Source: Escherichia coli (GTDB lineage: Bacteria; Pseudomonadota; Gammaproteobacteria; Enterobacterales; Enterobacteriaceae). From it: a DNA stretch of 64,000 nt. The notes below the pieces were generated by a model. It did no database searches, had not been told where the DNA came from, and worked only from the letters and a program-made list of their open reading frames with translations. The translations under genes and the position numbers were made by a program. Positions 1 to 64,000 of this stretch are shown here, one piece after another; within the stretch, counting starts at the first letter, position 1; each line of letters starts with the position of its first letter. The stretch lies in the NCBI RefSeq assembly GCF_003334385.1, contig NZ_QOWN01000018.1; one strand, given 5' to 3'.

Positions 1-77
1 TGTTTTTGTCATGTGAGTCACCTCTGACTGAGAGTTTACTCACTTAGCCGCGTGTCCACTATTGCTGGGTAAGATCA
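1..77 (-). mobile_element. IS3 terminus (left inverted repeat plus first codons of orfA/insE); the window starts inside the IS
   Basis: Reverse complement of 1-77 reads TGATCTTACCCAGCAATAGTGGACACGCGGCTAAGTGAG...CTCACATGACAAAAACA. I recognise this from memory as the IS3 IRL followed by the MTKT start of orfA. Confidence 0.7.
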
Positions 78-421
78 GTGCCTGGCACACGCGTTTGATG
101 GAAGACGGCGTTCAGGCAATGCGCGATTATCTTGCCGGACTGGATATCGCTTCGCCAGAGCATCAGGTTCTGATGAACGTAACAGCAAAAAGCGAGGTCG
201 CTCCGTCAATTATCAAAGAAAATCTCTCATTACACTTAACTCATACGGTGAAATGGACTGAATCTCTCGATACATTTCTGAATATGCCAACCCCGGTAGC
301 TTTCCTTGAAATAAGTAATAAGCCCTATTTGGGGAATATGTTAAATGATTTTGCTGGCGTGGATCAGCAACGAGTTATGCATTGTCGTAAAGCATTTAGT
401 GATGCAAAGGTATTCAAATGA
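78..421 (+). pseudogene. ymdE: FabD-like (malonyl-CoA:ACP transacylase) C-terminal remnant, 5-prime end removed by the IS3 insertion
   Basis: ORF 62-421 has no credible start and begins inside the IS3 end. Its position before ycdU matches K-12 ymdE as I recall it. Confidence 0.6.
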
Positions 422-1404
422 TTCCTGATTATTTAACTTTTATTCGCTTTCAGGATAAACGAAATCTGATATACATTTATGCTATTGGACTTATTCTGAT
501 AGGCTTTTATTGGAAGAATGCAGGGTTTACTTTTCCATCAGAGGATATTGGTGTAGTTAGTGGGATTCTGGCTCTGGTGCTGTATAATTTTATTTTTGAT
601 CTCAAGGCGTACTGGGCTTATAAATGCGTCACGAAGAATATCGATTTTTCGTGGTTTAAGAAAAAGCAGAACCACAAAATAGAATTATTTCTTACACAAC
701 CTCTGGTGGCAGGATTTCTGTCGTTAATCATGTTGAGTGCAATGAGTTGGGGGCTATACCAGCTTCTACCCTCGTTATATGCGCTGTTCCTGATTTCGTT
801 ACTTGGGCCGTTGGTCATCTTTCTGCTGTTTCGGATGATCCGCACCAGTTATGTCAAGCAGGTCGCTATTTCAGTAGCGAAAAAAGTAAAATATAAAAGT
901 CTGACTCGCTATGTGCTGCTTTCGGTGTGCATCTCAACGGTTGTTAACCTGCTTACTATCAGCCCGTTGCGTAACAGTGATTCTTTTGTGACAGAGGGGC
1001 AGTGGTTAACGTTTAAATCGATAATTGCATTGCTCATTCTTTGTGGCGTAGTGTTGGCGATTAATCTGTTTTTTCTGCGCTTCTCCAAGCGGTACGCTTT
1101 TCTGGGCAGGCTTTTTTTGCAGGAAATCGATCTGTTTTTCTCCAGTGAAAATGCGTTGTCGACCTTTTTTGCCAAGCCGCTTTGGCTTCGGTTATTCATA
1201 TTGCTGGTTATTGAAGTGATGTGGATTACGCTGGTGTCGGTATTGGCAACGCTTGTAGAATGGCGGATTTGGTTTGAAGCCTATTTTTTACTCTGCTATG
1301 TACCGTGCTTAATTTACTATTTTTTCTATTGTCGATTCCTCTGGCATAACGATTTTATGATGGCATGTGACATGTATTTCCGTTGGGGGCATTTTAATAA
1401 GTGA
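418..1404 (+). CDS. ycdU: polytopic inner-membrane protein of unknown function
   Basis: 328-aa ORF, very hydrophobic, ATGA overlap with the previous ORF. Size and position match K-12 YcdU. Confidence 0.85.
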
Positions 1405-1535
1405 GGAAGTGATAGGAAGTGACCAGATAATACATATATGTTCTGTACTCTCTTGCGCATTTTGATTGTTGACTGAGTAACCAGACAGTTGATGTGCACG
1501 ATTTCCCCTCGCCCTAACAGACGTGGGCGGGGGCA

Positions 1536-2158
1536 CCCGGTGTGTGCAATATACGAAAAAAAAGCCCGTACTTTCGTACGAGCTCTTCTTTAAATATGGC
1601 GGTGAGGGGGGGATTGACTCGCTTCGCTCGCCCTGCGGGCAGCCCGCTCACTGCGTTCACGGTCTGTCCAACTGGCTGTCGCCAGTTGTCGACCCCCGGT
1701 CGGGGCTTCTCATCCCCCCGGTGTGTGCAATATACGAAAAAAAAGCCCGTACTTTCGTACGAGCTCTTCTTTAAATATGGCGGTGAGGGGGGGATTGACT
1801 CGCTTCGCTCGCCCTGCGGGCAGCCCGCTCACTGCGTTCACGGTCTGTCCAACTGGCTGTCGCCAGTTGTCGACCCCCGGTCGGGGCTTCTCATCCCCCC
1901 GGTGTGTGCAATATACGAAAAAAAAGCCCGTACTTTCGTACGAGCTCTTCTTTAAATATGGCGGTGAGGGGGGGATTGACTCGCTTCGCTCGCCCTGCGG
2001 GCAGCCCGCTCACTGCGTTCACGGTCTGTCCAACTGGCTGTCGCCAGTTGTCGACCCCCGGTCGGGGCTTCTCATCCCCCCGGTGTGTGCAATATACGAA
2101 AAAAAAGCCCGTACTTTCGTACGAGCTCTTCTTTAAATATGGCGGTGAGGGGGGGATT
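1536..2158. repeat. Tandem array: 181-bp unit x3 plus a partial fourth copy that merges into the 3-prime end of serX
   Basis: The same ORF restarts at 1542, 1723, 1904 and 2085 (period 181). Reading shows copies starting at 1536, 1717, 1898 and 2079. Each copy carries TGGCGGTGAGGGGGGGATT, the last 19 nt of serX (1597, 1778, 1959; genuine copy at 2140), plus the serX terminator hairpin. Confidence 0.95.
2099..2130 (-). terminator. rho-independent terminator of serX (also present in each upstream repeat unit)
   Basis: On the minus strand: GAGCTCGTAC-GAAA-GTACGGGC stem-loop followed by a T-run, immediately 3-prime of the tRNA. Confidence 0.7.
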
Positions 2159-2227
2159 CGAACCCCCGATACGTTGCCGTATACACACTTTCCAGGCGTG
2201 CTCCTTCAGCCACTCGGACACCTCACC
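2140..2227 (-). tRNA. serX: tRNA-Ser (anticodon GGA), 88 nt with long variable arm and encoded CCA
   Basis: The reverse complement reads GGTGAGGTGTCCGAGTGGCTGAAGGAGCACGCCTGGAAAGTGTGTATACGGCAACGTATCGGGGGTTCGAATCCCCCCCTCACCGCCA. The anticodon loop is CTGGAAA. Confidence 0.95.
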
Positions 2228-2421
2228 AAATTGTCGTTCCTGTCTTGCTGGAACGGGCGCTAATTTAGGGAAATCATGACCTGAGGTCAACAAACTTTTT
2301 GAAAAAATCGCGCGTTTATTCAAACTTCAATCAATGTGTGGTTTTAATAAGCGAAATCTGCTTTTTTTGCCACCGACCACGGATTTGTTATGCTGGTGGC
2401 CTTTGTAGATCATAACGATAA

Positions 2422-3399
<978 letters not shown>

Positions 3400-3453
3400 T
3401 AAAGCATCAGGATTCCTGCTATCCTTGGCGGGAATTGAATACAGGAGAGAGTT

Positions 3454-4191
3454 ATGTATCCCGTCGACCTTCATATGCATACCGTTGCCAGCACACATGC
3501 ATATAGCACATTAAGTGATTACATTGCCCAGGCCAAACAAAAGGGCATTAAACTTTTTGCGATCACCGATCATGGCCCGGATATGGAAGATGCGCCGCAT
3601 CACTGGCACTTCATTAACATGCGTATCTGGCCGCGAGTGGTTGATGGGGTAGGGATCCTGCGCGGCATCGAAGCTAACATTAAAAATGTTGATGGTGAAA
3701 TTGACTGCAGCGGTAAAATGTTTGACTCGCTGGATCTAATTATTGCCGGTTTTCATGAGCCGGTTTTTGCGCCACATGACAAAGCGACCAATACACAAGC
3801 GATGATCGCCACTATCGCCAGCGGCAATGTGCATATAATAAGCCATCCCGGAAATCCCAAATATGAAATAGATGTGAAAGCCGTTGCTGAAGCAGCCGCG
3901 AAACATCAGGTGGCGCTGGAAATCAATAATTCCTCATTTTTACACTCACGTAAGGGCAGTGAAGACAACTGTCGTGAGGTAGCCGCAGCGGTACGTGATG
4001 CTGGAGGTTGGGTGGCATTAGGCTCGGATTCTCACACCGCGTTTACCATGGGGGAATTTGAAGAGTGTCTTAAAATCCTCGACGCGGTAGATTTTCCGCC
4101 AGAGCGCATTTTGAATGTTTCTCCGCGCCGCTTACTGAACTTCCTTGAATCTCGCGGTATGGCACCGATTGCGGAATTTGCAGACCTTTAA
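3454..4191 (+). CDS. ycdX: PHP-family zinc phosphatase
   Basis: 245-aa ORF starting [14 protein letters not shown] (PHP motif). Matches K-12 YcdX. Confidence 0.93.
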
Positions 4192-4214
4192 TTACTAGTA
4201 ATGGAAATATATTA

Positions 4215-4769
4215 ATGAACGAGTTTTCTATCCTCTGTCGTGTGCTGGGTTCGCTCTATTACCGCCAACCACAAGATCCTTTACTGGTGCCGCTGTTTAC
4301 CCTGATTCGTGAGGGGAAACTGGCTGCGAACTGGCCACTGGAGCAGGATGAGTTGCTGACACGTTTGCAGAAAAGCTGTGATATGACGCAAGTCTCTGCC
4401 GATTACAATGCGTTGTTTATCGGCGATGAATGTGCTGTGCCGCCATATCGTAGCGCATGGGTTGAGGGCGCGACGGAAGCGGAAGTGCGCGCTTTTCTTT
4501 CTGAGCGAGGGATGCCATTAGCGGATACGCCAGCCGATCACATCGGCACATTGCTGCTCGCAGCTTCCTGGCTGGAAGATCAGTCAACGGAAGATGAGAG
4601 CGAAGCACTGGAAACACTGTTCAGTGAGTATCTGTTACCCTGGTGTGGTGCGTTCCTTGGCAAAGTGGAGGCCCATGCAACCACGCCTTTCTGGCGCACC
4701 ATGGCACCGCTAACCCGCGATGCCATTAGTGCAATGTGGGACGAGCTGGAAGAAGATTCTGAAGAATAA
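4215..4769 (+). CDS. ycdY: TorD-family chaperone for YcdX
   Basis: 184-aa ORF. Position and sequence match K-12 YcdY. Confidence 0.9.
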   Translation: MNEFSILCRVLGSLYYRQPQDPLLVPLFTLIREGKLAANWPLEQDELLTRLQKSCDMTQVSADYNALFIGDECAVPPYRSAWVEGATEAEVRAFLSERGMPLADTPADHIGTLLLAASWLEDQSTEDESEALETLFSEYLLPWCGAFLGKVEAHATTPFWRTMAPLTRDAISAMWDELEEDSEE

Positions 4770-4870
4770 GTGTGATCTACGTCACTCATAACTGCAACGG
4801 ATAATTTGTTGTTGCATAAAATGTGTGCTCGATCTCATTCATGGCCGCGTTTTCTGCTATCATGCGCGGC

Positions 4871-5362
4871 ATGAACATACTTCTCTCTATTGCAATCACA
4901 ACAGGCATTCTCTCCGGTATCTGGGGATGGGTGGCTGTTTCCCTGGGCTTACTAAGCTGGGCGGGCTTCCTGGGCTGTACGGCCTACTTTGCCTGCCCGC
5001 AAGGTGGGCTGAAAGGGCTGGCGATCTCCGCTGCAACCCTGCTTAGTGGCGTGGTGTGGGCGATGGTCATTATTTACGGTAGTGCACTGGCACCACATCT
5101 GGAAATTCTCGGTTATGTCATAACCGGTATTGTCGCGTTTCTGATGTGTATTCAGGCCAAACAGCTGCTGCTTTCATTTGTTCCGGGGACGTTTATAGGC
5201 GCATGCGCGACGTTTTCCGGGCAGGGTGACTGGAAACTGGTGTTACCTTCGCTGGCGCTTGGGCTGATATTTGGTTACGCAATGAAAAACAGTGGCCTGT
5301 GGCTGGCGGCGCGTAGTGCAAAGACGGCGCACCGTGAGCAGGAAATCAAAAATAAAGCGTGA
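4871..5362 (+). CDS. ycdZ: inner-membrane protein (DUF1097 type)
   Basis: Hydrophobic ORF. Start trimmed to MNILLSIAITTG (163 aa) as in K-12 YcdZ. Confidence 0.85.
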   Translation: MNILLSIAITTGILSGIWGWVAVSLGLLSWAGFLGCTAYFACPQGGLKGLAISAATLLSGVVWAMVIIYGSALAPHLEILGYVITGIVAFLMCIQAKQLLLSFVPGTFIGACATFSGQGDWKLVLPSLALGLIFGYAMKNSGLWLAARSAKTAHREQEIKNKA

Positions 5363-5395
5363 GGGGCACTCACGCTTTCGCTTAAACAGTAAAAT

Positions 5396-5421
5396 GCCGG
5401 ATGATAATTCCGGCTTTTTTA
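5396..5421. terminator. hairpin terminator between convergent ycdZ and csgG
   Basis: GCCGGA-TGATAAT-TCCGGC followed by a T-run on the plus strand and preceded by an A-run. Confidence 0.65.
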
Positions 5422-5425
5422 TCTG

Positions 5426-6259
5426 TCAGGATTCCGGTGGAACCGACATATGGCGGTATTTCACCAGAATGTCATTCTGCCGTTCTGCTTTATTTTGCAA
5501 ATCCCACAGACCACGGTCGATACCATCATTAATCAGGAAAATGACCCCTGTTTCGATAGCCGACATCAGGCACAGCATAACAGGTTCGTTCGAGGTGTAA
5601 CCCACTTCCCCTTCAAGCAAGCGCTGGTAGTCAATAAAGCGGAAAACCCCGGCCTGAACTTCATAGGAAAGTATCGTCTTACTGGTGTTCACCGAAGAAA
5701 GGATCTCGCCGGTACTCACATTGACGACGCGCAGGTTCACGGCAATCTGATCGAGCTGGTATTGCGTGTCGGCACCGATGCCAAAATATCTTGCCCCAAC
5801 CCCGCCAGATTTGACGTTGCTTTCATAACCGATAATCGAACCTTCAACCATGATATTTGCCGCCGTTAAAGATTGCAGCGGGATTCGGTTATTAATGGCA
5901 ACCGTGCCGTTTTCTTGTGCCGCACGAATAATCTTGCGCTCGTTAAGCAGGTTTTGTAAGCCCTGGCGCTCCAGCGGTATAAACCAGCGAGAATCTTTCA
6001 GTGCCGTGACCAGCATTGCCGTGGCGCTTTGCGGAACAGCAGTGGAGAAGTTACTTGCCGGGTAGGGTTTAAATTGCCCGGTTTCGTCCTGAATGTTGTA
6101 TACCGAAACAAAGATTTTACCCGTCGGCGCTGGCAGATGGGTCAAATCTTTGTAGCTCTGAGCACGAGGCATTAATGTCGGTCTGGCGGCTTCTTTAGGC
6201 GGGGCGGTTAAGCATCCGCTCAGTAACATGACGGCAACCAAAAGAAATAAGCGCTGCAT
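5426..6259 (-). CDS. csgG: curli secretion channel lipoprotein
   Basis: 277-aa ORF starting MQRLFLLVAVMLLSGC (lipobox). Matches CsgG. Confidence 0.96.
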   Translation of the reverse strand: MQRLFLLVAVMLLSGCLTAPPKEAARPTLMPRAQSYKDLTHLPAPTGKIFVSVYNIQDETGQFKPYPASNFSTAVPQSATAMLVTALKDSRWFIPLERQGLQNLLNERKIIRAAQENGTVAINNRIPLQSLTAANIMVEGSIIGYESNVKSGGVGARYFGIGADTQYQLDQIAVNLRVVNVSTGEILSSVNTSKTILSYEVQAGVFRFIDYQRLLEGEVGYTSNEPVMLCLMSAIETGVIFLINDGIDRGLWDLQNKAERQNDILVKYRHMSVPPES

Positions 6260-6285
6260 GATTATTTTCCTTATGAAGCTGGGGC

Positions 6286-6702
6286 TTAAAAATCGGTTGA
6301 GTTATTTTGTAAACCCGAAACCTGGATGGTCGAGGTTTGTCCGGTTTTACGATCTGTCACGTTCAACTGCAATTGACCATCGCGGTTGGCAATATCGACA
6401 ATATAATCGTTGGTCACCATGCGGCCCGGTTTACCGGTATTAATATTCGACAGTAGCCCACCTAAAATTTGTGACTGGATGGCCTGAGTAAAGTTATCTA
6501 ACGCTGAGGGTGTTTCAATACCAAAGTCATCGTTATAGCTCGGATCTTTATAAGAGTTTTGGGCCTGAGCGCTATTTAATAAAAAAGCGCCATTATTTGG
6601 GTTACCACCAAAGTTTGGATTACGGAACTGGAAAGTCATGGTTCCAGCCCAACTTAATGGCGAAATAAGCATGAGTAGAACTACTGCATGTTTGACACGC
6701 AT
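6286..6702 (-). CDS. csgF: curli assembly component
   Basis: 138-aa ORF with signal peptide, in the csgDEFG operon position. Confidence 0.95.
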
Positions 6703-6726
6703 TGCAGCCTCCGAACAATTTTTTAT

Positions 6727-7116
6727 TTAGAATTCATCATGCGCCAAATCGCCCGTACTTAATAACGCCTGATTTATCTGGCGACGATTTAGTGCTTCTT
6801 CAGTTTGAATCAGTGCAAAGACGACAGTTTTCTCGAAGTCTCTTTTCAACGGAAATAAAAAAGTCTGGAAAATAACGTCCTGATTGACCGTTATAGTGAT
6901 CCAGCTTCCCCATCGTGCACTGGGCCTTTCATTAATCGTTAAGTTACCCGTATAGTCACTTTCCCATTTATCACTAAAGGCTCGGTAAAAATCATGGCCA
7001 ATAGATGAAACAGTATGGTCAGTTAGCAATCCCGGGACTTCTACCTCAACGGCGTGAAGATTCCCTGCGGCGAACAGAAATTCTGCCGCCACAATCCAGC
7101 GTAAATAACGTTTCAT
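6727..7116 (-). CDS. csgE: curli secretion specificity factor
   Basis: 129-aa ORF in the operon position. Confidence 0.95.
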
Positions 7117-7120
7117 GGCT

Positions 7121-7771
<651 letters not shown>

Positions 7772-8525
7772 GATGAAACCCCGCTTTTTTTATTGATCGC
7801 ACACCTGACAGCTGCCTCTAAAATAGAAGCACCAGAAGTACTGACAGATGTTGCACTGCTGTGTGTAGTAATAAATCAGCCCTAAATGGGTAAAATATAA
7901 AACTAATGGATTACATCTGATTTCAATCTAGCCATTACAAATCTTAAATCAAGTGTTAAACATGTAACTAAATGTAACTCGTTATATTAAAATGTTAACC
8001 TTAAGGTTTTATTAAGTTTAGAAATGATAGAAAAGTTGTACATTTGGTTTTTATTGCACAATTTTAAAAAATCATACAAATGGTGATAACTTACTAATAA
8101 TGCATATAAAAAATATTTCGGTGTAGTCCTTTCGTCATGTAAAACGTTCTTGTTTTTTCTCCACACCTCCGTGGACAATTTTTTACTGCAAAAAGACGAG
8201 GTTTGTCACGGCTTGTGCGCAAGACATATCGCAGCAATCAGCGACGGGCAAGAAGAATGACTGTCTGGTGCTTTTTGATAGCGGAAAACGGAGATTTAAA
8301 AGAAAACAAAATATTTTTTTGCGTAGATAACAGCGTATTTACGTGGGTTTTAATACTTTGGTATGAACTAAAAAAGAAAAATACAACGCGCGGGTGAGTT
8401 ATTAAAAATATTTCCGCAGACATACTTTCCATCGTAACGCAGCGTTAACAAAATACAGGTTGCGTTAACAACCAAGTTGAAATGATTTAATTTCTTAAAT
8501 GTACGACCAGGTCCAGGGTGACAAC
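7772..8525. promoter_or_regulatory. csgD-csgB divergent intergenic control region (long AT-rich, curved)
   Basis: About 750 bp of AT-rich non-coding DNA between the divergent csgDEFG and csgBAC operons. This is the known multi-regulator and sRNA-targeted region. Individual sites were not mapped here. Confidence 0.8.
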
Positions 8526-8981
8526 ATGAAAAACAAATTGTTATTTATGATGTTAACAATACTGGGTGCGCCTGGGATTGCAGCCGCAGCAGGTTATGAT
8601 TTAGCTAATTCAGAATATAACTTCGCGGTAAATGAATTGAGTAAGTCTTCATTTAATCAGGCAGCCATAATTGGTCAAGCTGGGACTAATAATAGTGCTC
8701 AGTTACGGCAGGGAGGCTCAAAACTTTTGGCGGTTGTTGCGCAAGAAGGTAGTAGCAACCGGGCAAAGATTGACCAGACAGGAGATTATAACCTTGCATA
8801 TATTGATCAGGCGGGCAGTGCCAACGATGCCAGTATTTCGCAAGGTGCTTATGGTAATACTGCGATGATTATCCAGAAAGGTTCTGGTAATAAAGCAAAT
8901 ATTACACAGTATGGTACTCAAAAAACGGCAATTGTAGTGCAGAGACAGTCGCAAATGGCTATTCGCGTGACACAACGTTAA
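8526..8981 (+). CDS. csgB: minor curlin / nucleator
   Basis: Start trimmed to MKNKLLFMMLTILGAPGIAAA (151 aa). Gln/Asn-rich imperfect repeats. Confidence 0.95.
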   Translation: MKNKLLFMMLTILGAPGIAAAAGYDLANSEYNFAVNELSKSSFNQAAIIGQAGTNNSAQLRQGGSKLLAVVAQEGSSNRAKIDQTGDYNLAYIDQAGSANDASISQGAYGNTAMIIQKGSGNKANITQYGTQKTAIVVQRQSQMAIRVTQR

Positions 8982-9021
8982 TTTCCATTCGACTTTTAAA
9001 TCAATCCGATGGGGGTTTTAC

Positions 9022-9477
9022 ATGAAACTTTTAAAAGTAGCAGCAATTGCAGCAATCGTATTCTCCGGTAGCGCTCTGGCAGGTGTTGTTCCTCAGTACG
9101 GCGGCGGCGGTAACCACGGTGGTGGCGGTAATAATAGCGGCCCAAATTCTGAGCTGAACATTTACCAGTACGGTGGCGGTAACTCTGCACTTGCTCTGCA
9201 AACTGATGCCCGTAACTCTGACTTGACTATTACCCAGCATGGCGGCGGTAATGGTGCAGATGTTGGTCAGGGCTCAGATGACAGCTCAATCGATCTGACC
9301 CAACGTGGCTTCGGTAACAGCGCTACTCTTGATCAGTGGAACGGCAAAAATTCTGAAATGACGGTTAAACAGTTCGGTGGTGGCAACGGTGCTGCAGTTG
9401 ACCAGACTGCATCTAACTCCTCCGTCAACGTGACTCAGGTTGGCTTTGGTAACAACGCGACCGCTCATCAGTACTAA
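9022..9477 (+). CDS. csgA: major curlin subunit
   Basis: 151-aa ORF starting MKLLKVAAIAAIVFSGSALA, with five SX5QXGXGNXAX3Q-type repeats. Confidence 0.97.
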   Translation: MKLLKVAAIAAIVFSGSALAGVVPQYGGGGNHGGGGNNSGPNSELNIYQYGGGNSALALQTDARNSDLTITQHGGGNGADVGQGSDDSSIDLTQRGFGNSATLDQWNGKNSEMTVKQFGGGNGAAVDQTASNSSVNVTQVGFGNNATAHQY

Positions 9478-9499
9478 TACATCATTTGTATTACAGAAA

Positions 9500-9523
9500 C
9501 AGGGCGCAAGCCCTGTTTTTTTT
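9500..9523 (+). terminator. rho-independent terminator after csgA
   Basis: CAGGGC-GCAA-GCCCTG followed by T8. Confidence 0.75.
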
Positions 9524-9535
9524 CGGGAGAAGAAT

Positions 9536-10300
<765 letters not shown>

Positions 10301-10394
10301 GTTTCTGAACAACTCACGTTGCTGAGCAGAAAAATGCGATTTAACCAAAAAGCCTGCTGTACACTTAAGAAACAAGAAGGTGTAAGGAGGCGTT

Positions 10395-10928
10395 ATGAAA
10401 ACGCGTATTCATGTTGTGCAGGGTGATATTACCAAACTGGCCGTTGATGTGATTGTGAATGCGGCTAATCCGTCATTAATGGGAGGCGGCGGCGTCGATG
10501 GGGCCATTCATCGCGCAGCGGGTCCGGCCCTGCTGGATGCTTGTTTAAAAGTCAGGCAACAGCAGGGCGATTGCCCTACGGGGCATGCCGTTATTACGCT
10601 TGCAGGCGATCTTCCCGCTAAAGCCGTAGTGCACACCGTCGGGCCAGTCTGGCGTGGTGGTGAACAAAACGAAGACCAGCTTTTGCAGGATGCCTATCTC
10701 AATAGCCTACGACTGGTGGCGGCAAACAGCTATACGTCAGTGGCTTTTCCTGCAATCAGTACTGGGGTTTATGGTTACCCTCGTGCGGCAGCGGCTGAAA
10801 TCGCAGTAAAAACCGTTTCAGAATTTATTACCCGTCACGCTTTACCCGAACAGGTATACTTTGTCTGTTATGATGAAGAAAACGCCCACCTCTACGAAAG
10901 ACTCCTTACCCAACAAGGAGATGAATGA
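10395..10928 (+). CDS. ymdB: macrodomain O-acetyl-ADP-ribose deacetylase / RNase III modulator
   Basis: 177-aa ORF with the macro-domain motif [23 protein letters not shown]. Confidence 0.95.
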
Positions 10929-10929
10929 T

Positions 10930-12351
10930 TTGCCCCGGCTGGCGAGCGCGGTGCTGCCACTGTGTTCGCAACATCCCGGTCAGTGTGGCCTTTTTCCTCT
11001 GGAGAAAAGTCTGGATGCGTTTGCCGCCCGGTATCGTCTGGCCGAAATGGCAGAGCATACGCTCGATGTTCAGTATTACATCTGGCAGGACGATATGTCG
11101 GGTCGGTTACTGTTTTCCGCCCTGTTAGCCGCAGCAAAGCGTGGCGTTCGCGTCCGTTTGTTGCTGGACGACAACAATACGCCCGGACTTGACGACATTT
11201 TACGCTTGCTTGACAGTCATCCACGCATTGAAGTCCGGCTTTTTAATCCTTTCTCGTTTCGCTTGCTGCGTCCGCTTGGTTATATCACCGACTTTTCCCG
11301 TCTTAATCGCCGTATGCACAATAAAAGTTTCACTGTCGATGGCGTGGTGACCCTGGTGGGAGGACGAAATATTGGTGATGCCTATTTTGGAGCAGGGGAG
11401 GAGCCACTTTTTTCGGATTTAGATGTCATGGCAATAGGACCCGTGGTAGAGGACGTTGCCGATGATTTCGCCCGCTACTGGTATTGCAAATCGGTTTCAC
11501 CCTTACAGCAGGTGCTGGATGTCCCGGAGGGTGAAATGGCGGATCGCATCGAGTTACCCGCCTCCTGGCATAACGATGCCATGACGCATCGTTATTTACG
11601 CAAAATGGAATCCAGTCCATTTATAAATCATCTGGTTGATGGAACATTGCCGCTTATCTGGGCGAAGACACGTTTATTAAGTGATGATCCGGCGAAAGGG
11701 GAGGGCAAGGCAAAACGGCATTCACTGTTACCGCAGCGCCTGTTCGATATCATGGGCTCACCCAGTGAACGCATCGATATTATCTCTTCCTATTTTGTAC
11801 CGACACGCGCAGGTGTGGCGCAACTCTTACGGATGGTGAGAAAAGGGGTAAAGATTGCGATCCTAACCAATTCTCTTGCCGCTAACGATGTTGCTGTCGT
11901 CCATGCCGGATACGCGCGCTGGCGCAAAAAATTGCTCCGCTATGGCGTGGAATTATATGAACTCAAGCCGACGCGTGAACAAAGTAGTACGTTACACGAT
12001 CGCGGCATAACCGGTAATTCCGGAGCCAGCCTGCATGCTAAAACCTTTAGCATCGATGGTAAAACGGTGTTTATCGGCTCTTTCAATTTCGATCCGCGTT
12101 CAACATTGCTCAATACTGAAATGGGCTTCGTGATAGAGAGCGAAACGCTGGCACAGTTAATTGATAAACGCTTTATTCAGAGCCAGTATGATGCGGCCTG
12201 GCAGCTCCGTCTGGACAGGTGGGGACGGATCAACTGGGTTGATCGTCATGCAAAGAAAGAGATTATTCTCAAAAAAGAACCCGCCACCAGTTTCTGGAAG
12301 CGGGTTATGGTCAGACTGGCGTCGATATTGCCCGTGGAATGGTTATTGTAA
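10930..12351 (+). CDS. clsC: cardiolipin synthase C (phospholipase D family)
   Basis: Two HKD motifs (HNKSFTVDG, HAKTFSIDG). Start uncertain: TTG 10930 (473 aa, as I recall the K-12 annotation) or ATG 10921. The ORF track begins earlier at 10861. Confidence 0.9.
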   Translation: MPRLASAVLPLCSQHPGQCGLFPLEKSLDAFAARYRLAEMAEHTLDVQYYIWQDDMSGRLLFSALLAAAKRGVRVRLLLDDNNTPGLDDILRLLDSHPRIEVRLFNPFSFRLLRPLGYITDFSRLNRRMHNKSFTVDGVVTLVGGRNIGDAYFGAGEEPLFSDLDVMAIGPVVEDVADDFARYWYCKSVSPLQQVLDVPEGEMADRIELPASWHNDAMTHRYLRKMESSPFINHLVDGTLPLIWAKTRLLSDDPAKGEGKAKRHSLLPQRLFDIMGSPSERIDIISSYFVPTRAGVAQLLRMVRKGVKIAILTNSLAANDVAVVHAGYARWRKKLLRYGVELYELKPTREQSSTLHDRGITGNSGASLHAKTFSIDGKTVFIGSFNFDPRSTLLNTEMGFVIESETLAQLIDKRFIQSQYDAAWQLRLDRWGRINWVDRHAKKEIILKKEPATSFWKRVMVRLASILPVEWLL

Positions 12352-12358
12352 ATGTGGC

Positions 12359-13516
12359 TTAACGGGCTGGTGCTTTATCGTTCTCACGCTTAACAACCGG
12401 TTTACCAGAGAACAAAAACTTCAGTAACGGGATGCGCAAATGAATTTCATACAGAATTATCGCAATCCCTACTACAAATATCAGGCCACAGAGAAAACCA
12501 AGCCAGTTGGAGGTGATGTGCGGTGTAATGTATGCGCCGAAAAACAGCGTTAACGGGTGGTGAACCAGATAGATAAACAGCGATGCGTTAACAAAATAAG
12601 TCACCCGCGCTGACTGGAAGTTAAGCAAACGGTGGCCAAAGGAGAAGACCACATTCACCATCCACAGACCGAGGACCATGGTGATCACCGACTCGGTTTC
12701 GTACATCCAGGCATCGCCACTGCCATAGCGCTGGTTGAGTAAATAAGCGACAAACGCCAATGCTGCTGCAAGGGTACAGCCACGAGACGGCGTGGTAAAC
12801 AAGGCTTTAAGATGAGGGAAAATGAAAGCCAGTGCGCCGAGGATAAAGAACGGCAAATAAAACAGCGTTTGCATGACAATAAAATTGAACATGCCATTAC
12901 TCAGAATGGGCGGATACACAATAAAAATCGTTCTTCTTATTACCGCATAACCGATGCCGAGGCATAAAAAAATCACCGATAGTTTTACCATCGAGAATTT
13001 TTTATTCGTTTTATCAGAATTTTCTAAATTATTTCTGATGCGCTTAAATATCCATACGCACAGCGTCGTCATGACCACTAACACCAGTAAAAACCACAGG
13101 TGTGATATTAATTCCCAGGCCAACGTATTATATTTGTCATACAATGACAGCCCAGGCCAACTTTCCGCTTTTCCTTTGACATATTGCAGCATAATAAATT
13201 GCGGTAATGTCAGTAGGGGGATGGCTGTTAACATCGGGATACCTACACGTTCGACACGTACTTTCCACCATTTTTTCAAGGGATAGCGTAAAAAAAGCAT
13301 GTAGGAAAAGTAGCCGGATATAACGAAAAATACCTGCATGCGGAACGAGTGGATGAAGTCATTAAAAAGGGTCAGCCACAATGATGATTCGGCGCTATTC
13401 ACATGCCATGTATGGCTCGAATAGATTAAAGAAATATGAAAAGGTATCCCTAACAACATCAGCCAGGCGCGGATGGAGTCGAGGAAATATTCACGTTGCG
13501 CGGGTACTGGGTTCAT
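12359..13516 (-). CDS. opgC: osmoregulated periplasmic glucan succinyltransferase (acyltransferase_3 family)
   Basis: 385-aa polytopic ORF. Matches MdoC/OpgC. Confidence 0.92.
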
Positions 13517-13798
13517 ATATGGTTAACTAATCTCGGATTTTTCGTCTTATCCCTGTCGGGTTATGCCTTTAGGCTTGTTGCCATAGTGACACCGACCTGA
13601 CCGCGCCAGGCGCAGGCTTCAAGGTTTTTATGCATAGCATCATCGCTACCACTAACCAGAATGGAAGCGTCTGTAAGACGGTTGATAAATAAATTTGCTG
13701 GCAAACCCTACACGAAGTCGATGCTTCTGTCTTTAGGAGAAGCACGGAAAGTGAAAACGGTTGCAATCAGGTGCTTAATCCATGAGCCAGCGTGCTGA

Positions 13799-17981
<4,183 letters not shown>

Positions 17982-17991
17982 AAACGTAGTT

Positions 17992-18090
17992 GCCTGATGC
18001 GCTACGCTTATCAGGCCTACATCGTTCCTGCAATTTATTGATTTTGCAAGACTTTGTGGGTCGGATAAGGCGTTCACGCCGCATCCGGCA
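17992..18090. repeat. REP/BIME elements
   Basis: GCCTGATGCGCTACGCTTATCAGGCCTAC and GTCGGATAAGGCGTTCACGCCGCATCCGGCA are classic REP palindromes. Confidence 0.9.
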
Positions 18091-18110
18091 AAAACAACGA
18101 GCCAATAAAA

Positions 18111-18137
18111 ATACCGGCGTTATGCCGGTATTTTTTT
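18111..18137 (+). terminator. rho-independent terminator downstream of opgGH
   Basis: ATACCGGC-GTTAT-GCCGGTAT followed by T7. Confidence 0.75.
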
Positions 18138-18153
18138 ACGAAAGAGGTATCAA

Positions 18154-18381
18154 ATGCGTTTAATTGTGGTGAGCATCATGGTGACCTTGCTGAGTGGCTG
18201 TGGCAGCATTATTAGTCGCACTATACCGGGGCAGGGGCATGGCAACCAATATTATCCCGGTGTGCAATGGGATGTGCGTGACTCCGCCTGGCGTTATGTC
18301 ACGATCCTTGATCTGCCATTCTCTCTGGTTTTTGATACTTTACTGCTGCCGATCGACATTCATCATGGCCCGTATGAGTGA
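18154..18381 (+). CDS. yceK: small lipoprotein
   Basis: 75-aa ORF with lipobox LLSGC. Confidence 0.9.
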   Translation: MRLIVVSIMVTLLSGCGSIISRTIPGQGHGNQYYPGVQWDVRDSAWRYVTILDLPFSLVFDTLLLPIDIHHGPYE

Positions 18382-18756
18382 TTAACGTTCATCCCACTCA
18401 TCAGCTGCTGCGCGTCCTTCCTCGGTATCCAGCGGTGGCTCAAGCTGAAATTCCCCCTCGTCCCATTCATGTAATGTATTCTCTTCCTGCCACTCCTGGC
18501 GTATCTCTATCTCATCATAGTCGCCATCAAAAACACTTTGCGCGGCTTCACCGCTAAGCATAGGTAAACATTCACCTTCTTCCCCTTCGTCGGCAAAAAA
18601 CTCAACTTGCCACATGATGTCGCCGTCCTGCAAAACGTATTTTTGGGCATTGAACTGTTGCACATTCGCATCTTCGGCGTCGATGCCGGGGTTGTCTGCA
18701 AGAAATTCTTCGCGTGCAGCGTCAATGGCTTCTTCAAGCGTTGCGTACATGGTCAT
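18382..18756 (-). CDS. msyB: highly acidic protein (secY suppressor)
   Basis: Start at ATG 18756 (MTMYATLEEAIDAAREEF, 124 aa). Confidence 0.93.
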   Translation of the reverse strand: MTMYATLEEAIDAAREEFLADNPGIDAEDANVQQFNAQKYVLQDGDIMWQVEFFADEGEEGECLPMLSGEAAQSVFDGDYDEIEIRQEWQEENTLHEWDEGEFQLEPPLDTEEGRAAADEWDER

Positions 18757-18838
18757 CACGATTCTCCCTTTGAGTTGATGAGGTTTCAGGGAAAAGGATA
18801 GCTGATTCTCCGCTTTTGCAAGTATGAAAGGCGAAAAA

Positions 18839-19885
18839 TCAGTTCGATACCTGGGGTATTCGACGACGACGTAGACTGTTCCATGAATAGACTGCGTTGA
18901 ATAACACTACGCCAGCGGTGACGAGAAATACCGCTCTGAAACCGTAGTTCGCTGAAATCGCTGCTCCCATCAATGGTCCGGTAACGTTGCCAATATCACG
19001 AAACGATTGGTTATAGCTGAAGATACGCCCGGCGATCTGGTTGCTCGAGTTGTAAACCAACAGTGTCTGTACGGCGGGGAGTAGTGCACCATCGGCGGCA
19101 CCGAGCAAAAAACGTAAAATCCCAAGTTGCAATGGCGTCTGAACGTAAGACATTGGGATCAACAGCAGTACAGAAAAGATCAGCGCTGTAATCAGGATCT
19201 TTTCGGGTCCGATTCGATCGCCAAGTTTGCCGAGTCGTGGTGCACTTAGCAGAGCCGCCACGCCTGGCACCGAGGCGATCATGCCACTGATAAAGGCGAC
19301 GTTACTGACGTTACCCGCCAGTTCGCGGACATACAGCGTCAGAATGGGGGCAATTGAGCCCGTCGCCACCTGGATGATTAACGTAGTGACAAACAGGCTG
19401 AGTACCAGTTTCGGGTTTTTAAGTGATGTCACCACTTCCCGCATGTGCAGCATCTCTTTTTTGCTGACCGGCTGGAATTTTTCTCTGATGCAAAACAGGG
19501 TGACGAAAAAGCAGAGTATGAGCACACTGGCGGTAATAAAGAATACCGGACGTAAGCCGTAGCTATCGGCGAGCAGGCCGCCAGCCATTGGGCCGAGCAA
19601 CGCACCACTAACGCCGCCTGTGGAGAGCGTACCCAGCGCCCAGCCGCTTTTATTACGCGGTACTTGTGTGGCGATAAGAGCATTAGCGTTGGGGACAAAT
19701 CCGCCAAGTAACCCAAGAAGCGCCCGCAGGATCAAAAACTGCCAGATATTTTGTGCCAGCCCCATCAACACCATCACGATGCCCATGCCGAGGGCAGAGC
19801 GTAATAGCATGAGTTTTCGGCCTTTACGGTCGGCGAGTCCACCCCAAAACGGTGAGGCGATGGCCGAAAATAAAAATGTAATGCT
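18839..19885 (-). pseudogene. mdtG: mdtG 3-prime portion (MFS efflux transporter) cut off from its start by the insertion
   Basis: The frame reads ...[34 protein letters not shown]... to stop at 18839. It continues the 62-codon N-terminal piece at 31260-31441. Upstream of 19885 the frame hits a stop inside foreign DNA. Confidence 0.93.
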
Positions 19886-19907
19886 GATATTTGTTCCCTA
19901 AATACAC
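19864..19907. other. attL-type junction: mdtG arm / shared CTGA (proposed CT core 19884-19885) / element arm GATATTTGTTCCCTAAATACAC
   Basis: The host reading frame is lost within 19881-19887. The same CTGA occurs at the other junction (31260-31263). Confidence 0.75.
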
Positions 19908-20048
19908 CATGAGAACATACCTGTTAATAACAGGACAATATCAGGTGAATGATTATGCAATTCAACGGTGTTTTTCCAAGTATCTAAGCAGTTTTACACA
20001 GATTCTATGCAGTATCGGTATAGTCTCTTTTTAGCATAACTTATTGAT

Positions 20049-20080
20049 ATCTATAAAGAATCTGTGAAGTCTCTTTTCAG
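20049..20080 (+). repeat. left copy of a roughly 32-bp direct repeat ATCTATAAAG-A-ATCTGTGAAG-TCTCTTTTCAG flanking the small recombinase gene
   Basis: Aligns with 21162-21191 (ATCTTTAAAG-T-ATCTGTAAAG-ACTTTTAAG), about 25 of 32 positions, same orientation. Degenerate extra copies lie at about 20022-20037, 21127-21140 and 21229-21254. Confidence 0.7.
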
Positions 20081-20287
20081 GGTAAACTGTATCGTGTTAG
20101 TCGTCCCTCTCTCGACTCCTAGAAAAGTGCTATATACAGGGCTATATAACGATATATAGATAGTTGGTCACATGGTGTAACTATCAAGAAACTTAACGAT
20201 TTCCTACGTGAAAGTTAGAAAGTGATGGTTATAGTTACCCTCCTAAAATCTTCATAGCTCCTTCATAACCAGTCTTAAAAGGACTTC

Positions 20288-20393
20288 CTTATGAGACACT
20301 TTCAACGTAACGGTAGAATGCACCTTCCAAGTGTCTCATAAGCTTGTTTTTGAATTATGAGACAGCTAAACTTATGAGACCAACTTTTGAGAC
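20288..20393 (+). promoter_or_regulatory. cluster of five TTATGAGAC-type boxes, including a perfect 14-bp inverted repeat, directly upstream of the small serine recombinase gene
   Basis: Boxes lie at 20289-20297, 20333-20341 (inverted), 20355-20363, 20372-20380 and 20385-20393 (TTTTGAGAC). CTTATGAGACACTT (20288-20301) is the exact reverse complement of 20329-20342. A possible weak promoter TTGAAT-17-TATGAG overlaps the boxes. Confidence 0.6.
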
Positions 20394-20408
20394 TTCTTAG
20401 GGGGATGT

Positions 20409-20957
20409 ATGGCGGTGATTGGTTATTGCAGGGTATCAACACAAGACCAGACTGTAGACAACCAGAAACTACAGATAGAGAAGGTTCACAAGGTCGATAA
20501 ATGGTTTATTGATGAGGCTGTCTCAGGAGCTACAAAGGCCACCAGCAGAGATGGTTTTAGAGACATGATGAACTATGTAAGGTGTGACGATACGTTAGTT
20601 GTGGTAGCTATTGACCGTTTAGGGCGTAATACCGTTGATGTGCTCTCTAACGTGGAGGCACTACAGACTAAAGGTGTGAGGGTTGTTTCTCTACGTGAAG
20701 GTTTCGACTTATTAACACCAATCGGTAGAGCAATGCTTACTATGATGGCTGGTTTAGCTGACCTTGAAAAAGACCTTATCAGTGAACGTAGAAAGGCTGG
20801 TATTGAACGTGCTAAAGCTGAAGGGGTTCACATGGGGAGACCTGTAAAAGCTTCTTCAGAGACTGTAAAGATGCTTATCTCACAAGGTAAAACGAGGTTG
20901 CAGATTCAGGAAGAGCTAGGAATCTCTAGAGCAACTTATTACAGACTTGCTAAATAA
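20409..20957 (+). CDS. small serine recombinase (resolvase/invertase family) with C-terminal HTH
   Basis: 182 aa. N-terminal IGYCRVSTQDQ catalytic-serine motif, DRLGRN, and C-terminal GRP...GISRATYYRL HTH. AGGGGGA RBS 5 nt upstream. Confidence 0.9.
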   Translation: MAVIGYCRVSTQDQTVDNQKLQIEKVHKVDKWFIDEAVSGATKATSRDGFRDMMNYVRCDDTLVVVAIDRLGRNTVDVLSNVEALQTKGVRVVSLREGFDLLTPIGRAMLTMMAGLADLEKDLISERRKAGIERAKAEGVHMGRPVKASSETVKMLISQGKTRLQIQEELGISRATYYRLAK

Positions 20958-21161
20958 GTTACTGAATAGTTACATGGATGTAGCTGATATTTGGCTTTTT
21001 TGCAAAGGGGGTCACATAGCTGGTGTGACGGGTACTTAGCAGGTATAGACCTGTGATAGATATTTTCGAAGATTCGGGGAAGATGAGATTCAAAGAGGGC
21101 TAGTCATTTTTTATAAAAATTTTCAGAATCTGAAAAGTTACTGTACAGAATATATACAGAC

Positions 21162-21191
21162 ATCTTTAAAGTATCTGTAAAGACTTTTAAG
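21162..21191 (+). repeat. right copy of the direct repeat flanking the small recombinase gene
   Basis: See 20049-20080. Confidence 0.7.
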
Positions 21192-21300
21192 ATAAAAGAT
21201 AGATATCCAGAAAGGATATCCGTTTAGAAAGACTGTTAAGTATCTCTTAAAAGAGAGTAAACCTTGTCAATAGTGATTGCAATAAAAATTTTTATTTCTT

Positions 21301-21963
21301 ATGTCAATTGAGCATATTTTAATCGGGAAGCATCATGGGGGTTCTGATTACTGGAGAACTCCATTTTTGTTATTTAAGAATCTAAACTGTGAATATATTT
21401 TCACGCTGGATGGTGCTGCAACTAAGCACGATACGTTATTACCCCGCTTTACGGATGATATTCACAATCAATCGTGGATTGGCGAAAGGGTGTTCTGTAA
21501 CCCGCCGTACAGCGATATTCCGTCGTTCCTCATAAAAGCGTCTGAGGCAGATTTAGCGGTATTCCTGATACCGTATAGAGCCAACACCAGCTACTGGCTT
21601 AGGCACATTTACAGCAATAACCACTGTCATGAAATCCGTATTCTTCATCGTGCAGTTAAATACCTTCCACCAGCAGGCCATAACGGGCTTACTATTCGTT
21701 CACCGTTTCCAAGTGCAGTCATTGTTTTTAAAAAAGAACCACGCAGGCATGAAATTACGCAGATGATTTGCTGTGCTGATACATTGCTACCGTTAACCAT
21801 CATTAACAGAGGAGGCTTAAGAGGAAGACCCACCATTTACCCACCTGAGACGCTCGACAGCTTCATAAAACTATACAGGCAAGGAAAACCCATTAAGTGC
21901 ATTGCAGATGCTCTCAGAATGCCTCTGAGCACGTCATACAGGATTGCGCAAAGGTTGAGCTAA
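21301..21963 (+). CDS. phage-type DNA N6-adenine methyltransferase (NPPY motif) fused to a resolvase-type C-terminal HTH
   Basis: 220 aa. SDYWRTPFLLF...LDGAA...VFCNPPYS is typical of the phage Dam-like family. The C-terminus GRPTIYPPETLDSFIKLYRQGKPIKCIADALRMPLSTSYRI resembles the DNA-binding tail of resolvases. No obvious SD, so the start is uncertain. Confidence 0.7.
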   Translation: MSIEHILIGKHHGGSDYWRTPFLLFKNLNCEYIFTLDGAATKHDTLLPRFTDDIHNQSWIGERVFCNPPYSDIPSFLIKASEADLAVFLIPYRANTSYWLRHIYSNNHCHEIRILHRAVKYLPPAGHNGLTIRSPFPSAVIVFKKEPRRHEITQMICCADTLLPLTIINRGGLRGRPTIYPPETLDSFIKLYRQGKPIKCIADALRMPLSTSYRIAQRLS

Positions 21964-22067
21964 AATTCTCATAAATATGGTCATTTACAAGACAGGTGAT
22001 TCAGATATTAAGAAGTATCCCTGTGAACAATAAATGACCAATCAGTAATTATTCTGTGAAATAATTG

Positions 22068-22096
22068 TTGCAATTTATAATCACATCTGTTATAGT
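22068..22096 (+). promoter_or_regulatory. sigma70-type promoter TTGCAA-17-TATAGT upstream of the replication gene leader
   Basis: Hexamers at 22068-22073 and 22091-22096 with a 17-nt spacer. Confidence 0.55.
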
Positions 22097-22274
22097 TTCT
22101 ATATGGGCTGATAAAAAAGTTCATGTCTTGAAGTGGTAACACTTGGGGAGGTGTCAGATGGTTGGCGTATAAAACCTCTCATTCATGGTATACCTCAGCG
22201 TTTTAATCATCGTACTGTTTCAGGCATGGACTTCTTTATCAGTCCATCAATCCCCCAGATATTTTAATCACACA

Positions 22275-22304
22275 GGCTAATCGGTTTTATCCGGTTGGCC
22301 TTTT
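22275..22304 (+). terminator. terminator-like hairpin (possible attenuator, or end of a roughly 200-nt leader RNA) 20 nt before the rep start
   Basis: GGCTAATCGG-TTTTAT-CCGGTTGGCC (10-bp stem with two G-U pairs) followed by TTTT. Confidence 0.5.
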
Positions 22305-22325
22305 CACATATGAGGTATTTTATGA

Positions 22326-23294
22326 ATGAAAAAAGAAACTAATGCTTTTATTATGGTAGATAAACGAGTTGCACAATTCCCTAAAACATTAAAGCCAATT
22401 GACCGCTTGGTATATTTCACTATGCTGGATGGTGCTGATTATTACGAATCTAAGTTCGGGAGATATGCACCAAGTATTGACTATTTGATGGTTATGTCTG
22501 GTGCTACACGTAATACAGTTATTGACTCTCTGAAAAGACTTGAGTCACACAGGCTTATTGAGAAGACCAATATCAAAGGGCAGCAAAGTATTTTTAAAGT
22601 ATTCACGTTAGATGAGCGTCCAGAAGTCTTATCAGAACCTACCCTTGATGAGCGTCGTAGAGTCAAATTATCAGGTCAACCAGAATCTGACACTAACCCA
22701 ACCAAAAATTGGTTACCTACCCAACCAGAATTTGGTTACCTACCTAACCAGAAATTGGTTACATGTAATACTGAATATAAAGACAAAAATATAAAAACTA
22801 AAGAAGAAAGACTAAAAGGGAACTTTGAAGAAGAATCTCTTAAGAAGGGAGCTTCGCTCTGTGATTCACATGAATGTGATATTAAAGAAGATGACTTTCT
22901 TTCTTTGGATGAATTAAATGATTTTCTCTCTATGAATGAATCTGACCTTGATAGTGAAGCTACTAAAGAGGTCGTTAAAAAGGAAGATAAAATCTCTGAT
23001 GTGATTGCTAGTAGTGACCATAAAAACACACAGTGCCCCGCCACTGATGATGAGATGGACCCCTTCGATGATGATGAAGAGGATGAAGAGTCAGAACGTG
23101 AAAAAGCCATTAAGAGGGTAGAGAAGAAAAAGAGATTCGAGCTTGCAAGACAAAAGAACAAAGTATCGGGTTTAGACCCATTCGATGACAGTGAAGATGA
23201 TTATTATCTTTCACCGAGAAAGAAACAAACCCAGGATGACAAGAAGCAAAAAATTAAACCGAAGATGTATTTTGCTGGTGGAGGTATGCGCTAA
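22326..23294 (+). CDS. putative replication initiator (N-terminal winged-helix-like domain, iteron-encoding linker, acidic/Lys-rich C-terminus)
   Basis: 322 aa with GAGG RBS. Its architecture parallels lambda O: the origin iterons lie inside the gene. Function is inferred, not recognised by homology. Confidence 0.55.
   Translation: MKKETNAFIMVDKRVAQFPKTLKPIDRLVYFTMLDGADYYESKFGRYAPSIDYLMVMSGATRNTVIDSLKRLESHRLIEKTNIKGQQSIFKVFTLDERPEVLSEPTLDERRRVKLSGQPESDTNPTKNWLPTQPEFGYLPNQKLVTCNTEYKDKNIKTKEERLKGNFEEESLKKGASLCDSHECDIKEDDFLSLDELNDFLSMNESDLDSEATKEVVKKEDKISDVIASSDHKNTQCPATDDEMDPFDDDEEDEESEREKAIKRVEKKKRFELARQKNKVSGLDPFDDSEDDYYLSPRKKQTQDDKKQKIKPKMYFAGGGMR
22678..22810. other. putative origin of replication: half-iteron plus three 23-bp-spaced palindromic iterons AACCA-N5-TGGTT, then an AT-rich tract
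   Basis: AACCAAAAATTGGTT at 22700-22714, AACCAGAATTTGGTT at 22723-22737, AACCAGAAATTGGTT at 22746-22760, and a half-site AACCAGAAT at 22678. The A/T-rich run 22761-22810 follows. Confidence 0.65.
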
Positions 23295-23584
23295 TGAGAG
23301 AATATAACGGTGAAAAACGATACAAAGATTATCTATTAAGGCGCTACAGCATTTCTCGTGAAGGTCATCTTCTGAAAGATACTCATGGGGAGGTTTACCG
23401 GATTCGACCGAAGAAGGAAGGAAAGAATTATTTCTTTTTTGATGGTGTGACAGATTTAAAGATTGACGCTTTGAGGTTTGCAGTGCTGTATCATTATGAT
23501 ATCTGGGATTCGGTCCACCAGCTACGATTAAAAGACGGTGACCCCGGTAATCTGAGGGCCACCAATATCATCACAAAACGTTAG
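23294..23584 (+). CDS. small protein of unknown function (weak NUMOD4/HNH_3-like pattern)
   Basis: 96 aa, ATGA-type overlap with the rep stop. YSISREGHLL...LKDGDPGNLRATNI faintly recalls homing-endonuclease-associated DNA-binding modules. Confidence 0.45.
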   Translation: MREYNGEKRYKDYLLRRYSISREGHLLKDTHGEVYRIRPKKEGKNYFFFDGVTDLKIDALRFAVLYHYDIWDSVHQLRLKDGDPGNLRATNIITKR

Positions 23585-23766
23585 TTTGTTTTACCATCAT
23601 CAATCGTAATTGTGATTTCATATTTGAAAAGCTTAATGCTGAAATTGAATCGTGTACTTTTGGCGATAATCATTTTTAAAAGCTGATACACCAGAAGCAC
23701 CAGAAACACAAAGCAACCTAAGCTTGCGAATCTGTGAGATTCAGCAATTGTTTCAAGAAAGCCCAT
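23581..23766 (-). CDS. 61-aa single-pass membrane protein (toxin-, holin- or exclusion-like candidate)
   Basis: It has its own promoter TTGTCA-17-TATTAT and SD AAGGGGA. Hydrophobic core LGCFVFLVLLVYQLLKMII. It is the only minus-strand gene in the element besides the integrase. Confidence 0.5.
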   Translation of the reverse strand: MGFLETIAESHRFASLGCFVFLVLLVYQLLKMIIAKSTRFNFSIKLFKYEITITIDDGKTN

Positions 23767-23816
23767 TAATTCCCCTTATTTATCAAAGGGAATGACCTGT
23801 ATCAGCCCCTATAACC

Positions 23817-23867
23817 ATAATATCATGTAAATGAGATGTTGACAATATGTTAAATAAATGTTAAGAT
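23817..23867. promoter_or_regulatory. back-to-back divergent sigma70 promoters with overlapping -35 hexamers
   Basis: Plus strand: TTGACA (23839-23844)-17-TAAGAT (23862-23867). Minus strand: TTGTCA (complement of 23840-23845)-17-TATTAT (complement of 23817-23822). Confidence 0.65.
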
Positions 23868-23903
23868 TGTAGTATGAGTAAGAGATTTAAGGAGATTTTT
23901 ACA

Positions 23904-24194
23904 ATGACTCACACAGTTACGCGCCTTTTGCCAGAGGCATTTGAACGACTGGCAGCAATCAAAGCCAAATACCCTGATATGAAGCACACGGCGCTTGTTG
24001 GAGAGCTTTTAAAAGAGTCGGTAGCCCTGACCCCTTTCGATAACGTTAAGGGCGTTGCAGAGGGTTCTAAGGCCATCAGAATCACAACAGGCCAACTGGA
24101 ACTACTCAAAGCGCAGTCCGCAGTAGCAGGTTGCTCAATGATTCAGGTGTTAAGCACTAAGGTTCATCAACTGGCGGATAAATTGGAGGTTTAA
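23904..24194 (+). CDS. putative tandem ribbon-helix-helix DNA-binding protein
   Basis: AAGGAG RBS 9 nt before ATG 23904 (the ORF track start 23874 is less likely). Two beta-alpha-alpha-like segments: HTVTRLLPEAFERLAAIKAKY... and AIRITTGQLELLKAQSAVAG.... Confidence 0.5.
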   Translation: MTHTVTRLLPEAFERLAAIKAKYPDMKHTALVGELLKESVALTPFDNVKGVAEGSKAIRITTGQLELLKAQSAVAGCSMIQVLSTKVHQLADKLEV

Positions 24195-24580
24195 TGTATG
24201 ACTTTTATAAACATCGTGACCATTTGGTAAGATTTGACGGTAGAGTCTGGAAAGACATAACAGAAACCAATAAACCCAAGTTTACCCACCAGCAATTAGC
24301 CTCAAGATTTGATATCTGGACTGAAGCACAAAAAGATAATGGTGATTTCGAGTTTATCAGGGGTTTTGATTATGCTTACGAAGATGACCTTAAAGACGCC
24401 ATTAAATTAATTGAAAATTTTAATGGAAATAATTCTGGTGACAAACACAAAGCCAATGGTAATCGGTATGACAGGGAGTTAATTCTTGATGCCATTTCCA
24501 GAGGTCAATCACAAAGTTATATTTCTGAGAAATACGGCTTATCACGTAGTCAATACTACAAGATTAAAGCGTCTGTGTAA
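24194..24580 (+). CDS. hypothetical protein with resolvase-type C-terminal HTH
   Basis: 128 aa, TAATG overlap with the previous gene. C-terminus ISRGQSQSYISEKYGLSRSQYYKI. Confidence 0.55.
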   Translation: MYDFYKHRDHLVRFDGRVWKDITETNKPKFTHQQLASRFDIWTEAQKDNGDFEFIRGFDYAYEDDLKDAIKLIENFNGNNSGDKHKANGNRYDRELILDAISRGQSQSYISEKYGLSRSQYYKIKASV

Positions 24581-24717
24581 GCCTGTGAGAATGAGTGAGA
24601 CTCAAAGATGAGCTACCCTATTACTAAGGTGTCTCACTCCCTCTGTAACCCGCATGGTTACTGGCCTCAGAATGGCTATTTTGGCAGATTTAAGATGTGT
24701 TTTAGAGGAATTTAAAA

Positions 24718-25041
24718 ATGAACAACTTCCCATTACAAATTTTCGTTGATAACGACACCGCTCTGATGATTCAGGCTTTCACTGATTCCGGTGTATCAAT
24801 TGACTTTGACAGGCTGTTAGAGTTGATGGCTGATAATGCAGAAAACATCTCTGACTTTATTCAGTCGGTGGAGTTTAACGAGCCTCGAATGATGCTACCA
24901 ATTAAAGACAGCAACATGAAAAGATTGGTTATCGAGCAAACGAACAAATACAGCGTTAGCCCTGAAAGATATCTCAAGGCAGCTATAGCAATTTTGTGCG
25001 CTGACAATATTTTGGTGACGGATTCGAAGGTGGTGCATTAA
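24718..25041 (+). CDS. hypothetical protein
   Basis: 107 aa, AGAGGA RBS. No recognisable motif. Confidence 0.5.
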   Translation: MNNFPLQIFVDNDTALMIQAFTDSGVSIDFDRLLELMADNAENISDFIQSVEFNEPRMMLPIKDSNMKRLVIEQTNKYSVSPERYLKAAIAILCADNILVTDSKVVH

Positions 25042-25118
25042 TGGGCTTAATAATTGCTTGGACAGCTTTGGGTTTATTTGTTGGTTGCTGGGTAGGTAAC
25101 ACAGTAAATAAGAATTGA
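25041..25118 (+). CDS. possible 25-aa hydrophobic peptide (MGLIIAWTALGLFVGCWVGNTVNKN), translationally coupled
   Basis: TAATG overlap with the preceding stop. Below the ORF-track size cut-off and found by reading. Confidence 0.3.
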   Translation: MGLIIAWTALGLFVGCWVGNTVNKN

Positions 25119-25143
25119 TGTTGCCAATCTGTTAAAAAGCTGT

Positions 25144-25172
25144 TGACAAATAACCTTAAGCATGACATAATT
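25144..25172 (+). promoter_or_regulatory. sigma70-type promoter TTGACA-17-CATAAT heading the late/structural operon leader
   Basis: Hexamers at 25144-25149 and 25167-25172. Confidence 0.6.
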
Positions 25173-25535
25173 TTAATTATGGGAGAGTAATTCTCTCTTA
25201 TATTTCTTTCAATAATCCGATGGATGGATGGATATTCTGAGTTGGTGAGGTATGTTCTATACCGAACATTCTGAAAGGTGCAATGCTTTTCGCTACATGA
25301 CCTCTTATATAACCTGAGAGGTCATCTCGAAAAGTACTCTTGTTCATTCGTTATTGAATCCTTTAGATGTTTTAATTTCTTCACCTTATGAATAGCCCTT
25401 TATAAGAAATTATCTAGGGCTATTCAGTTTTTAAAAAGCATACTTGGCAAACCGCCTTTTAAGTCTCTTCTAAGTTCGTAGGCTGTCAGGTGTGCTTTTT
25501 AAAAACTGAATATACTTAGAAGAGGAAATGAAATA
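25173..25535 (+). promoter_or_regulatory. roughly 360-nt non-coding, hairpin-dense leader (candidate cis-regulatory RNA or packaging/recognition site)
   Basis: No ORF with an RBS. Hairpins at 25184-25198, 25253-25270, 25298-25326 (9 bp) and 25391-25426 (10 bp). A 20-bp perfect inverted repeat (25422-25441 and 25494-25513) overlaps the last hairpin. Confidence 0.55.
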
Positions 25536-26246
25536 ATGGCAAATGACATTTATATTAGTGGAAGAAAAATTGATAGCTTCGGTGACTGGTCGCCACAGAC
25601 TGAACATCCAGCTATCGTTATTCAGCGTAAAGAACACGATGCGAGAATTGAGCTTGAGCAAGAGCTAAAGATGTCACCAAAGCAAATTACCTTTGTGTCT
25701 CCTGAGCCTCAAGAGATGCCTGATGTATGCAAGAGTGAAGCATTGCTTGAGCTTGAAAAGAAATATTTCCCAGCTTTAAAAGCACAGCGTCTTAGATTAG
25801 ATGACGCTTACAGCAAAGTTACCCTGATGCAATCAGCTATTGAACCGTCAGAATTTGAGATTCAGGATGAATTGTCACAGAAACCATTTGTTTATTACCA
25901 ATATGCAGACAATGATGGTTTTGGTACTTTTCCTGAGAATATCCCAGACGCGATTAGTAGTCTTCCTGATGGATATCGAATTGTGAAGATGGTTAAAGCT
26001 TCAAGGGGTGCTGGTCAATTTATTTATATGACCAATAAGAGCGATGAAGAACTCGCTGAACTTGCTAGACAGAACATCTTGGCATCACGTAACAAGCAGC
26101 TTGATAGTGCTAAGTTGTATCTCTCAAGAGAGCTTCAGGCTATGAAAGAGCTTGTTAGTGAATATGAGTCGCAGAAGAAGATTGCTATGCAAGCTGATAT
26201 TGAGCAGTTAGTGAAGATTTCTCAGAAGTATAGTAAAGCACTTTAA
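25536..26246 (+). CDS. hypothetical protein with coiled-coil C-terminus
   Basis: 236 aa, GAGGAA RBS. No recognisable family. Confidence 0.55.
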   Translation: MANDIYISGRKIDSFGDWSPQTEHPAIVIQRKEHDARIELEQELKMSPKQITFVSPEPQEMPDVCKSEALLELEKKYFPALKAQRLRLDDAYSKVTLMQSAIEPSEFEIQDELSQKPFVYYQYADNDGFGTFPENIPDAISSLPDGYRIVKMVKASRGAGQFIYMTNKSDEELAELARQNILASRNKQLDSAKLYLSRELQAMKELVSEYESQKKIAMQADIEQLVKISQKYSKAL

Positions 26247-26270
26247 TTATGAATTAAGAAGAGGTGATTA

Positions 26271-26480
26271 ATGTTTGAAGAACGTTTAGAGACTATTCGG
26301 TCTGTTTGTGAAAACTTAAAGTTACAAACCAAGCCAGCCTTAAGAATTAAAACCAAACATCAAATTATCACCTCACACAAACCAAAAACACGCAAGATTC
26401 CAAAGTGGTGTATTGACCGTATTCCTTCTGATGCTCAAATCATAGGTGAAACGGAATTACATTATCTTGTCCGACATTAA
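26271..26480 (+). CDS. hypothetical basic protein
   Basis: 69 aa, GAGGTG RBS. Confidence 0.45.
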   Translation: MFEERLETIRSVCENLKLQTKPALRIKTKHQIITSHKPKTRKIPKWCIDRIPSDAQIIGETELHYLVRH

Positions 26481-26503
26481 AAATTGGTTGGGTAAAATCA
26501 ACG

Positions 26504-26544
26504 GGAGAGATTATCGAGTGACATCGGTAGTTTCTCCTTTTTTT
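26504..26544 (+). terminator. imperfect hairpin plus T-run (possible terminator or pause) before the tape-measure gene
   Basis: GGAGAGA...TTTCTCC outer stem followed by T7. Confidence 0.4.
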
Positions 26545-26577
26545 GTATATGAACACTTAAGAGGTGAAAAAATATGA

Positions 26578-28749
26578 ATGGCACAGTTTAAAGTTGATGA
26601 TTTTCTGATTGAGCTAGGTTTTAACTCTCAGAGGGTTTTAAAAGGTCTGGAAAAAGCCGAGAAACAAACGATGCAGGTAGCATCACGAATTGAGAAGCGA
26701 TTGAATAAAGCTTTTAAAGTTAACCCTACGCCTTTAAATGATTCTCTCAAGGTCATGGAAAGAAATGTCGATAAAACTGTTTCCAAGATTGAGCAGCGTC
26801 TTAAAAACACTAAAGCGTTTAAGATTAAAACGGAAATTGAGGATACTTTAAAGCCACTTAAACAACCGAGACAGCCACGAATTAGCGGCAACAGAGCAAT
26901 CACAGCAGCACATAGTGTGAATATGTCTAAGCTTGGTGATATTAATCCGCTGATGGCTAAAATGTTTAAAGCACAGTATTACAGCTTAAGCGGTAAGGCT
27001 GGTAATATTGGAAGTGAAAAGTTTAACGCTGAACTTGCAAAATTAAATCAATCTCTTCGTGAAACGTTGAATAAACTCAGGTCACAGACAAAGACCGCCA
27101 GCATCAGCAAAGTAAATGATTCCTTTAATAATCTTGCAAGCAATGCAATTAAGTTATCTGGTGCATTTTACTCTGTGATGGGTGCTCTTAACGCTTACAA
27201 GGCCATTATGAATGCAGGTCTTAAACGAGATTCCGCACAGAGAGCCGCTAAGTTTGTACTTGGTGATAAAGCATCTGAAGCTGAAACATTTATCAGGGGA
27301 CTGGCTGACAAGACAGGTCTTAATATCTCTGAAGGACTATCAAGCTACGCTAAGTTTGCAGCAGGTGCTCAGGGTTCTATGTCACAGGAACAGACACAGG
27401 AGCTATTTGGTAATGCAACGGCTATGAGCCGTTTAATGGGGCTTTCTAACGATGAACTAAACGGCATTTTGAAAGCTTTTGAGCAGATGGCTTCTAAGGG
27501 CAAGATTCAGGCTGAAGAATTACGTGGGCAGTTAGGTGACCGTATGGCTGGTGCATTTAAGCTATTCGCTGAAGCATTGGGTATGACTGCTACAGAGCTT
27601 GATGCAGCCATGAAAAACGGGAAGGTACTTTCCGCTGATACTCTCCCTAAAGTCGCTAAACAGATGGGCTTGATGATTGATAAAGCGGGTGGCTGGGCTG
27701 AAGTCGCTAAGAGCACCCAGACAGCTTTAGGTAAGTTAGCAAACAACTGGGATGATACGATGGTTAAAATCTTCTCAGGTTCACAGGATGAGTTAAACGG
27801 CTTCTTATCCAGCCTGGGTAGCCTGCTTAGTGAAATGGGGATGAGTTCTTCTATCGCTGGTGATGCTATCGGTGGACTTATCGACATGCTTAAAGCTGGT
27901 GTAGATGATATTCGCGTATTCAATAACACCATTGAAGGCTGGATTTTACAGGTTAAAAAGTTCTATTACAGCCTTGATGACACTAAACGAAAACTACTTG
28001 ATGAAGTCGGTGATGGTTTTATCAATTTTGTCAAAGGTCTTGCTATAGCGTTATCTGCAAAGACGCTATTCAGTGCCACTACAGGGGTGATGAACCTGAC
28101 AAGAGCAATCACAACGTTAGGTACAAGAGCTAATCAGGTGGCTGGTCAGGTAACTACTGGTAAAGGTGGTGGAAAACTGAAAGGTGTAGCTGGTGGTGTA
28201 GGTAGTGCTCTTGCAATTGGTTATGCTGATGACGGTTATGAAACAGCGTTAGCATTAGCTTCAATGATTCCACAAATCAGAGGTGTCACCCTTGGTTTAT
28301 ATGCATTGAAGAAAGCACTGGATTTTATGAATCAGGAAGTAGTCAAAAACGCTAATATGCATCCATCTGGGGTAGGTGTGGGTAGTGACTTTAATCCTGT
28401 GTATTCTGGTGACCCTAATAAACCGAATATGATTAACGAAGGATGGAGTAAAATTTTTAATTCAATGGGTGAATTGTTTAACAATGCCACAATGAATATT
28501 GCAAGATTCAATCATCCAGAATTAAACAACATTAAGCAAGATTCAGCATTAACGAGTGCAGATATTCAGAGTCTGAGGGATGAAATTAGTGCTTTGAGTA
28601 AACGTATTCAGGAGCCTGTGAAAGTTTCACTTGGTGGTGAAGTTGCCATTAAACCAGATGAAACCAGCTTTATGACCTTTAGCAGTAATATCTACGACCA
28701 ATATGCAGAAGCTACGCTATTAAGTTCATCATTCCCAGAAGATGATTGA
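26578..28749 (+). CDS. phage tail tape-measure protein
   Basis: 723 aa with a coiled-coil N-terminus. The central tape-measure signature is GKIQAEELRGQLGDRMAGAFKLFAEALGMTATELDAAMKNGKVLSADTLPKVAKQMG. Gly-rich hydrophobic segments lie near the C-terminus. Confidence 0.8.
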   Translation: MAQFKVDDFLIELGFNSQRVLKGLEKAEKQTMQVASRIEKRLNKAFKVNPTPLNDSLKVMERNVDKTVSKIEQRLKNTKAFKIKTEIEDTLKPLKQPRQPRISGNRAITAAHSVNMSKLGDINPLMAKMFKAQYYSLSGKAGNIGSEKFNAELAKLNQSLRETLNKLRSQTKTASISKVNDSFNNLASNAIKLSGAFYSVMGALNAYKAIMNAGLKRDSAQRAAKFVLGDKASEAETFIRGLADKTGLNISEGLSSYAKFAAGAQGSMSQEQTQELFGNATAMSRLMGLSNDELNGILKAFEQMASKGKIQAEELRGQLGDRMAGAFKLFAEALGMTATELDAAMKNGKVLSADTLPKVAKQMGLMIDKAGGWAEVAKSTQTALGKLANNWDDTMVKIFSGSQDELNGFLSSLGSLLSEMGMSSSIAGDAIGGLIDMLKAGVDDIRVFNNTIEGWILQVKKFYYSLDDTKRKLLDEVGDGFINFVKGLAIALSAKTLFSATTGVMNLTRAITTLGTRANQVAGQVTTGKGGGKLKGVAGGVGSALAIGYADDGYETALALASMIPQIRGVTLGLYALKKALDFMNQEVVKNANMHPSGVGVGSDFNPVYSGDPNKPNMINEGWSKIFNSMGELFNNATMNIARFNHPELNNIKQDSALTSADIQSLRDEISALSKRIQEPVKVSLGGEVAIKPDETSFMTFSSNIYDQYAEATLLSSSFPEDD

Positions 28750-28905
28750 TTTAACGGTGTTCTACGTGAATAAAGCAAAGTTAATACCCGCACTAAAAAT
28801 TATTTTTTACGTAGCACACGCTTAACAGAGAAAATACTTATATATCAAAGGCTTGGTTAAAAATGATTAAAATACACTAAGCCTTTGAAATCAAAGGAGA
28901 ATTTA

Positions 28906-29694
28906 ATGATTTACTCTAATCAACTTCGTTACAGTGGCAAAGATGGTGTTTACTTCCATCTACAAGGCCAACCAGATAATTTCTTGTCACTATCAGCAAC
29001 AGAGAACATGGAATTTGACAGCCCTATGATGGTGACCACTCAAAATATGCAATCAGGGCAGACTGTAACAGATAATGTAATGCGTTCACCCAGAACTATT
29101 TCAATCAGTGGTGTGGTTGTAGTTGGTGAATCCGGTAGTATCCTCATCTCAAGAGATAATAAGCTGGTGGAAAACTTCATCGACACTCTTGAAAGCTGGC
29201 GTGACCAGAAGCAAATTATTTCGGTCATCTGTAAAGACGGAATTAAAATTGATGATTCTATTATTACGAGTTTTAAAGCCTCTAAAGATGTTGGTATTTC
29301 AAATGGTCTAAGAGTCCAGCTAACTTTTCAGGAAATTAACTTTAAAGCAATTGTAGGGCAAACTGATGTTTCAGCAGCTACTGGCAAAGCTGCCACCACG
29401 AATGACGGTGGTGTGACCAGTAAGAAGAATGCAGGTAACGTGACCACTGAACGCAATAACGCGCCTATGCTATCGTGCAAAGAGTTAATGAATATTAGCG
29501 ATGTATCCGGTTACGTTCCGGCTATCAGAAATGATATTCTCGATGCTCAGATTAAGTGCAATAAAGCTTGGAAGCTGGACTATTCAGACTTAACAGAAGC
29601 TGAAAAAACCAACGTCACCAATGCTAATAGTAACGCTGGTCGAGTAGCTTCAAAGCTTAAAAAGTACTCAGTGAATCCTAATAAGAGATACTAA
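28906..29694 (+). CDS. putative distal-tail (Dit-like) / baseplate-hub protein
   Basis: AAGGAG RBS before ATG 28906 (the track start 28885 is TTG). The N-terminal pattern [36 protein letters not shown] resembles Dit-like tail proteins, and it sits directly after the tape-measure gene. Confidence 0.45.
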
Positions 29695-31220
29695 ATCTCT
29701 ACTACATCAACATCTATTAAACCCCTCTCAGTGACTTCAGAAAGCGACTGTATAGCCTCTGTAACGTTGTCTGAGGGGTTTTCTGTTATAGGTAGGTCAA
29801 TTACCTTGCCGTTGTGAAAAGTCACTTTACAGCGACGTTTAGCGGCATCTATAACTATTTCTTTGAGTACGCCCTTGATAAGTAGCTGTGTCTCTATCAT
29901 CCCTTCCTTTGTTGTCCTGTCAATATCTTTGAGGCTTCCAGTTGTGATGGCCTTTATCCGCTGTGTTTCCTCTTCGATATCATGATTGAGTTTTGATAGC
30001 GCATTCTTCATATCACGTAATTTCTCTGTGATAATTGTCATGTCATCGAGTTCAATAGCGAGTTCTGCCATTTTTGAGATTTTACGCTGCAAATCTTCAC
30101 GCTGTAATTTAAGGCTATCAATAGTGTCAGTATTTTCAGTTTCAAAACGGTCGCATAATGCGAGCATGTAGAGAATAGTTGCATCCGTTTGCTTACGACT
30201 GATAGCCTTTGCACTACACCTGTTAGCTGAACGATTAGGGCATCTGTACATCCCAAAACGTTTTAAGGCATATCCACCAAGAACAATAGTAGCCCCACAC
30301 TCAGAACATTTGATGATACCCCTGAACAAGTTGACTGATAGCGGATTACTTGATACAGAAGCCCTACCATATTGCCCTGTGTTCAGTTGCTGTACTCGAT
30401 AGAATAGTGACTCACTGATTATTGCGGGGTAGTAACCCTGAACTTCTTCACGTCCAGCAGGTGTGAAACATCCAATCACAGCACGATTTCTGAGTAGTTT
30501 CTTTACAGCAGTATCAGACCACCCCTTTTGTTTGGGTGTGTATTGATTCAATGACAAGTGGCCTTCATCGTTTAAAGTTCTGGTGATAGCCCAAAAGCTT
30601 AAACCCTGTAATCTCAGGTCAAATGCTCGTTTAACAACTTCCACTTTATCGGGGATGATAGTGAATGTTCGACGGTCATCATTCAGCCTTAACCATGCAG
30701 GACAACGCCTAGATACCTTGATACCTTCGGAGATGAGTTCTTTTTTACGGTTCCATGCAGCTTGGACACGCTCAGACTTCCTCAGACTTTCCTCATGCGC
30801 CCGCTGCATTATCAGAATGCTTTTAATCAGGGATAACGGGTCTTTTAAACTTTCTCGTGTGTAATGTTCACCATCGGACAGGGTGACTACATCTACACCA
30901 GCCCTTAAGATACGGCGTAATAGCTCAGAAGCAATATCAATATCCTGACGTGACAGACGGTCTAAACTCTCGATTAGTAGCGTATCACCAGCTTTAACAA
31001 GCCCTTTCTCGATAGCGGTTAGAAAGTCACCTAGACCACCTTTCAGGTGCTTACCACTAAAAGCACTTTTCCCCAAATCTTTAAAGCTCAAGGATGAATC
31101 CAAGTAAAACTCAGGGTTCTTATCAAGCCAGTCAGTAACCAGCTTAGATTGTCTGCGTACAGAGTCCCCTTTTAGTTGTCGTTCACTTGAAAATCTGATG
31201 TAGCTGATTGCCCGTCTCAT
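29691..31220 (-). CDS. large serine recombinase (integrase)
   Basis: About 509 aa from ATG 31220 (the track begins at TTG 31226). [11 protein letters not shown] catalytic motif, DRLSRQ, a recombinase domain, a zinc-ribbon CSECG...[11 protein letters not shown] and a long coiled-coil. It lies 40 bp from the junction. Confidence 0.92.
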
Positions 31221-31239
31221 ATTCAATACCTAAAATGAT

Positions 31240-31281
31240 GTGTTTAGGAACCCATTATACTGAAGACAATACCGGACCACA
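31240..31281. other. attR-type junction: element arm GTGTTTAGGAACCCATTATA / shared CTGA (proposed CT core 31260-31261) / mdtG arm
   Basis: The mdtG frame (…[10 protein letters not shown]) leaves host sequence here and terminates after 3 foreign codons (MGS stop at 31244). Confidence 0.75.
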
Positions 31282-31441
31282 TATTCAGGGCGGAGTGACC
31301 GGTAACGCCAAGCTGCTCAACGTAGAGGGGTAAGAAGGGCATTACCAGACTGAAGGCGGCACCGGTAAGAAAACAGCCTAGCCAGGCGACGATCAGGTTT
31401 CGTTTCCAGTTTATAGGGGTGTCATTTTCACAGGGTGACAT
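31260..31441 (-). pseudogene. mdtG: mdtG 5-prime portion (first ~62 codons)
   Basis: [62 protein letters not shown] matches the MdtG N-terminus. Confidence 0.93.
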
Positions 31442-31612
31442 AGCAATCCGCTGTTGGTGCGCCAGGCGCGGTGAACATAAGAAGAAAAGATAAGCACACT
31501 AATTATGCGCCCGACTTCCAGGGGGCGCAATCCAGAGAGCTTTTATCGCTAAATCAGGGGGATTTGCTGTGGTAATGCCGGATGCCATTCTGAAGCATCC
31601 GGCATGGGAGAT

Positions 31613-32533
31613 TTAATAGCGTGAAGGAACGCCTTCCGGGCGTGTTTTAAAGCGACGGTGTAACCACATATACTGCTCTGGTGCCATCATGATGCATTTT
31701 TCGACCACTTTGTTCATCCACGCGGCGGTAGTTTCGGCATCATCCAGTGGCGGAGAACACTCTGGCGGCAGCATAATCAATTGATACCCTTTGCCATCTG
31801 GCTTACGGCGTGGAACGAAGGGCACCAGACATGCGCCGGACATCCGTGCCAGCATCCAGGTTCCGGTCGTGGTCGCAGCCTGCTCAACGGCAAACAACGG
31901 GACGAAAACGCTTGAGCGCGGGCCGTAATCATGATCCGGTGCGTACCAGACCACTTCGCCTTTTTTCAGGGCTTTAATCATGCCTTTTAAATCTTTGCGG
32001 TCGAGCATCGATTTATTTGAGCGCAAACGGCCCCAGGTTTGTAGCCAGTCAATCAGTGGATTATCGTTCGGGCGATAAACGCCAATACCCGGTTCCTGCA
32101 TACCAAACTGCCGCGCACCCAGCTCCAGTGTCAGAAAATGGATGCCAACTAACAGGATGCCGCGTTTTTGCGCCTGCACGTCACGAATGTGTTCCATGCC
32201 GATCACTTCCGTCCAGCGGGCGATTCGGCGGTCCGGCCAGAACCACGCCATGCCGGTTTCCATCAGGCCCATGCCAACGGATTCGAAATTCTTCACCACC
32301 ATTTTACGGCGTTCTTGTTCGCTCATTTCCGGGAAGCACAGTTCCAGGTTGCGATGCACAATTTTTGCGCGTCGTTTCATAAAACGTAACGCCAGTTTTC
32401 CTAATCCACAACCGAGGCGGTAGATAACCGGGTAGGGCAATTGCACGACTAACCAAAGTACGCCAATACCCAACCAGGTTAACCAATAACGCGGATGAAG
32501 CAGTGCGGTGGAGAACTTGGGTAGATTCGTCAT
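31613..32533 (-). CDS. lpxL: lipid A lauroyl acyltransferase
   Basis: Start trimmed to [17 protein letters not shown] (306 aa). Confidence 0.95.
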
Positions 32534-32757
32534 ATCAATCCTGTTTTTCAACCTATTCGGGCAATTGTATGTATTGTCGCATTTTTTCGCCCGCAACCAA
32601 AATTTGTGGCTGAAGACTGGGCGAAATTGCCGCGCTTGTAAATAACAAATAATTTTTAATGCGCAAATGTAGCGTAAAATGTGTGGATGTTAATTATCGA
32701 TAATTGCTATATCATGCCGCGGATTTTTACTTTCCCATCTCGCAGGAACCGTACACC

Positions 32758-33810
32758 ATGCCAGTGTTACACAACCGCATTTCCAACGACGCGCTAAAAG
32801 CCAAAATGTTGGCTGAGAGCGAACCGCGAACCACCATTTCGTTTTACAAGTATTTCCACATCGCCGATCCTAAGGCGACCCGTGACGCTTTATATCAGCT
32901 GTTTACCGCGCTGAATGTTTTTGGGCGAGTGTATCTGGCGCATGAGGGCATTAACGCGCAAATCAGCGTACCTGCGAGCAATGTTGAAACATTTCGCGCG
33001 CAGCTCTATGCCTTCGACCCGGCTTTAGAGGGTTTACGCCTGAATATCGCGTTGGATGATGACGGGAAATCCTTCTGGGTACTGCGCATGAAGGTACGCG
33101 ATCGCATTGTTGCCGACGGTATTGACGATCCTCACTTTGATGCCAGCAATGTTGGTGAGTATCTGCAAGCGGCGGAAGTGAACGCCATGCTTGACGATCC
33201 CGATGCACTATTTATCGACATGCGTAACCACTATGAGTATGAAGTGGGGCACTTTGAAAACGCGCTCGAAATTCTGGCAGATACCTTCCGTGAGCAGCTG
33301 CCAAAAGCAGTCGAGATGATGCAGGCACATAAAGATAAAAAAATCGTCATGTACTGCACCGGCGGCATTCGTTGTGAAAAGGCCAGTGCCTGGATGAAAC
33401 ATAACGGATTCAACAAAGTCTGGCATATCGAGGGCGGAATTATTGAATACGCCCGTAAGGCGCGCGAGCAGGGCTTGCCGGTGCGTTTTATTGGCAAAAA
33501 TTTTGTTTTTGACGAGCGGATGGGCGAACGTATATCGGATGAGATTATCGCGCATTGCCACCAGTGCGGCGCGCCGTGCGACAGCCATACCAACTGTAAA
33601 AATGATGGCTGCCACCTGCTGTTTATTCAGTGTCCAGTATGCGCGGAAAAATACAAAGGTTGTTGTAGTGAGATTTGCTGCGAAGAAAGCGCGTTACCGC
33701 CAGAAGAACAGCGACGCCGTCGGGCAGGACGTGAAAATGGCAATAAGATCTTTAATAAGTCTCGTGGACGTCTGAATACAACACTGTGCATTCCTGATCC
33801 AACAGAATAA
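32758..33810 (+). CDS. yceA: rhodanese-domain tRNA uridine(34) hydroxylase
   Basis: Start trimmed to [16 protein letters not shown] (350 aa). Active-site loop CTGGIRCE. Confidence 0.93.
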
Positions 33811-33851
33811 ATATCATTGCCGGATGCGTGCCATCCGGCAACATTTCACGC

Positions 33852-34427
33852 TTACTTCTGCTGTACGCCTTCCACTGAAATAATCAGATCCACTTCCTGA
33901 GAAGCTGGACCTAAATCTGTCTTGATATTGAAGTCCTTGAGCTTAATTTTGCCTTCGGCCTCGAAGCCTGCACGTTTACCACCCCATGGGTCGTCGCCCT
34001 GACCAATTAATTTCGCTTCCAGCGTGACGGGTTTGGTTACGCCATTCAGCGTCAGATCGCCGGTAATATCCAGTTCGTCACCGTCTTTCTTCACGCTGGT
34101 GGAGGTGAATGTTGCCTGTGGATATTTTGCGGTATTGAGGAAATCTGCACTGCGAAGATGTTTATCGCGTTCGGCGTGATTAGTATCGACGCTGGTGGTG
34201 TTAATTGTCACATTCACTTTATCGGCAGCCGGATTTTTTTCGTCAAAGGTAAAAGTACCGTCGAAATCTTTAAAGGTGCCGTATAACCAGCTATAGCCAA
34301 GGTGCTGGATGCGGAAATTAACAAAGGCGTGCTGACCTTCTTTGTCAATTTTGTAATCGGCGGCAACCGCTGAACCGGCAGAGAACATCAGGGACGCGAA
34401 GGTTAAACCAAGCAGGCTTTTTTTCAT
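33852..34427 (-). CDS. yceI: periplasmic YceI-family polyisoprenoid-binding protein
   Basis: 191-aa ORF with signal peptide. Confidence 0.93.
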
Positions 34428-34430
34428 TTT

Positions 34431-34997
34431 TTATACTCCATAGTCAGATGACGACTTTCCCAGCATGCGCTTCAGAGTGTCGTCTTTATCGATGAAATGA
34501 TGCTTCAGGGCCATAAATCCGTGCATAACGGACAGTACTACGACGCTCCACGCGAGCCAAAAATGCAGGGCACCGGCAAAGTCTGCCTGTGCGCCAGCGT
34601 CGGCAAGGGTCGCGGGGACGTCAAACCAGCCAAAAACGCTGATCGGTTTACCATCGGCAGTTGAGATCAGATAGCCGCTGATGCCGATGGCGAAAAGCAA
34701 TAGGTACAATGCGAGATGTCCAGCTCTTGCGGCAAGACGAGTCATGGGGGAATAACTCGGCAGCGGACCCGGCGGTGGAGATATGACACGCCACAGAACG
34801 CGAATAACCAGCCCCATCATTAACAAAATACCGATGCTTTTATGCAGTTCGGGTGCTTTGTGATACCAGCCATCGTAATAACTGAGCGTGACCATCCACA
34901 GACCTAAAGCAAACATGCCGTAGACAATAATTGCGCTTAGCCAATGGAAGGCCGCAGATATAACACCATAGCGTTCAGGGGTATTTGTGAATGACAT
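34431..34997 (-). CDS. yceJ: cytochrome b561 homologue
   Basis: Start trimmed to MSFTNTPERYGVISAAFHW (188 aa). Confidence 0.9.
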   Translation of the reverse strand: MSFTNTPERYGVISAAFHWLSAIIVYGMFALGLWMVTLSYYDGWYHKAPELHKSIGILLMMGLVIRVLWRVISPPPGPLPSYSPMTRLAARAGHLALYLLLFAIGISGYLISTADGKPISVFGWFDVPATLADAGAQADFAGALHFWLAWSVVVLSVMHGFMALKHHFIDKDDTLKRMLGKSSSDYGV

Positions 34998-35257
34998 AAG
35001 TGCATCCAAAACGAATTTGCGAGAGAAAGAAAATGGCGTGTCGGAGAATGAATTGCAACACAAAAATAACAAATTGAATGATATTTATTTTTATTTCAAT
35101 AATTTTGAATTAATAATGAAAGAATCTTCATAAGTTTAGTGGGTTCAGCATCAGAGATGTCTGGTGAGTGCTGTAGAAGCAGGAATAATCTCATTCAATT
35201 TTTCACGCTAAATGAAAGGGAGATTAAATATTTGTCAGTTTATGTCAGTGCGGAAAA

Positions 35258-35398
35258 CTAAAAATAAAACACATAGATCAGATCCATAATTGCCAACAAT
35301 CCCCAGAGAAAAAGATAAAGCATCAGATGCTCGCGAATATTATTGATGAGATAGTGCAACAGCCGACGCATTAAATACTCCTGTAAAAACGGCCTCAT
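35258..35398 (-). CDS. yceO: small membrane protein
   Basis: Found by reading, below the track cut-off: [46 protein letters not shown] (46 aa). Matches K-12 YceO as I recall it. Confidence 0.7.
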
Positions 35399-35418
35399 TC
35401 TGGAGGCCGTAATGATGA

Positions 35419-36537
35419 TTATTGGAAGCGGGAAAGCCTGAATGGCGTCAAATCAAAATCGCTTTTTTTGTCTTGCGCAAAATCGGCAGCTATTTCCCCT
35501 AAAACTGACGCAAATTTAAAACCGTGCCCACTCAGGCCGGTAATGAGCAGTGTATTATCGTGGCCGGGTAGGGTATCGATAATAAAATCTTCGTCAGGCG
35601 AATTATCATAGGTGCAGGCAGCGCCGTACAGGCAGCAACCGATACCCGGCAATACATTGCGCAAGAACGGGAAGGCTTCTGACCCATCACTGGCCACTTC
35701 CGCAAACGGAACACGTTCATCCGCTGAATGGATAACCTGGCCTCCGTTATGTTTGCCAATCTTCAACGCGTCGTTTTCTGCCGGAAAACCATAATATTGA
35801 TCGCCATTGGGCAGTTCACCGGTAAACGCCGGGAATTTATTCTTCACGCTATAGCGGCCATCGGCCTGATACCAGGCAAATACTTTGCGTACGGGCTGGA
35901 CAGGCAGCTCCGGGAGCAGGTCTTTTACCCATGTTCCCGCGCAGACAATCGCTTTTTTCGCCTGATACTCACCGTCAGCCGTTTCAATAGTTACGCCATC
36001 ATCGTCATGACGAATTGCGGTGACCGGGCAGTTGAACAGTTGCGCACAGCCCGCTTCCTTCGCCAGTTGGATCCAGGTTTTAATCGCCAGTTCGCTGCGC
36101 AAAAAACCGGAATCAGTTTCAAATAAGCCGATGTAGTTGTCCGGGACGCGTATTTCCGGCCAGCGGGCCATAATCCCTTGCGCATCGAGCTTTTCAACGT
36201 TGAGTTGCCATTGTTCGGCGCTGTGGGCGACGTTGGCGAGAAATGTGGAATCAGCCGGGCCAAGGTTAATGACGCCAGAGCGTACAAAAATGGGATCTTC
36301 TTCGTTGTGGCGGGAGAGTTCATCCCACAGCGTTTGCGCGCGGAGGACCAGCGGGACATACTTTTCGCCTTCACCATAAGCATGGCGAATTAATCGCGTA
36401 TCGCCGTGGTGGCTGCCGTGTTGATGCGGTGGCATATGGGCGTCGGTCATTAGCACGTTTAAACCGGCGCGGGTTGCATAATACCCGGCGGCAGCGCCTA
36501 CGGAACCGCTGCCAATAATGATGAGATCGTATTTCAT
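35419..36537 (-). CDS. solA: N-methyl-L-tryptophan oxidase (FAD)
   Basis: 372 aa with N-terminal GSGSVG dinucleotide fold. Confidence 0.95.
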
Positions 36538-36651
36538 TTTTTTCTCTCTGCTCTCATGGTTTAAGCAGAGTAATTAACTGAATGCAGATATACAACCCAG
36601 AAATGGTAAAGGCACCGGTGAGGTGCCTTTTGGGTGGATGGTCATGTCATG

Positions 36652-36906
36652 TTAATGACGCCGATACTCGTTTACCTGGAAATCACCGGATTCAATTTTG
36701 GCGATTCCTGCTTCTAATATCGAAATAAATTGTCTGGCAACATCAGTGGTTAACCAGAGCGTCTGACCAACTTCAGTCCCTTCCTGCTCGGACTTATTTG
36801 GGGTCTGGTAGTGCAAACGCAACATCAGCGCATCATAACTATCAACGGTGCTGATGTCCCACCCTACGAGCGGATGAGTCTGAATGACTTCATTATTTTT
36901 TTCCAT
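36652..36906 (-). CDS. bssS: biofilm regulator
   Basis: MEKNNEVIQTHPLVGWD (84 aa). Confidence 0.9.
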   Translation of the reverse strand: MEKNNEVIQTHPLVGWDISTVDSYDALMLRLHYQTPNKSEQEGTEVGQTLWLTTDVARQFISILEAGIAKIESGDFQVNEYRRH

Positions 36907-37193
36907 CATGGCCCCCTAATTCGTGTTACTAGACAACGTTATTCGAGGTTCAATGCGTTTTTATCTGAAGCAACTTCAGTATACCAATAAGTAAGGGTAT
37001 TCACCGAATTTTTAAAGGGGGAAACAGATAAATTTCTGCTTTTAAGATTTATATGAACAATAAAACAGCATGTCATTCATATTTTTTTAGCATATTGTGC
37101 AATTATTTTGAGGAAGTGTAGAAATTTTGTACTCAAAATTCGTAAGTAAAATAAAAAAGCCGGGGCGACCCGGCAAAAAAAAATCACTGCATA

Positions 37194-37439
37194 TTATTCG
37201 CTGACAAACCAGTCATCGGCGCTTTCCCACGTTTCCTGGAGAATTTCACTAATGCGCTGTTTATCTTCTTTTGTCGCGCCAATAACCGATAAATTATTCG
37301 CTGCGGCATAACGTACCGATACGTGGCCTTCATTATCAGGAAACGCATACTGAATACGGCGGGAAAGTTCGCCAGCCAGGGCGTCAATAGCCCCAGCTGG
37401 CAATGGAGAAGTTTTCGCTATGGTGACTTCAATTCGCAT
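37194..37439 (-). CDS. dinI: DNA-damage-inducible RecA modulator
   Basis: Start trimmed to MRIEVTIAKTSPLPAGAIDAL (81 aa). Confidence 0.93.
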   Translation of the reverse strand: MRIEVTIAKTSPLPAGAIDALAGELSRRIQYAFPDNEGHVSVRYAAANNLSVIGATKEDKQRISEILQETWESADDWFVSE

Positions 37440-37457
37440 AATAGCCCCCTGTTGAAT

Positions 37458-37477
37458 ATACTGGTTATTTATACAGG
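37458..37477 (-). promoter_or_regulatory. LexA (SOS) box of dinI
   Basis: CTG-N10-CAG (37461-37476) within TACTGGTTATTTATACAGGT, just upstream of dinI. Confidence 0.8.
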
Positions 37478-37512
37478 TAAAATAACCTAATGACAACAGG
37501 AAGCTACGATTT

Positions 37513-38559
37513 TTATTGTTTAACGGACCAGCGTACCGTTTCCCCGGCGAGGAATGGCACCAGCGTGTCATCAGTCAGTGCGATGCTTTCAGCAACCTGT
37601 TGCTCTTCACGTACCAGTTCGATGAATGTGTCGTTGACCGGCAACCCATAGAACTGCGGGCCGTTTACAGAACAGAATGCTTCAAAGTGCTGCAAAGCAT
37701 TCATTTCTTCAAAGACGGTAGCGTAACTGCCCAGCGCGGTTGGGGCGTTGAAGCAGCCCGCGCAGCCGCAACTGCTCTCTTTGCGATGACGTGCATGTGG
37801 CGCAGAATCCGTACCGAGGAATACTCGATTAAAACCGCTGGCGACCAGTTCACGCAATGCCTGTTGGTGAATATTACGTTTGAGGATGGGTAGACAATAC
37901 AGGTGCGGACGCACGCCTCCAACCAGCATATGGTTGCGGTTAAACATCAGATGCTGCGGAGTGATGGTGGCAGCCAGCCGTTCATTTCCGTCACGGACAT
38001 AGTCGGCAGCATCTTTGGTGGTGATGTGCTCAAAAACGACTTTCAGCGCAGTCAGGCGCTGGCGCAGAGGTTCCATCACGCTTTCTATAAAGCGCGCTTC
38101 ACGATCAAAAATGTCGATATCTGCATGTGTCACTTCACCATGCACCAGTAGCGGCATACCGATTTTTTCCATGCGCTCAAGTACCGGCATGATTGCGTCA
38201 ATTGACGTCACGCCGTGGCTGGAGTTAGTGGTTGCGTTTGCCGGGTAAAGTTTTGCAGCGGTGAACACGCCTTCGTTAAATCCGCGCTCCAGCTCATTAG
38301 GATCCAGCGAATCTGTTAAATAACAGGTCATCAATGGGGTGAAATCGTGCCCGGCAGGTACGGCGTCAAGAATACGCTGGCGATACGCCACGGCAGCCTC
38401 AACGGTGGTCACGGGCGGAGCCAGATTGGGCATTACGATAGCCCGTCCATAAATTTCGCTGGTATATGGCACGACAGTTTTTAACATGTCGCCATCGCGG
38501 AGGTGAAGGTGCCAGTCGTCTGGGCGGCGGATCTTTAATACCTGGGATGGTGCAGTCAT
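37513..38559 (-). CDS. pyrC: dihydroorotase
   Basis: 348 aa starting [23 protein letters not shown]. Confidence 0.96.
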
Positions 38560-38664
38560 TAATCTCTATGCTCCGGCTGAAGGGATGTTTTTGCCGGACA
38601 CAAAGGATAAGCGGAAACGTTTTCCTTTGCACGAAAAATAAAGGGCGCGAATGCGCCCTCGTGA

Positions 38665-39225
38665 TTAATCAGTAAATGGAATGACAATTTCGCCTGGCTT
38701 CACTTCAATGCCTTTCGCCAGTTTTTTCGCCATTGCTTCGCCCTGGCTGCCATCTTCGCGCAGGACGTAAGCAGGTTGCTGGTTAAAGTAATTGCGTAAT
38801 GCCTGGTTCAAATAGGGAAGCAACGTTTGCATCACCGTTTGCATTTTTTCCGGTTGTACCGTCGCATCGACCACTTCCATCTCTTTCAGGAAGATCGCAC
38901 CTTTTTCTTTATCAAACACGGGCAGCGCTTTCAGCTTCAGTTTCATGGTCGCTTTCTGACTACCGAACAGGGAGTTCATGTCCAGATTGGCGTCTCCGGT
39001 TAGGGTAACCTTATTCGGCTCTTCGCGACCAATTTGGCTGGTCAGGTTTGTCAGAACAATATGGGCGTCAGCCACGCCGGGTAAACCGATATCTTTTGAG
39101 AAATTATTATGTTTCGCAAGCGACTGGTTAATTTCTTGTTCGGTGATGGTGTATTGGGTGAGTTGATTACAGCCAACGAGCAGGCCACTGACGATCAATG
39201 CAGCGGCAAATAAAAACTTGTTCAT
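38665..39225 (-). CDS. yceB: lipoprotein (DUF1439)
   Basis: Start trimmed to MNKFLFAAALIVSGLLVGC (186 aa). Confidence 0.9.
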   Translation of the reverse strand: MNKFLFAAALIVSGLLVGCNQLTQYTITEQEINQSLAKHNNFSKDIGLPGVADAHIVLTNLTSQIGREEPNKVTLTGDANLDMNSLFGSQKATMKLKLKALPVFDKEKGAIFLKEMEVVDATVQPEKMQTVMQTLLPYLNQALRNYFNQQPAYVLREDGSQGEAMAKKLAKGIEVKPGEIVIPFTD

Positions 39226-39358
39226 GGTAGTCCTCGACATGAAATCTGCGTCAATATCCTGACACAACGCAGCATGTGTCACCAGCGATAAACTCGCCAG
39301 CAGAAAAAACTGAAAACGGCGGCAACCCGCGAATACAGGCTGCCGCGGCGGGTCAGGA

Positions 39359-40006
39359 TTAAATCGCCATTGATGATAACAAATTGATTTGTGTCTGTTT
39401 CGCCATATTATCGCGGTAATCAGCAACGCGGCTTGGCCAGTTAATTCCGGCTACCAGCGTCAGATTACGCAGTAGCGGGAATAGCTGAATATCATCTTCC
39501 GAAAGTTCGCCATTCACGGCGTTCGGTTTGACGATCAGTTTGTCCAGCGCACGTAAATCATCGCTGATATTCTTAATCAGACCGTCAGAGTGGGCCAGCA
39601 GGTCGGCAAAATTACCCGCGCTGGCCTCTTTCTTGTCGACGAAATATTTGCGCGCGGCGGGAGTAGAAAACTCATCAAATGCCGATTTGGCAAAACGCGG
39701 CAACAGCAGTTTGTTGGCGTAGCCATTGACCTTGCGCAGCCACTCTTCAATGGCAGGGGAACGTTTGCCGGTCAGTAACGGTTTGCCGTCGAGTTTATCG
39801 ACATAGTGAACGATGTCCATGCTTTCTGGCATATAGCGGCTGTCATCTTTTTGCAGAATGGGAACCTGTTTTTGACCGACCATCCGGGTGGGTGTTTCTG
39901 CGTCGTCGTTGAGCAGAACATGTAATTCGACGGGGATATTTTTCAGGCCGAAAATCATGCGGGCTTTGAGGCAGTAAGGGCAGTGATCGTAAATGTATAG
40001 CTTCAC
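39359..40006 (-). CDS. grxB: glutaredoxin 2
   Basis: 215 aa with CPYC active site. Confidence 0.95.
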   Translation of the reverse strand: MKLYIYDHCPYCLKARMIFGLKNIPVELHVLLNDDAETPTRMVGQKQVPILQKDDSRYMPESMDIVHYVDKLDGKPLLTGKRSPAIEEWLRKVNGYANKLLLPRFAKSAFDEFSTPAARKYFVDKKEASAGNFADLLAHSDGLIKNISDDLRALDKLIVKPNAVNGELSEDDIQLFPLLRNLTLVAGINWPSRVADYRDNMAKQTQINLLSSMAI

Positions 40007-40069
40007 GTGACTCCTCCATTTGGCTGTCAGTTCACTTTCAGTATGGAGGAGTCAGGGGGGAGTATCAAA

Positions 40070-41278
40070 TCAGGCGTCGCGTTCAAGCAAACGACGCGCG
40101 GCGCGTTTCTGGCTAAACTGCCAACCCAGCGCAAGGAAAGTGAAGATGCCAATAATGCCCAGCATCATCCACGGAAGCTCTGGCTGGTGCGCCGATTTGC
40201 CCAGGTCAAACAGCCAGCCGCCACCGATATAACCAATAGCGCCGCCAATCGCCAGACCCAGACGGCTAAACCCCATATAGCTGCCGCGAGCTCTTGCGTC
40301 CGCCAGCGAAGCACTTAAGGTTTCACGCGCAGGCTCGGCAATGATCGACCCGATATAAAACAGACAAATCAGGGTGAAAAGTTGTTGCAGGCCGCTGACC
40401 ATGCCCACCGGCATCATGCTAAATGACATTATCAACAGCCCAGCCATCAACCGGTGTTCCAGACGAAAATGCTTTTCACTCCAGCGGGCGATAGGGTAGA
40501 GCAACGTTAACGACAGACACGCTTCAATGGCATACATCCATTTAACGGCAGAGGGCGCGCCAGCCACGTCGTTGACCATAATTGGCAGCATCAGCATCAC
40601 TTGTACAGCCAGCATGTAGTAACCCGCCAGCGTCAGAACATAGGTGACAAAACGCTTGTCACGCATCACGCGGGTCATGCCTTCGCGAACGGGCGTGCGT
40701 ACGGTGGAGAGTTTCCATGCTGGTAACAACCACGCATTGAACGCCGCACATAGCACAAATAGAACTGCCCCTGTGGCGCAGACCAGGCGAAAGTCGTATT
40801 GCAACAGCCAGCTCCCCAACAATGCGCCAATGACCGCACCGGCACTGTCCTGCATCATCAACAGCGAGAAAAAACGACCACGCTGCTGTGGACGGATTAA
40901 TTTCACCACCAGCGCCGAACGCGGCGGATCAAACAACGTGCCACCGAGTCCCGAGAGCAGGCATGAAAACCACAATAGCCACGGTTCGTGGGCGATACCC
41001 ATTGTGGCGAATCCGGCGGCGCGCATCAGCATACCGGTAACAATCATCGGTTTGGCACCAAAGCGGTCGGCAATTGCACCGCCGAAAATACCCAGACCTT
41101 GCTGAATAAATTGGCGTAGACCGAGAGCAATACCGACCATGACGGCGGCCCAGCCCATTTGATCAACGAAGCGGATAGAGATCAGCGGGAAGACAACAAA
41201 GAACCCCAGCACGACCAGCATATTATCGATGAGCAGGAAATATTTACCCAGGTTCCTCGCCTGCGACACGCGGGACAT
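40070..41278 (-). CDS. mdtH: MFS multidrug transporter
   Basis: Start trimmed to [16 protein letters not shown] (402 aa). Confidence 0.93.
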
Positions 41279-41513
41279 TTCCCCTCCCGGGAAATAAAAG
41301 ATGAGCACTTTCTATTCTGCATTGCCGCTAAGACTTTTCCCATCACTTCGGGGACAATATTTTTTTATCAAAACGTCGCTTTGATAGAGAGTTTTTATCA
41401 AATATGTGAATAATGCAGAAAATGGCATTTTGGACTTTTCACAGGGTCTGGTTGCGCAGGTATAGTAATACTTACAGCGTATTAAAGACGTTACGGGAAG
41501 GAGTAGGTATAGA

Positions 41514-42756
<1,243 letters not shown>

Positions 42757-42757
42757 A

Positions 42758-43681
42758 GTGAAAAAATTACGTATCGGCGTAGTGGGATTAGGTGGCATTG
42801 CGCAAAAAGCGTGGTTACCGGTGCTGGCGGCAGCGTCTGACTGGACGTTACAAGGAGCCTGGTCGCCTACGCGCGCGAAAGCCCTGCCAATTTGTGAAAG
42901 CTGGCGCATTCCTTATGCCGATTCGGTATCCAGCCTTGCCGCCAGTTGCGATGCGGTTTTTGTGCATTCCAGCACCGCCAGCCACTTTGACGTGGTCAGT
43001 ACGTTACTCAATGCGGGGGTACATGTCTGTGTCGATAAACCGCTGGCAGAAAATCTGCGCGATGCTGAACGGCTGGTGGAACTGGCGGCGCGGAAAAAAC
43101 TGACGTTGATGGTCGGTTTTAACCGTCGTTTCGCACCACTCTACGGTGAGTTAAAAACGCAACTCGCCACCGCAGCCTCGCTAAGAATGGATAAACATCG
43201 TAGCAATAGCGTCGGGCCACACGATCTTTATTTCACGTTGCTGGATGATTATCTGCATGTGGTGGATACCGCGCTGTGGTTGTCGGGCGGCAAAGCCTCT
43301 CTGGATGGCGGTACGCTACTGACTAACGACGCTGGCGAAATGCTGTTTGCCGAGCACCATTTTTCGGCTGGTCCTTTGCAGATCACCACCTGTATGCATC
43401 GCCGTGCCGGAAGTCAGCGTGAAACCGTGCAGGCCGTGACTGACGGTGCGCTCATCGACATTACGGATATGCGCGAATGGCGTGAGGAGCGCGGGCAGGG
43501 CGTAGTGCATAAACCGATTCCTGGTTGGCAGAGTACGCTTGAGCAACGTGGGTTTGTCGGCTGTGCGCGGCACTTCATTGAATGTGTGCAAAACCAGACA
43601 GTTCCGCAAACCGCCGGCGAACAGGCCGTGCTGGCGCAACGTATCGTTGACAAGATCTGGCGCGATGCGATGAGTGAATAA
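42758..43681 (+). CDS. yceM: Gfo/Idh/MocA-family oxidoreductase
   Basis: GTG start 42758 (MKKLRIGVVGLGGIAQKAW, 307 aa). Confidence 0.88.
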   Translation: MKKLRIGVVGLGGIAQKAWLPVLAAASDWTLQGAWSPTRAKALPICESWRIPYADSVSSLAASCDAVFVHSSTASHFDVVSTLLNAGVHVCVDKPLAENLRDAERLVELAARKKLTLMVGFNRRFAPLYGELKTQLATAASLRMDKHRSNSVGPHDLYFTLLDDYLHVVDTALWLSGGKASLDGGTLLTNDAGEMLFAEHHFSAGPLQITTCMHRRAGSQRETVQAVTDGALIDITDMREWREERGQGVVHKPIPGWQSTLEQRGFVGCARHFIECVQNQTVPQTAGEQAVLAQRIVDKIWRDAMSE

Positions 43682-43703
43682 ACCCTGTAACATCTGGCGG
43701 TAG

Positions 43704-45326
<1,623 letters not shown>

Positions 45327-45334
45327 CAATGCAT

Positions 45335-45357
45335 TCCGGCCTGCAGTGCAGGCCGGA
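45335..45357. terminator. bidirectional hairpin between convergent murJ and flgN
   Basis: TCCGGCCTGCA-G-TGCAGGCCGGA perfect palindrome. Confidence 0.65.
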
Positions 45358-45365
45358 GATAATCT

Positions 45366-45782
45366 TCAGATCGAAATCTTTTTACCGCCGCGATGGGTTG
45401 TTGAGGTCTGACCGTTCGCCCCATATAGCGTCGGTTCCTGATGCGGTTTCAACATTTCCAGCGCCTGTTGATTGCGCTCAATCTGTCCTTCCAGTAACCA
45501 GCCGTTATGTTGATTCATTTGGCGTAGTTGCTGCGTTTTCACAGTAATTTCCTGCCAGCGTTGACTAATATCAACGCTATTTGCTGTATTGGGTTCTTTC
45601 CTGCGTAACTGTTCGAGGTAATCCAGCGTCGCCAGCAGTGAGCTTTTTTGTTCTGTAATCCATTGCAACTGGCTGCCGTTGATCTGCCCCATAGAGAGAT
45701 GTTGCTGCTCTTGATCCATTACCGTTTTGAGATCGTTAAGCACAGCGGACATCTGGTCGAGGATCTCTGCAAGACGTGTCAT
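45366..45782 (-). CDS. flgN: flagellar export chaperone for FlgK/FlgL
   Basis: 138-aa ORF. Confidence 0.95.
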   Translation of the reverse strand: MTRLAEILDQMSAVLNDLKTVMDQEQQHLSMGQINGSQLQWITEQKSSLLATLDYLEQLRRKEPNTANSVDISQRWQEITVKTQQLRQMNQHNGWLLEGQIERNQQALEMLKPHQEPTLYGANGQTSTTHRGGKKISI

Positions 45783-45786
45783 ACGA

Positions 45787-46080
45787 TCAGTTACTCTGCA
45801 AGTCTTGCTGCGCTTCGTTGATCAGCGCATCGGCAATTTTGCCGGTGTCCATTTTTAGTTCACCGTTACGAATCGCCAGTTTTAACGCTTCGACACGTTC
45901 AAGATTGATATCACTGCTGCCGGGTTGCATCAGTTTTGCTTGCGCGTCGCTTAACGTCACACTGGTGCTGGTGGAGGCGGTTGTTTTTGCCGCCCGGCTG
46001 TTCGTTACCGGCGCGTCAGTGGTTTCGCGCGGTTGAACGGTGCTTACAGGCTTCAGAGGCGAAGTGCGATCAATACTCAT
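45787..46080 (-). CDS. flgM: anti-sigma-28 factor
   Basis: 97-aa ORF. Confidence 0.95.
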
Positions 46081-46123
46081 GGTTTATTCCTCATTGAGGG
46101 CGCTTTTATCATGTGTTGCTTAT

Positions 46124-46150
46124 TTATCGGCAAGGGACGGGTAATCTTTA
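46124..46150 (-). promoter_or_regulatory. sigma-28 (FliA) class 3 promoter for flgMN
   Basis: The minus strand reads TAAAGATT-N11-GCCGATAA. The consensus is TAAAGTTT-N11-GCCGATAA. Confidence 0.75.
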
Positions 46151-46155
46151 ACAGC

Positions 46156-46815
46156 TTACAGGTTTATAAGAATATTCCCATCTGCATCAACAACGCCGCT
46201 GACTACCTGTCCCGATACCATGCGCACCCGCGCATTCTGTGCGACGGCTGCATTGTTCAGCGCCTGACCTTCTGCGTTGGCGCTAAACCCATCACCGCTG
46301 GCGATCACATTGACGCGTTGTCCCGCTTTTACCCGCCATGCCTGGCGAAACTGGGTTAACTGGATAGGTTGATCGGGTGATAGATCGCGCAGGCTAATGG
46401 CATCAACAAGTTGATTGATATCCAGCACCGTACGCGGTGGCAGGGTATCCAGCCGTCCGCGTTTCAGTTTGACATTGCCAGCTTCCAGCTTTCCTCCCCG
46501 CGCAATGGGCATCGCGGCAACCACATAATTTCCTGTGGCCTGTACATTAACCTGTAAATATCGTTTGTCGTTACCGCAGCGTGCCAACACATTCACATTG
46601 CCCCACAGGCGGGAATTATTGCTCATCGAAAGCAATGGCTGCTCGCATGGCGGTAGTAGATTGGGCGCTGTACGAATAGAAACACGAACCTCATCACTTA
46701 CCCCCGCGAGTTGGGCGCTAAAAAAGTTGTGCAATTGCGATGTGAGATTGCTCGCCGTACTTAACGGACTGAACAGTATCGCGATGATCGCCACGCTACG
46801 TTTTATTATCAGCAT
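46156..46815 (-). CDS. flgA: flagellar P-ring assembly chaperone
   Basis: 219-aa ORF. Confidence 0.95.
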   Translation of the reverse strand: MLIIKRSVAIIAILFSPLSTASNLTSQLHNFFSAQLAGVSDEVRVSIRTAPNLLPPCEQPLLSMSNNSRLWGNVNVLARCGNDKRYLQVNVQATGNYVVAAMPIARGGKLEAGNVKLKRGRLDTLPPRTVLDINQLVDAISLRDLSPDQPIQLTQFRQAWRVKAGQRVNVIASGDGFSANAEGQALNNAAVAQNARVRMVSGQVVSGVVDADGNILINL

Positions 46816-46969
46816 TTTCGCCCCCAGCCATTTCTACAACGTGAATTGTACCTGTCCGCAATGACCATCAACGGCATAAATAGCGACCCATTTTGCGTTT
46901 ATTCCGCCGATAACGCGCGCGTAAAGGCATTTAAGCTGATGGCAGAATTTTGATACCTGCGGAGGAGAT
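46816..46969. promoter_or_regulatory. divergent flgA / flgB class 2 (FlhDC-dependent) promoter region
   Basis: Short intergenic region between the divergent flagellar operons. Individual sites were not mapped. Confidence 0.65.
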
Positions 46970-47386
46970 ATGCTCGATAAGCTCGACGCCGCCTTACGTT
47001 TTCAACAAGAGGCGCTCAATCTGCGCGCCCAGCGTCAGGAAGTGCTGGCAGCAAACATCGCCAATGCCGATACCCCTGGTTATCAGGCGCGCGATATCGA
47101 TTTTGCCAGTGAACTTAAAAAAGTCATGCAACGTGGACGGGATGCAACCAGTGTGGTTGCACTGACGATGACCTCAACGCAACACATTCCGGCGCAGGCG
47201 CTGACGCCTCCTACCGCAGAACTGCAATACCGTATTCCGGACCAGCCTTCGCTTGACGGTAATACCGTCGATATGGATCGCGAACGCACCCAGTTTGCCG
47301 ATAACAGCCTGCAATACCAGATGAGCCTTAGCGCGTTGAGCGGGCAAATCAAAGGCATGATGAACGTTTTACAGAGCGGAAATTAA
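46970..47386 (+). CDS. flgB: flagellar proximal rod protein
   Basis: 138-aa ORF. Confidence 0.96.
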
Positions 47387-47389
47387 CGG

Positions 47390-47794
47390 ATGGCACTGCT
47401 GAATATTTTTGATATCGCCGGGTCGGCGTTAACTGCCCAGTCCCAGCGCCTGAACGTGGCGGCCAGTAATCTGGCGAATGCTGATAGCGTGACCGGTCCC
47501 GATGGACAGCCATATCGGGCAAAACAGGTGGTATTCCAGGTTAACGCTGCACCAGGTGCTGCGACAGGCGGCGTAAAGGTTGCCGATGTTATAGAAAGTC
47601 AGGCCCCGGACAAACTGGTTTATGAACCGGGTAATCCGCTGGCAGATGCAAAGGGCTACGTAAAAATGCCGAACGTTGATGTTGTCGGAGAGATGGTTAA
47701 CACCATGTCGGCGTCACGCAGCTATCAGGCCAATGTTGAAGTGCTCAACACGGTGAAAAGCATGATGCTGAAAACCCTTACGCTCGGTCAATAA
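47390..47794 (+). CDS. flgC: flagellar proximal rod protein
   Basis: 134-aa ORF. Confidence 0.96.
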
Positions 47795-47805
47795 AGGAGA
47801 AAGCT

Positions 47806-48501
47806 ATGTCCATTGCGGTAACCACCACCGATCCGACAAATACCGGCGTCAGTACCACCAGCAGTAGTTCGCTCACGGGCAGCAACGCCGCAGATTTACA
47901 AAGCAGTTTTCTGACTTTGCTGGTGGCGCAGCTGAAAAACCAGGACCCGACCAATCCAATGGAAAACAACGAGCTGACGTCGCAATTGGCACAAATCAGC
48001 ACGGTCAGCGGGATTGAAAAACTCAATACCACGCTCGGATCTATTTCCGGACAGATTGATAACAGCCAGTCGTTACAGGCCAGTAACCTGATCGGTCACG
48101 GCGTGATGATCCCCGGCACCACTGTTCTTGCGGGAACCGGCAGTGAAGAAGGGGCTGTGACCACGACCACGCCGTTTGGTGTTGAGCTGCAACAGGCGGC
48201 AGACAAAGTTACGGCCACCATCACCGATAAAAATGGCGCGGTTGTGCGCACCATTGATATTGGTGAACTGACCGCCGGAGTTCACAGTTTCACCTGGGAC
48301 GGTACGTTGACTGATGGCAGCACTGCGCCGAACGGTTCTTACAATGTAGCGATTAGCGCCAGTAACGGTGGTACACAACTGGTTGCCCAGCCGCTGCAGT
48401 TTGCTCTGGTGCAGGGTGTGATCCGCGGCAACAGCGGTAATACGCTGGATCTCGGCACTTACGGCACCACCACCCTCGACGAAGTACGGCAGATAATTTA
48501 A
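47806..48501 (+). CDS. flgD: flagellar hook cap / scaffolding protein
   Basis: 231-aa ORF. Confidence 0.96.
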   Translation: MSIAVTTTDPTNTGVSTTSSSSLTGSNAADLQSSFLTLLVAQLKNQDPTNPMENNELTSQLAQISTVSGIEKLNTTLGSISGQIDNSQSLQASNLIGHGVMIPGTTVLAGTGSEEGAVTTTTPFGVELQQAADKVTATITDKNGAVVRTIDIGELTAGVHSFTWDGTLTDGSTAPNGSYNVAISASNGGTQLVAQPLQFALVQGVIRGNSGNTLDLGTYGTTTLDEVRQII

Positions 48502-48525
48502 GCCTTCACATTTCAGGAGTCAGTC

Positions 48526-49734
48526 ATGGCCTTTTCTCAAGCGGTTAGCGGATTAAACGCTGCCGCCACCAACCTCGATGTTATTGGCAACAATATCGCC
48601 AACTCCGCCACCTACGGCTTTAAATCAGGCACGGCCTCTTTTGCCGATATGTTTGCCGGTTCGAAAGTGGGACTGGGGGTAAAAGTTGCCGGTATCACTC
48701 AGGACTTTACCGATGGCACGACCACCAACACCGGGCGAGGTCTGGACGTTGCTATCAGCCAGAACGGTTTTTTCCGTCTGGTAGACAGCAACGGTTCGGT
48801 GTTCTACAGCCGTAACGGACAATTTAAGCTGGATGAAAACCGTAACCTGGTGAATATGCAAGGTTTACAGCTGACGGGTTACCCGGCAACCGGTACGCCG
48901 CCGACTATTCAGCAAGGGGCGAATCCGACCAATATTTCGATCCCGAATACCCTGATGGCAGCGAAAACTACCACCACGGCATCGATGCAGATCAACCTGA
49001 ATTCCAGTGATCCGCTTCCTACTGTTACGCCATTCAGCGCCAGCAATGCGGATAGCTATAACAAAAAAGGTTCGGTGACTGTTTTCGACAGTCAGGGTAA
49101 TGCTCATGACATGAGCGTCTACTTTGTGAAGACCGGGGATAATAACTGGCAGGTCTACACCCAGGATAGCAGTGATCCAAACAGCATTGCGAAGACAGCG
49201 ACAACACTGGAATTTAATGCTAATGGCACATTAGTGGATGGTGCGATGGCGAATAATATCGCAACCGGCGCAATTAACGGTGCAGAACCCGCCACGTTTA
49301 GTCTGAGCTTCCTCAACTCCATGCAGCAAAATACCGGCGCTAACAATATTGTGGCAACCACCCAGAACGGCTACAAACCGGGCGATCTGGTGAGTTATCA
49401 AATCAATGATGACGGTACGGTTGTCGGCAACTATTCCAACGAACAAACCCAACTGCTGGGGCAGATTGTACTGGCGAACTTTGCCAACAACGAAGGTCTG
49501 GCATCCGAAGGCGACAACGTCTGGTCTGCGACGCAATCTTCTGGCGTGGCGCTGTTGGGGACAGCCGGGACGGGAAACTTTGGCACCCTGACCAACGGTG
49601 CGCTGGAAGCGTCCAACGTCGATCTCAGTAAAGAACTGGTCAATATGATCGTTGCCCAGCGTAACTATCAGTCTAACGCCCAGACCATCAAAACCCAGGA
49701 CCAGATCCTCAACACGCTGGTTAACTTACGCTAA
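48526..49734 (+). CDS. flgE: flagellar hook protein
   Basis: 402-aa ORF. Confidence 0.96.
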   Translation: MAFSQAVSGLNAAATNLDVIGNNIANSATYGFKSGTASFADMFAGSKVGLGVKVAGITQDFTDGTTTNTGRGLDVAISQNGFFRLVDSNGSVFYSRNGQFKLDENRNLVNMQGLQLTGYPATGTPPTIQQGANPTNISIPNTLMAAKTTTTASMQINLNSSDPLPTVTPFSASNADSYNKKGSVTVFDSQGNAHDMSVYFVKTGDNNWQVYTQDSSDPNSIAKTATTLEFNANGTLVDGAMANNIATGAINGAEPATFSLSFLNSMQQNTGANNIVATTQNGYKPGDLVSYQINDDGTVVGNYSNEQTQLLGQIVLANFANNEGLASEGDNVWSATQSSGVALLGTAGTGNFGTLTNGALEASNVDLSKELVNMIVAQRNYQSNAQTIKTQDQILNTLVNLR

Positions 49735-49753
49735 TCGCTGACGGGATAGCTCA

Positions 49754-50509
49754 ATGGATCACGCAATTTATACCGCGATGGGAGCAGCCAGCCAGACACT
49801 GAATCAACAGGCGGTAACCGCCAGTAATCTGGCCAATGCCTCAACGCCCGGTTTTCGCGCGCAGTTGAATGCTTTACGCGCGGTGCCAGTGGAAGGGCTT
49901 TCTCTGCCCACGCGCACGTTGGTCACGGCGTCAACGCCGGGCGCAGATATGACGCCCGGCAAAATGGATTACACCTCGCGCCCGCTGGACGTCGCGTTGC
50001 AGCAGGATGGCTGGCTGGCCGTGCAGACCGCTGACGGCAGCGAAGGGTATACGCGTAATGGCAGCATTCAGGTTGATCCCACCGGGCAACTGACAATTCA
50101 GGGGCATCCGGTGATAGGCGAGGCTGGGCCAATTGCTGTGCCGGAAGGGGCGGAAATCACTATTGCTGCCGATGGCACAATCTCGGCGCTCAATCCGGGC
50201 GATCCGGCAAATACGGTTGCGCCAGTAGGGCGTCTTAAACTGGTGAAAGCCACGGGCAGCGAAGTGCAGCGCGGTGACGACGGCATTTTTCGTTTAAGCG
50301 CAGAAACCCAGGCCACGCGTGGGCCGGTACTGCAGGCAGATCCAACCTTGCGTGTGATGTCGGGGGTTCTGGAAGGCAGTAACGTCAATGCCGTTGCGGC
50401 AATGAGCGACATGATTGCCAGCGCGCGGCGTTTTGAAATGCAGATGAAGGTGATCAGCAGCGTCGATGATAACGCAGGCCGTGCCAACCAACTGCTGTCG
50501 ATGAGTTAA
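49754..50509 (+). CDS. flgF: flagellar proximal rod protein
   Basis: 251-aa ORF. Confidence 0.96.
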   Translation: MDHAIYTAMGAASQTLNQQAVTASNLANASTPGFRAQLNALRAVPVEGLSLPTRTLVTASTPGADMTPGKMDYTSRPLDVALQQDGWLAVQTADGSEGYTRNGSIQVDPTGQLTIQGHPVIGEAGPIAVPEGAEITIAADGTISALNPGDPANTVAPVGRLKLVKATGSEVQRGDDGIFRLSAETQATRGPVLQADPTLRVMSGVLEGSNVNAVAAMSDMIASARRFEMQMKVISSVDDNAGRANQLLSMS

Positions 50510-50601
50510 TTGAAAGGATACATGACAAGTATAAGTTGCCCGATGCGCAAGTTTATCGGGTCTATGGGGGCAATCGCAATTTATCGATTTTGCGAGCACT
50601 T

Positions 50602-50637
<36 letters not shown>

Positions 50638-50662
50638 GAAGACATATGCACTTTGTCACTAA

Positions 50663-51463
<801 letters not shown>

Positions 51464-51515
51464 GGCTTAACCGGTGGCAGGTTCACCGGTTTACTGATTT
51501 TTGAAGATGATAGCC

Positions 51516-52214
51516 ATGCAAAAAAACGCTGCGCATACTTATGCCATTTCCAGCTTGTTGGTGCTTTCACTAACCGGCTGCGCCTGGATACCCTCCACGC
51601 CGCTGGTGCAGGGGGCGACCAGTGCACAACCGGTTCCCGGTCCGACGCCCGTCGCCAACGGTTCTATTTTCCAGTCTGCTCAGCCGATTAACTATGGCTA
51701 TCAACCGCTGTTTGAAGATCGTCGACCACGCAATATTGGCGATACGCTGACCATCGTGTTGCAGGAGAACGTCAGCGCCAGCAAAAGCTCCTCTGCGAAT
51801 GCCAGCCGTGACGGTAAAACTAATTTTGGCTTTGATACTGTGCCGCGCTATTTGCAGGGGCTGTTTGGTAACGCTCGTGCCGATGTCGAAGCCTCCGGTG
51901 GTAACACGTTCAACGGAAAGGGCGGGGCCAATGCCAGCAATACCTTTAGCGGCACGTTGACGGTGACGGTTGACCAGGTACTGGTCAACGGCAACCTGCA
52001 TGTGGTGGGTGAAAAACAGATTGCCATTAATCAGGGTACCGAATTTATTCGCTTCTCTGGCGTGGTTAATCCACGCACTATCAGCGGCAGCAATACCGTA
52101 CCGTCTACTCAGGTGGCGGATGCGCGCATTGAATACGTAGGCAATGGCTACATTAACGAAGCGCAAAATATGGGCTGGTTGCAGCGTTTCTTCCTTAACC
52201 TGTCGCCAATGTAA
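51516..52214 (+). CDS. flgH: flagellar L-ring lipoprotein
   Basis: Start trimmed to [22 protein letters not shown] (232 aa). Confidence 0.95.
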
Positions 52215-52225
52215 GTGAGGCTGTG

Positions 52226-53323
52226 GTGATTAAATTTCTCTCTGCATTAATTCTTCTACTGGTCACGACGGCGGCTCAGGCTGAGCGTATTCGCGATCTC
52301 ACCAGTGTTCAGGGGGTAAGGCAAAACTCACTGATTGGCTATGGTCTGGTGGTGGGGCTGGATGGCACCGGTGACCAGACAACCCAGACGCCGTTTACCA
52401 CACAAACGCTTAATAACATGCTCTCACAGCTGGGAATTACCGTTCCGACGGGCACCAATATGCAGCTAAAAAACGTCGCTGCGGTAATGGTGACAGCGTC
52501 ACTTCCTCCGTTTGGACGTCAGGGGCAAACCATCGATGTGGTGGTTTCTTCCATGGGAAATGCCAAAAGCTTGCGTGGAGGTACGTTGTTGATGACACCG
52601 CTTAAGGGCGTTGACAGTCAGGTGTATGCGCTGGCGCAGGGCAATATTCTGGTTGGCGGCGCAGGAGCCTCCGCTGGCGGTAGCAGTGTTCAGGTTAACC
52701 AACTGAACGGTGGACGGATCACCAATGGTGCGGTTATTGAACGTGAATTGCCCAGCCAGTTTGGCGTCGGGAATACCCTTAATTTGCAACTTAACGACGA
52801 AGATTTCAGCATGGCGCAGCAAATCGCTGACACCATCAACCGCGTGCGTGGATATGGCAGCGCCACCGCGTTAGATGCGCGGACTATTCAGGTGCGCGTA
52901 CCGAGTGGCAACAGTTCCCAGGTCCGCTTCCTTGCCGATATTCAGAATATGCAGGTTAATGTCACCCCGCAGGACGCTAAAGTAGTGATTAACTCGCGCA
53001 CCGGTTCGGTGGTGATGAATCGCGAAGTGACCCTCGACAGCTGCGCGGTAGCGCAGGGGAATCTCTCAGTAACAGTTAATCGTCAGGCCAATGTCAGCCA
53101 GCCAGATACACCGTTTGGTGGTGGACAGACTGTGGTTACTCCACAAACGCAGATCGATTTACGCCAGAGCGGCGGTTCGCTGCAAAGCGTACGTTCCAGC
53201 GCCAGCCTCAATAACGTGGTGCGCGCGCTCAATGCGCTGGGCGCTACGCCGATGGATCTGATGTCCATACTGCAATCAATGCAAAGTGCGGGATGTCTGC
53301 GGGCAAAACTGGAAATCATCTGA
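52226..53323 (+). CDS. flgI: flagellar P-ring protein
   Basis: GTG start 52226 ([19 protein letters not shown], 365 aa). Confidence 0.95.
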
Positions 53324-54264
53324 TGATCAGCGACAGCAAACTACTGGCAAGTGCGGCCTGGGATGCGCAATCACTCAACGAACTAAAGGCGAAAGCGGGC
53401 GAAGATCCGGCGGCAAATATCCGTCCGGTGGCCCGTCAGGTGGAAGGGATGTTCGTGCAGATGATGTTGAAAAGCATGCGCGACGCTTTACCAAAAGATG
53501 GCCTGTTCAGCAGCGAGCACACTCGCCTGTATACCAGTATGTATGACCAGCAGATTGCCCAACAGATGACGGCGGGCAAAGGTCTGGGGCTTGCAGAGAT
53601 GATGGTTAAACAGATGACGCCAGAACAACCATTGCCAGAGGAGTCCACGCCAGCAGCACCGATGAAATTCCCGCTCGAAACTGTGGTGCGTTATCAAAAT
53701 CAGGCGCTTTCGCAGCTGGTGCAAAAGGCCGTGCCACGTAACTACGATGATTCGCTGCCGGGTGACAGTAAAGAATTCCTCGCGCAACTCTCGCTGCCCG
53801 CCCAACTGGCAAGCCAGCAAAGCGGTGTGCCACATCATTTGATCCTCGCTCAGGCGGCACTGGAATCTGGTTGGGGGCAACGGCAAATCCGCCGCGAAAA
53901 CGGCGAGCCGAGCTATAACCTGTTTGGTGTCAAAGCCTCTGGCAACTGGAAAGGGCCAGTTACTGAAATCACCACGACTGAATATGAAAACGGCGAAGCG
54001 AAGAAAGTAAAAGCGAAGTTTCGCGTCTACAGCTCGTATCTGGAAGCCTTGTCGGATTACGTTGGGCTGTTAACGCGTAACCCGCGCTACGCCGCCGTGA
54101 CGACCGCCGCGAGTGCGGAACAGGGGGCGCAGGCCCTACAGGACGCGGGCTATGCCACCGATCCTCACTATGCCCGCAAACTCACCAACATGATTCAGCA
54201 GATGAAATCGATAAGCGACAAGGTGAGCAAAACCTACAGTATGAACATTGATAATCTGTTCTGA
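53323..54264 (+). CDS. flgJ: flagellar rod cap / peptidoglycan hydrolase
   Basis: Start trimmed to [14 protein letters not shown] (313 aa). ATG overlaps the flgI stop. Confidence 0.95.
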   Translation: MISDSKLLASAAWDAQSLNELKAKAGEDPAANIRPVARQVEGMFVQMMLKSMRDALPKDGLFSSEHTRLYTSMYDQQIAQQMTAGKGLGLAEMMVKQMTPEQPLPEESTPAAPMKFPLETVVRYQNQALSQLVQKAVPRNYDDSLPGDSKEFLAQLSLPAQLASQQSGVPHHLILAQAALESGWGQRQIRRENGEPSYNLFGVKASGNWKGPVTEITTTEYENGEAKKVKAKFRVYSSYLEALSDYVGLLTRNPRYAAVTTAASAEQGAQALQDAGYATDPHYARKLTNMIQQMKSISDKVSKTYSMNIDNLF

Positions 54265-54269
54265 ATAAC

Positions 54270-54296
54270 TCAAGTCCGGCGGGTCGCTGCCGATAA
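54270..54296 (+). promoter_or_regulatory. sigma-28 class 3 promoter for flgKL
   Basis: TCAAGTCC-N11-GCCGATAA. Confidence 0.7.
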
Positions 54297-54329
54297 TACT
54301 CTGTAATTGAAGGCTTATAAGGAACCTCC

Positions 54330-55973
54330 ATGTCCAGCTTGATTAATAACGCCATGAGCGGACTGAACGCGGCCCAGGCGGCGTTAAATACGGCAAGTAA
54401 TAATATCTCCAGCTATAACGTTGCCGGATATACCCGCCAAACCACTATTATGGCGCAGGCCAATAGCACGTTGGGCGCTGGCGGCTGGGTTGGCAATGGT
54501 GTCTACGTTTCTGGTGTGCAGCGTGAGTATGATGCGTTTATTACCAACCAGTTACGTGCGGCGCAGACGCAAAGTAGCGGTCTGACTGCCCGCTATGAGC
54601 AGATGTCGAAAATCGACAATATGCTCTCCACCAGTACCTCTTCGCTGGCAACACAGATGCAGGATTTCTTCACCAGCCTGCAAACGCTGGTGAGTAACGC
54701 GGAAGACCCGGCAGCGCGCCAGGCGCTGATTGGGAAATCAGAAGGATTGGTGAATCAGTTTAAAACCACCGATCAATATCTGCGCGACCAGGACAAACAG
54801 GTCAATATCGCGATAGGTGCCAGCGTTGATCAGATCAACAACTACGCTAAACAAATTGCCAGCCTGAACGATCAAATCTCGCGCCTGACAGGCGTGGGGG
54901 CAGGGGCGTCACCTAACAATCTGCTGGATCAACGCGATCAACTGGTGAGCGAATTAAACCAGATTGTTGGTGTAGAAGTCAGCGTTCAGGATGGCGGCAC
55001 TTATAACATCACGATGGCCAATGGTTACTCACTGGTTCAGGGAAGTACGGCGCGGCAACTGGCGGCAGTTCCTTCCAGCGCTGACCCTTCTCGTACGACT
55101 GTCGCTTATGTTGATGGGACGGCAGGCAATATTGAGATCCCGGAGAAATTACTGAATACCGGGTCGCTGGGCGGCATTCTGACATTCCGTTCTCAGGATC
55201 TGGACCAGACGCGTAATACGCTTGGACAACTGGCGCTGGCATTTGCCGAGGCTTTCAACACCCAACACAAAGCCGGATTTGATGCTAACGGCGATGCCGG
55301 TGAAGATTTCTTTGCTATCGGTAAGCCCGCGGTTCTGCAAAACACGAAAAACAAAGGTGACGTTGCGATCGGTGCCACGGTAACTGATGCCTCCGCGGTA
55401 CTGGCGACAGATTACAAAATCTCGTTCGATAATAATCAGTGGCAGGTCACCCGCCTTGCCAGCAATACCACTTTTACGGTGACGCCGGATGCCAACGGTA
55501 AAGTGGCATTTGATGGTCTGGAGTTGACGTTTACAGGAACGCCTGCCGTTAACGACAGCTTCACGCTGAAACCAGTAAGTGACGCCATCGTCAACATGGA
55601 TGTATTAATCACCGACGAAGCGAAAATAGCGATGGCGAGCGAAGAAGATGCGGGTGATAGCGATAACCGCAACGGTCAGGCCCTGCTGGATCTGCAAAGC
55701 AACAGTAAAACGGTGGGCGGTGCGAAATCCTTTAACGACGCTTATGCCTCGTTAGTGAGTGATATCGGTAATAAAACCGCGACGTTGAAAACCAGTAGCG
55801 CCACGCAAGGTAATGTGGTGACGCAGCTTTCCAATCAGCAGCAGTCGATTTCCGGTGTCAATCTCGATGAGGAGTACGGAAATCTGCAACGTTTTCAGCA
55901 GTATTACCTGGCGAATGCGCAGGTTCTGCAGACGGCAAACGCGATTTTTGATGCGCTGATTAACATTCGCTAA
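54330..55973 (+). CDS. flgK: hook-filament junction protein 1
   Basis: 547-aa ORF. Confidence 0.96.
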   Translation: MSSLINNAMSGLNAAQAALNTASNNISSYNVAGYTRQTTIMAQANSTLGAGGWVGNGVYVSGVQREYDAFITNQLRAAQTQSSGLTARYEQMSKIDNMLSTSTSSLATQMQDFFTSLQTLVSNAEDPAARQALIGKSEGLVNQFKTTDQYLRDQDKQVNIAIGASVDQINNYAKQIASLNDQISRLTGVGAGASPNNLLDQRDQLVSELNQIVGVEVSVQDGGTYNITMANGYSLVQGSTARQLAAVPSSADPSRTTVAYVDGTAGNIEIPEKLLNTGSLGGILTFRSQDLDQTRNTLGQLALAFAEAFNTQHKAGFDANGDAGEDFFAIGKPAVLQNTKNKGDVAIGATVTDASAVLATDYKISFDNNQWQVTRLASNTTFTVTPDANGKVAFDGLELTFTGTPAVNDSFTLKPVSDAIVNMDVLITDEAKIAMASEEDAGDSDNRNGQALLDLQSNSKTVGGAKSFNDAYASLVSDIGNKTATLKTSSATQGNVVTQLSNQQQSISGVNLDEEYGNLQRFQQYYLANAQVLQTANAIFDALINIR

Positions 55974-55984
55974 GGGGAGATAAG

Positions 55985-56938
55985 ATGCGTTTCAGTACAC
56001 AGATGATGTACCAGCAAAACATGCGTGGTATCACCAATTCTCAGGCAGAATGGATGAAGTACGGCGAACAGATGTCGACGGGTAAGCGAGTCGTTAACCC
56101 TTCTGACGATCCCATTGCTGCATCACAAGCCGTAGTTCTCTCCCAGGCACAGGCGCAAAACAGCCAGTACACGCTGGCGCGTACTTTCGCCACTCAAAAA
56201 GTGTCACTGGAAGAGAGTGTACTTAGCCAGGTCACCACTGCTATCCAGAATGCTCAGGAAAAAATTGTCTACGCCAGCAATGGCACCTTGAGTGACGATG
56301 ACCGGGCCTCGCTGGCTACGGATATTCAGGGGCTTCGTGACCAGTTGCTGAATCTGGCAAACACCACTGACGGTAACGGGCGCTACATTTTTGCCGGTTA
56401 TAAAACAGAGACTGCGCCGTTTAGCGAAGAGAAAGGGAAATACGTCGGTGGAGCAGAAAGTATTAAACAACAGGTCGATGCTTCGCGTTCGATGGTGATA
56501 GGGCACACGGGTGACAAAATTTTCGACAGTATTACCAGCAACGCGGTAGCGGAACCAGACGGTAGCGCTTCTGAAACCAATCTTTTTGCCATGCTGGATA
56601 GTGCCATCGCAGCCCTGAAAACGCCGGTCGCGGATAGCGAAGCGGATAAAGAAACCGCCGCTGCGGCGTTAGATAAAACCAACCGCGGACTGAAAAACTC
56701 GCTGAACAATGTGCTGACTGTTCGCGCGGAATTAGGCACGCAGCTGAACGAACTGGAGTCGCTGGATTCATTAGGTAGCGATCGCGCTTTAGGGCAAACG
56801 CAGCAGATGAGCGATCTGGTTGATGTGGACTGGAATGCAACTATTTCATCTTACATCATGCAGCAAACGGCATTGCAGGCATCGTATAAAGCATTTACCG
56901 ATATGCAGGGATTGTCGCTCTTCCAGCTCAGCAAATAA
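55985..56938 (+). CDS. flgL: hook-filament junction protein 3
   Basis: 317-aa ORF. Confidence 0.96.
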   Translation: MRFSTQMMYQQNMRGITNSQAEWMKYGEQMSTGKRVVNPSDDPIAASQAVVLSQAQAQNSQYTLARTFATQKVSLEESVLSQVTTAIQNAQEKIVYASNGTLSDDDRASLATDIQGLRDQLLNLANTTDGNGRYIFAGYKTETAPFSEEKGKYVGGAESIKQQVDASRSMVIGHTGDKIFDSITSNAVAEPDGSASETNLFAMLDSAIAALKTPVADSEADKETAAAALDKTNRGLKNSLNNVLTVRAELGTQLNELESLDSLGSDRALGQTQQMSDLVDVDWNATISSYIMQQTALQASYKAFTDMQGLSLFQLSK

Positions 56939-57082
56939 TTTCGCTTTAAAACATATCATGAAACTGGGTATGTTTTGTCTGCCTGCTCTGGGATCGCTGG
57001 GGCGGGCATTTTTTTGCCTATTTTGCATTGTTGGTTAGCAAGGATGCCATTCGATGAATTTTAATATGTTGATTCAAAGATG

Positions 57083-57114
57083 AAATAAAAAAGCCCTGGC
57101 AGTTACCAGGGCTT
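57083..57114 (-). terminator. rho-independent terminator of rne
   Basis: The minus strand reads AAGCCCTGG-TAACTG-CCAGGGCTT followed by a T-run. Confidence 0.75.
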
Positions 57115-57133
57115 GATTACTTTGAGCTAATTA

Positions 57134-60100
57134 TTACTCAACAGGTTGCGGACGCGCAGGAGCGGCAGAGGCATGATGTGTTGCCGTATGACCACCTGCG
57201 GCACCTTTACCTTCGAAGGCAAAAGTAGGGCGCTGCCAGTCACTGTGACGCGGTGCCTCCGGAACATATTCCGGTGCTGGAGCGCGCGTCATTGGCGCGG
57301 TAGCGTGGTTATGCTCAACGGTGACCTCAGGTTCGACCGCAGCTACCGTTTCAACTTCTGCTGCGACTTCAGCGACTACTGGCGCGGCAGGTTGAGCAAC
57401 AACTTCAGGTTCAGCAACTACAACCTCAGCAGTTTCGACAACTTCTTCAATATCTGCCGTCTCTTCCTGCGGTTCAACCACCGGTTCTGCTTGTTCTGCA
57501 ACTTCCTGGGCTACGGCAACATCAGACTCGGTAATCACCTGCGGCTGTTCAGTTACCGCGGCAGCGATCACTTCAGGATGCGTCGTTTCAACCACTTCCG
57601 GTTGCGGTTCGGCAACCTGAACGGGGGCTTCTACGACACCGGCCACTTCTTCAACAACTGGCGCGCTAACAACCGGTTCGATAGCGGCGGCGACAGGGAC
57701 CTCAGTCACCATCGGCTGCACATGTACTTCTTCCTGTTCGCGCTGCTCTTCAACCTGTACATCTTGCGGACGTACAATTGGATAGCGGATCCAGACTTTG
57801 CCAGAGGCCAGTTCCGGAGACGCGCACGCTACGGTCAACGGCATTGGCGACTGGGTTGGATAACGCTCGTCACGATAGCGACGACGACGCTGACCACTTA
57901 CGCGCAGGTGACGAGGCGAGCGGCGAGAACGACGCGGCATGCCACCGTTGTCACGGTTATCAGCATTGTTCTCTTCTTGCTGTTCTGGTGCAGTTTGCGC
58001 TACGACTGGCAGCGGGACTTTCACCAGTTCTGTGCGTGGAGCTGGCGCTTCCTGAACAATTGGTTCGGCAGCGACAGTTTCTTCAACCACCGGTGCGACT
58101 ACCGCTTCTTCGGCTACGCTTTGCTCGTAACGCACTTTCTGATTGAGCTGACGCTGTTTACGACGCGGCTGAACCGGACGTACACGTTCTTCCTGTTCGG
58201 TTTCCTGAACAGATTGCTCTTCAACATTCAGCGCCTTCGCTTCTTGTTGCGCCTGACGTTTATCATCATTACGGCGGCGGCTACGTTCACGACGCGGCGC
58301 TTGCTGCTCGTCGGCGGTACGCGCTTTTTCCGTTACCTCAGCCTGCTGACGGCTCTCACGCGTCTCGGCAGTCTGCTGCTGTGCCTGGCGACGATTACGA
58401 CGGTTTTCTTCGCGATTATCGCTGCCTTCAGTACGTTCACTACGGGTGTCGCGGCGCTCATTACGGTCACGGCGGTTGTTCTGACGAGGCTTGCGACGAT
58501 CCTGTTGACGTTCCGGTTTCGCTTCTGCTTTCGGTGCTGGTTGCTCGGTCGGTTTGGTTTCTTCACCACCGCTGAACAGCGCTTTCAGTGCGCCGAAGAA
58601 GCGGCTCAACAGCCCAGGTTGTGCAGGAGCTGCTGGTGTTGCCGGTGCAGCTTTCGGTGCTGGAGCTACAACAGGCGCGGCAGGTTCAGCTGGCGTTGGC
58701 GCAGGCGGCACATCCGGCATGGCAAAGGTTGCCAGCGCAGGTTGTTCCGGACGCTTACGTTCAGCGAACTCTTCTTCAGACGGCAGCGCCATCGCTTCTT
58801 CATGCAGCTTCGGCAGCATGTAGCTTAAGGTTGGGGTTTCTTCCCCTTTACGCACGCGCAGCACGTGGTAGTGCGGGGTTTCCATCTGATCGTTTGGCAC
58901 AATTACACAGCGCACACCGTCCTGACGAGTTTCAATGGCATTTACCGCAGAACGTTTTTCATTCAGCAGGTAAGAAGCGATTGGCACAGGAACAATGGCG
59001 TGAACTTCCTGGGTGTTCTCTTTCAGCGCTTCTTCTTCGATCAGACGCAGAATAGAGAGCGACAGCGATTCGTTGTCACGCACGGTGCCAGTACCAGAAC
59101 AACGCGGACAAACGTGATGACTGGATTCACCCAGTGATGGGCTCAGGCGCTGACGGGACATTTCCAGCAGGCCAAAGCGAGAAATATGGCTGATTTGAAT
59201 ACGCGCACGGTCCTGACGCACCGCTTCACGCAGACGGTTTTCTACCGCACGCTGGTGGCGTACTGGCGTCATGTCGATGAAGTCGATAACAATCAGGCCG
59301 CCGAGGTCACGCAGGCGCAGCTGACGAGCAATCTCATCGGCAGCTTCGAGGTTAGTGTTAAACGCGGTTTCTTCGATATCGCCGCCGCGGGTCGCGCGTG
59401 CGGAGTTGATGTCGATGGCCGTTAACGCTTCGGTGCTGTCGATAACAATGGAACCACCAGACGGCAGACGAACTTCACGCTGGAAGGCGGACTCGATCTG
59501 TGACTCGATCTGGTAGTGGCTGAACAGCGGGATCTCGCCGGTGTACAGTTTGATTTTGCTGCTGAAATCCGGGCGACCTAATGCAGCGATATGCTGACGT
59601 GCCAGTTCGAGCACTTTCGGGTTATCGATAAGGATTTCGCCGATGTCCTGACGTAAGTAATCGCGGAATGCGCGAACGATTACGTTGCTCTCCTGATGAA
59701 TCAGGAACGGGGCCGGGCGGCTTTCAGCGGCTTTTTTGATGGCTTCCCAGTGTTTCAGACGGAAGCTTAAATCCCATTGCAGCGCCTCAGCAGATTTGCC
59801 GACGCCAGCGGTGCGCACGATAAGCCCCATGCCTTCCGGCAGTTCAAGGCTTGCCAGTGCTTCTTTTAATTCGGTACGGTCGTCGCCTTCGATACGGCGA
59901 GAAATGCCACCCGCGCGCGGGTTGTTCGGCATCAGAACCAGATAGCTACCCGCCAGACTGATAAAGGTGGTTAATGCCGCGCCTTTGTTGCCGCGCTCTT
60001 CTTTATCGATCTGAACAATGACTTCCTGACCTTCACGCAACACATCTTTAATGTTGGGACGACCATGAGCACTGTAGTTAGCAGGGAAATATTCGCGGGC

Positions 60101-60319
60101 AATTTCTTTTAGTGGGAGGAAACCGTGACGTTCAGCGCCGTAATCAACAAAAGCAGCTTCCAGACTCGGTTCAATGCGGGTGATTTTACCTTTGTAGATG
60201 TTTGCCTTTTTCTGCTCGTGCCCTGGACTTTCGATATCCAGGTCATACAGACGCTGCCCATCTACAAGGGCAACGCGCAACTCTTCCTGCTGAGTTGCGT
60301 TGATTAACATTCTTTTCAT
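57134..60319 (-). CDS. rne: ribonuclease E
   Basis: 1061 aa starting [30 protein letters not shown], with an Arg/Pro/Glu-rich scaffold C-terminal half. Confidence 0.97.
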
Positions 60320-60680
60320 CGTAACTTACTCATTATTCTTACATTGACGACTAAGCTGCGGGCAAAGTAACGCCTTTCCGGGTGTGAACCGATGGCCTCG
60401 TGTCTAGTCGCGTCGCCAACCTCACGGTTATCGTCAGCTCAAAGAGGCGCAGAGTGTCGGTTGCCCGTTTTTCATGCGGAAAAACAGCGCAATTATCAAA
60501 GAAACAGACTGGGTATTACTCTCCAGAAATATTTCCATCTACCGGTAAGGACTGCAACCCGCAGCCCGCTAACTGCCTGAAAGATCAATACGTCTTACGC
60601 CATTGCTGCGTGGATGATCGGTCGGGCAAAATGGGTTATTCCGTAAAATTTCTTGTTTTAACAAGGATGGACACGGAAAC
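60320..60680 (-). promoter_or_regulatory. long autoregulatory 5-prime UTR of rne
   Basis: Established knowledge that rne has a 5-prime UTR of roughly 360 nt with regulatory hairpins. The extent is given from memory and not mapped here. Confidence 0.55.
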
Positions 60681-60891
60681 GGCCTCATTATTCCACTGCA
60701 AGCCTTGTTATAGCAAGATGACTTTTACCATTTATCACCCGCTTACTCACAGTTTTTTCACTTCTTGCTGGTGATTGGTTTAATAACCATCAATAAAGTG
60801 ATCACGCAGTGAAGTAATAAGGTGCAAAAGTAAATATAAGCATAGAAAAATGAGTGGCGCGAATCCTGTTGGCTAATTAGAATCGCCAACC

Positions 60892-61851
60892 ATGAAAACA
60901 GAGACTCCATCCGTAAAAATTGTTGCTATCACCGCTGACGAAGCGGGGCAACGTATCGATAACTTTTTGCGTACCCAATTGAAAGGCGTACCAAAAAGTA
61001 TGATTTACCGTATTTTGCGTAAAGGCGAAGTGCGGGTGAACAAAAAACGTATTAAGCCTGAATATAAACTCGAAGCGGGTGATGAGGTGCGTATTCCACC
61101 GGTTCGCGTTGCTGAGCGGGAAGAAGAGGCGGTTTCGCCACATCTGCAAAAGGTGGCGGCGCTGGCGGACGTCATCTTATATGAAGATGATCACATCCTG
61201 GTGCTGAATAAACCTTCCGGTACGGCGGTACATGGCGGCAGTGGTTTAAGCTTCGGCGTTATTGAAGGTTTGCGGGCGTTGCGCCCGGAAGCGCGGTTCC
61301 TTGAACTGGTTCATCGTCTTGACCGGGACACCTCAGGTGTTTTGCTGGTAGCGAAAAAACGCTCGGCGTTGCGTTCTCTGCATGAGCAATTACGTGAAAA
61401 AGGGATGCAAAAAGATTACCTGGCGCTGGTGCGCGGTCAGTGGCAGTCGCATGTGAAGAGCGTTCAAGCACCGTTACTGAAAAATATTCTGCAAAGCGGC
61501 GAACGTATCGTGCGTGTGAGTCAGGAAGGCAAACCGTCGGAAACACGCTTTAAAGTGGAAGAACGCTATGCATTTGCCACCCTGGTGCGTTGTAGCCCGG
61601 TAACAGGGCGTACTCACCAGATCCGTGTGCATACACAATATGCGGGTCATCCGATTGCCTTTGACGATCGCTACGGTGACCGTGAATTTGACAGGCAGCT
61701 CACTGAAGCAGGCACGGGATTAAATCGCCTGTTCCTGCACGCTGCAGCGTTGAAGTTTACTCATCCGGGGACCGGTGAGGTGATGCGTATCGAAGCTCCG
61801 ATGGATGAAGGTTTGAAGCGTTGTTTGCAAAAGCTGCGTAACGCGCGCTAA
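60892..61851 (+). CDS. rluC: 23S rRNA pseudouridine 955/2504/2580 synthase
   Basis: 319 aa with an S4 domain and the HRLDRDTSG catalytic motif. Confidence 0.95.
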   Translation: MKTETPSVKIVAITADEAGQRIDNFLRTQLKGVPKSMIYRILRKGEVRVNKKRIKPEYKLEAGDEVRIPPVRVAEREEEAVSPHLQKVAALADVILYEDDHILVLNKPSGTAVHGGSGLSFGVIEGLRALRPEARFLELVHRLDRDTSGVLLVAKKRSALRSLHEQLREKGMQKDYLALVRGQWQSHVKSVQAPLLKNILQSGERIVRVSQEGKPSETRFKVEERYAFATLVRCSPVTGRTHQIRVHTQYAGHPIAFDDRYGDREFDRQLTEAGTGLNRLFLHAAALKFTHPGTGEVMRIEAPMDEGLKRCLQKLRNAR

Positions 61852-61882
61852 TACAAGCATATAAACCTGATAATGGGCGGTT

Positions 61883-61955
61883 GGCCTGATAAGGCGTTTA
61901 CGCCGCATCAGGCCGCCAGCACCGATTGCCGGATGCGACGTAACCACATCCGGCG
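61883..61955. repeat. REP elements
   Basis: GGCCTGATAAGGCGTTTACGCCGCATCAGGCC and TGCCGGATGCGACGTAACCACATCCGGCG. Confidence 0.85.
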
Positions 61956-61962
61956 CAAAAAA

Positions 61963-62547
61963 CTATCCCATCAGCGGGTTTTTCCCTTCCCGACGTAACA
62001 TCTGACACAGCGCGATTAGCGGTAAACCAACCAGCGTGTTAGGATCACGCCCCTCTAAACGCTCAAACAGCGTAATGCCAAATCCTTCACTCTTAAAGCT
62101 ACCCGCGCAGTGCAGGGGATGCTCTTTACGCACGTAATTATCAATCTCCGCCTCGCTCAGGTGACGGAAATGGACGTCAAAAGGCTCCACTTCTGTTTGC
62201 AGATGCCCATTCGCCGAATTAAACAACGCCAGTCCAGTATAGAAGGTGACGATATTGCCGCTGGCTTTGCGTAATTGCAGACGGGCATTTTCTTCCGTTA
62301 ACGGTTTACCGGTGATTTCGCCATCAAGAACACATACCTGGTCTGAACCAATAATTAAATGATCCGGATAACGTGACGCCAGAGATTGCGCTTTTTCTTG
62401 TGCCAGTCGAAGCACCAACTGTCGCGGTGATTCGTCGCTGCGTGGGGTTTCGTCGACCTCTGGTGCTGCACATTCAAAAGAGATTTGCAGTTTTTCCAGA
62501 AGAGCGCGACGCCATGGCGAGGTGGAGGCTAAAATAAGTTTAGGCAT
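61963..62547 (-). CDS. yceF: Maf-like nucleoside triphosphate pyrophosphatase
   Basis: Start trimmed to [20 protein letters not shown] (194 aa). Confidence 0.92.
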
Positions 62548-62712
62548 ATTTTTTTCCATCAGATATAGCGTATTGATGATAGCCATTTTAAACTATGCGC
62601 TTCGTTTTGCAGGTTGATGTTTGTTATCAGCACTGAACGAAAATAAAGCAGTAACCCGCAATGTGTGCGAATTATTGGCAAAAGGCAACCACAGGCTGCC
62701 TTTTTCTTTGAC
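62545..62712 (+). ncRNA. sraB: probable SraB small RNA (5-prime end approximate)
   Basis: From memory, SraB maps between yceF and yceD on the yceD strand. The sequence shows a terminator AAAGGCA-ACCACAGGC-TGCCTTT plus T-run ending near 62712. The start was not determined. Confidence 0.4.
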
Positions 62713-62733
62713 TCTATGACGTTACAAAGTTAA

Positions 62734-63267
<534 letters not shown>

Positions 63268-63306
63268 TTGGTGCTCCCCGTTGGATCGGGGATAAACCGT
63301 AATTGA

Positions 63307-63492
<186 letters not shown>

Positions 63493-63572
63493 TCACGCAT
63501 CTGCGTGATGAAGCTTAGTGAGGATTTTCCCCAGGCAACTGGGGAAAGACCAAACCGGGCGGCGACGATACC

Positions 63573-64000
63573 TTGACACGTCTAACCCTGGCGTTAGATG
63601 TCATGGGAGGGGATTTTGGCCCTTCCGTGACAGTGCCTGCAGCATTGCAGGCACTGAATTCTAATTCGCAACTCACTCTTCTTTTAGTCGGCAATCCCGA
63701 CGCCATCACGCCATTACTTGCTAAAGCTGACTTTGAACAACGTTCGCGTCTGCAGATTATTCCTGCGCAGTCAGTTATCGCCAGTGATGCCCGGCCTTCG
63801 CAAGCTATCCGCGCCAGTCGTGGGAGTTCAATGCGCGTGGCCCTGGAGCTGGTGAAAGAAGGTCGAGCGCAAGCCTGTGTCAGTGCCGGTAATACCGGGG
63901 CGCTGATGGGGCTGGCAAAATTATTACTCAAGCCCCTGGAGGGGATTGAGCGTCCGGCGCTGGTGACGGTATTACCACATCAGCAAAAGGGCAAAACGGT
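63573..64000 (+). CDS. plsX: phosphate acyltransferase PlsX (5-prime part, runs off the window)
   Basis: TTG start followed by [30 protein letters not shown]... The frame is open to the window end. Confidence 0.88.

Follow-up and report, generated by a model that had tools for sequence, protein, structure and literature searches.

The 11.4-kb element carried within mdtG in the window (the whole stretch of Escherichia coli DNA analysed here, 64,000 nucleotides) most probably entered the gene through its own large serine integrase, by conservative exchange at a CT dinucleotide; a probability of roughly 85% was assigned to this reading from comparison of the sequences. Large serine integrases synapse attP and attB, cut at the central dinucleotide leaving 2-nt overhangs, rotate and religate, and a non-palindromic dinucleotide fixes the polarity of the recombination. 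In the scheme proposed here, the integrase (29691–31220, minus strand) would be the protein that recombines an attP of roughly 50 bp and imperfect dyad symmetry, ...ATGATGTGTTTAGGAACCCATTATA-CT-GATATTTGTTCCCTAAATACACCAT..., with an attB in mdtG, ...AAAATGTAATG-CT-GAAGACAATACC.... A 2-bp staggered exchange is predicted at the non-palindromic CT, whose coding-strand counterpart is the AG of the Ser61 codon (AGC). By its insertion the element splits mdtG after codon 60, with a TAA in the P arm ending the N-terminal fragment, and precise excision, of which the element may still be capable today, would rejoin mdtG and release a circle of 11,376 bp. Substrates and products are consistent with the serine-integrase scheme in every sequence feature that could be examined.

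Insertion in mdtG and the two junctions

The integrated element occupies 19886–31259 (plus strand, 11,374 bp; the circle measures 11,376 bp when one CT is counted), and its flanks rejoin to an intact mdtG. By comparison with the intact gene, the 3′ part of mdtG (codon 61 onward) lies at 18839–19885 and the 5′ part (codons 1–60) at 31262–31441, both on the minus strand. Past the junction, the reading frame of the N-terminal fragment continues in element DNA, giving ...VFSIMGS*, and closes at the TAA at 31244–31246 (minus strand) in the P arm. When the flanks were joined through a single CTGA, the product was 100% identical to mdtG of K-12 MG1655 and of many other strains, with the restored junction reading ...TGTAATGCTGAAGACAA...; the uninterrupted host site proposed in the initial annotation, ...GTCTTCAGCATTACATTT..., is thus correct. 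The native coding (minus) strand reads GGT ATT GTC TTC AGC ATT ACA TTT (G-I-V-F-S-I-T-F), in which TTC AGC ATT encodes F60-S61-I62 and the AG that opens the Ser61 codon is the counterpart of CT on the other strand. Since this alignment with uninterrupted mdtG gives AGC as the native codon, a CT-centred exchange is allowed, and the fallback that had been offered, a Ser codon AGT with the crossover in AT, is void.

The mdtG site was uninterrupted in 5402/5426 complete E. coli genomes and interrupted in about 24, while relatives of the element, at whatever site, were present in 570/5426. The MdtG efflux pump is thus inactivated by insertion in a minority of strains, and precise excision would restore the gene. 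Besides the integrase, the element encodes a small serine recombinase, a Dam-type methyltransferase, a helix-turn-helix protein with a weak match to replication initiators (phrog_270/678, E=5e-8) and several ORFs with no family match.

The attL spans 19859–19911 (host B arm 19859–19883, CTGA 19884–19887, element P′ arm 19886–19911) and the attR spans 31235–31286 (element P arm 31235–31259, CTGA 31260–31263, followed by the host B′ arm). The left junction reads ...AAAATGTAATG-CTGA-TATTTGTTCCCTAAATACACC... and the right junction ...GTGTTTAGGAACCCATTATA-CTGA-AGACAATACCGG..., so that CTGA stands at both, as had been noted before this analysis. The bases flanking CTGA are unlike at the two junctions, and the identity between attL and attR is therefore exactly 4 bp. 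The insertion is conservative and precise, and the longer direct repeat that serves as a mark of tyrosine integrases is lacking.

These junctions recur among carriers. Identical attL and attR were shared by the mdtG-type loci L001 and L002, a Shigella flexneri locus (L003) and an Escherichia sp. contig (L004). The exact integrase protein was found on 15 contigs, and the six insertion places shown were all in mdtG with identical attL and attR. About 22 complete E. coli genomes also carried this attR unchanged, each P-side match stopping at CTGA. Similarity of the left end to elements of the yecE and wrbA types, described below, begins only at 19912–19918, so the att-specific left end is about 26–32 bp, which is the length of the P′ half-site.

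A hairpin, CCTGTTATTAACAGG, is kept at the left end in all three att types (hairpin and promoter-like region at window 19920–19934 and 19952–19979). A promoter-like site near the left end on the minus strand, TTGGAA-16-CATAAT, identified by its consensus matches, is directed at the junction; once the element is circular, this site would point towards the integrase gene, with attP between the two. When the element is integrated, the integrase gene is co-oriented with mdtG, directly past the TAA of the truncated ORF, and the mdtG promoter may drive its transcription.

The rebuilt attP and the position of the exchange

The element right end (arm GTGTTTAGGAACCCATTATA, 31240–31259) was joined around CT to the element left end (arm GATATTTGTTCCCTAAATAC, 19886–19905), giving a predicted attP that reads ...CCCATTATACTGATATTTG... 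across the junction. Both 20-nt arms had been quoted in the initial annotation and were found at these coordinates, and its statement that they match as inverted repeats at 14 of 20 positions around CT and much worse around TG was reproduced on recomputation (14/20 vs 7/20). With 25-nt arms the matches were 18/25 at CT and 8/25 at TG; at GA they were 8/20 and 8/25, and other offsets gave 3–9. The chance dyad score across the window had a mean of 5.0 of 20 (sd 2.0), scores of at least 14/20 were reached at 9/63,958 window positions and of at least 18/25 at 1/63,948, and of 200,000 shuffles of the 54-mer attP, 14 scored at least as high as the real site when centred on CT, TG or GA. An outer motif, TTTAG (31243–31247), lies at −17 to −13 in the P arm and holds the TAA that ends the truncated mdtG ORF; its mirror, CTAAA (19898–19902), lies at +13 to +17 in the P′ arm. 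The attB had no clear dyad symmetry (5/20 at CT), and no clear signal was seen in it of the inward-shifted outer (zinc-ribbon) motif expected from the A118 model. Identity between attP and attB is limited to the short centre of 4 bp (CTGA).

Related elements in other genes were used for comparison. An integrase 68–70% identical to that of the window was found on the same backbone in about 276 genomes, and in the five loci examined (L010, L011, L014, L015 and H65/H66-type hits) this type was inserted in yecE. Native yecE reads GGCTGTCT-AA-AATCACCC and the intact site ...GGCTGTCT-AAAATCACCC.... Two variants of the insertion were distinguished. In variant A (L010, L014) the attL is ...TGTCT-AAAATCA-TCAAGG and the attR ...TCTAATA-AAAATCA-CCCG, with an overlap of 7 bp; in variant B (L011, L015) the attL is ...TGTCT-AA-GATTAGC and the attR ...TCTGATG-AA-AATCACC, with an overlap of exactly AA, 2 bp. 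At least 12 complete genomes of varied origin had the variant-B attL with 100% identity, and 47 had it at a coverage of at least 80%, so that neither faulty sequencing nor mutation at one locus accounts for it. When rebuilt, the yecE attP was centred exactly on AA (18/25 matches for variant B, 17/25 for variant A, 2–9 at other centres), and its arrangement TTTA(A/G)-12 nt-AA-12 nt-CTAAA has the same geometry as TTTAG-12-CT-12-CTAAA of the mdtG type.

A third module, with a 547-aa integrase of 36% identity, was found at the 5′ end of wrbA (L016, L017). Its overlap is 7 bp (GTGCTTT), within which the best dyad centre is GT (13/25). The central dinucleotide of this type is probably GT, judging from the arms: if the centre is GT, GTGTT(A/T)AG stands at −20 to −13 on both, in the register of the mdtG type. 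The wrbA-type attR (L016 16033, L017 15592) supplies a replacement start for wrbA, ATGAGTGTTAAGGCAAGAATACTAGTGCTTTATTATTCC... to MSVKARILVLYYS for MAKVLVLYYS, so that wrbA stays annotated as intact, unlike the split mdtG and yecE. Both yecE and wrbA are already known as prophage insertion genes (PMC3603311), and yecE of L010 holds the element together with a lambdoid prophage that has a tyrosine integrase. The sister elements in yecE and wrbA have backbones about 90% identical to that of the window, the same gene order and the integrase at the right end, and differ in the integrase (68–70% for yecE, 36% for wrbA), the inner arms, the dinucleotide and the target.

The mdtG junction sequences alone are equally compatible with exchange at CT, TG or GA, since attP and attB share each of these dinucleotides, none of which is palindromic, and every one would yield the same attL and attR. 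The sister modules were compared for the position of the centre. Where the junctions pin the crossover to 2 bp, which is one case (yecE variant B), its position is the dyad centre, and in the mdtG, yecE and wrbA modules alike the dyad centre defined by the outer motifs falls within the attL/attR overlap; from these two observations the mdtG crossover was placed at CT. Position by position, the mdtG half-sites matched the yecE half-sites at 13.1 of 26 with the centre at CT, and at 5.0, 5.8, 10.2 and 8.5 of 26 with neighbouring centres. Exchange by the same integrase at TG (19885–19886) or GA (19886–19887) within CTGA would draw some support from the value of 10.2, which belongs to GA, but is considered unlikely: the dyad drops from 18/25 at CT to 8/25 at either alternative, the yecE family has an unambiguous 2-bp overlap at its dyad centre, and both mdtG arms register with TTTAG/CTAAA at 12 nt for CT alone. 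From symmetry and from homology to the system of the 68–70%-identical integrase, we infer that the mdtG crossover is at CT and not at TG or GA, in support of the exchange point first suggested. Its attL copy would be 19884–19885, homologous to the 2-bp AA overlap of yecE variant B, and its attR copy 31260–31261, the first two bases of mdtG codon 61; both coincide with the dyad centre.

The integrase and other candidate enzymes

The large serine recombinase (29691–31220, minus strand) has 509 aa from its ATG, and the start codon is 40 bp from the crossover, inside the right junction. The ORF is complete and was matched by Pfam to Resolvase (PF00239, E=3e-16, residues 6–162), Recombinase (PF07508, E=1e-17) and Zn_ribbon_recom (PF13408, E=3e-7). 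With these three domains and a nucleophile motif, the gene adjoining the junction is the large serine recombinase that it had been taken for. In the mdtG type and the yecE type alike the motif reads YIRFSSERQ; its wrbA-type counterpart is YIRWSTKEQ. Residues 246–461 align with the C-terminal domain of the A118 integrase (4KIS/5UDO), which was the sole PDB match (E=7e-4). The NCBIfam models XisF and Ccr scored far under their cut-offs, and the relation to named families is only distant. Among GTDB species representatives, close matches to the integrase were in Escherichia/Shigella, and the distant ones (30–39%) were uninformative for att. A 548-bp contig labelled Mycobacterium sp. (L005, NZ_LMVQ01000531.1) encodes residues 2–163 of the integrase at 83% identity; it probably reached that assembly as an enterobacterial contaminant.

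The mdtG and yecE integrases are 76–98% identical in the catalytic domain and 35–68% identical at residues of about 200–480, the DNA-binding region. The backbone is about 90% identical between types, whereas each target (mdtG, yecE, wrbA) goes with an integrase allele and inner att arms of its own. This pattern supports the view that the integrase would set the target gene.

A second serine recombinase gene (20409–20957; Resolvase and HTH_7) lies close to the left end, within a variable cassette at 20218–20997. In its place, L001, L016 and L017 have an unrelated cassette, also encoding a recombinase, in the opposite orientation, and L010 lacks the cassette. The strand difference among loci had raised the candidate of an invertible segment holding the small recombinase, which was rejected on alignment, where the cassette proved to be replaced or absent; window 20218–20997 is accordingly read as a cargo hotspot.

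The nearness of this gene to the left end, together with the promoter-like site and hairpin near the left junction, could be taken to mean that another enzyme inserted the element, either the small serine recombinase or an integrase since lost, and that the dyad is a regulatory palindrome or a coincidence. Such an origin is very improbable. Elements with the cassette replaced or absent are integrated alike, so the small recombinase is unneeded to explain the junctions, and the target gene follows the allele of the large recombinase and not the cassette. No match to a tyrosine recombinase domain (PF00589) was found in the ORFs scanned, and serine integrases typically leave such a 4-bp overlap with no direct repeat beyond it. 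Integration by the large serine integrase is thus kept as the preferred reading.

In the attachment systems of known serine integrases (phiC31, Bxb1, TP901-1, and A118 with structure 4KIS) the same features are seen: a resolvase catalytic domain, a recombinase domain and a zinc ribbon with coiled coil; an attP about 50 bp long whose arms form an imperfect dyad, and an attB that is unlike it save for a few central bases; a non-palindromic 2-bp crossover, predicted in the present case, with no longer target duplication; and an attP directly upstream of the integrase gene. Unlike those systems, the present one has only a distant sequence relation to them, and it is carried by an 11-kb element, not a full prophage, in which no capsid or terminase gene was recognised.

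The literature was searched for mdtG with a serine recombinase, for the attP sequence and for Felixounavirus satellites, and nothing was found; the supplements of Durrant et al. 2022, in the parts covered, gave no match. Within the searchable literature, this enzyme with its pair of sites seems not to have been described, whereas the attachment system itself is typical of serine integrases. The result would be a comparatively supported attP/attB pair for an apparently uncharacterised E. coli serine integrase, to which the yecE and wrbA relatives add further pairs. The three enzyme and site sets are probably orthogonal, sharing an outer motif and differing in inner arms and core dinucleotides, and such modules would be useful for studying the re-targeting of serine integrases and possibly for genome engineering. 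The mechanism is ordinary for the enzyme class and should not surprise specialists; a carrier with Felix O1-like tail genes is the more unusual lead.

Possible mobility of the element and its proposed relation to Felix O1-like phages

An excised form was sought in sequence collections. A metagenome contig of 11,473 bp (L019, ERZ1090866 NODE-760) includes ...GTGTATTTAAACGTGTCTAATAAAAATCATCAAGGTCTAAATACAC..., the attP predicted for variant A in yecE, a short way upstream of the integrase gene. Host DNA is absent on either side, the two ends are adjacent on the element map, and one of them is Nextera adapter sequence. This contig is read as a circular permutation of a yecE-type element, that is, an excised circle or a head-to-tail junction, and as a sign that members of the family excise. 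For the mdtG type, searches of viral contigs, of metagenome contigs and of complete E. coli genomes yielded no intact attP, whether in an excised circle or in a tandem copy; the one short contig that encodes the exact integrase has attR too.

It is possible, though we hold it the lesser chance, that the sites are genuine serine-integrase sites and yet the element is now a fixed relic whose attP is only historical. This would agree with the lack of any excised mdtG-type form in those three collections, with the truncation of the integrase or its interruption by an IS in other carriers (L002, L003, L015), and with the fact that no recombination directionality factor, which such enzymes need for excision, was recognised in the element. 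Against it, the integrase ORF of the window is complete, both att sites are unmutated, the identical integrase protein occurs on 15 contigs, and a sister element (L019) appears to have been caught as a circle.

Two tail genes lie next to the integrase. The tape-measure gene (26578–28749, plus strand; Pfam TMP_3) and the Dit-like tail gene (28885–29694, plus strand; Pfam Dit_like), the latter adjoining the integrase gene, encode proteins 32% and 69% identical, respectively, to the tape-measure protein of Felixounavirus Andreotti and to the product of the next gene, which are adjacent and in the same order. Over about 450–500 bp, the Dit-like gene has about 80–86% nucleotide identity to roughly 200 phage records. 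The other element ORFs had no match in Felixounavirus Andreotti, and a 236-aa ORF had none in any phage record. The likeness of the tail-gene pair suggests recent exchange with, or parasitism of, Felixounavirus, the virulent Felix O1-like myoviruses.

No match to a capsid or terminase gene was found in the element, and six of its ORFs had no family match of any kind. At 11.4 kb, with an integrase and the weak match to a replication initiator, the element is within the size of phage satellites (about 7–20 kb). A tentative proposal from these gene comparisons, more doubtful than the account of its integration, is that it may belong to an undescribed E. coli family of about 11 kb with at least three interchangeable integrase/attP modules (mdtG, yecE and wrbA), acting as a satellite or as a tail-interfering defence island that exploits Felix O1-like phages, and leaving the chromosome as a circle like that of L019. 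A search of the literature found no paper describing such an element family.

The PLEs are phage satellites of Vibrio cholerae that integrate in superintegron repeats. As these are generally described, the present element is like them in being a small chromosomal island with a large serine recombinase, its own gene weakly resembling a replication initiator and no recognised capsid genes, and in having putative ties to a virulent myovirus, here Felixounavirus. It is unlike them in its targets, which lie inside housekeeping genes and not in superintegron repeats, and the likeness drawn here is one of description. The published enzyme for this comparison is the large serine recombinase of the PLE of V. 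cholerae (PMC9638900).

Follow-up and report, generated by a model that had tools for sequence, protein, structure and literature searches.

Tn3-family transposons carry a DDE transposase, TnpA, and terminal inverted repeats of about 38 bp. In Tn3 the recombination site res comprises subsites of 28, 34 and 25 bp in the order I-II-III-gene, with a gap of 5 bp between subsites II and III, and the half-site of gamma-delta is TGTCTGATAA. DNA invertases use two 26-bp sites of the hix/gix type (12+2+12), placed in inverted orientation around a segment beside the invertase gene, together with a Fis enhancer. Cre/loxP of phage P1 resolves dimers and can circularize redundant incoming DNA in a phage-related replicon. 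Three dimers bind to each 114-bp res in Tn3 and gamma-delta, and the accessory site II of Sin has head-to-tail half-sites (PMC2428073). The spacer differences within Tn3 res reflect central spacers of 4, 10 and 1 bp (PMC9943657).

The locus described here lies in a window of 64,000 nucleotides from Escherichia coli, the whole stretch of DNA that was analyzed, and belongs to an 11.3-kb island inserted in mdtG. A small serine recombinase gene, predicted to encode a resolvase of 182 aa, occupies positions 20409..20957 (+ strand, stop included), and its neighbors are island genes. All of the repeats listed in a preliminary description of this gene and its flanks were recovered at their positions, and the open reading frame at 20409-20957 does encode Resolvase and HTH_7 domains. 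Residues 3-140 matched the Pfam Resolvase domain (PF00239, E = 3.8e-41) and residues 143-179 matched HTH_7 with 28.5 bits against a cut-off of 23.8 bits. An N-terminal catalytic domain, a C-terminal HTH and a length of 182 aa, where about 180-200 aa are expected, are those of a small serine recombinase, and Arg8, Ser10, Asp68-Arg69 and Arg72 were all read off the translation. Homologues down to 53% identity keep the catalytic Ser10 as well as the Arg/Asp residues, and pN/pS of the recombinase is 0.09-0.17; judged from sequence, it is an intact enzyme under purifying selection. No curated NCBIfam cut-off was reached by the protein, whose clade, found in hundreds of enterobacterial genomes, is annotated merely as 'recombinase family protein'. 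Some database sources call the homologues 'invertase'. The reading that we favor, and hold to be likely, is that the region is a self-contained, self-regulated res-resolvase module residing in a slot of the island, that it would resolve island multimers, and that the repeats lying farther out are not substrates of the recombinase.

Upstream of the gene (20271-20394), the TTATGAGAC boxes together with the 14-bp inverted repeat form six 12-bp half-sites with the consensus TGTCTCAAAAGG. These are arranged as sites I (28 bp), II (33 bp) and III (25 bp) over a total span of 124 bp directly upstream of the recombinase gene. Site I (20271..20298, + strand), the predicted crossover site, consists of inverted half-sites, AGTCTTAAAAGG-ACTT-CCTTATGAGACA (12+4+12 = 28 bp), with CT as its central dinucleotide and 0 mismatches to the pattern GTCTYAWAA-N8-TTWTRAGAC in a pattern scan. 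Site II (20332..20364, + strand) follows after 33 bp and is likewise inverted, TGTCTCATAAGC-N9-AATTATGAGACA (12+9+12 = 33 bp), again with 0 mismatches. After a gap of 5 bp, site III (20370..20394, + strand) has two head-to-tail (direct) half-sites (12+1+12 = 25 bp) and ends 14 nt before the ATG. The perfect 14-bp inverted repeat with a 27-bp spacer that had been reported here is real; its arms, however, belong to two neighboring subsites, one arm being the right half of the first and the other the left half of the second, so it is not one site. With up to one mismatch, TTATGAGAC was matched six times on both strands of the window, against 3.8 matches expected in the whole window, and four of the six fell inside 93 bp at 20289-20381; the Poisson estimate for this cluster is ~1e-10. 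The clustering of the six half-sites is far above chance. A promoter-like element, ATGAGA-17 nt-TAGAAT (20291..20319, + strand), was picked out by a consensus scan, with its putative -35 within the right half of site I and its putative -10 in the I-II spacer. Promoter-like sites in the region were not more numerous than in shuffled sequences in that scan. The nAGAAT hexamer and the flanking ACG..GAATGC.CC are kept in several lineages, and the rest of the I-II spacer diverges.

An architecture of three putative recombinase-dimer sites with a gene-distal, 28-bp inverted crossover site is thus present, and it invites comparison with Tn3 and gamma-delta. As with their TnpR, which is likewise a small serine recombinase (about 183 aa) ending in an HTH domain, the enzyme is encoded directly downstream of its res in the order I-II-III-gene, and a putative promoter overlaps the site. 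Tn3 has central spacers of 4, 10 and 1 bp between its 12-bp half-sites and the locus here 4, 9 and 1 bp; sites II and III are 5 bp apart in both, and the half-site TGTCTCATAA resembles TGTCTGATAA of gamma-delta. The differences are that site III is head-to-tail here, so that a set of three inverted subsites as in Tn3 is not found; that the I-II gap of 33 bp is longer by about one helical turn (21 bp in Lonsdalea); that the central dinucleotide of site I is CT rather than the AT of gamma-delta; and that the module sits in an integrative island with no Tn3-family transposase and no evident terminal inverted repeats. A head-to-tail accessory site is shared with Sin and the beta-recombinase, enzymes that resolve replicon multimers and are not tied to transposition, but these have two dimer sites and an HU/IHF site in a res of about 86 bp, against three dimer sites over 124 bp here. 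Insofar as the locus joins Tn3-like spacings to a Sin-like head-to-tail accessory site, with an I-II spacer that shifts by whole helical turns, it offers a data point on synapse evolution.

The geometry of the site was compared at homologous loci in E. coli, E. albertii, Klebsiella (chromosome and plasmid), Rahnella, Mixta, Leclercia, Erwinia, Mangrovibacter, Kosakonia, Serratia, Buttiauxella, Enterobacter, Lonsdalea and Biostraticola, where the proteins are 63-98% identical. Box spacings were identical in 20 of the 24 loci examined (~18 genera), and the start-to-start spacings of 17, 22, 17 and 13 were invariant while the spacers had diverged beyond recognition. The 17-bp spacing of site I was present in 19 of 20 loci scanned for the motif and, by eye, also in Aeromonas and Laribacter; site I itself is conserved in the Klebsiella plasmid p2B30155. 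Site II kept its 22-bp spacing wherever a locus retained site II. The two boxes of site III, 13 bp apart and 17 bp from the right half of site II, were constant in all loci and shared one orientation at every locus. The I-II distance was 43-44 bp, and 32 bp, one helical turn less, in Lonsdalea. In the Aeromonas homologue (53% identical) all spacings are kept, the recognition helix differs, and five of the six half-sites carry GCTCA instead of GTCTCA, the sixth being deviant. The Klebsiella plasmid that carries the boxes and the gene has no other island gene in common; the boxes travel with the gene alone. Where the preliminary description had offered a multi-site res-like synapse as one option, its inverted repeat and gene-proximal boxes have accordingly gained definition as three subsites with six half-sites, in a geometry conserved with the gene across genera. 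A suggestive group of repeats has become something concrete enough to test, namely a res of 124 bp whose six half-sites are mapped, together with its cognate enzyme of 182 aa.

The same comparison bears on the proposal that the protein is a domesticated DNA-binding repressor, with the six boxes as its operators and no recombination. In its favor, the promoter-like element is overlapped and followed by the sites, the island holds one copy of the site, the module is dispensable, and one Pantoea locus (L020) retains site III alone plus the gene, so the gene can persist with only an operator-like remnant. Against this, Ser10 and the Arg/Asp residues are under purifying selection in homologues down to 53% identity, and a 28-bp 12+4+12 site I, held at fixed geometry at least 60 bp upstream of the other sites, would be needless for a simple operator. 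We consider a purely regulatory function unlikely.

Protein similarity alone does not separate resolvases from invertases. In a search with the recombinase against solved structures, Gin scored best with 83 bits, gamma-delta resolvase reached only 76 bits and Sin, weaker still, 58 bits; by this measure the Gin/Hin/Cin/Pin enzymes are equally close, the best PHROG family carries the label 'DNA invertase', and there is the name given to some homologues. An invertase of the Pin/Gin/Mpi type could act on a pair of sites elsewhere, whether chromosomal or carried by a helper phage. However, the score against the NCBIfam Mpi equivalog was 103.6 bits, far under the cut-off of 272 bits, and the single three-part site has subsites of resolvase geometry (12+4+12) instead of a lone 26-bp 12+2+12 site of the hix/gix type. 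No second site I-like, crossover-type sequence was found in the 64-kb window to serve as a partner, and in a viral contig collection the site I pattern had two matches, both copies of this same cassette. Together with the failure to find inverted variants in 5,426 genomes (see below), these observations make an invertase very unlikely, and the resolvase reading is retained in what follows.

The res site and the recombinase gene form a cassette of about 780 bp (cassette A, 20218..20997, + strand) in a variable slot of the island. Where the slot of another island is filled differently, homology to it ends at 20217/20236 and restarts at 20998. Among 5,426 complete E. coli genomes, the slot held cassette A in 198, cassette B in 107 and cassette C in 292. 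Cassette B carries on the opposite strand a different recombinase (35% identical) with its own boxes, three inverted pairs of TGTCTATA upstream of the gene; since a different box is paired with a 35%-identical recombinase, each enzyme has its own site. Cassette C is non-coding filler. In this island family, about half of the E. coli members thus lack a recombinase, having either cassette C or, in JKHS016, a nearly empty slot, so the module is dispensable for the island, which weakens a role in resolving island multimers.

A slot this variable, with half of the islands lacking a recombinase, with sharp cassette boundaries and with a homologous module on a Klebsiella plasmid, might also hold a functional res-resolvase module acquired from a plasmid or transposon and without a role in the island life cycle. 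A plasmid origin was pursued and rejected, the only plasmid-borne module being 69% identical and present on two Klebsiella plasmids. No Tn3 transposase domain was found in the open reading frames beside the module or in the 10 island proteins scanned, a set that left a 269-aa Dit-like protein outside the Pfam scan. Two different resolvase modules have been recruited to the same slot, and distant homologues adjoin a large serine integrase and a tape-measure-like gene in several genera (in L014 also a Dit-like gene), a recurrence which suggests that such a module has been repeatedly selected in these elements. A mere passenger is therefore rather improbable on our assessment. Homologues also occur in prophage- or satellite-like contexts.

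The repeats outside the cassette behave differently from the res-like site. The left end of the island (19912..20217), placed where matches start in other integration sites, is non-coding backbone outside the recombinase module and is conserved in seven islands regardless of cassette. It contains blocks of 11-bp units (ATCTnTnnAGw) at 20004-20039 and 20046-20085, the GCTATATA/GATATATA triplet (20129-20158) and TTGGTCAC (20164-20171), the triplet and TTGGTCAC being conserved in all seven islands aligned. On the other side, the backbone between the slot and a dam-like gene (20998..21300), also outside the module and conserved regardless of cassette, contains a palindrome at 21011-21029, a TTTTCAGAaTCTGAAAA/CTGTACAG block and a block array at 21159-21258. 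The second copy of a block of about 32 bp that had been reported downstream was borne out: the 30-bp blocks at 20046-20075 and 21159-21188 are direct repeats equal at 24 of 30 positions, a score that 200 dinucleotide shuffles never reached. The preliminary description had overlooked a third, closer copy at 20004-20039. The proposed kinship of 20967-20985 with 20161-20182 amounts to a weak similarity, and the best inverted match between the flanks was equalled by 10 of 200 shuffles. In 253 phage records, most of them Felix-O1-like (Ounavirinae) genomes, one intergenic region is ~80-82% identical to 21160-21240. The listed repeats thus fall into three unrelated layers, the res-like site, the cassette and the outer repeats of the backbone. 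These elements differ in statistical and comparative weight; the repeats are real but do not make up a single array around one gene.

Several identities for the outer repeats were considered and set aside. The block motif is not a dispersed phage promoter, as it is unrepeated in 49 kb of phage Moogle and its homology is to one intergenic region only. The flanking blocks are not replication iterons: the O-type iterons, located within rep (22696-22762), differ from them in sequence, and a supposedly shared TAAAGACT motif occurs just once. Inspection ruled against a LexA box in CTGTACAGAATATATACAG because its spacing is wrong, N11 instead of N8.

In its main proposal, the preliminary description held that the gene and its flanks form a 0.8-1.1 kb cassette that inverts or is excised, the recombinase acting on outer repeats at 20049/21162, 20161/20967 and 20167/21011 (here 20046/21159, TAGTT..ACATGG at 20161/20967 and GGTCACAT at 20166/21010). 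The 30-bp direct repeat is statistically real, slot content does differ between islands, and both slot boundaries have GGTCACAT-type elements in their vicinity, with mosaic breakpoints nearby at 20171 and 21161. Yet the outer repeats are conserved alike beside cassette A, beside the opposite-strand, 35%-identical recombinase or with no recombinase at all, and their sequences are unlike the conserved half-site. The palindrome at 21011-21029 is swapped for other sequence in two cassette A islands (L003, L008), and the downstream block array is of phage origin. With an artificial inverted query spanning the junctions, cassette A was found inverted in none of the 5,426 complete E. coli genomes, against 114-181 collinear matches, and the predicted deletion product between the 30-bp blocks was likewise absent from all 5,426. 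Deletion between the GGTCACAT elements gave 54 apparent matches, each of them two pieces joined across cassette C, and the nearly empty slot of JKHS016 keeps cassette-edge sequence and so points to an internal deletion, not a site-specific product. The comparative data appear to refute an invertible or excisable cassette largely, and we regard it as extremely unlikely. The outer repeats would instead be island backbone, regulatory DNA partly of phage origin, and not substrates of the recombinase. The alternative that had been allowed for, boxes as operators of an element-encoded regulator, is reasonable for the backbone arrays, the downstream one being homologous to a phage intergenic regulatory region. 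As this remainder of the supposed array is regulatory DNA that Felix-O1-like phages also have, what the surrounding island is becomes the more interesting question.

Returning to the resolvase reading, we infer a mechanism modeled on Tn3 and gamma-delta. The recombinase would bind as three dimers to the six 12-bp half-sites just upstream of its own gene, a synapse would form between two directly repeated res sites carried by one supercoiled molecule, and the two copies would be separated by strand exchange in the middle of site I, with cleavage predicted at its central CT (20284-20285). Such a substrate would require a dimer, concatemer or tandem copy of the island, which might result from excision and replication at the island Rep/iteron origin or from packaging and delivery in concatemeric form. 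The integrated island holds only one res, and therefore nothing would happen in the chromosome as sequenced. Binding at the res sites would probably also repress the gene's own promoter, the predicted -35 lying in site I and sites II and III downstream. Cre/loxP is a functional analogue, with the same kind of role as is proposed here, although Cre belongs to the tyrosine recombinases, acts on a simple 34-bp site and shows no sequence relationship. The island has a replication module, with an O-like Rep whose gene contains three dyad iterons of 23 bp as well as an AT-rich stretch, which makes island multimers plausible; their resolution is probably the role of the module. If the enzyme acts as predicted, the recombinase and its res could become a new orthogonal pair for genetic tools.

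On present sequence evidence, this looks like an ordinary, uncharacterized resolvase module that a phage-satellite-like island bears as an optional cassette. A broader proposal is that the widespread resolvase clade is a dedicated part of phage-satellite and defense islands with large serine integrases and cuts concatemers of a small satellite. The ~11 kb satellite would then be replicated to multiple copies and packaged into Felix-O1-type heads (~86-90 kb genome), and concatemer cutting would yield monomer circles for the integrase to insert. We put this forward tentatively and hold it to be doubtful; if true, concatemer cutting would be a new step in a satellite life cycle and the site a new res architecture.

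As to the island itself, searches with Rfam for non-coding RNAs returned nothing above threshold, PADLOC found no defense genes except an orphan methyltransferase, and literature searches on the island family and the half-site sequence found nothing relevant. The PLE satellites of Vibrio cholerae are not known to carry a small resolvase module. It is in the features of the island, not of the module, that a resemblance to them lies: the island has a large serine integrase, a Rep with iterons and a relationship to Felix-O1-like phages, and a PLE integrates by a large serine recombinase, encodes a Rep acting with iterons and is tied to a virulent myovirus (PMC7145576).

Six 12-bp boxes with the half-site consensus TGTCTCAAAAGG precede the small serine recombinase gene (20409-20957, + strand, 182 aa). 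These boxes were conserved across the upstream regions compared, which came from the window, a Klebsiella plasmid, 17 one-genome-per-species loci encoding proteins 63-98% identical, and six protein-database loci. The boxes form three predicted res subsites: site I at 20271-20298 (12+4+12, inverted), site II at 20332-20364 (12+9+12, inverted) and site III at 20370-20394 (12+1+12, head-to-tail), separated by gaps of 33 bp and 5 bp, with site III ending 14 nt before the ATG. Start-to-start spacings of 17 (I-L to I-R), 22 (II-L to II-R), 17 (II-R to III-a) and 13 (III-a to III-b) were identical in every locus keeping the site; the I-R to II-L spacing was 43-44, and 32, one helical turn less, in Lonsdalea. 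The spacers between boxes have fully diverged among lineages and the boxes are near-maximal in information. Four matches to the TTATGAGAC box (at most one mismatch) fall within 93 bp; chance predicts 3.8 for both strands of the entire 64-kb window. Identity to the Klebsiella plasmid (69% at the DNA level) begins exactly at 20271, and because that plasmid has no other island gene in common, the boxes travel with the gene alone. An Aeromonas homologue (53% identical) retains every spacing; GCTCA replaces GTCTCA in five of its six boxes, with a deviant sixth, and the recognition helices differ as well (GISPASVKRA against GISRATYYRL). Such co-variation is expected if the protein reads the boxes. 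The "perfect 14-bp inverted repeat" with a 27-bp spacer noted in the preliminary description is real, but one of its arms belongs to site I (right half) and the other to site II (left half); the res-like reading proposed there holds for these proximal boxes and not for any repeats beyond them. The sequence ATGAGA-17-TAGAAT resembles a promoter: its -35 hexamer falls inside the right half-site of site I and its -10 between sites I and II, in a spacer that keeps an nAGAAT hexamer in several lineages. A promoter scan returned sites no more frequently than in shuffles. Since the promoter-like element overlaps the site, it is reasonable to infer that the recombinase would regulate its own expression.

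The recombinase contains Arg8, Ser10, Asp68-Arg69 and Arg72, and its pN/pS against two relatives was 0.09-0.17. It was about equally near in sequence to Gin invertase (83 bits), gamma-delta resolvase (76 bits) and Tn3 resolvase (73 bits) and reached none of the curated NCBIfam cut-offs, so that its class assignment rests on the site architecture. The res site of Tn3 has the order I-II-III-gene and a 5-bp gap between sites II and III, and the module shares both. In the res sites of Tn3 and gamma-delta three dimers are bound over 114 bp, and in that of Sin two dimers plus HU/IHF are bound over 86 bp, with site II head-to-tail (PMC2428073). The spacers of 4, 9 and 1 bp seen here are nearly the same series as in Tn3 (4, 10 and 1 bp). 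Compared with Tn3 and gamma-delta, however, site III is head-to-tail, resembling site II of Sin, and the I-II gap is longer by one turn. Judged from its sequence, the module is a new, uncharacterized serine resolvase/res system whose architecture departs modestly from that of known ones.

The module lies within an 11.3-kb island (~19912 to ~31245, ~40% G+C) in an E. coli chromosomal background (opgH, yceK, msyB and others). The island splits mdtG, leaving the 3' part of 323 codons to its left (18839-19810) and a short 5' fragment to its right (~31250-31440), and the MdtG efflux pump is presumably inactive in this strain. After the recombinase come genes for a Dam-type methyltransferase with a C-terminal resolvase-like HTH (21301-21963), a lambda-O-like replication initiator (22326-23294), a tape-measure-like protein (26578-28749), a protein annotated as baseplate (28885-29694) and, at the right end, a large serine integrase (29691-31226, - strand), along with several small ORFs. 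Related islands were found in 547 of 5,426 complete E. coli genomes, inserted in mdtG, wrbA or yecE, or beside yciI. Alignment showed that homology to other islands ends at 20217 (or 20236) and restarts exactly at 20998, and the slot thus bounded holds one of three alternative cassettes, found in 198 (A), 107 (B) and 292 (C) of the complete genomes; in one genome it is almost empty. Cassette A, with the 182-aa recombinase on the + strand, occupies the slot here. Cassette B encodes a 189-aa recombinase on the - strand, only 35% identical to the cassette A enzyme, and its upstream boxes are three inverted pairs of TGTCTATA, unlike the cassette A box. Cassette C, the commonest content, is ~430 bp of conserved non-coding DNA with no annotated gene (1827-2252 in island L004, and in L006 and L032). 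The backbone on both sides is kept whatever the cassette, and with it the 32-bp blocks, the GCTATATA triplet and TTGGTCACATGGTGTAAC, as well as the 21011 palindrome in most islands; none of these repeats can therefore be a cognate site of this particular enzyme.

All of the repeats first listed around the gene were found at the coordinates given for them, though they are unequal in weight, and the observation is real but composite. The 30-bp block repeat (20046-20075 versus 21159-21188) matched at 24 of 30 positions, a score reached by none of 200 dinucleotide shuffles, and a third copy at 20004-20039, a better match, had been overlooked. The proposed kinship of 20161-20182 with 20967-20985 amounts to weak similarity, the best inverted flank-to-flank match was equalled by 10 of 200 shuffles, and two islands bearing the same recombinase have other sequence in place of the 21011-21029 palindrome. 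An invertible or excisable cassette, as the preliminary description had suggested, was not borne out, the outer repeats being backbone and no inverted or block-deleted genome having been found. An artificial query with 20218-20997 reversed between its natural flanks matched no genome with cassette and flank on one strand among the 5,426 complete E. coli genomes; its best coverage was 57%, from the cassette alone, and the collinear arrangement was present in 114-181 genomes. The deletion product predicted between the 30-bp blocks matched 0 genomes. Genomes that seemed to carry a deletion from GGTCACAT to GGTCACAT proved to match in two pieces linked across cassette C. The window contained no further pair resembling site I or site II: the only mismatch-free sites were those at 20272 and 20333, and weaker matches did not exceed background. 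In a viral contig collection the site I pattern was found only inside copies of this cassette.

Of the outer repeats, the downstream array lies directly upstream of the operon running from dam and rep to the tape-measure gene. Over 21160-21240, and more weakly as far as ~21300, it resembles a single intergenic region present in 253 phage records, most of them Felix-O1-like (Ounavirinae) genomes, at ~80-82% identity. In phage Moogle the counterpart (67047-67200) separates the divergent genes 86 and 87, and the motif did not recur in 49 kb of that genome. Based upon this homology and its position, the array is most likely a phage-type promoter or operator region, and the upstream blocks may be paralogous backbone elements near the left island end; the alternative that the repeats are operators would thus fit the outer blocks and array. 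The baseplate-annotated gene has 80-86% DNA identity to the Felix-O1-like phages, and its product has a 48% identical relative in locus L014 that bears a Dit-like tail-protein domain. The tape-measure-like protein aligns end-to-end with Ounavirinae tape measure proteins at ~29% identity. The island is apparently a satellite-type element related to these virulent phages, and the array suggests that it copies a helper-phage promoter/operator, so that the operon would respond to infection. A literature search found no paper describing this island family. The island is a more unusual feature than the resolvase module it carries. The Dam-like methylase could target, or regulate through, specific sites, for which the backbone repeats directly upstream are candidates.

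A resolvase requires two directly repeated res sites on one molecule, and the integrated island holds a single one; multimeric forms of the island would provide a substrate. The product of ORF 22326-23294 matches "replication initiation O-like" PHROGs. Inside this ORF, the segment 22696-22817 consists of three tandem 23-bp iterons, each internally dyad-symmetric (AACCAnAAnTTGGTT), and then AT-rich sequence containing 14-bp repeats, the arrangement of a lambda-type origin located within the initiator gene. Such a replication module would make multimers possible, and if a helper phage whose genome is 86-90 kb packaged the island, its DNA would be concatemeric. The most likely role of the module is therefore to resolve multimers or concatemers, as well as to regulate its own gene. 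This proposal is supported by the recurrence of homologous modules in similar elements: they lie beside large serine integrases and tape-measure-like genes in several genera, with a Dit-like gene in L014, and in prophage- or satellite-like contexts. About half of the E. coli islands lack any recombinase, which counts against an essential role; the module is accessory to the island and may be no more than a passenger.

In other loci the homologous modules are accompanied by defence cargo and phage-like genes. The Rahnella module (L009, 2066-9392) has two AbiTii genes and the Shedu gene SduA as neighbours, and a large serine integrase precedes them. The Aeromonas modules (L027, L028) adjoin an AAA_5/YjiT cluster and a Rep_O/DnaB/terminase block, and those of Klebsiella (L029-L031) are in an island adjoining proBA, with a weak major-capsid match. 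With its start codon (31226, - strand) just ~20 bp from attR, the integrase gene lacks its own promoter within the integrated island; it would be transcribed from the mdtG promoter side when integrated, and in the excised circle from the left island end, then upstream of it, where a leftward promoter-like site is seen (19979-19952). The junctions (31200-31260 and 19890-19935) show imperfect inverted symmetry (TTGTTCCCTAAATAC / GTGTTTAGGAACCCA). A short palindromic insert of ~25-40 bp with the core TAGTTGGGCTTGTACCAACCCC occurs in the non-coding backbone of several islands, at a position that differs from one to another (L001, ~1560-1585; L008, 5806-5845; L006, ~2310-2350; L003, ~1770) and may be a miniature mobile hairpin element. 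The Shigella sonnei protein P0115 (233 aa) combines Resolvase, Dam and HTH_7 domains and apparently arose by a deletion that fused the recombinase gene to the adjoining methylase gene of such an island.

Follow-up and report, generated by a model that had tools for sequence, protein, structure and literature searches.

The window, a 64,000-nucleotide stretch of Escherichia coli DNA (GCF_003334385.1, NZ_QOWN01000018.1), contains an integrative element of ~11.4 kb (19893..31257) inserted in mdtG. The gene is interrupted at ~19,893 and ~31,257, marking the element ends, and the flanking DNA is 100% E. coli. The element has a low GC content in the GC profile (0.39) and is free of GATC (0 vs. ~48 expected). 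Relatives occur at several att sites in 570 of 5426 E. coli genomes, a prevalence of ~10% that refers to matches among complete E. coli genomes. The element's integrase is a 511-aa large serine recombinase encoded on the minus strand (29691..31226; NCBIfam XisF/Ccr-type matches); its counterpart in a related element at the identical mdtG site (L001) is 98.6% identical, and other alleles (35-68%) are found at other att sites. Plus-strand genes encode a replication-initiator-like protein (22326..23294; PHROG replication initiation families, 4.9e-8 to 1e-6), a tape-measure protein (TMP; 26578-28749; TMP_3, 1.4e-21) and the protein whose gene comes next after the tape-measure gene in Felixounavirus (28885-29694). 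Three 23-nt iterons (22696-22764; direct repeat family D2) lie within the initiator-like gene. Capsid, portal or terminase genes were not recognised in the element by Pfam and PHROG profiles.

Several of these features point to Felix O1-like phages. The 28885-29694 ORF is a homolog of gp109 of Felixounavirus AYO145A (66% aa and 82% nt identity), the TMP is 31% identical to its AYO145A counterpart, and 62 nt (21179-21240) match an intergenic region of Felixounavirus at 87% identity (AYO145A 24261-24321; BLAST, E=8e-14; one copy in the phage). The whole AYO145A genome (87,372 bp) likewise contains zero GATC. PLE satellites of Vibrio cholerae are small islands tied to a virulent myophage, and the present family shares with them a small size (11-18 kb), an integrase of the large serine recombinase type, an iteron-associated replication initiator, the absence of recognisable capsid/terminase genes, and, judging from genes and composition, an association with a virulent myophage. 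In contrast to PLE, the present element includes copies of tail genes from the putative helper, namely TMP and the gene after it. With its integrase, initiator and iterons, helper-related genes and incomplete virion set, it has the gene content of a PLE-like satellite, and, on homology and composition, it is probably a satellite or parasite of virulent Felix O1-like phages. IMG/VR matches to the element are proviruses predicted in the genomes of isolates and do not represent DNA from virions. The island takes tail genes and regulatory DNA from Felix O1-like phages and copies both their base composition and their total GATC avoidance, which makes it a candidate for a new satellite-helper pairing in a model organism; this genomic setting is no less interesting than the methyltransferase described below.

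Three plus-strand ORFs of the element, which the first-pass annotation had described as carrying the same resolvase-type C-terminal helix-turn-helix (HTH), lie where it had placed them and end in the sequences it had quoted: a small serine recombinase (sRec-A; 20409-20957), a 220-aa methyltransferase (21301..21963) and a 128-aa ORF (o128; 24194..24580). The methyltransferase consists of a core matching Pfam Dam (PF05869; residues 15-145, 21343-21735), a beta extension between core and arm (residues 146-170), and an RGRP arm plus three-helix HTH recognised by profile and fold matches (residues 171-220, 21811-21960).

The core scores 54.8 bits against PF05869 (cut-off 28.1) and also matches PHROG 111, ‘DNA methyltransferase’ (1.2e-25). 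In a 26-sequence alignment, F34, D37, A39, N67, P68 and P69 are almost invariant; the NPPY motif occupies residues 67-70, and the D-x-A-A and W-TP motifs are conserved. The score against the TIGR01712 (phage_N6A_met) equivalog falls below its cut-off (37.3 vs. 97.05 bits, residues 15-109 aligned), and by this measure the protein is a member of a divergent subfamily. In Foldseek searches with an AlphaFold2 (AF2) model, the core weakly resembles CamA, TaqI and type I adenine methyltransferases; no target-recognition domain is recognisable in this small core. No match to a restriction-modification nuclease was obtained among the element ORFs with Pfam, PHROG and NCBIfam profiles or PADLOC, whose sole call is an orphan methyltransferase (‘oMTase’). 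The initial description of a phage Dam-like, NPPY-containing enzyme with no restriction partner is therefore upheld, and the protein is a predicted orphan phage-type (PF05869) N6-adenine DNA methyltransferase. Phage-type Dam enzymes (PF05869/TIGR01712) are exemplified by those of T1, HP1 and Stx-phage, and GATC m6A specificity has been reported for characterised PF05869 members. The protein resembles these enzymes in its core, with an N-terminal W-TP, D-x-A-A and NPPY, and in being an orphan aboard a mobile element. It differs in a 75-residue C-terminal addition (beta extension and resolvase DNA-binding domain), which is missing from >99% of PF05869 family representatives.

The small serine recombinase DNA-binding domain (HTH_7; Sin, 2r0q; gamma-delta, 1gdt; Tn3, 5cy1) comprises a GRP arm followed by a three-helix HTH, an arrangement that the methyltransferase tail reproduces. 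As a single sequence, in contrast to the recombinases, the tail falls slightly under the HTH_7 cut-off (21.8 vs. 23.8 bits, residues 175-215); a profile of nine subfamily tails matches Sin resolvase across both arm and HTH (2r0q, E=8.7e-7), as well as gamma-delta (6.8e-5) and Tn3 (7.4e-5) resolvases. The arms align directly (‘RGGLRGRPTIY’ in the methyltransferase, ‘KGVYKGRPLLY’ in Sin), and G175, R176 and P177 show little or no variation. The AF2 model (pLDDT 85.9) is confident for the core and for a three-helix bundle at residues 182-219, and of low confidence for the linker (171-180); Foldseek superimposes the bundle on 2r0q over 55 residues (rmsd 2.5 Å, prob 1.0). Judged by these profile and model comparisons, the tail is a genuine resolvase DNA-binding domain, complete with minor-groove GRP arm, and is closest to the Sin/gamma-delta type. 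Unlike in small serine recombinases, it is attached to a methyltransferase rather than to a recombinase catalytic domain, and the protein has no E-helix or dimerisation surface.

The fusion is not a recent local event. Among 2702 homologs in the set of 50%-identity representatives, most are core-only proteins of 140-190 aa, and only ~10 entries among the matches listed align through the tail. These correspond to ~8 clusters (P0121-P0126, P0129, P0165) and two fragments, ranging from 61% down to 35-36% identity to the query. Among 118 E. coli/Shigella cluster representatives, pairwise identity is higher for the tail (94.9%) than for residues 1-170 (86.0%), and the gene is under purifying selection. 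On these comparisons the fusion defines an old subfamily maintained by selection, and its tail was not copied locally from the neighbouring recombinase. The recognition helix differs among distant members (PLSTSYRI, PRSSVGRI, PDRTLRRI, SRATIYRW), and distant Dam-HTH genes adjoin small tyrosine-type recombinases. DIRS retrotransposons combine a tyrosine recombinase with a PF05869-like methyltransferase domain (PMC3783388). In both systems a mobile element associates a PF05869-type methyltransferase domain and a site-specific recombinase. DIRS, as eukaryotic retroelements, encode the domain inside pol, with no HTH tail reported, whereas the association here is one of gene neighbourhood, and in E. 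coli an optional one.

The tail of the small recombinase (~20835-20954) is a standard HTH_7 domain (28.5 bits vs. cut-off 23.8; 1.7e-6; residues 143-179), located C-terminal to a Resolvase domain (3.8e-41; PHROG ‘DNA invertase’, 7.9e-58) whose catalytic serine lies within ‘YCRVSTQDQ’. The third protein, o128, is found only in Escherichia; its N-terminal domain varies, whereas its C-terminal HTH is invariant and is modelled by AF2 as a three-helix unit (residues 94-126, ~24473-24571). Its Pfam matches, to HTH_28 (9e-4) and HTH_23 (6.7e-3), are both below cut-off; HTH_7 gives no match, its top Foldseek matches are resolvases with E>1 throughout, and the GRP arm is absent. Profile-profile comparison (hhalign) relates it to the methyltransferase tails with 89.8% probability over 32 columns, covering the HTH only, and the o128 tail is, by this comparison, related to that of the methyltransferase at the profile level only. 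An HMM of the methyltransferase tails recovers the sRec tail among the 1152 ORFs of the window (E=0.0033) and does not pick up o128 there (E=5.1). Alignment and modelling, as the first-pass annotation had proposed, yield a Sin match for the methyltransferase profile and three-helix units in the methyltransferase and o128 models. The ‘same HTH’ holds at the level of a fold family, with o128 as a probable member; it does not extend further, as the tails are 28-38% identical and their recognition helices differ (sRec, SRATYYRL; methyltransferase, PLSTSYRI; o128, SRSQYYKI).

The methyltransferase is the first gene in the element's rightward block and is preceded by an upstream region (21161..21300, plus strand) that includes the Felixounavirus-like 21179-21240. 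This region is present in three related elements (L001-L003) and missing in a fourth (L004), which has no methyltransferase; no sigma-70 consensus was found immediately upstream of the gene. The methyltransferase is missing from many family elements (145/570 genomes, megablast; L004), and is therefore dispensable for the element life cycle. Eleven related loci contain zero GATC, as does the element. A GATC-specific enzyme would thus find no substrate on either the element or AYO145A, making GATC an unlikely target and a different one probable. The distant Dam-HTH elements L006 and L009 show no GATC avoidance, limiting this argument to the E. coli lineage.

The best explanation, to which we give an even chance of being correct, is an orphan methyltransferase on a satellite-like element that uses its resolvase tail as a DNA-targeting module. 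We infer tail-targeted methylation, its geometry, a specificity other than GATC, and helper-dependent expression: the tail would anchor the small core at or beside a specific sequence, and adenines within about one helical turn of this anchor would become methylated. The DNA modified would be the element's, possibly the helper's too, for protection or marking. In E. coli the gene is an accessory cassette with its own upstream region and, since that region is partly phage-copied, its expression would probably be tied to helper infection. The recombinase and o128 would employ related yet distinct HTHs at sites of their own. The tethered methyltransferase envisaged in the first-pass annotation is plausible as judged from sequence, and its fallback, an orphan methylase that has gained a DNA-binding tail, fits the domain and orphan evidence. 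If the tail is sequence-specific, the protein would be a natural case of targeted, not motif-wide, bacterial DNA methylation, and if the targeting is true, a ready scaffold for directed m6A tools; if the tail provides general DNA affinity only, the extra domain is all that is unusual about an otherwise ordinary orphan methylase.

That last alternative, in which a generic anti-restriction methyltransferase gains from the tail no more than non-specific DNA affinity or processivity and the core alone sets a short genome-wide motif, is doubtful, if deserving of serious attention. The overwhelming core-only majority of the PF05869 family suggests that the core alone can work as an enzyme, the PADLOC class is that of an orphan methyltransferase, and no repeated candidate binding motif attributable to the methyltransferase was found. 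The tail nevertheless retains sequence-specific resolvase features (GRP minor-groove arm and recognition helix), varies less than the core across E. coli, and differs in its recognition helix among distant members, as diverging specificities would predict.

An unlikely alternative is that the tail is a regulatory HTH acting at the gene's own promoter or at others in the element, which would give the protein a second role as a transcription factor. Methyltransferases of the SsoII, EcoRII and MspI type, C5-cytosine enzymes of restriction-modification systems, repress their own promoter through an N-terminal HTH that binds a sequence other than the methylation motif. The present protein likewise joins a DNA methyltransferase to an HTH, but it is an orphan N6-adenine enzyme, and its resolvase-type domain is C-terminal rather than N-terminal as in these autoregulators. 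The gene heads the rightward block with its own 140-bp upstream region, profile searches recognised no classical repressor gene among the element ORFs, and palindromes lie upstream (GATATCC-N5-GGATATC, 21201-21219; TCTCTTAAAAGAGAG, 21243-21257). However, the main palindrome falls within the 62 nt common to a phage that has no Dam-HTH homolog, and also scores as a minus-strand hairpin followed by a T-run; no boxes common to the upstream regions of distant Dam-HTH members were seen.

Targeting by the tail can also be extended to a fuller, decidedly speculative scheme, in which a natural ‘DamID-like’ Dam-HTH protein, switched on by a helper-derived promoter, would be brought by its resolvase domain to a few sites, where the low-specificity core would tag satellite or helper DNA with m6A. 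Such tags might separate self from helper at replication or packaging, or sabotage helper expression, and the host element would represent a previously undescribed E. coli satellite family of GATC-free Felix O1-like phages. The narrower proposal that the methyltransferase acts on Felix O1-like helper DNA, disturbing helper gene expression or packaging, is very improbable. Satellites deploy effectors against their helpers, as the PLE literature has established, and both the phage-derived regulatory DNA in the methyltransferase cassette and the other helper-derived genes of the element are compatible with such a role, but the enzyme is dispensable in most family elements.

The small recombinase belongs to an optional 761-bp cassette (20237..20997, plus strand; limits from BLAST breaks) that also contains a cluster of TTATGAGAC boxes (20288..20393): an inverted pair (20288-20308/20322-20342; inverted repeat I9) and three direct copies extending up to the sRec RBS, with four copies exact and one bearing one mismatch. 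Exact copies occur nowhere else in the 64 kb, all lying within 20289-20380, and the boxes are, putatively, the recombinase's own res-like/autoregulatory (operator) site. Related elements have an empty site in place of the cassette (L002), carry the cassette at 98% without a methyltransferase (L004), or encode on the opposite strand a 35% identical recombinase, sRec-B, with different boxes (TGTCTATAG; L001 and L003). In a presence/absence matrix of related elements, sRec, methyltransferase and o128 occur in almost every combination, with o128 independent of the other two, and no common box accompanies them; the three genes travel independently. The methyltransferase tail is essentially constant across sRec-A, sRec-B and empty-site backgrounds, and the three tails do not appear to have common DNA sites. 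The suggestion that all three proteins share TTATGAGAC-family boxes, with methylation masking or marking recombination sites as an epigenetic switch, is accordingly the least credible reading and is largely refuted by these comparative data: homology of the tails and the recombinase neighbours of distant Dam-HTH genes, albeit tyrosine-type, favour it, but the exact boxes are confined to an optional cassette, either gene occurs without the other, the tail is unchanged beside sRec-B and its different boxes, and the recognition helices are unlike. A near-box at 21966, just past the methyltransferase stop codon, is also present in elements that lack sRec-A.

All three open reading frames (ORFs) that the first-pass annotation had credited with related C-terminal tails are present, tails included, in the ORF listing: sRec, a small serine recombinase of 182 amino acids (20409-20957); a methyltransferase of 220 amino acids (21301-21963); and o128, an ORF of 128 amino acids (24194-24580). 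Pfam searches assign sRec to the Resolvase family (E=3.8e-41), with an HTH_7 domain above the cut-off (28.5 bits), and place residues 15-145 of the methyltransferase in PF05869 ('Dam'; 54.8 bits vs. a cut-off of 28.1), its tail (residues 175-215) matching HTH_7 below threshold (21.8 vs. 23.8 bits). For o128, sub-threshold matches to HTH_28 and HTH_23 are the only hits. The NPPY motif expected of the methyltransferase lies at residues 67-70, and the reported lack of a restriction partner is borne out: PADLOC classes the enzyme as an orphan methyltransferase, and no other ORF of the element resembles a restriction nuclease in family searches or PADLOC. Membership in PF05869 holds, although the TIGR01712 equivalog cut-off is not reached. 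Hia5 and Hin1523, non-specific adenine methyltransferases considered as members of the same family, are published as DPPY/FxGxG enzymes with a TRD region, a different class. Public records name the methyltransferase only as Dam-type or DNA methylase, and precomputed Pfam matches flag the tail in just 2 of 120 clusters.

The methyltransferase tail is, beyond reasonable doubt, a resolvase DNA-binding domain. A profile of nine diverse methyltransferase tails matches the Sin resolvase (2r0q) over the whole domain (E=8.7e-7), including the minor-groove arm (RGGLRGRPTIY vs. KGVYKGRPLLY in Sin), and also matches the gamma-delta (6.8e-5) and Tn3 (7.4e-5) resolvases; with a profile of the full-length methyltransferase, no sequence relative turned up among PDB entries. 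In an AlphaFold2 model (pLDDT 85.9), the Rossmann-type core and the three-helix bundle at residues 182-219 are predicted with confidence, the linker at 171-180 with low confidence. Foldseek aligns the tail with Sin over 55 residues (rmsd 2.5 A, probability 1.0), and finds weak matches of the core to adenine methyltransferases (CamA, M.TaqI, type I M subunits). The tails of the three proteins align with 28-38% identity and five invariant columns. Among the 1152 ORFs of the window, an HMM of methyltransferase tails finds the sRec tail (E=0.0033) and does not retrieve o128 (E=5.1), which is related to the methyltransferase tails only at the profile-profile level (hhalign 89.8%, 32 HTH columns). 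In the o128 model, a disordered linker leads to a C-terminal three-helix unit (94-126); a GRP arm is lacking. The proposal that the three proteins carry the same HTH thus stands as regards fold family, with o128 a probable member, but not as regards the recognition helices, which differ.

The methyltransferase tail is not a recent loan from the adjacent recombinase. It is closer to Sin-type arms than to the sRec arm, and is already found in Erwinia and metagenomic relatives. HMMER, run exhaustively against 1.84 billion representatives, yielded 2702 methyltransferase homologs; among the matches listed, about 10 alignments span the tail (about 8 clusters plus fragments), at identities from 61% down to 35-36%, and the remaining PF05869 homologs are core-only proteins of ∼140-190 amino acids or carry other fusions. 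Other long PF05869 proteins are joined to additional methyltransferase domains, YagK/YfjJ or Lar, and none to an HTH. Common to the tail-bearing subfamily are an arm in which G-R-P is invariant and a beta extension ('CADT-L-L'). Close homologs, nearly all of 220 amino acids, are plentiful in E. coli and Shigella, where pairwise identity among 118 cluster representatives is 94.9% for the tail vs. 86.0% for residues 1-170, indicating that the tail is more strongly constrained than the catalytic core. In IMG/VR, no relative of the methyltransferase was found. Other classes of methyltransferase also include fusions with an HTH (SsoII type); the literature searched contains no description of a PF05869-HTH fusion, and the fusion of a Dam-type PF05869 core with a resolvase-type tail is, within that literature, without published description.

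A locus search with protein P0122 as query returned only Erwinia typographi. The distant methyltransferase-HTH genes of that species (L006/L011, 5099-10705) and of locus L009 (5465-19200) encode proteins of 35-47% identity, and upstream of each, in divergent orientation, lies a gene for a small tyrosine recombinase (186-205 amino acids). The neighborhood recurs in DIRS retrotransposons, where PF05869 domains accompany tyrosine recombinases (PMC3783388). The L009 gene lies in a ∼14 kb island with a 550-amino-acid tyrosine integrase, as apparently does its counterpart in the contig-truncated L006; L009 also has a weak capsid-E match, and GATC is not avoided in these islands.

An unplanned finding concerns the element that hosts the fusion, a GATC-free island that mimics Felix O1. 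This 11.4 kb element (39% GC) splits mdtG in an otherwise standard E. coli chromosome, and related elements, with different att sites and integrase alleles, were matched in 570 of 5426 complete E. coli genomes. At the right end of the element lies the gene for a large serine recombinase; its further products are a replication-initiator-like protein, several small proteins, and a tape-measure protein with a 269-amino-acid protein (26578-29694). Three tandem 23-nt iterons, copies of ACCCAACCAAAAATTGGTTACCT, lie inside the initiator-like gene (22696-22764), much like the origins embedded in lambda-O-type genes. The 269-amino-acid protein is 66% identical to the product of the gene following the tape-measure gene in Felixounavirus (82% DNA identity over 518 nt, 28930-29438), and the tape-measure protein itself is 31% identical to its Felixounavirus counterpart; no capsid, portal or terminase genes are recognizable in the element. 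GATC is absent from the element (∼48 expected; 3.8 per kb in the flanks), from eleven related loci (L001-L004, L014-L020) and from the entire 87,372-bp genome of the Felixounavirus AYO145A (NC_028825.1, analyzed as L012+L010+L013; ∼300 expected), which shares the 39% GC content.

With the methyltransferase cassette come 140 bp of upstream DNA of its own, which L004 lacks. Of these, 62 nt (21179-21240) match, at 87% identity, an intergenic segment that occurs once in AYO145A (24261-24321), between the divergent genes gp044 and gp045; with respect to the gene that follows, both copies point the same way. A further 48 nt (21101-21148), in the intergenic part common to L004, match non-coding phage DNA (15923-15971). 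No sigma-70 consensus was found directly upstream of the methyltransferase, and the phage-matching stretches may constitute a helper-responsive promoter or regulatory region. The phage-type tape-measure gene and the gene after it, without capsid, portal or terminase genes, the absence of GATC and the phage-matching upstream DNA together suggest that the element lives off virulent Felix O1-like myophages as a PLE-like satellite or parasite, with helper-responsive early genes. The literature searched describes no satellite of Felixounavirus, and yielded nothing on GATC absence in Felix O1.

How the tail might serve the enzyme is suggested by domain order, as the methyltransferase shares with serine recombinases the succession of catalytic domain, arm and HTH. 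In gamma-delta and Sin complexes the catalytic domain is held in place by HTH and arm, at a distance of about one helical turn from the recognized bases. By analogy we favor, at about an even chance, a tail that would supply DNA targeting to a core without a recognizable target-recognition domain. That the tail instead confers a non-specific affinity for DNA strikes us as possible, if on the unlikely side. An autoregulatory HTH is a more doubtful proposition, and the main upstream palindrome weakens it: this palindrome occurs also in a phage without such a protein, and resembles a hairpin with a T-run behind it. GATC is unlikely to be the target in the E. coli lineage, since both element and putative helper are free of it and the host is already Dam-positive; the distant relatives show no such avoidance. 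Action of the methyltransferase on the DNA of that helper seems to us highly improbable.

Least credible is the first-pass proposal that the three tails share DNA boxes in an epigenetic recombination switch, as exact boxes occur only in the variable sRec cassette, the genes assort independently and the methyltransferase tail does not change; its fallback, an orphan methylase with an acquired DNA-binding tail, comes nearer to the evidence. Exact copies of TTATGAGAC are confined to 20289-20380, as an inverted pair and direct repeats reaching into the sRec ribosome-binding site, within a segment (20237-20997) that BLAST against related elements delimits as a discrete cassette. With the methyltransferase present, the sRec slot is empty in L002 and is occupied in L001 and L003 by a recombinase of 35% identity, which is encoded on the other strand and has its own boxes; L004 has a 98%-identical sRec and no methyltransferase. 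The o128 gene is present in L002, L015, L017 and L018 and absent from L001, L003, L014 and L016, and the methyltransferase tail is constant across these backgrounds. A lone near-box 3' of the methyltransferase stop codon is also found in elements lacking this sRec. The best account of the TTATGAGAC boxes is a res-like or autoregulatory site belonging to the recombinase itself; sRec, methyltransferase and o128 are modules that can be exchanged independently of one another. K-mer enrichment in the intergenic DNA of the element recovered the sRec boxes and short AT-rich words, nothing more, and no common boxes were recognizable upstream of the distant genes in L006 and L009. The 57-bp repeat motif of Felix O1 (CTTAAAAGTCTGTAAAG), considered as an explanation of the element's intergenic boxes, showed no convincing enrichment.

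The polymorphic slot follows GGTTATAGTT (window 20229-20240 and 20963-20997; L001 6217-7101; L002 ∼2737-2773) and holds sRec on the plus strand, the unrelated recombinase (35% identity) with TGTCTATAG boxes on the minus strand, or nothing. Small serine recombinase genes behave as exchangeable cassettes there.

Elsewhere in the element, a 37-nt inverted repeat (25413-25520; 84% complementary, 34-nt spacer, TTTTTAAAAA-rich) lies directly upstream of a conserved 236-amino-acid ORF (o236), labeled 'transposase' by PGAP and without a match in Pfam, PHROG or NCBIfam. The IMG/VR loci that o236 retrieves were called as proviruses in isolate genomes and are truncated on the left, so they add nothing on the co-occurrence of methyltransferase and sRec. 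Two small conserved ORFs, o106 (23874-24194) and o107 (24718-25041), have no significant family match; in sequence both look like proteins of ribbon-helix-helix type, and they are candidate regulators of the element. In L004, which lacks the methyltransferase and the window's initiator allele, ∼1.5 kb (7995-9497) without annotation or any ORF above 64 amino acids could be a non-coding origin or RNA region. A C-terminal HNH-like motif (KDGDPGNLRATN) can be read in o96 (23294-23584), whose single family match, to DUF7271, is sub-threshold; the equivalent L004 region (10336-10608) is annotated as an HNH endonuclease. Protein P0285 joins the N-terminus of the L004-type HNH protein to the C-terminal half of o128, a chimera that shows recombination within this block.

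Follow-up and report, generated by a model that had tools for sequence, protein, structure and literature searches.

Analysis of the intergenic region between orf61 and orf96b of Escherichia coli suggests that it serves as the hub of transcriptional control for an integrated satellite-like island, in which a tandem ribbon-helix-helix (RHH) protein would co-repress two divergent promoters and the leader of the leftward transcript would limit translation of a small membrane protein, orf61; we put the probability of this reading at roughly one half. The features to which the argument refers are given below in coordinates of the window, i.e. the whole 64-kb stretch of DNA that was analysed.

19886-31252, no strand: integrated island of about 11.4 kb, whose insertion split mdtG
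18839-19884 and 31244-31441, both minus strand: mdtG halves flanking the island
22068-22300, plus strand: P_rep (TTGCAA, 17-nt spacer, TATAGT, with TG) and the rep leader
23294-23584, plus strand: orf96a, which closes the rep operon and converges on orf61; their stop codons overlap by 4 nt (23581-23584)
23581-23766, minus strand: orf61, 61-aa bitopic membrane protein (purifying selection, AF2 model)
23769-23793, minus strand: leader hairpin, with 5' arm AUUCCCUUU (23793-23785), loop GAUAAAU and 3' arm AAGGGGAAU (23777-23769), which contains the Shine-Dalgarno (SD) sequence
23800-23807, minus strand: GGCTGATA box, 8 nt past the P_left -10, at about +3 to +10 of the leftward transcript
23817-23845, minus strand: P_left, with -35 TTGTCA (23845-23840), 17-nt spacer and extended -10 TG-A-TATTAT (23825-23817; TATTAT 23822-23817)
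23825-23864, minus strand: four direct heptads (TTAACAT, TTAACAT, TCAACAT, TTTACAT) with an exact 11-bp period, the candidate operator array
23839-23867, plus strand: P_right, with -35 TTGACA (23839-23844), 17-nt spacer and extended -10 TG-T-TAAGAT (23859-23867; TAAGAT 23862-23867)
23889-24194, plus strand: SD AAGGAG (23889-23894) and orf96b (23904-24194, 96 aa), first gene of the rightward operon
24194-24580, plus strand: orf128, whose start overlaps the orf96b stop, with a C-terminal helix-turn-helix (HTH) at about residues 91-125

Gene content of the island

The genes of the island are arranged in the order small resolvase, Dam-HTH, Rep, orf96a, orf61, tandem RHH protein, HTH protein, four further proteins, TMP, Dit-like protein and large serine recombinase, and in other strains the same island was found in yecE, in yciI/tonB and at further sites. 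It combines the large serine recombinase with a Rep-like wHTH protein that has internal iterons; TMP and Dit are the sole structural genes, and no capsid, terminase or lysis genes were found in it. The element is not a prophage: with an integrase and a replication module of its own, and without a full virion or lysis set, it is satellite-like in its makeup. A search for hallmark genes of the described satellite families (AlpA, Sis, Psu and Delta of P4; Stl, Ppi and TerS of PICI; the capsid genes of cfPICI; the core genes of PLE) gave no Pfam, PHROG, PADLOC or NCBIfam match, sequence comparison revealed no homologs of PLE, P4, PICI or cfPICI genes in the island, and no description of it was found in the searchable literature. 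It has the look of a satellite or defence island of an undescribed kind.

Among 5426 complete E. coli genomes, the switch region is present in 127 and pieces of the surrounding module in 464. Comparison of the intergenic region with 50,697 phage genomes returned chance matches only; the conserved promoter pattern, searched in one genome per species, gave a single match, in Escherichia, and an Rfam scan of the whole island (E up to 1) returned only noise.

The two tail genes are relatives of genes of virulent Felixounaviruses (32% amino acid identity for TMP; 66% amino acid and up to 86% nucleotide identity for Dit), and we read them as Felixounavirus-derived. This sharing of TMP and Dit is the sole circumstantial pointer to helper-dependent induction, packaging and transfer of the island. 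To our knowledge, TMP and Dit homologs are not hallmarks of any described satellite family. Upstream (5') of the Dam gene we also found a 62-nt patch 87% identical to a Felixounavirus intergenic region; the idea that it mimics a phage promoter was dropped, because its motif does not recur in the phage.

Divergent promoters, the heptad array and the tandem RHH protein

The pair of near-consensus divergent promoters described in the first-pass annotation was recovered: P_left and P_right are of the sigma70 type, match the consensus at 10/12 positions apiece, both have an extended -10, and their -35 hexamers overlap at 23839-23845. The predicted transcription start sites (TSS) lie near 23874 (P_right) and near 23810 (P_left), the latter giving a leftward leader of about 44 nt, close to the 45 nt estimated earlier. 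Taken as a class, promoter-like sites show no enrichment (6 observed vs 6.3 expected in a 2.5-kb scan, 27 vs 31 in the element), and sites with at least 10/12 matches number only five in the 11.6-kb element, three of them with TG, P_left and P_right included. Over nine homologous loci the promoter core is 83-100% identical, whereas identity in the flanks falls to 36-51%. The P_right -10 is TAAGAT or TAAAGT with TG in every variant that has a 131-137-nt intergenic region, and the P_left -10 changes only at positions 3-4 (TATTAT, TAATAT, TACTAT), A2, T6 and the TG being invariant. Around this core the left cassette (leader hairpin and orf61) and the right cassette (5'UTR and orf96b) recombine independently. 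In the E. albertii variant (L017, L018), with an intergenic region of only 85 nt, the back-to-back architecture is lost, but orf61, its -10/+1 box and the hairpin over its translation initiation region are retained.

The heptad array covers the extended -10 of P_right, both -35 hexamers and the edge of the extended -10 of P_left. A chain of at least three such motifs is unique in the window on both strands, and none of 5000 shuffled versions of the intergenic region produced one, for a motif that was in both cases defined after it had been seen. The array is retained in allele groups v1-v4 and absent in E. albertii, though the RHH protein there is 82-86% identical; either the link between the RHH protein and the heptads is wrong, or regulation has been rewired in that species.

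The product of orf96b is a single-chain tandem RHH protein of the MetJ/Arc superfamily: the beta-alpha-alpha fold characteristic of the superfamily occurs twice in one chain and is packed as a pseudo-dimer. No sequence-profile match to a curated RHH family was found in Pfam, PHROG, NCBIfam or PDB sequences, the latter searched with the full length and with the halves; identity to TraY is 13%, with no Pfam TraY match. The 93-aa counterpart of orf96b in L022 shows a faint match to DndE. Of the two candidate starts, ATG 23874 is missing in the second right-arm allele, while ATG 23904, served by AAGGAG, is conserved and is the start annotated by PGAP, which bears out the earlier view that it has the better ribosome-binding site. 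The downstream orf128 matches HTH_28 (E 9e-4) and HTH_23 (E 7e-3) in Pfam, in each case short of the gathering score. The RHH and HTH character attributed earlier to the rightward genes thus holds, the RHH part being now specified as a single-chain tandem. No XRE/CI HTH was detected in ten element proteins with Pfam, nor via NCBIfam or PADLOC, in keeping with the previously reported lack of a CI/Cro-type repressor.

We propose that monomers of the tandem RHH protein line up along the heptads, each direct repeat taking one asymmetric pseudo-dimer, in the manner of TraY, a single-chain RHH protein that forms trains on adjacent DNA sites (PMC12117103). The bound protein would repress its own operon (RHH, HTH and on towards TMP and Dit) and the leftward promoter simultaneously. 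By analogy, the logic would be that of P22, in which Pant and Pmnt are divergent and overlap and Arc is known to repress both (PMC2724298). The island shares with P22 immI (Arc/Mnt) the divergent overlapping promoters, one arm that opens with an RHH gene and a candidate operator inside the shared promoter region; it differs in that the RHH protein is a single-chain tandem fusion, the candidate operator consists of four direct heptads as against a palindrome in P22, a membrane protein is encoded on the other arm where P22 has a second RHH repressor, and the host is a satellite-like island as opposed to a temperate phage. F TraY acts at oriT in conjugation, whereas a relaxase/oriT context is absent here. 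CopG of pMV158 is the auto-repressing first gene of its operon and binds across the -35/-10 region (PMC2724298). As in the CopG-RepB operon, a small RHH protein is the first cistron, probably repressing its own promoter, but the operon here leads to the HTH protein, further genes and tail genes, and Rep is under a separate promoter with an RNA leader.

The first-pass annotation had suggested that the region may decide between maintenance and induction, in the way of bistable phage switches. In a CI/Cro-style device of this sort, mutually exclusive promoters would choose quiescence (leftward) or induction (rightward). Simultaneous occupancy by RNA polymerase is indeed unlikely, as the -35 hexamers overlap; the divergent promoters share the candidate operator array, the region lies between replication and "late" genes, as lysogeny modules do, and no other repressor was found in the island. 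However, such a switch has a repressor on each arm, while here the regulator candidates are confined to the right arm and the sole product of the left arm is a membrane protein that has no DNA-binding domain, so that the leftward state would have no positive feedback loop. Moreover, the array covers both promoters symmetrically, which predicts co-repression and not mutual exclusion, the replication arm has its own promoter and an RNA attenuator-like leader, and an island devoid of capsid, terminase and lysis genes has no autonomous lytic programme to switch to. We therefore regard the switch as improbable.

It has also to be considered whether the intergenic core is a replication origin, with the four 11-bp-spaced repeats acting as Rep iterons in AT-rich DNA. 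The repeats are direct and helically periodic, they lie in an AT-rich, highly conserved non-coding stretch adjoining the rep operon, and they are missing from the islands of E. albertii, which also lack orf96a and have a different Rep C-terminal part. Yet the E. albertii Rep has an almost unchanged N-terminal DNA-binding domain, the repeats fall precisely on promoter elements, and a better candidate exists inside rep322, namely three tandem 23-bp repeats (iterons) at 22696-22764, every one of them containing a palindrome. The same arrangement is seen in initiators of the lambda O type, with which rep322 shows a weak relationship, and the origin of the island is probably located in the rep322 iterons, elsewhere than in the intergenic core. 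Because of these iterons, an origin in the core appears highly improbable.

The leftward leader and its membrane protein

The leader hairpin that the first-pass annotation had found to bury the SD of the membrane ORF is present with the pairing given there, one base away from the reported coordinates (23769-23793, not 23768-23792). AUUCCCUUU and AAGGGGAAU form 9-10 bp including one G.U (local dG -9.8 kcal/mol), the AUG of orf61 follows 2 nt 3' of the hairpin, and the structure appears in both MFE and centroid folds with pair probability of at least 0.99. SD pairing in this allele (v1) exceeds that of 299/300 composition-preserving shuffles, while the folding z-scores of the whole leader (-0.5 to -0.9) are not significant. 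A hairpin over the SD or AUG was found in all six allele groups of orf61, with arms that differ yet remain complementary: v1 AUUCCCUUU/AAGGGGAAU, v2 UUUCCUUU/AAAGGAAA, v3 CCCCU/AGGGG, v4 CCCC/GGGG, v5 CGUUCC/GGAAUG and v6 CCAUUC/GAAUGG, the last over the AUG. The G.U pairs of the hairpin are valid on the sense strand only. SD-pairing probability stands clearly above shuffles for v1 and v2 only (1/300 and 0/300), is unremarkable in v3-v5 (36-87 of 300 shuffles), and in v6 only the AUG is occluded; taken over the initiation region, v1, v2 and v5 show strong occlusion, v6 shows it at the AUG, and v3 and v4 do not. By a crude SD-pairing metric orf61 is not separable from the other island genes, which have comparable values. 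In the co-repression model, the hairpin would keep translation of those leftward transcripts that escape repression low, and the membrane protein would therefore be made in small amounts.

The GGCTGATA box is invariant across the six allele groups and recurs at equal distance past the P_rep -10 (22106-22113, plus strand); the hairpin RNA of about 145 nt that follows P_rep (22103-22247) starts with the same GGGCUGAUA box as the orf61 leader. In the rep leader this 5' box pairs with UUUAUCAGUCC. The fold is stronger on the plus strand (-71.9 kcal/mol) than in the reverse complement (-47.7), contains 11 G.U pairs (z = -5.3) and is kept in the variant rep leader (L006, L017) in spite of a different stem sequence; a terminator-like hairpin (22273-22300) lies directly before the rep322 SD and ATG. 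The sharing of the box by P_left and P_rep is not explained by the RHH/heptad model. In an alternative view, the main product of P_left would be an RNA, which either damps the rep operon as antisense into orf96a and the rep322 3' end, or shares a factor or RNA partner with the rep-leader RNA through its 5' GGGGCUGAUACA box, orf61 being a passenger. No good terminator follows orf61 (the minus-strand candidates are only weak 5-bp stems at 23180-23167 and 23046-23031), and the box at +3 to +10, with its pairing to UUUAUCAGUCC in the rep leader, agrees with a function at the RNA level. Such a product seems distinctly unlikely, given that the box is kept in L022-type islands without the P_rep RNA and rep322, that no conserved partner of it was found in the orf61 transcript, and that selection acts clearly on the protein. 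One potential partner, UGUAUCAGC at 23684-23692 inside orf61, occurs in allele v1 only and was taken as coincidence.

With dN/dS of 0.08-0.57, at saturated dS, orf61 is a genuine protein-coding gene under purifying selection. The ORF of the first-pass annotation is confirmed, and its single membrane-spanning segment recurs in the AF2 model (helix 3-35, strands 39-46 and 49-56, pLDDT 72): an N-terminal tail with an invariant ESHRF motif leads into one TM helix, followed by a basic stretch next to the membrane and a beta-hairpin at the C-terminus. According to the positive-inside rule, the ESHRF tail would be periplasmic and the basic beta-hairpin cytoplasmic. In-frame 9-bp repeat variants encode proteins of 58, 61, 64 or 67 aa. 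With a full HMMER profile search, 1.84 billion representatives yielded only four clusters at 50% identity, all from one island family, and a word-indexed search of 5.8 billion proteins only 12 close relatives. No match was obtained in Pfam, PHROGs, PADLOC or NCBIfam, and Foldseek comparison of the model with BFVD gave nothing at E below 1. Alleles of orf61 do not co-vary with those of TMP or Dit, the island being a mosaic.

Type I toxin mRNAs (hok/sok, tisB/istR, zorO/orzO) combine a small hydrophobic ORF with a ribosome-binding site buried in leader structure, and a toxin was one of the roles suggested earlier for orf61, beside an abortive-infection effector and an exclusion factor. As a toxin it would be silenced by its leader and neutralised by an antisense RNA, from rep read-through or an unrecognised sRNA, stabilising the island by post-segregational killing. 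The protein is indeed small and hydrophobic, with one TM helix (58-63 aa), and each allele has an occluding hairpin; the 4-nt overlap with the convergent rep-operon ORF reported earlier is real, and as no terminator separates the two genes, plus-strand read-through would be fully antisense to orf61. A weak plus-strand promoter-like site at 23471-23500 could also yield antisense RNA. However, the antisense RNA that defines such systems was not found: no conserved dedicated promoter/terminator pair or sRNA was recognised and Rfam gave no match, the convergent rep-operon mRNA being the sole antisense candidate, and orf61 persists in the E. albertii and L022 variants, in which the convergent rep/orf96a partner is replaced or absent. 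Furthermore, orf61 matches neither Hok/Gef nor other toxin families, its leader is short (about 44 nt), and it is larger than the type I toxins, with a conserved soluble beta-hairpin domain of 25 aa that, together with the invariant ESHRF, suggests a specific partner rather than generic membrane damage. We consider a type I toxin unlikely.

Possible roles of the island and its membrane protein

Small membrane proteins with accessory functions are known from other elements: HK97 gp15 is a small inner-membrane exclusion protein, and LidI is the lysis modulator of PLE, the Vibrio cholerae satellite of the virulent myovirus ICP1. Like PLE, the island has a large serine recombinase, its own replication initiator, genes related to those of virulent myoviruses and a small membrane accessory protein, and lacks capsid, terminase and lysis genes. 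In view of the cassette-like allelic diversity of orf61, its restriction to one island family and the presumed Felixounavirus origin of the tail genes, we suggest, speculatively and as a tentative possibility, that it is an accessory membrane effector directed at infecting phage, with exclusion, abortive infection or lysis timing as its mode of action.

A wider proposal, which we hold to be quite unlikely, is that the region is the master control hub of an undescribed E. coli/Citrobacter family of satellites or defence islands living at the expense of virulent Felix O1-like myoviruses, i.e. an enterobacterial counterpart of PLE. The ESHRF protein would be its infection-facing effector or sensor, placed e.g. 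where the tape-measure protein and DNA of an incoming phage pass the inner membrane, and control would be exerted by the Arc/TraY-like RHH protein and by RNA-level devices, namely the GGGCUGAUA 5' box common to the orf61 leader and the rep-leader RNA of about 145 nt, a set-up that recalls P4 RNA immunity.

As a series of alleles, the hairpin-plus-ORF cassettes amount to a natural compensatory-mutation experiment on translational occlusion, and a compact, testable entry to the silencing and switching-on of the island is offered by the conserved core of the promoters together with the candidate operators and the single-chain RHH protein. Felixounaviruses are virulent phages used in typing of Salmonella and E. 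coli, in biocontrol and in therapy, and an island that senses them or interferes with them could alter the outcome of all three.

The island that splits mdtG

The window was identified as E. coli chromosome, in which mdtG (gene halves at 18839-19884 and 31244-31441) is split by an island of about 11.4 kb (19886-31252). The junctions lie at 19884-19886 and 31250-31255, and the gene is interrupted after ...GIVFSI.

Genes of the island, in order
1: small resolvase/invertase
2: Dam-like methyltransferase fused to a HTH domain
3: rep322, 322-aa winged-helix replication-initiator-like protein (PHROG "replication initiation protein" and "O-like", E 5e-8 to 1e-6)
4: orf96a, 96 aa, 23294-23584 (+)
5: orf61, 61 aa, 23766-23581 (-, opposite strand)
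6: orf96b, 96 aa, 23904-24194 (+)
7: orf128, 128 aa, 24194-24580 (+), C-terminal HTH domain
8-11: four proteins without matches
12: tape-measure protein (TMP), 26578-28749
13: Dit-like distal tail protein, 28885-29694
14: large serine recombinase

Other strains carry the same island within yecE, between yciI and tonB, and elsewhere; its serine recombinases are divergent (26-69% identity). Of the 5426 complete E. coli genomes, 464 contain parts of the 2.8-kb regulatory module, and 127 contain the 461-nt switch region itself. The island is a strong mosaic, and across islands the orf61 alleles do not track those of TMP or Dit.

TMP and the Dit-like protein have homologs in Felixounavirus (32% amino acid identity for TMP; 66% amino acid and up to 86% nucleotide identity for Dit). 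Their phage counterparts are adjacent (bas63_0017 and 0018 of phage JohannRWettstein), and the TMP/Dit region of the island (26578-29694) is up to 83-86% identical to phage DNA over about 500 nt, while comparison of the remaining island proteins with Felixounavirus gave no match beyond these two. Capsid, terminase and lysis genes are absent from the island, and no hallmark genes of P4, PICI, cfPICI or PLE were detected in it. By their homology, TMP and Dit suggest that Felix O1-like phages are the target of a satellite or defence island. With its serine recombinase, an initiator of its own and no virion gene set, the island resembles a satellite or a defence island that targets virulent Felix O1-like myoviruses; the PLE of V. 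cholerae offers a loose parallel. No description of it was found in the literature searched.

Several smaller features were observed in the island. A 62-nt patch upstream of the Dam gene (21179-21240, +), containing a GATATCC...GGATATC hairpin, matches, in reverse orientation and at 87% identity, an intergenic region of Felixounavirus with divergent promoters (phage 79780-79840); since the phage has no further copy of the motif, promoter mimicry by this patch is not supported. An unannotated 25-aa hydrophobic ORF, MGLIIAWTALGLFVGCWVGNTVNKN (25040-25117, +), starts in the TAATG stop/start overlap that ends orf107; through translational coupling it may yield another small membrane peptide. The best sigma70 match of the island (TTGACA, 17 nt, CATAAT, with TG; 11/12) lies in the 25143-25210 region (+), within the 500-nt gap 25041-25536, and is directly followed by a hairpin and T-run (25178-25210); the pair could yield a very short transcript or act as an attenuator, and Rfam gave weak sub-threshold noise nearby. 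Between a 69-aa ORF and the TMP gene there is a strong intrinsic-terminator-like hairpin (26503-26547, +; 15 bp, then seven T), because of which expression of TMP and Dit may need antitermination or a separate, possibly phage-dependent, promoter.

Promoters, conserved core and the rep leader

Predicted sigma70 promoters
23839-23844 and 23862-23867 (+): P_right, TTGACA, 17 nt, TAAGAT, extended -10 TG; 10/12 positions match
23845-23840 and 23822-23817 (-): P_left, TTGTCA, 17 nt, TATTAT, extended -10 TG; 10/12 positions match
22068-22096 (+): P_rep, promoter of the rep operon, TTGCAA, 17 nt, TATAGT, extended -10

Both members of the divergent pair P_left/P_right, as first described, were confirmed at these hexamers. 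Promoter-like matches show no overall enrichment, so a pattern match on its own proves little, and it is conservation that carries the case. Across nine homologous loci aligned with the window, the core (23796-23867) keeps 83-100% identity to it, and the lowest identities are 48% for the segment with the leader hairpin and translation-start region, 50% for orf61 and 36% for the rightward 5'UTR. On the left, hairpin and orf61 form a cassette with three alleles in loci L001-L010 and six allele groups when all examined loci are counted; on the right, the 5'UTR and the start of orf96b form one with two alleles. The two cassettes are found in all combinations, with mosaic junctions within 23767-23960. 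Thus, by sequence comparison, the core is a conserved hub around which alleles recombine. The 4-nt convergent overlap of orf61 and orf96a was described correctly, as was the better-served start of the rightward transcript, ATG 23904, which is conserved, lies behind AAGGAG and coincides with the PGAP-annotated start; ATG 23874 is missing in the second right-arm allele.

Two other architectures were found. In the E. albertii loci L017 and L018 (5915-6001) an 85-nt intergenic region has neither back-to-back -35 hexamers nor the heptad array described below, and in locus L022 (6834-7001) the intergenic region is 166 nt and an unknown protein of 185 aa comes before a DndE-like (RHH-like) one of 93 aa. 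The -10, a GGCTGATA box, the hairpin at the translation start and the small ORF are retained in both.

This box lies exactly 8 nt past the -10 of both P_left (23800-23807, -) and P_rep (22106-22113, +), and is invariant in every allele examined, including the E. albertii and L022 islands with their otherwise different region. It makes up the base of a long hairpin in the rep leader; no conserved pairing partner was found in the orf61 leader. It could serve both promoters as a protein operator at +3 to +10, or be a 5' RNA element that the two transcripts have in common.

P_rep is followed by an imperfect hairpin RNA of about 145 nt (22068-22300 region, +; 55 bp, 11 G.U pairs), which folds at -71.9 kcal/mol on the + strand versus -47.7 on the reverse complement (z = -5.3) and has no Rfam match. 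In a second allele (L006, L017) the stem sequence differs and the fold is preserved. A terminator-like hairpin with a T-run directly precedes the Shine-Dalgarno (SD) and ATG of rep322. The leader RNA may be an attenuator, or an sRNA, that controls the initiator. Inside rep322 (22696-22764, +) a 23-bp repeat, ACCCAACCAAAAATTGGTTACCT, with a palindrome within each copy, occurs three times in tandem, an arrangement resembling lambda O-type initiator genes with their iteron origin inside the gene. These repeats are a better origin candidate than the intergenic repeats, which argues against the intergenic heptads as iterons.

The leader hairpin and the orf61 protein

The leader hairpin proposed to bury the SD of orf61 exists, although its coordinates had been set one base off: it occupies 23769-23793 (9-10 bp, local dG -9.8 kcal/mol, pair probability at least 0.99). 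The complementary arms differ between allele groups at constant position.

Arms of the leader hairpin (5' arm; 3' arm)
v1: AUUCCCUUU; AAGGGGAAU
v2: UUUCCUUU; AAAGGAAA
v3: CCCCU; AGGGG
v4: CCCC; GGGG
v5 (E. albertii): CGUUCC; GGAAUG
v6 (L022): CCAUUC; GAAUGG, covers AUG

Read from the opposite strand, the G.U pairs of v1 and v5 would become A.C mismatches, hence the structure is that of the sense RNA and not a DNA palindrome. Among 300 composition-preserving shuffles, SD pairing as good was seen once for v1 and never for v2; that of v3-v5 is not clearly better than shuffled (36-87 of 300 as good), and v6 buries the AUG alone. Whole-leader folding z-scores are unremarkable, and crude SD-pairing values of other island genes are similar to that of orf61. 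The hairpin is conserved and co-evolving, and its most likely effect is to lower translation.

The pattern of substitution shows orf61 to be a real gene. Seven alleles, drawn from E. coli, E. albertii and Citrobacter, can be aligned with no frameshift, and have pS 0.5-0.8 (synonymous sites saturated), pN 0.03-0.42 and dN/dS 0.08-0.57. An invariant ESHRF is followed by a hydrophobic stretch, a basic segment and a C-terminus of alternating polarity; in the AF2 model (pLDDT 72) residues 3-35 form a helix and residues 39-56 a beta-hairpin. The positive-inside rule would place the short ESHRF tail in the periplasm and the beta-hairpin in the cytoplasm. In the TM segment (23640-23700, -) a 9-bp unit, CTTCTGGTG, coding LLV, varies in copy number between strains, and the variants (P0002-P0005) give forms of 58, 61, 64 and 67 aa, all in frame. 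Among 1.84 billion proteins the family comprises four 50%-identity clusters, all within this island family, and no family or fold match hinting at function was found.

Rightward proteins and the candidate operator

No sequence-family match was found for orf96b. Its AF2 model (22-sequence alignment, pLDDT 63) shows beta-alpha-alpha twice, and comparison values were 6.8 for F-plasmid TraY, 6.3 for permuted single-chain Arc, 4.7 for DndE, 4.5 for AvtR, 4.4 for the PutA RHH domain, and lower for many CopG-family antitoxins. TraY is described as a monomer with the whole RHH dimer fold in a single chain, and its monomers line up as a train along three neighbouring sites on DNA (PMC12117103). In orf128 the C-terminal HTH is sub-threshold. 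The earlier proposal of an RHH/HTH operon on the rightward arm is supported by this fold model and HTH, and made more specific.

Four heptads follow each other on the leftward strand with an exact 11-bp period (TTAACAT from 23864, TTAACAT from 23853, TCAACAT from 23842 and TTTACAT from 23831), and reach from the extended -10 of P_right over the two -35 hexamers to the edge of the extended -10 of P_left. The 64-kb window holds no further chain of three or more such motifs, and none of 5000 shuffles of the intergenic region produced the chain, figures that are generous since the motif was picked after sight. The array is a candidate operator: its direct repeats are spaced by one helical turn, as would fit asymmetric single-chain RHH monomers binding in a train, and a protein array on it would block both promoters. 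The same logic is known from Arc of phage P22, a repressor of the divergent, overlapping promoters Pant and Pmnt, and from CopG, the auto-repressing first cistron of its own operon (PMC2724298). A caveat on the link between RHH protein and heptads comes from the E. albertii islands, which keep the protein at 82-86% identity, yet lack the array.

The first-pass annotation had likened the overlapping divergent promoters to bistable phage switches and read them as a possible decision point between maintenance and induction of the element. The left arm has no DNA-binding product, the heptad array is symmetric over both promoters, replication is under separate control (P_rep and its RNA leader), and the island is devoid of capsid, terminase and lysis genes, all of which speak against that reading. 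The best model, to which we give about even odds, is an Arc/TraY-like auto-repressed divergent promoter pair, whose leftward product would be a translationally throttled bitopic membrane protein encoded in an exchangeable cassette. Exclusion, abortive infection, lysis timing, toxin and sensor are candidate roles for orf61, any specific one being unlikely. The anatomy of the region is real and conserved, and it proved more elaborate than the first reading had it; the regulatory devices are of known kinds, and it is their combination and the host element that are new.

Follow-up and report, generated by a model that had tools for sequence, protein, structure and literature searches.

In the window analysed here (the whole stretch of 64,000 nucleotides), about 360 nt without a conserved open reading frame (ORF) and with strong predicted structure lie downstream of a near-consensus promoter and ahead of an operon, which raises the question of what such a hairpin-rich region does. 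A first-pass annotation had listed an attenuation or antitermination device, an RNA switch responding to a helper phage, a stable non-coding RNA and a DNA packaging site as candidates. All the features that it listed are present, most of them with coordinates about 1 nt too high; the positions that we use are collected in Table 1. Judged by comparison with related sequences, the region is an untranslated RNA leader that belongs to the tail-gene operon of a genomic island, presumably transcribed from the promoter at 25143-25171, and a co-transcribed antisense hairpin within it most likely couples translation of the island and of its helper phage, either as a silencer or as a sensor.

The leader lies within an E. 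coli island of approximately 11.5 kb that is inserted in mdtG, and the leader region was matched in 444 of 5426 complete E. coli genomes (8%). A literature search found no paper on the island or leader sequences. The contig of L126, 11,280 bp long, hints at a circular form of the island. Among the island proteins are homologues of two proteins of virulent Felixounavirus phages, the tape measure (32% identity) and the tube initiator (66%); in phage Bas63, gp18 has been named tube initiator (PMC12609058). The island has the appearance of a satellite or of a defence element with ties to virulent Felix-O1-like phages (Ounavirinae), which are its likely helpers. The island also encodes a large serine recombinase and an invertase, and the neighbouring invertase gene varies between islands by cassette replacement, not by inversion.

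The operon behind the leader had been called structural in the first-pass annotation. It is a tail module made up of a tape measure, a tube initiator and two proteins without assigned function. The 236-aa product of the first gene had no match in Pfam, PHROG or NCBIfam and no tblastn match in phages, and a "transposase" label on this gene was unsupported by any of these searches. Its family is narrow (21 representatives), its AlphaFold model has a pLDDT of 80.7, and a role as scaffold or chaperone is only a guess; neither this protein nor the 69-aa protein showed homology to phage tail chaperones.

Table 1. Positions of the leader features and of the operon genes in the window.
Feature	Position	Strand	Details
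Sigma-70 promoter	25143..25171	+	TTGACA at 25143-25148, 17-nt spacer, CATAAT at 25166-25171, extended -10 TG at 25163-25164
5'-terminal stem-loop	25178..25202	+	GGGAGAG/CUCUCUU core (GAGAG/CTCTC), 10 pairs, U-rich tail in this leader; predicted transcript start
(GATG)3 microsatellite	25219..25230	+	
Optional hairpin module	25250..25270	+	GGTAT/ATACC or ATGTTC/GAACAT; here ATGTTC at 25252-25257, GAACAT at 25264-25269
Central conserved domain	25273..25335	+	Invariant GAAAGGTGCAATGCTTTTCG (25273-25292), hairpin P2, alternative partners for GCUUUUC
Hairpin P2	arms 25297-25305 and 25317-25325	+	ATGACCTCT/AGAGGTCAT
Hairpin t2	25389..25432	+	17-nt arms 25389-25405/25410-25426, GC-rich core AGCCCU/AGGGCU, then GUUUUU; intrinsic-terminator-like; GAATAGCCCT/AGGGCTATTC at 25390-25399 and 25416-25425
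Terminal long hairpin	25421..25512	+	5' arm 25421-25449, 34-nt apical loop 25450-25483, 3' arm 25484-25512; perfect 20-bp inverted repeat at 25421-25440 and 25493-25512
Antisense loop segment	25465..25479	+	CTCTTCTAAGTTCGT; first 11 nt against own Shine-Dalgarno (SD) region, all 15 nt against Felixounavirus tape-measure initiation region
First-gene initiation region	25514..25538	+	ACTTAGAAGAGG (SD GAGG), spacer, ATG at 25536
Operon behind the leader	25536..29694	+	
236-aa coiled-coil protein, first gene	25536-26246	+	
69-aa protein	26271-26480	+	
Tape-measure protein	26578-28749	+	
269-aa tube-initiator/Dit-like protein	28885-29694	+	

The promoter agrees with the consensus at 11 of 12 positions and was the top promoter-like site within 24500-26300. 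It is also present in 11 relatives that were picked via protein or BLAST, distant islands carry TTGACA-17-TATAAT or CATAGT, and from these sequences it looks constitutive. Folding of the + strand RNA of 25175-25545 gave -120.6 kcal/mol versus -78.6 ± 5.1 kcal/mol for dinucleotide shuffles (z = -8.3, none of 100 shuffles being equal), whereas the - strand of the same segment had a z of -5.2. The leaders of 99 distinct relatives form a mosaic of hairpin modules, and covariation is seen in the terminal hairpin, P2, P0 and the 5' hairpin. Two of the checks proposed in the first-pass annotation, folding and covariation, came out in favour of structure, and comparison of the sequences supports the conserved leader features as RNA structures.

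No ORF is kept in frame or in length across the 99 relatives, as expected from the earlier claim that the leader is non-coding. The hidden conserved small ORF that could have overturned this claim was rejected as a candidate: the longest ORFs range from 17 to 87 aa and their frame is disrupted by 2-nt indels. The Rfam scan suggested in the same annotation matched no relevant family in the leader; no family reached its gathering score in this leader or in those of five related loci, and a cmscan of 25000-25700 at E up to 10 yielded 12 weak matches, mostly to microRNA precursors and none to C4. Even on a conservative reading, the leader is a new, well-supported cis-regulatory RNA motif that is absent from Rfam.

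The 5'-terminal hairpin of the leader has seven consensus pairs, two of them changed on both sides, and several G-U pairs; since its U-tail is missing in many relatives, this hairpin is more likely a 5' stabiliser than a terminator. The GATG repeat is present in 2 to 5 copies in some relatives and replaced by a different module in others, and the optional hairpin module that follows was found in only a subset. The 20-mer GAAAGGTGCAATGCTTTTCG, at the start of the central domain, is perfect in 11 loci that had not been chosen by it. Within this domain GCUUUUC has two alternative partners, GAAAGGU upstream (P0) or CGAAAAGU downstream at 25328-25335 (P1). P2 and P0 together comprise 18 pairs, 9 of them with changes on both sides, and P1 plus P2 are present in the minimum-energy fold of the leader.

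Terminator-like hairpins were recognised at 25178-25202 and at t2, with an additional one in longer relatives, on a strand where about 0.3-0.9 would be expected by chance. The core of t2 and the U-run behind it are kept in all classes, its loop is large in many relatives, and the extra hairpin of the longer relatives is of the t2 type and was flagged by the terminator scan. The first-pass annotation had also taken t2 and the terminal hairpin for mutually exclusive structures, a possible attenuation switch. The 5-nt overlap behind this idea is real in this leader, but in most relatives the two share only the U-tract, and the overlapping structure is located 3' of t2. As a competitor downstream of a terminator cannot block termination during transcription, attenuation by competing hairpins is supported on neither count. 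We found neither an upstream antiterminator structure excluding the terminator nor, among the 99 relatives, a conserved leader peptide, the peptides that start at an ATG or GTG of the leader core ranging from 5 to 46 aa. A search for a Q-type antiterminator gene beside the promoter gave no significant Pfam, PHROG or NCBIfam match for the proteins encoded upstream (96, 106, 128 and 107 aa); these small proteins had weak HTH matches only, which leaves room for remote homology.

As RNA, the terminal hairpin forms 29 pairs when G-U is counted (25421-25449 with 25484-25512). In 29 sequences belonging to five sequence classes, its 19 aligned pairs were 98% paired and 11 of them were changed on both sides, while 0 of 500 shuffles matched the observed pairing and slid controls paired at 38-50%. 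A sixth class was found in L129. Where the parse worked, the hairpins of relatives had stems of about 24 to 32 pairs and loops of 30-36 nt. Because G-U and U-G pairs are frequent, C-A mismatches are rare and the arms differ between classes and still pair, the terminal hairpin is, by all signs in these alignments, selected as + strand RNA.

The apical loop holds a complementarity that is absent from the first-pass annotation. The segment CTCTTCTAAGT (25465-25475) is a perfect 11-nt complement of the SD region ACTTAGAAGAG (25514-25524), and the match reaches 12 nt with one G-U pair one position further 5'. Every loop class has 9-12 contiguous nt complementary to its own SD, and the loop:SD pairs co-vary in three sequence types (CUCUUCUAAGU:ACUUAGAAGAG, UUCACCUCU:AGAGGUGAA and UUUCCUAUU:AAUAGGAAA), a co-variation that goes back to no more than two or three independent events. 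In 86 of 95 relatives the SD is predicted to be paired with leader sequence upstream of it, its mean P(unpaired) being 0.24, a raw value and not relative to shuffled leaders. Since the spacer between hairpin and SD is 0-22 nt and the stem of 24-32 bp is estimated at about 70-90 Å, the loop of a fully formed stem cannot reach the adjacent SD in cis.

Loops of classes A and C were also complementary to translation-initiation regions of Felixounavirus late genes, in line with the earlier guess that the leader responds to a helper phage. The class A loop, to which class the present leader belongs, matches Bas63 11452-11466 over 15 nt without a mismatch, at -28 to -14 relative to the tape-measure ATG (BLAST E = 0.024; 12 of 3000 shuffled loops were as good anywhere in the 80 kb), and the context of this target is identical in 21 IMG/VR contigs of Felixounavirus size. 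The island first-gene initiation region resembles that of the phage tape measure (ACTTAGAAGAG...TAATGGCA), and because of this similarity the class A match could in part reflect common descent plus selection for self-pairing. The class C loop forms 14 bp, a small internal loop and 9 bp that span the AGGUGA (SD) and the AUG of an internal start, in frame and with 155 codons, within the prohead-protease (probable scaffold) gene of the phage at Bas63 5020-5044, a site that is identical in three Ounavirinae genera. The 14-mer alone was equalled by 39 of 3000 shuffles; this 14-nt segment pairs with the phage AUG and first codons and has no equivalent in the island's own target. Predicted duplexes with the phage reached -27.8 kcal/mol for class A and -35.7 kcal/mol for class C, versus -21.0 and -17.9 kcal/mol with the own site. 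Compared with the stretch that pairs with the own site, pairing with the phage gains 4 nt in class A and 14 single-stranded nt in class C.

Among the genomes examined, a phage target that is convincing by statistics was obtained for only two of the six loop classes, A and C. For the class B loop, which is common, the overlap with the tape-measure site is limited to a 10-nt core, and its 14-mer pattern was saturated with chance matches among the IMG/VR matches listed; classes D, E and F gave no significant target in the genomes examined. A genome-wide duplex-energy scan of the loops against Bas63 had a heavy-tailed background and did not single out the tape-measure site, the best match of loop A falling between genes at 79753-79774. 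Within the tail-tube gene, a phage-internal anti-initiation segment (Bas63 10591-10607) was set aside as a coincidence, since it is not conserved in Moogle. The island tape-measure genes use GAGGTGAA in every leader class, so that type I loops would not target them, and the initiation region of the island tape measure did not co-vary with leader class. The joint complementarity of the loop to its own ribosome-binding site (RBS) and to the phage tape-measure start suggests cross-talk between island and helper at the RNA level.

We give about even chances to the reading that the region is an operon 5' leader with a co-transcribed antisense hairpin directed against its own and helper-phage translation-initiation regions. 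The near-consensus sigma-70 promoter would produce an RNA of conserved hairpins: a 5' cap hairpin, a central domain, one to three terminator-like hairpins at which most transcripts should end, and the terminal hairpin. Directly 5' of the RBS, the terminal hairpin of 29-32 bp would act as the antisense module of the operon transcript, its stable stem presenting a loop of about 34 nt that may pair with initiation regions of two kinds, that of the island's own first gene and, in a longer and stronger pairing, that of a helper late mRNA (the tape measure for class A, the prohead-protease internal start for class C). The loop would most likely lower translation of the targeted helper genes, the island tape-measure gene would escape it via its different SD, and, through mutual titration, this pairing would make island-operon translation depend on the level of helper late mRNA. 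The sequences show the RNA structure, its covariation and the complementarities; transcription from this promoter, termination, processing (for instance cleavage of the long stem by RNase III) and the sign of the regulation are presumed in this scheme. A more elaborate version, which we hold tentatively and well short of even chances, is that a widespread island, probably a satellite of Felix-O1-like phages, uses a leader hairpin with exchangeable loops as an antisense device and has its operon triggered by helper late mRNA. The loops would then aim at the helper tape-measure start or internal scaffold start, the transcript that carries the hairpin would also provide the tape measure, tube initiator and coiled-coil protein of the island itself, and the weaker match to its own RBS would make the hairpin a natural toehold-like infection sensor.

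A rival reading, which we find rather doubtful, is a purely cis-acting leader, in which attenuating terminators and a masked first-gene SD hold the operon off and expression waits for the leader to be opened by an antiterminator, by processing or by a helicase. The SD would be masked by a CU-rich segment 5' of t2, or by the loop in an alternative fold, and the phage complementarity would be a relic of descent from phage sequence. The position of the hairpin directly before the SD, the terminator-like hairpins in excess of chance, the predicted pairing of the SD, its covariation with the loop, the likeness of the two initiation regions and P0 and P1 as alternative central-domain pairings all agree with this. 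It leaves unexplained, however, the 14-nt segment of class C and phage duplexes that are 7-18 kcal/mol stronger than self duplexes, and none of the island genes was recognised as coding for an antiterminator-like protein. The same complementarity data would suit a toehold-like RNA sensor, in which the loop or the processed hairpin keeps the operon untranslated in uninfected cells until abundant helper late mRNA captures the loop and frees the SD, the longer phage match displacing the strand and the tail genes being made only late in helper infection. The phage extensions (4 nt in class A and 14 single-stranded nt in class C) are what a toehold needs, and a post-transcriptional trigger would be useful behind a constitutive-looking promoter. 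Such a sensor is nonetheless unlikely in our view: the SD is outside the hairpin, cis pairing with an intact stem is sterically implausible, no trigger was detected for classes B, D, E and F, and to our knowledge no natural sensor of this kind has been described.

With 20 consecutive Watson-Crick pairs and 29 in total, the stem is in the range of dsRNA (about 20 bp or more) expected of RNase III stems, it stands between leader and first SD, and its pairing is strongly conserved, so the hairpin might be only a processing or stability element that defines the mature 5' end of the operon. We consider this very improbable, since the loop sequence would then be irrelevant, whereas the loop is long (30-36 nt) and carries class-specific complementarity to initiation regions beyond chance. 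Least credible of all is a DNA-level site, be it the pac/cos signal proposed in the first-pass annotation, a recombinase or invertase site or an operator, in spite of the perfect 20-bp palindrome-like repeat and of the recombinase genes on the same island. The arms are fully different between classes with pairing retained, the asymmetry of G-U over C-A suits RNA and not DNA, and blastn of 25100-25560 against 50,697 phage records returned nothing. Moreover, the spacer between the repeats has one orientation in all 99 distinct leaders, which ruled out an invertible DNA switch. Pairing as + strand RNA therefore argues against a pac/cos site, an invertible switch and a coding region alike.

Several known RNAs come close to the leader. 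The P1/P7 c4 antisense RNA and the P4 CI RNA (Rfam C4) are leader-encoded and co-oriented, with loops complementary to the downstream RBS region of the same transcript, and C4-type RNAs occur on phages and satellites of enterobacteria. The present hairpin is likewise upstream of and co-oriented with a gene and has a loop complementary to its RBS region (9-12 nt in all classes), but it had no match to the C4 covariance model at E up to 10 and no relevant match to any other Rfam model, it is one very long hairpin instead of the c4 fold, and its loop has further complements in the mRNAs of a second genome, that of the helper phage. In the RNase III hairpin of the lambda N leader and the inter-cistronic R sites of T7, processing alters translation; a long dsRNA hairpin between leader and first phage-operon RBS is shared with them, cleavage being only presumed here, and those hairpins are not known to bear loops antisense to another genome. 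The lambdoid late leader, from PR' to tR' (6S RNA; StxS in Stx phages), shows that a terminated leader can be an sRNA. There, as here, morphogenesis genes are preceded by a strong, constitutive-looking promoter and a short leader, with intrinsic terminators in the lambdoid case and terminator-like hairpins in ours. The two differ in that no Q-like antiterminator was recognised in the island and nothing in lambdoid leaders corresponds to the terminal antisense hairpin. The Qin prophage encodes DicF, an antisense RNA cut from a prophage operon transcript that blocks initiation of host ftsZ translation in trans. The predicted arrangement, an antisense RNA in the element's operon transcript aimed at an initiation region, is similar, but the target of DicF is a host gene and the two RNAs have no similarity in sequence or structure.

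A precedent is SviR, a trans-acting sRNA of the Vibrio cholerae satellite PLE that lowers translation of its ICP1 targets, a putative structural protein among them, and affects PLE mRNAs (bioRxiv 10.1101/2022.04.08.487710). Both are RNAs of satellite-type elements that involve helper and own transcripts, the interaction being described for SviR and predicted here, where complementarity to helper initiation regions beyond chance was found for two of the six loop classes. Host, helper and satellite family are different, and SviR is a trans-acting sRNA whereas the element described here is part of an operon 5' UTR.

Should the loop really pair with late mRNAs of the helper, it would be, after SviR of PLE, the second example known of a satellite that regulates its helper through RNA, the first in E. 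coli and the first within an operon leader. The exchangeable loops look like a modular targeting system, and the predictions are directly testable. The island family, which is undescribed, carries tail-nucleation genes of virulent Ounavirinae; as these phages are widely used in typing and therapy, the island could, if the pairing is true, influence their efficacy.

The leader of the tail-gene operon lies inside an island that splits mdtG, and outside this island the window carries rne, SraB, the pyrC leader, the flg region, mdoGH and msyB, that is, an E. coli-like chromosome. The island genes encode, in order, a DNA invertase, a Dam-type methyltransferase, a replication-initiator-like HTH protein, several small proteins and a 25-aa hydrophobic peptide and, after the leader, a 236-aa protein, a 69-aa protein, a tape-measure protein, a 269-aa protein and, on the opposite strand, a large serine recombinase; no capsid or terminase gene was found among them. 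The tape-measure protein is 32% identical to its counterpart in the virulent Felixounavirus Bas63, and for the 269-aa protein the identity to proteins of Bas63 and other virulent Felixounavirus phages is about 66%; its Bas63 counterpart, gp18, serves there as the baseplate-hub tube initiator (PMC12609058). The element is thus a capsid-less island with tail-nucleation genes of a virulent phage group, and it appears to be a hitherto undescribed satellite or defence island of virulent Ounavirinae; no publication describing it was found in a literature search. The leader region was matched in 444 of 5426 complete E. coli genomes, and the island was found at several insertion sites, with related copies for example at yciI/tonB.

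Two further observations concern the island as a whole. In a related contig of island size (L126; 11,280 bp, SRR22802630), the serine recombinase gene adjoins the left-end island genes, an arrangement that points to an excised circular form or a tandem one. In the window the invertase gene lies on the + strand, in the other islands compared (L002 and L124) on the − strand; an inverted copy of the same DNA was ruled out, and a different cassette is present instead. As for the first gene of the operon, its 236-aa product is named 'transposase' in NCBI records, a label which is probably wrong. No Pfam, PHROG or NCBIfam match and no phage homologue was found for it, and its AlphaFold model (pLDDT 80.7), a coiled-coil hairpin with a small alpha/beta domain, resembled only generic coiled coils in structure comparison; that it is a scaffold or chaperone is only a guess.

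Coordinates of the island, the leader features and the known RNAs in the window
Feature	Position	Strand	Remarks
tRNA-Ser(GGA)	2140-2227		known RNA outside the leader
ES056	7827-7918		known RNA outside the leader
ES036	18013-18055		known RNA outside the leader
Island	about 19811-31226		~11.5 kb
Invertase gene	20217-20998	+
25-aa peptide ORF	25042-25119		MGLIIAWTALGLFVGCWVGNTVNKN; overlaps the stop codon of the upstream gene (TAATG)
Three TGTT motifs	25116-25142		TGTTgccaatcTGTTaaaaagcTGTTgaca; 11-bp spacing
Promoter TTGACA-17-CATAAT	25143-25171	+	extended -10 TG; sole 11/12 match in 24500-26300
(GATG)n	25219-25230		microsatellite
(CATT)n	25342-25355		microsatellite, in relatives
CU-rich segment	25375-25386		ATTTCTTCACCT; just 5' of t2
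t2, terminator-like hairpin	25389-25432
Inverted repeat, 20 bp perfect	25421-25440 and 25493-25512		terminal hairpin; as RNA 29 pairs including G-U
Loop segment and SD region	25465-25475 and 25514-25524		perfectly complementary over 11 nt
236-aa protein gene	25536-26246
PyrC leader	38560-38609		known RNA outside the leader
rne 5' UTR element	60344-60680		known RNA outside the leader
SraB	62541-62709		known RNA outside the leader

All features that the first-pass annotation had listed for the leader were found in the sequence, mostly 1 nt lower than given, and the hairpin-dense leader described there was borne out by folding. The + strand of 25175-25545 (371 nt) reached −120.6 kcal/mol compared with −78.6 ± 5.1 kcal/mol for dinucleotide shuffles (z = −8.3), far beyond chance, and the − strand gave a z of −5.2. 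The complementarity between the hairpin loop and the ribosome-binding (SD) region had been missed. Immediately upstream of the promoter, and running into its −35 hexamer, the stretch with three TGTT motifs is nearly invariant across relatives and could be an operator or an UP-like element; the 25-aa peptide ORF directly before the promoter is also retained in relatives, with substitutions.

Related leaders were collected in two sets, 11 loci gathered by protein or BLAST and about 110 more by an exact 20-mer search of IMG/VR and metagenomes, which combined gave 99 distinct leaders, 320-632 nt long. By construction of the search, the 20-mer and TTGACAAA cannot vary in the second set; in all 11 loci of the first set both were perfect, with a downstream protein only 60% identical in some. 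The leader proved to be a mosaic of modules, some of them optional, whose constant parts are the promoter, a 5'-terminal hairpin (7 pairs, 2 with changes on both sides), a central domain, t2 with its U-run, the long terminal hairpin and the SD. Conserved GAAAGGUGCAAUGCUUUUCG and hairpin P2, with at least five compensated versions, make up the central domain, whose GCUUUUC has alternative partners upstream (P0) or downstream (P1). t2 is a GC-cored hairpin followed by the U-run, and the microsatellites vary from 2 to 5 copies between islands. A hidden small ORF does not account for the region, since no ORF is conserved among relatives: peptides that begin inside the conserved core run from 5 to 46 aa, with the frame shifted by 2-nt indels. 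All distant islands, whose downstream proteins are 25-42% identical, share the promoter type and keep a leader of 390-460 nt that is dense in hairpins; one of them (L128) has a leader of wholly different sequence (fold z = −7.6), and in another (L131, 5495-6003) the first-gene product is 27% identical (phmmer) and the leader is near-identical to that of the window, with a terminal hairpin of the same class A. The leader is thus a conserved cassette, and L131 shows that it recombines independently of the gene downstream. The motif is undescribed, and no Rfam family matched it.

The terminal hairpin occurs in at least six sequence classes (A-F), with different arms and the same architecture. In an alignment of 29 sequences from classes A to E, RNAalifold returned a stem of 19 pairs with 98.0% of cells paired and 11 pairs with changes on both sides, values reached in none of 500 shuffles, and sliding the partner by 1-3 columns lowered pairing to 38-50%. 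The terminal hairpin is thus an RNA structure, with its pairings conserved in relatives through covariation. Six stem pairs use U-G or G-U in many sequences and C-A mismatches are rare, so the + strand RNA is what is selected and not a DNA palindrome. This bias and the covariation, together with the lack of similarity between the leader region and phage DNA, led us to reject the pac/cos-like packaging site suggested earlier. An invertible switch was also rejected, as the spacer has the same orientation in all 99 leaders.

The first-pass annotation had further regarded t2 and the long hairpin as mutually exclusive. They overlap by 5 nt in the window, and in most relatives the overlap comprises only the U-run after the AGGGC stem; moreover, the putative competitor lies downstream of the terminator and is therefore unable to prevent termination during transcription. 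What is conserved is adjacency, the U-tract of a terminator-like hairpin forming the base of the next hairpin, a design that is repeated once more in the longer leaders.

In every class, an uninterrupted run of 9-12 nt in the apical loop (30-36 nt) is complementary to the first gene's SD region. Loop and SD sequences change together in three types, CUCUUCUAAGU with ACUUAGAAGAG in classes A, B and E (type I), UUCACCUCU with AGAGGUGAA in classes C and D (type II), and UUUCCUAUU with AAUAGGAAA in one related locus, L129 (type III), and pairing across types is weaker than within a type. The observed run was matched by 2-23 of 2000 shuffled loops in classes A, B, D and E, and by about 220-245 of 2000 in class C. 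Judged by these sequence comparisons, the changes support a real loop-SD interaction, resting on only two or three independent events.

We also searched the loops against 80 kb of Bas63, a phage of the likely helper group. In antisense, the class A loop of the window matches Bas63 11452-11466 over 15 nt without a mismatch (CUCUUCUAAGUUCGU), at −28 to −14 from the tape-measure start codon and immediately 5' to its SD; among 3000 shuffled loops, 12 scored as high anywhere in the 80 kb, and BLAST of the entire leader against this sequence gave an E value of 0.024. The 70-nt context of the site is identical in 21 IMG/VR contigs, mostly of 73-94 kb, and all class A variants examined keep 12-15 nt of the match. 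The initiation region of the island's first gene resembles that of the phage tape measure (ACTTAGAAGAG...TAATGGCA), so shared descent could contribute to the class A match. It cannot explain the 14-nt segment of class C, whose loop pairs with Bas63 5020-5044 as 14 bp, a 3x2 internal loop and 9 bp, spanning AGGUGA, the AUG and the first four codons of an in-frame internal start in the prohead-protease gene, at a site identical in Felixounavirus, Suspvirus and Mooglevirus. Of 3000 shuffles, 39 equalled the 14-mer alone; with a 9-mer next to it and a start site as its location, a chance match becomes far less likely. For classes B and E, only a core of 10-12 nt matches the tape-measure site, and no convincing target in Bas63 was found for classes D and F. 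Since the island tape-measure genes have the SD GAGGTGAA irrespective of leader class, type I loops would spare the island's own tape measure.

Several side observations relate to these sites. The internal start (Bas63 segment L134, 5020-5497) has a perfectly conserved SD and ATG, AGGTGAAGAAATGACTGAACAAG, opens an in-frame reading frame of 155 codons and carries no annotation in the records seen; it is probably the start of a nested scaffold protein. The CU-rich segment ATTTCTTCACCT shows 12 nt of complementarity to AGGTGAAGAAAT, the SD and start at this internal site (BLAST E = 1.5), possibly by chance. An energy-only duplex scan of Bas63 was not discriminating. The best energy match for loop A (−30.6 kcal/mol) fell at 79753-79774 (segment L203, 49753-49774), between the divergent bas63_0128 and bas63_0129, with about 2 mismatches in 22 nt; this region reads ACTTAGAAGATAACTTAAAAGG and is rich in CTTTTAAG/CTTAAAAG motifs.

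Collectively, the best-supported interpretation of these sequence data is that the hairpin may be an antisense module co-transcribed with the island tail-gene operon. A stable stem would present the loop, which would pair with initiation regions both in late genes of the helper and in the first gene of the island itself; in the favoured form, the loop would repress the helper tape-measure or scaffold start, and mutual titration would tie island expression to helper late mRNA. The steps beyond structure and complementarity are inferred. The earlier idea of a leader that regulates at the RNA level, perhaps with a link to a helper phage, is retained here; the packaging-site option and the competing-hairpin mechanism are wrong.

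A purely cis-acting attenuator and SD mask is a possible but rather doubtful alternative. In the predicted nested fold, 86 of 95 leaders have the SD paired with the CU-rich segment that immediately precedes t2 (mean P(unpaired) 0.24), ATTTCTTCACCT being the predicted partner in the window. A simple cis pseudoknot is hard to reconcile with the geometry: the SD segment begins 0-22 nt past the stem base and the stem spans an estimated ~70-90 Å from its length, so that the loop would reach the SD only with partial opening of the stem or between molecules. The predicted duplexes are also stronger with the phage than with the island's own site (−27.8 versus −21.0 kcal/mol in class A, −35.7 versus −17.9 kcal/mol in class C); a toehold-like sensor using such pairing is unlikely. 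The long stem recalls the lambda N leader and T7 RNase III hairpins, and a plain RNase III site is very improbable.

Among known systems, P1 c4 and P4 CI are leader-encoded, co-oriented antisense RNAs acting on a downstream ribosome-binding site, and their regulatory logic is like that of the island leader, although the island element is not in their Rfam family. Lambdoid late leaders have a similar promoter-plus-terminator layout, and no Q-like gene was recognised among the island genes. Functionally, the nearest precedent is the RNA SviR from the satellite PLE, which lowers translation of ICP1 targets and affects PLE transcripts (bioRxiv 10.1101/2022.04.08.487710). A more novel reading of the motif, in which exchangeable loops would form a programmable antisense device aimed at the helper, is plausible and can be tested at the bench.
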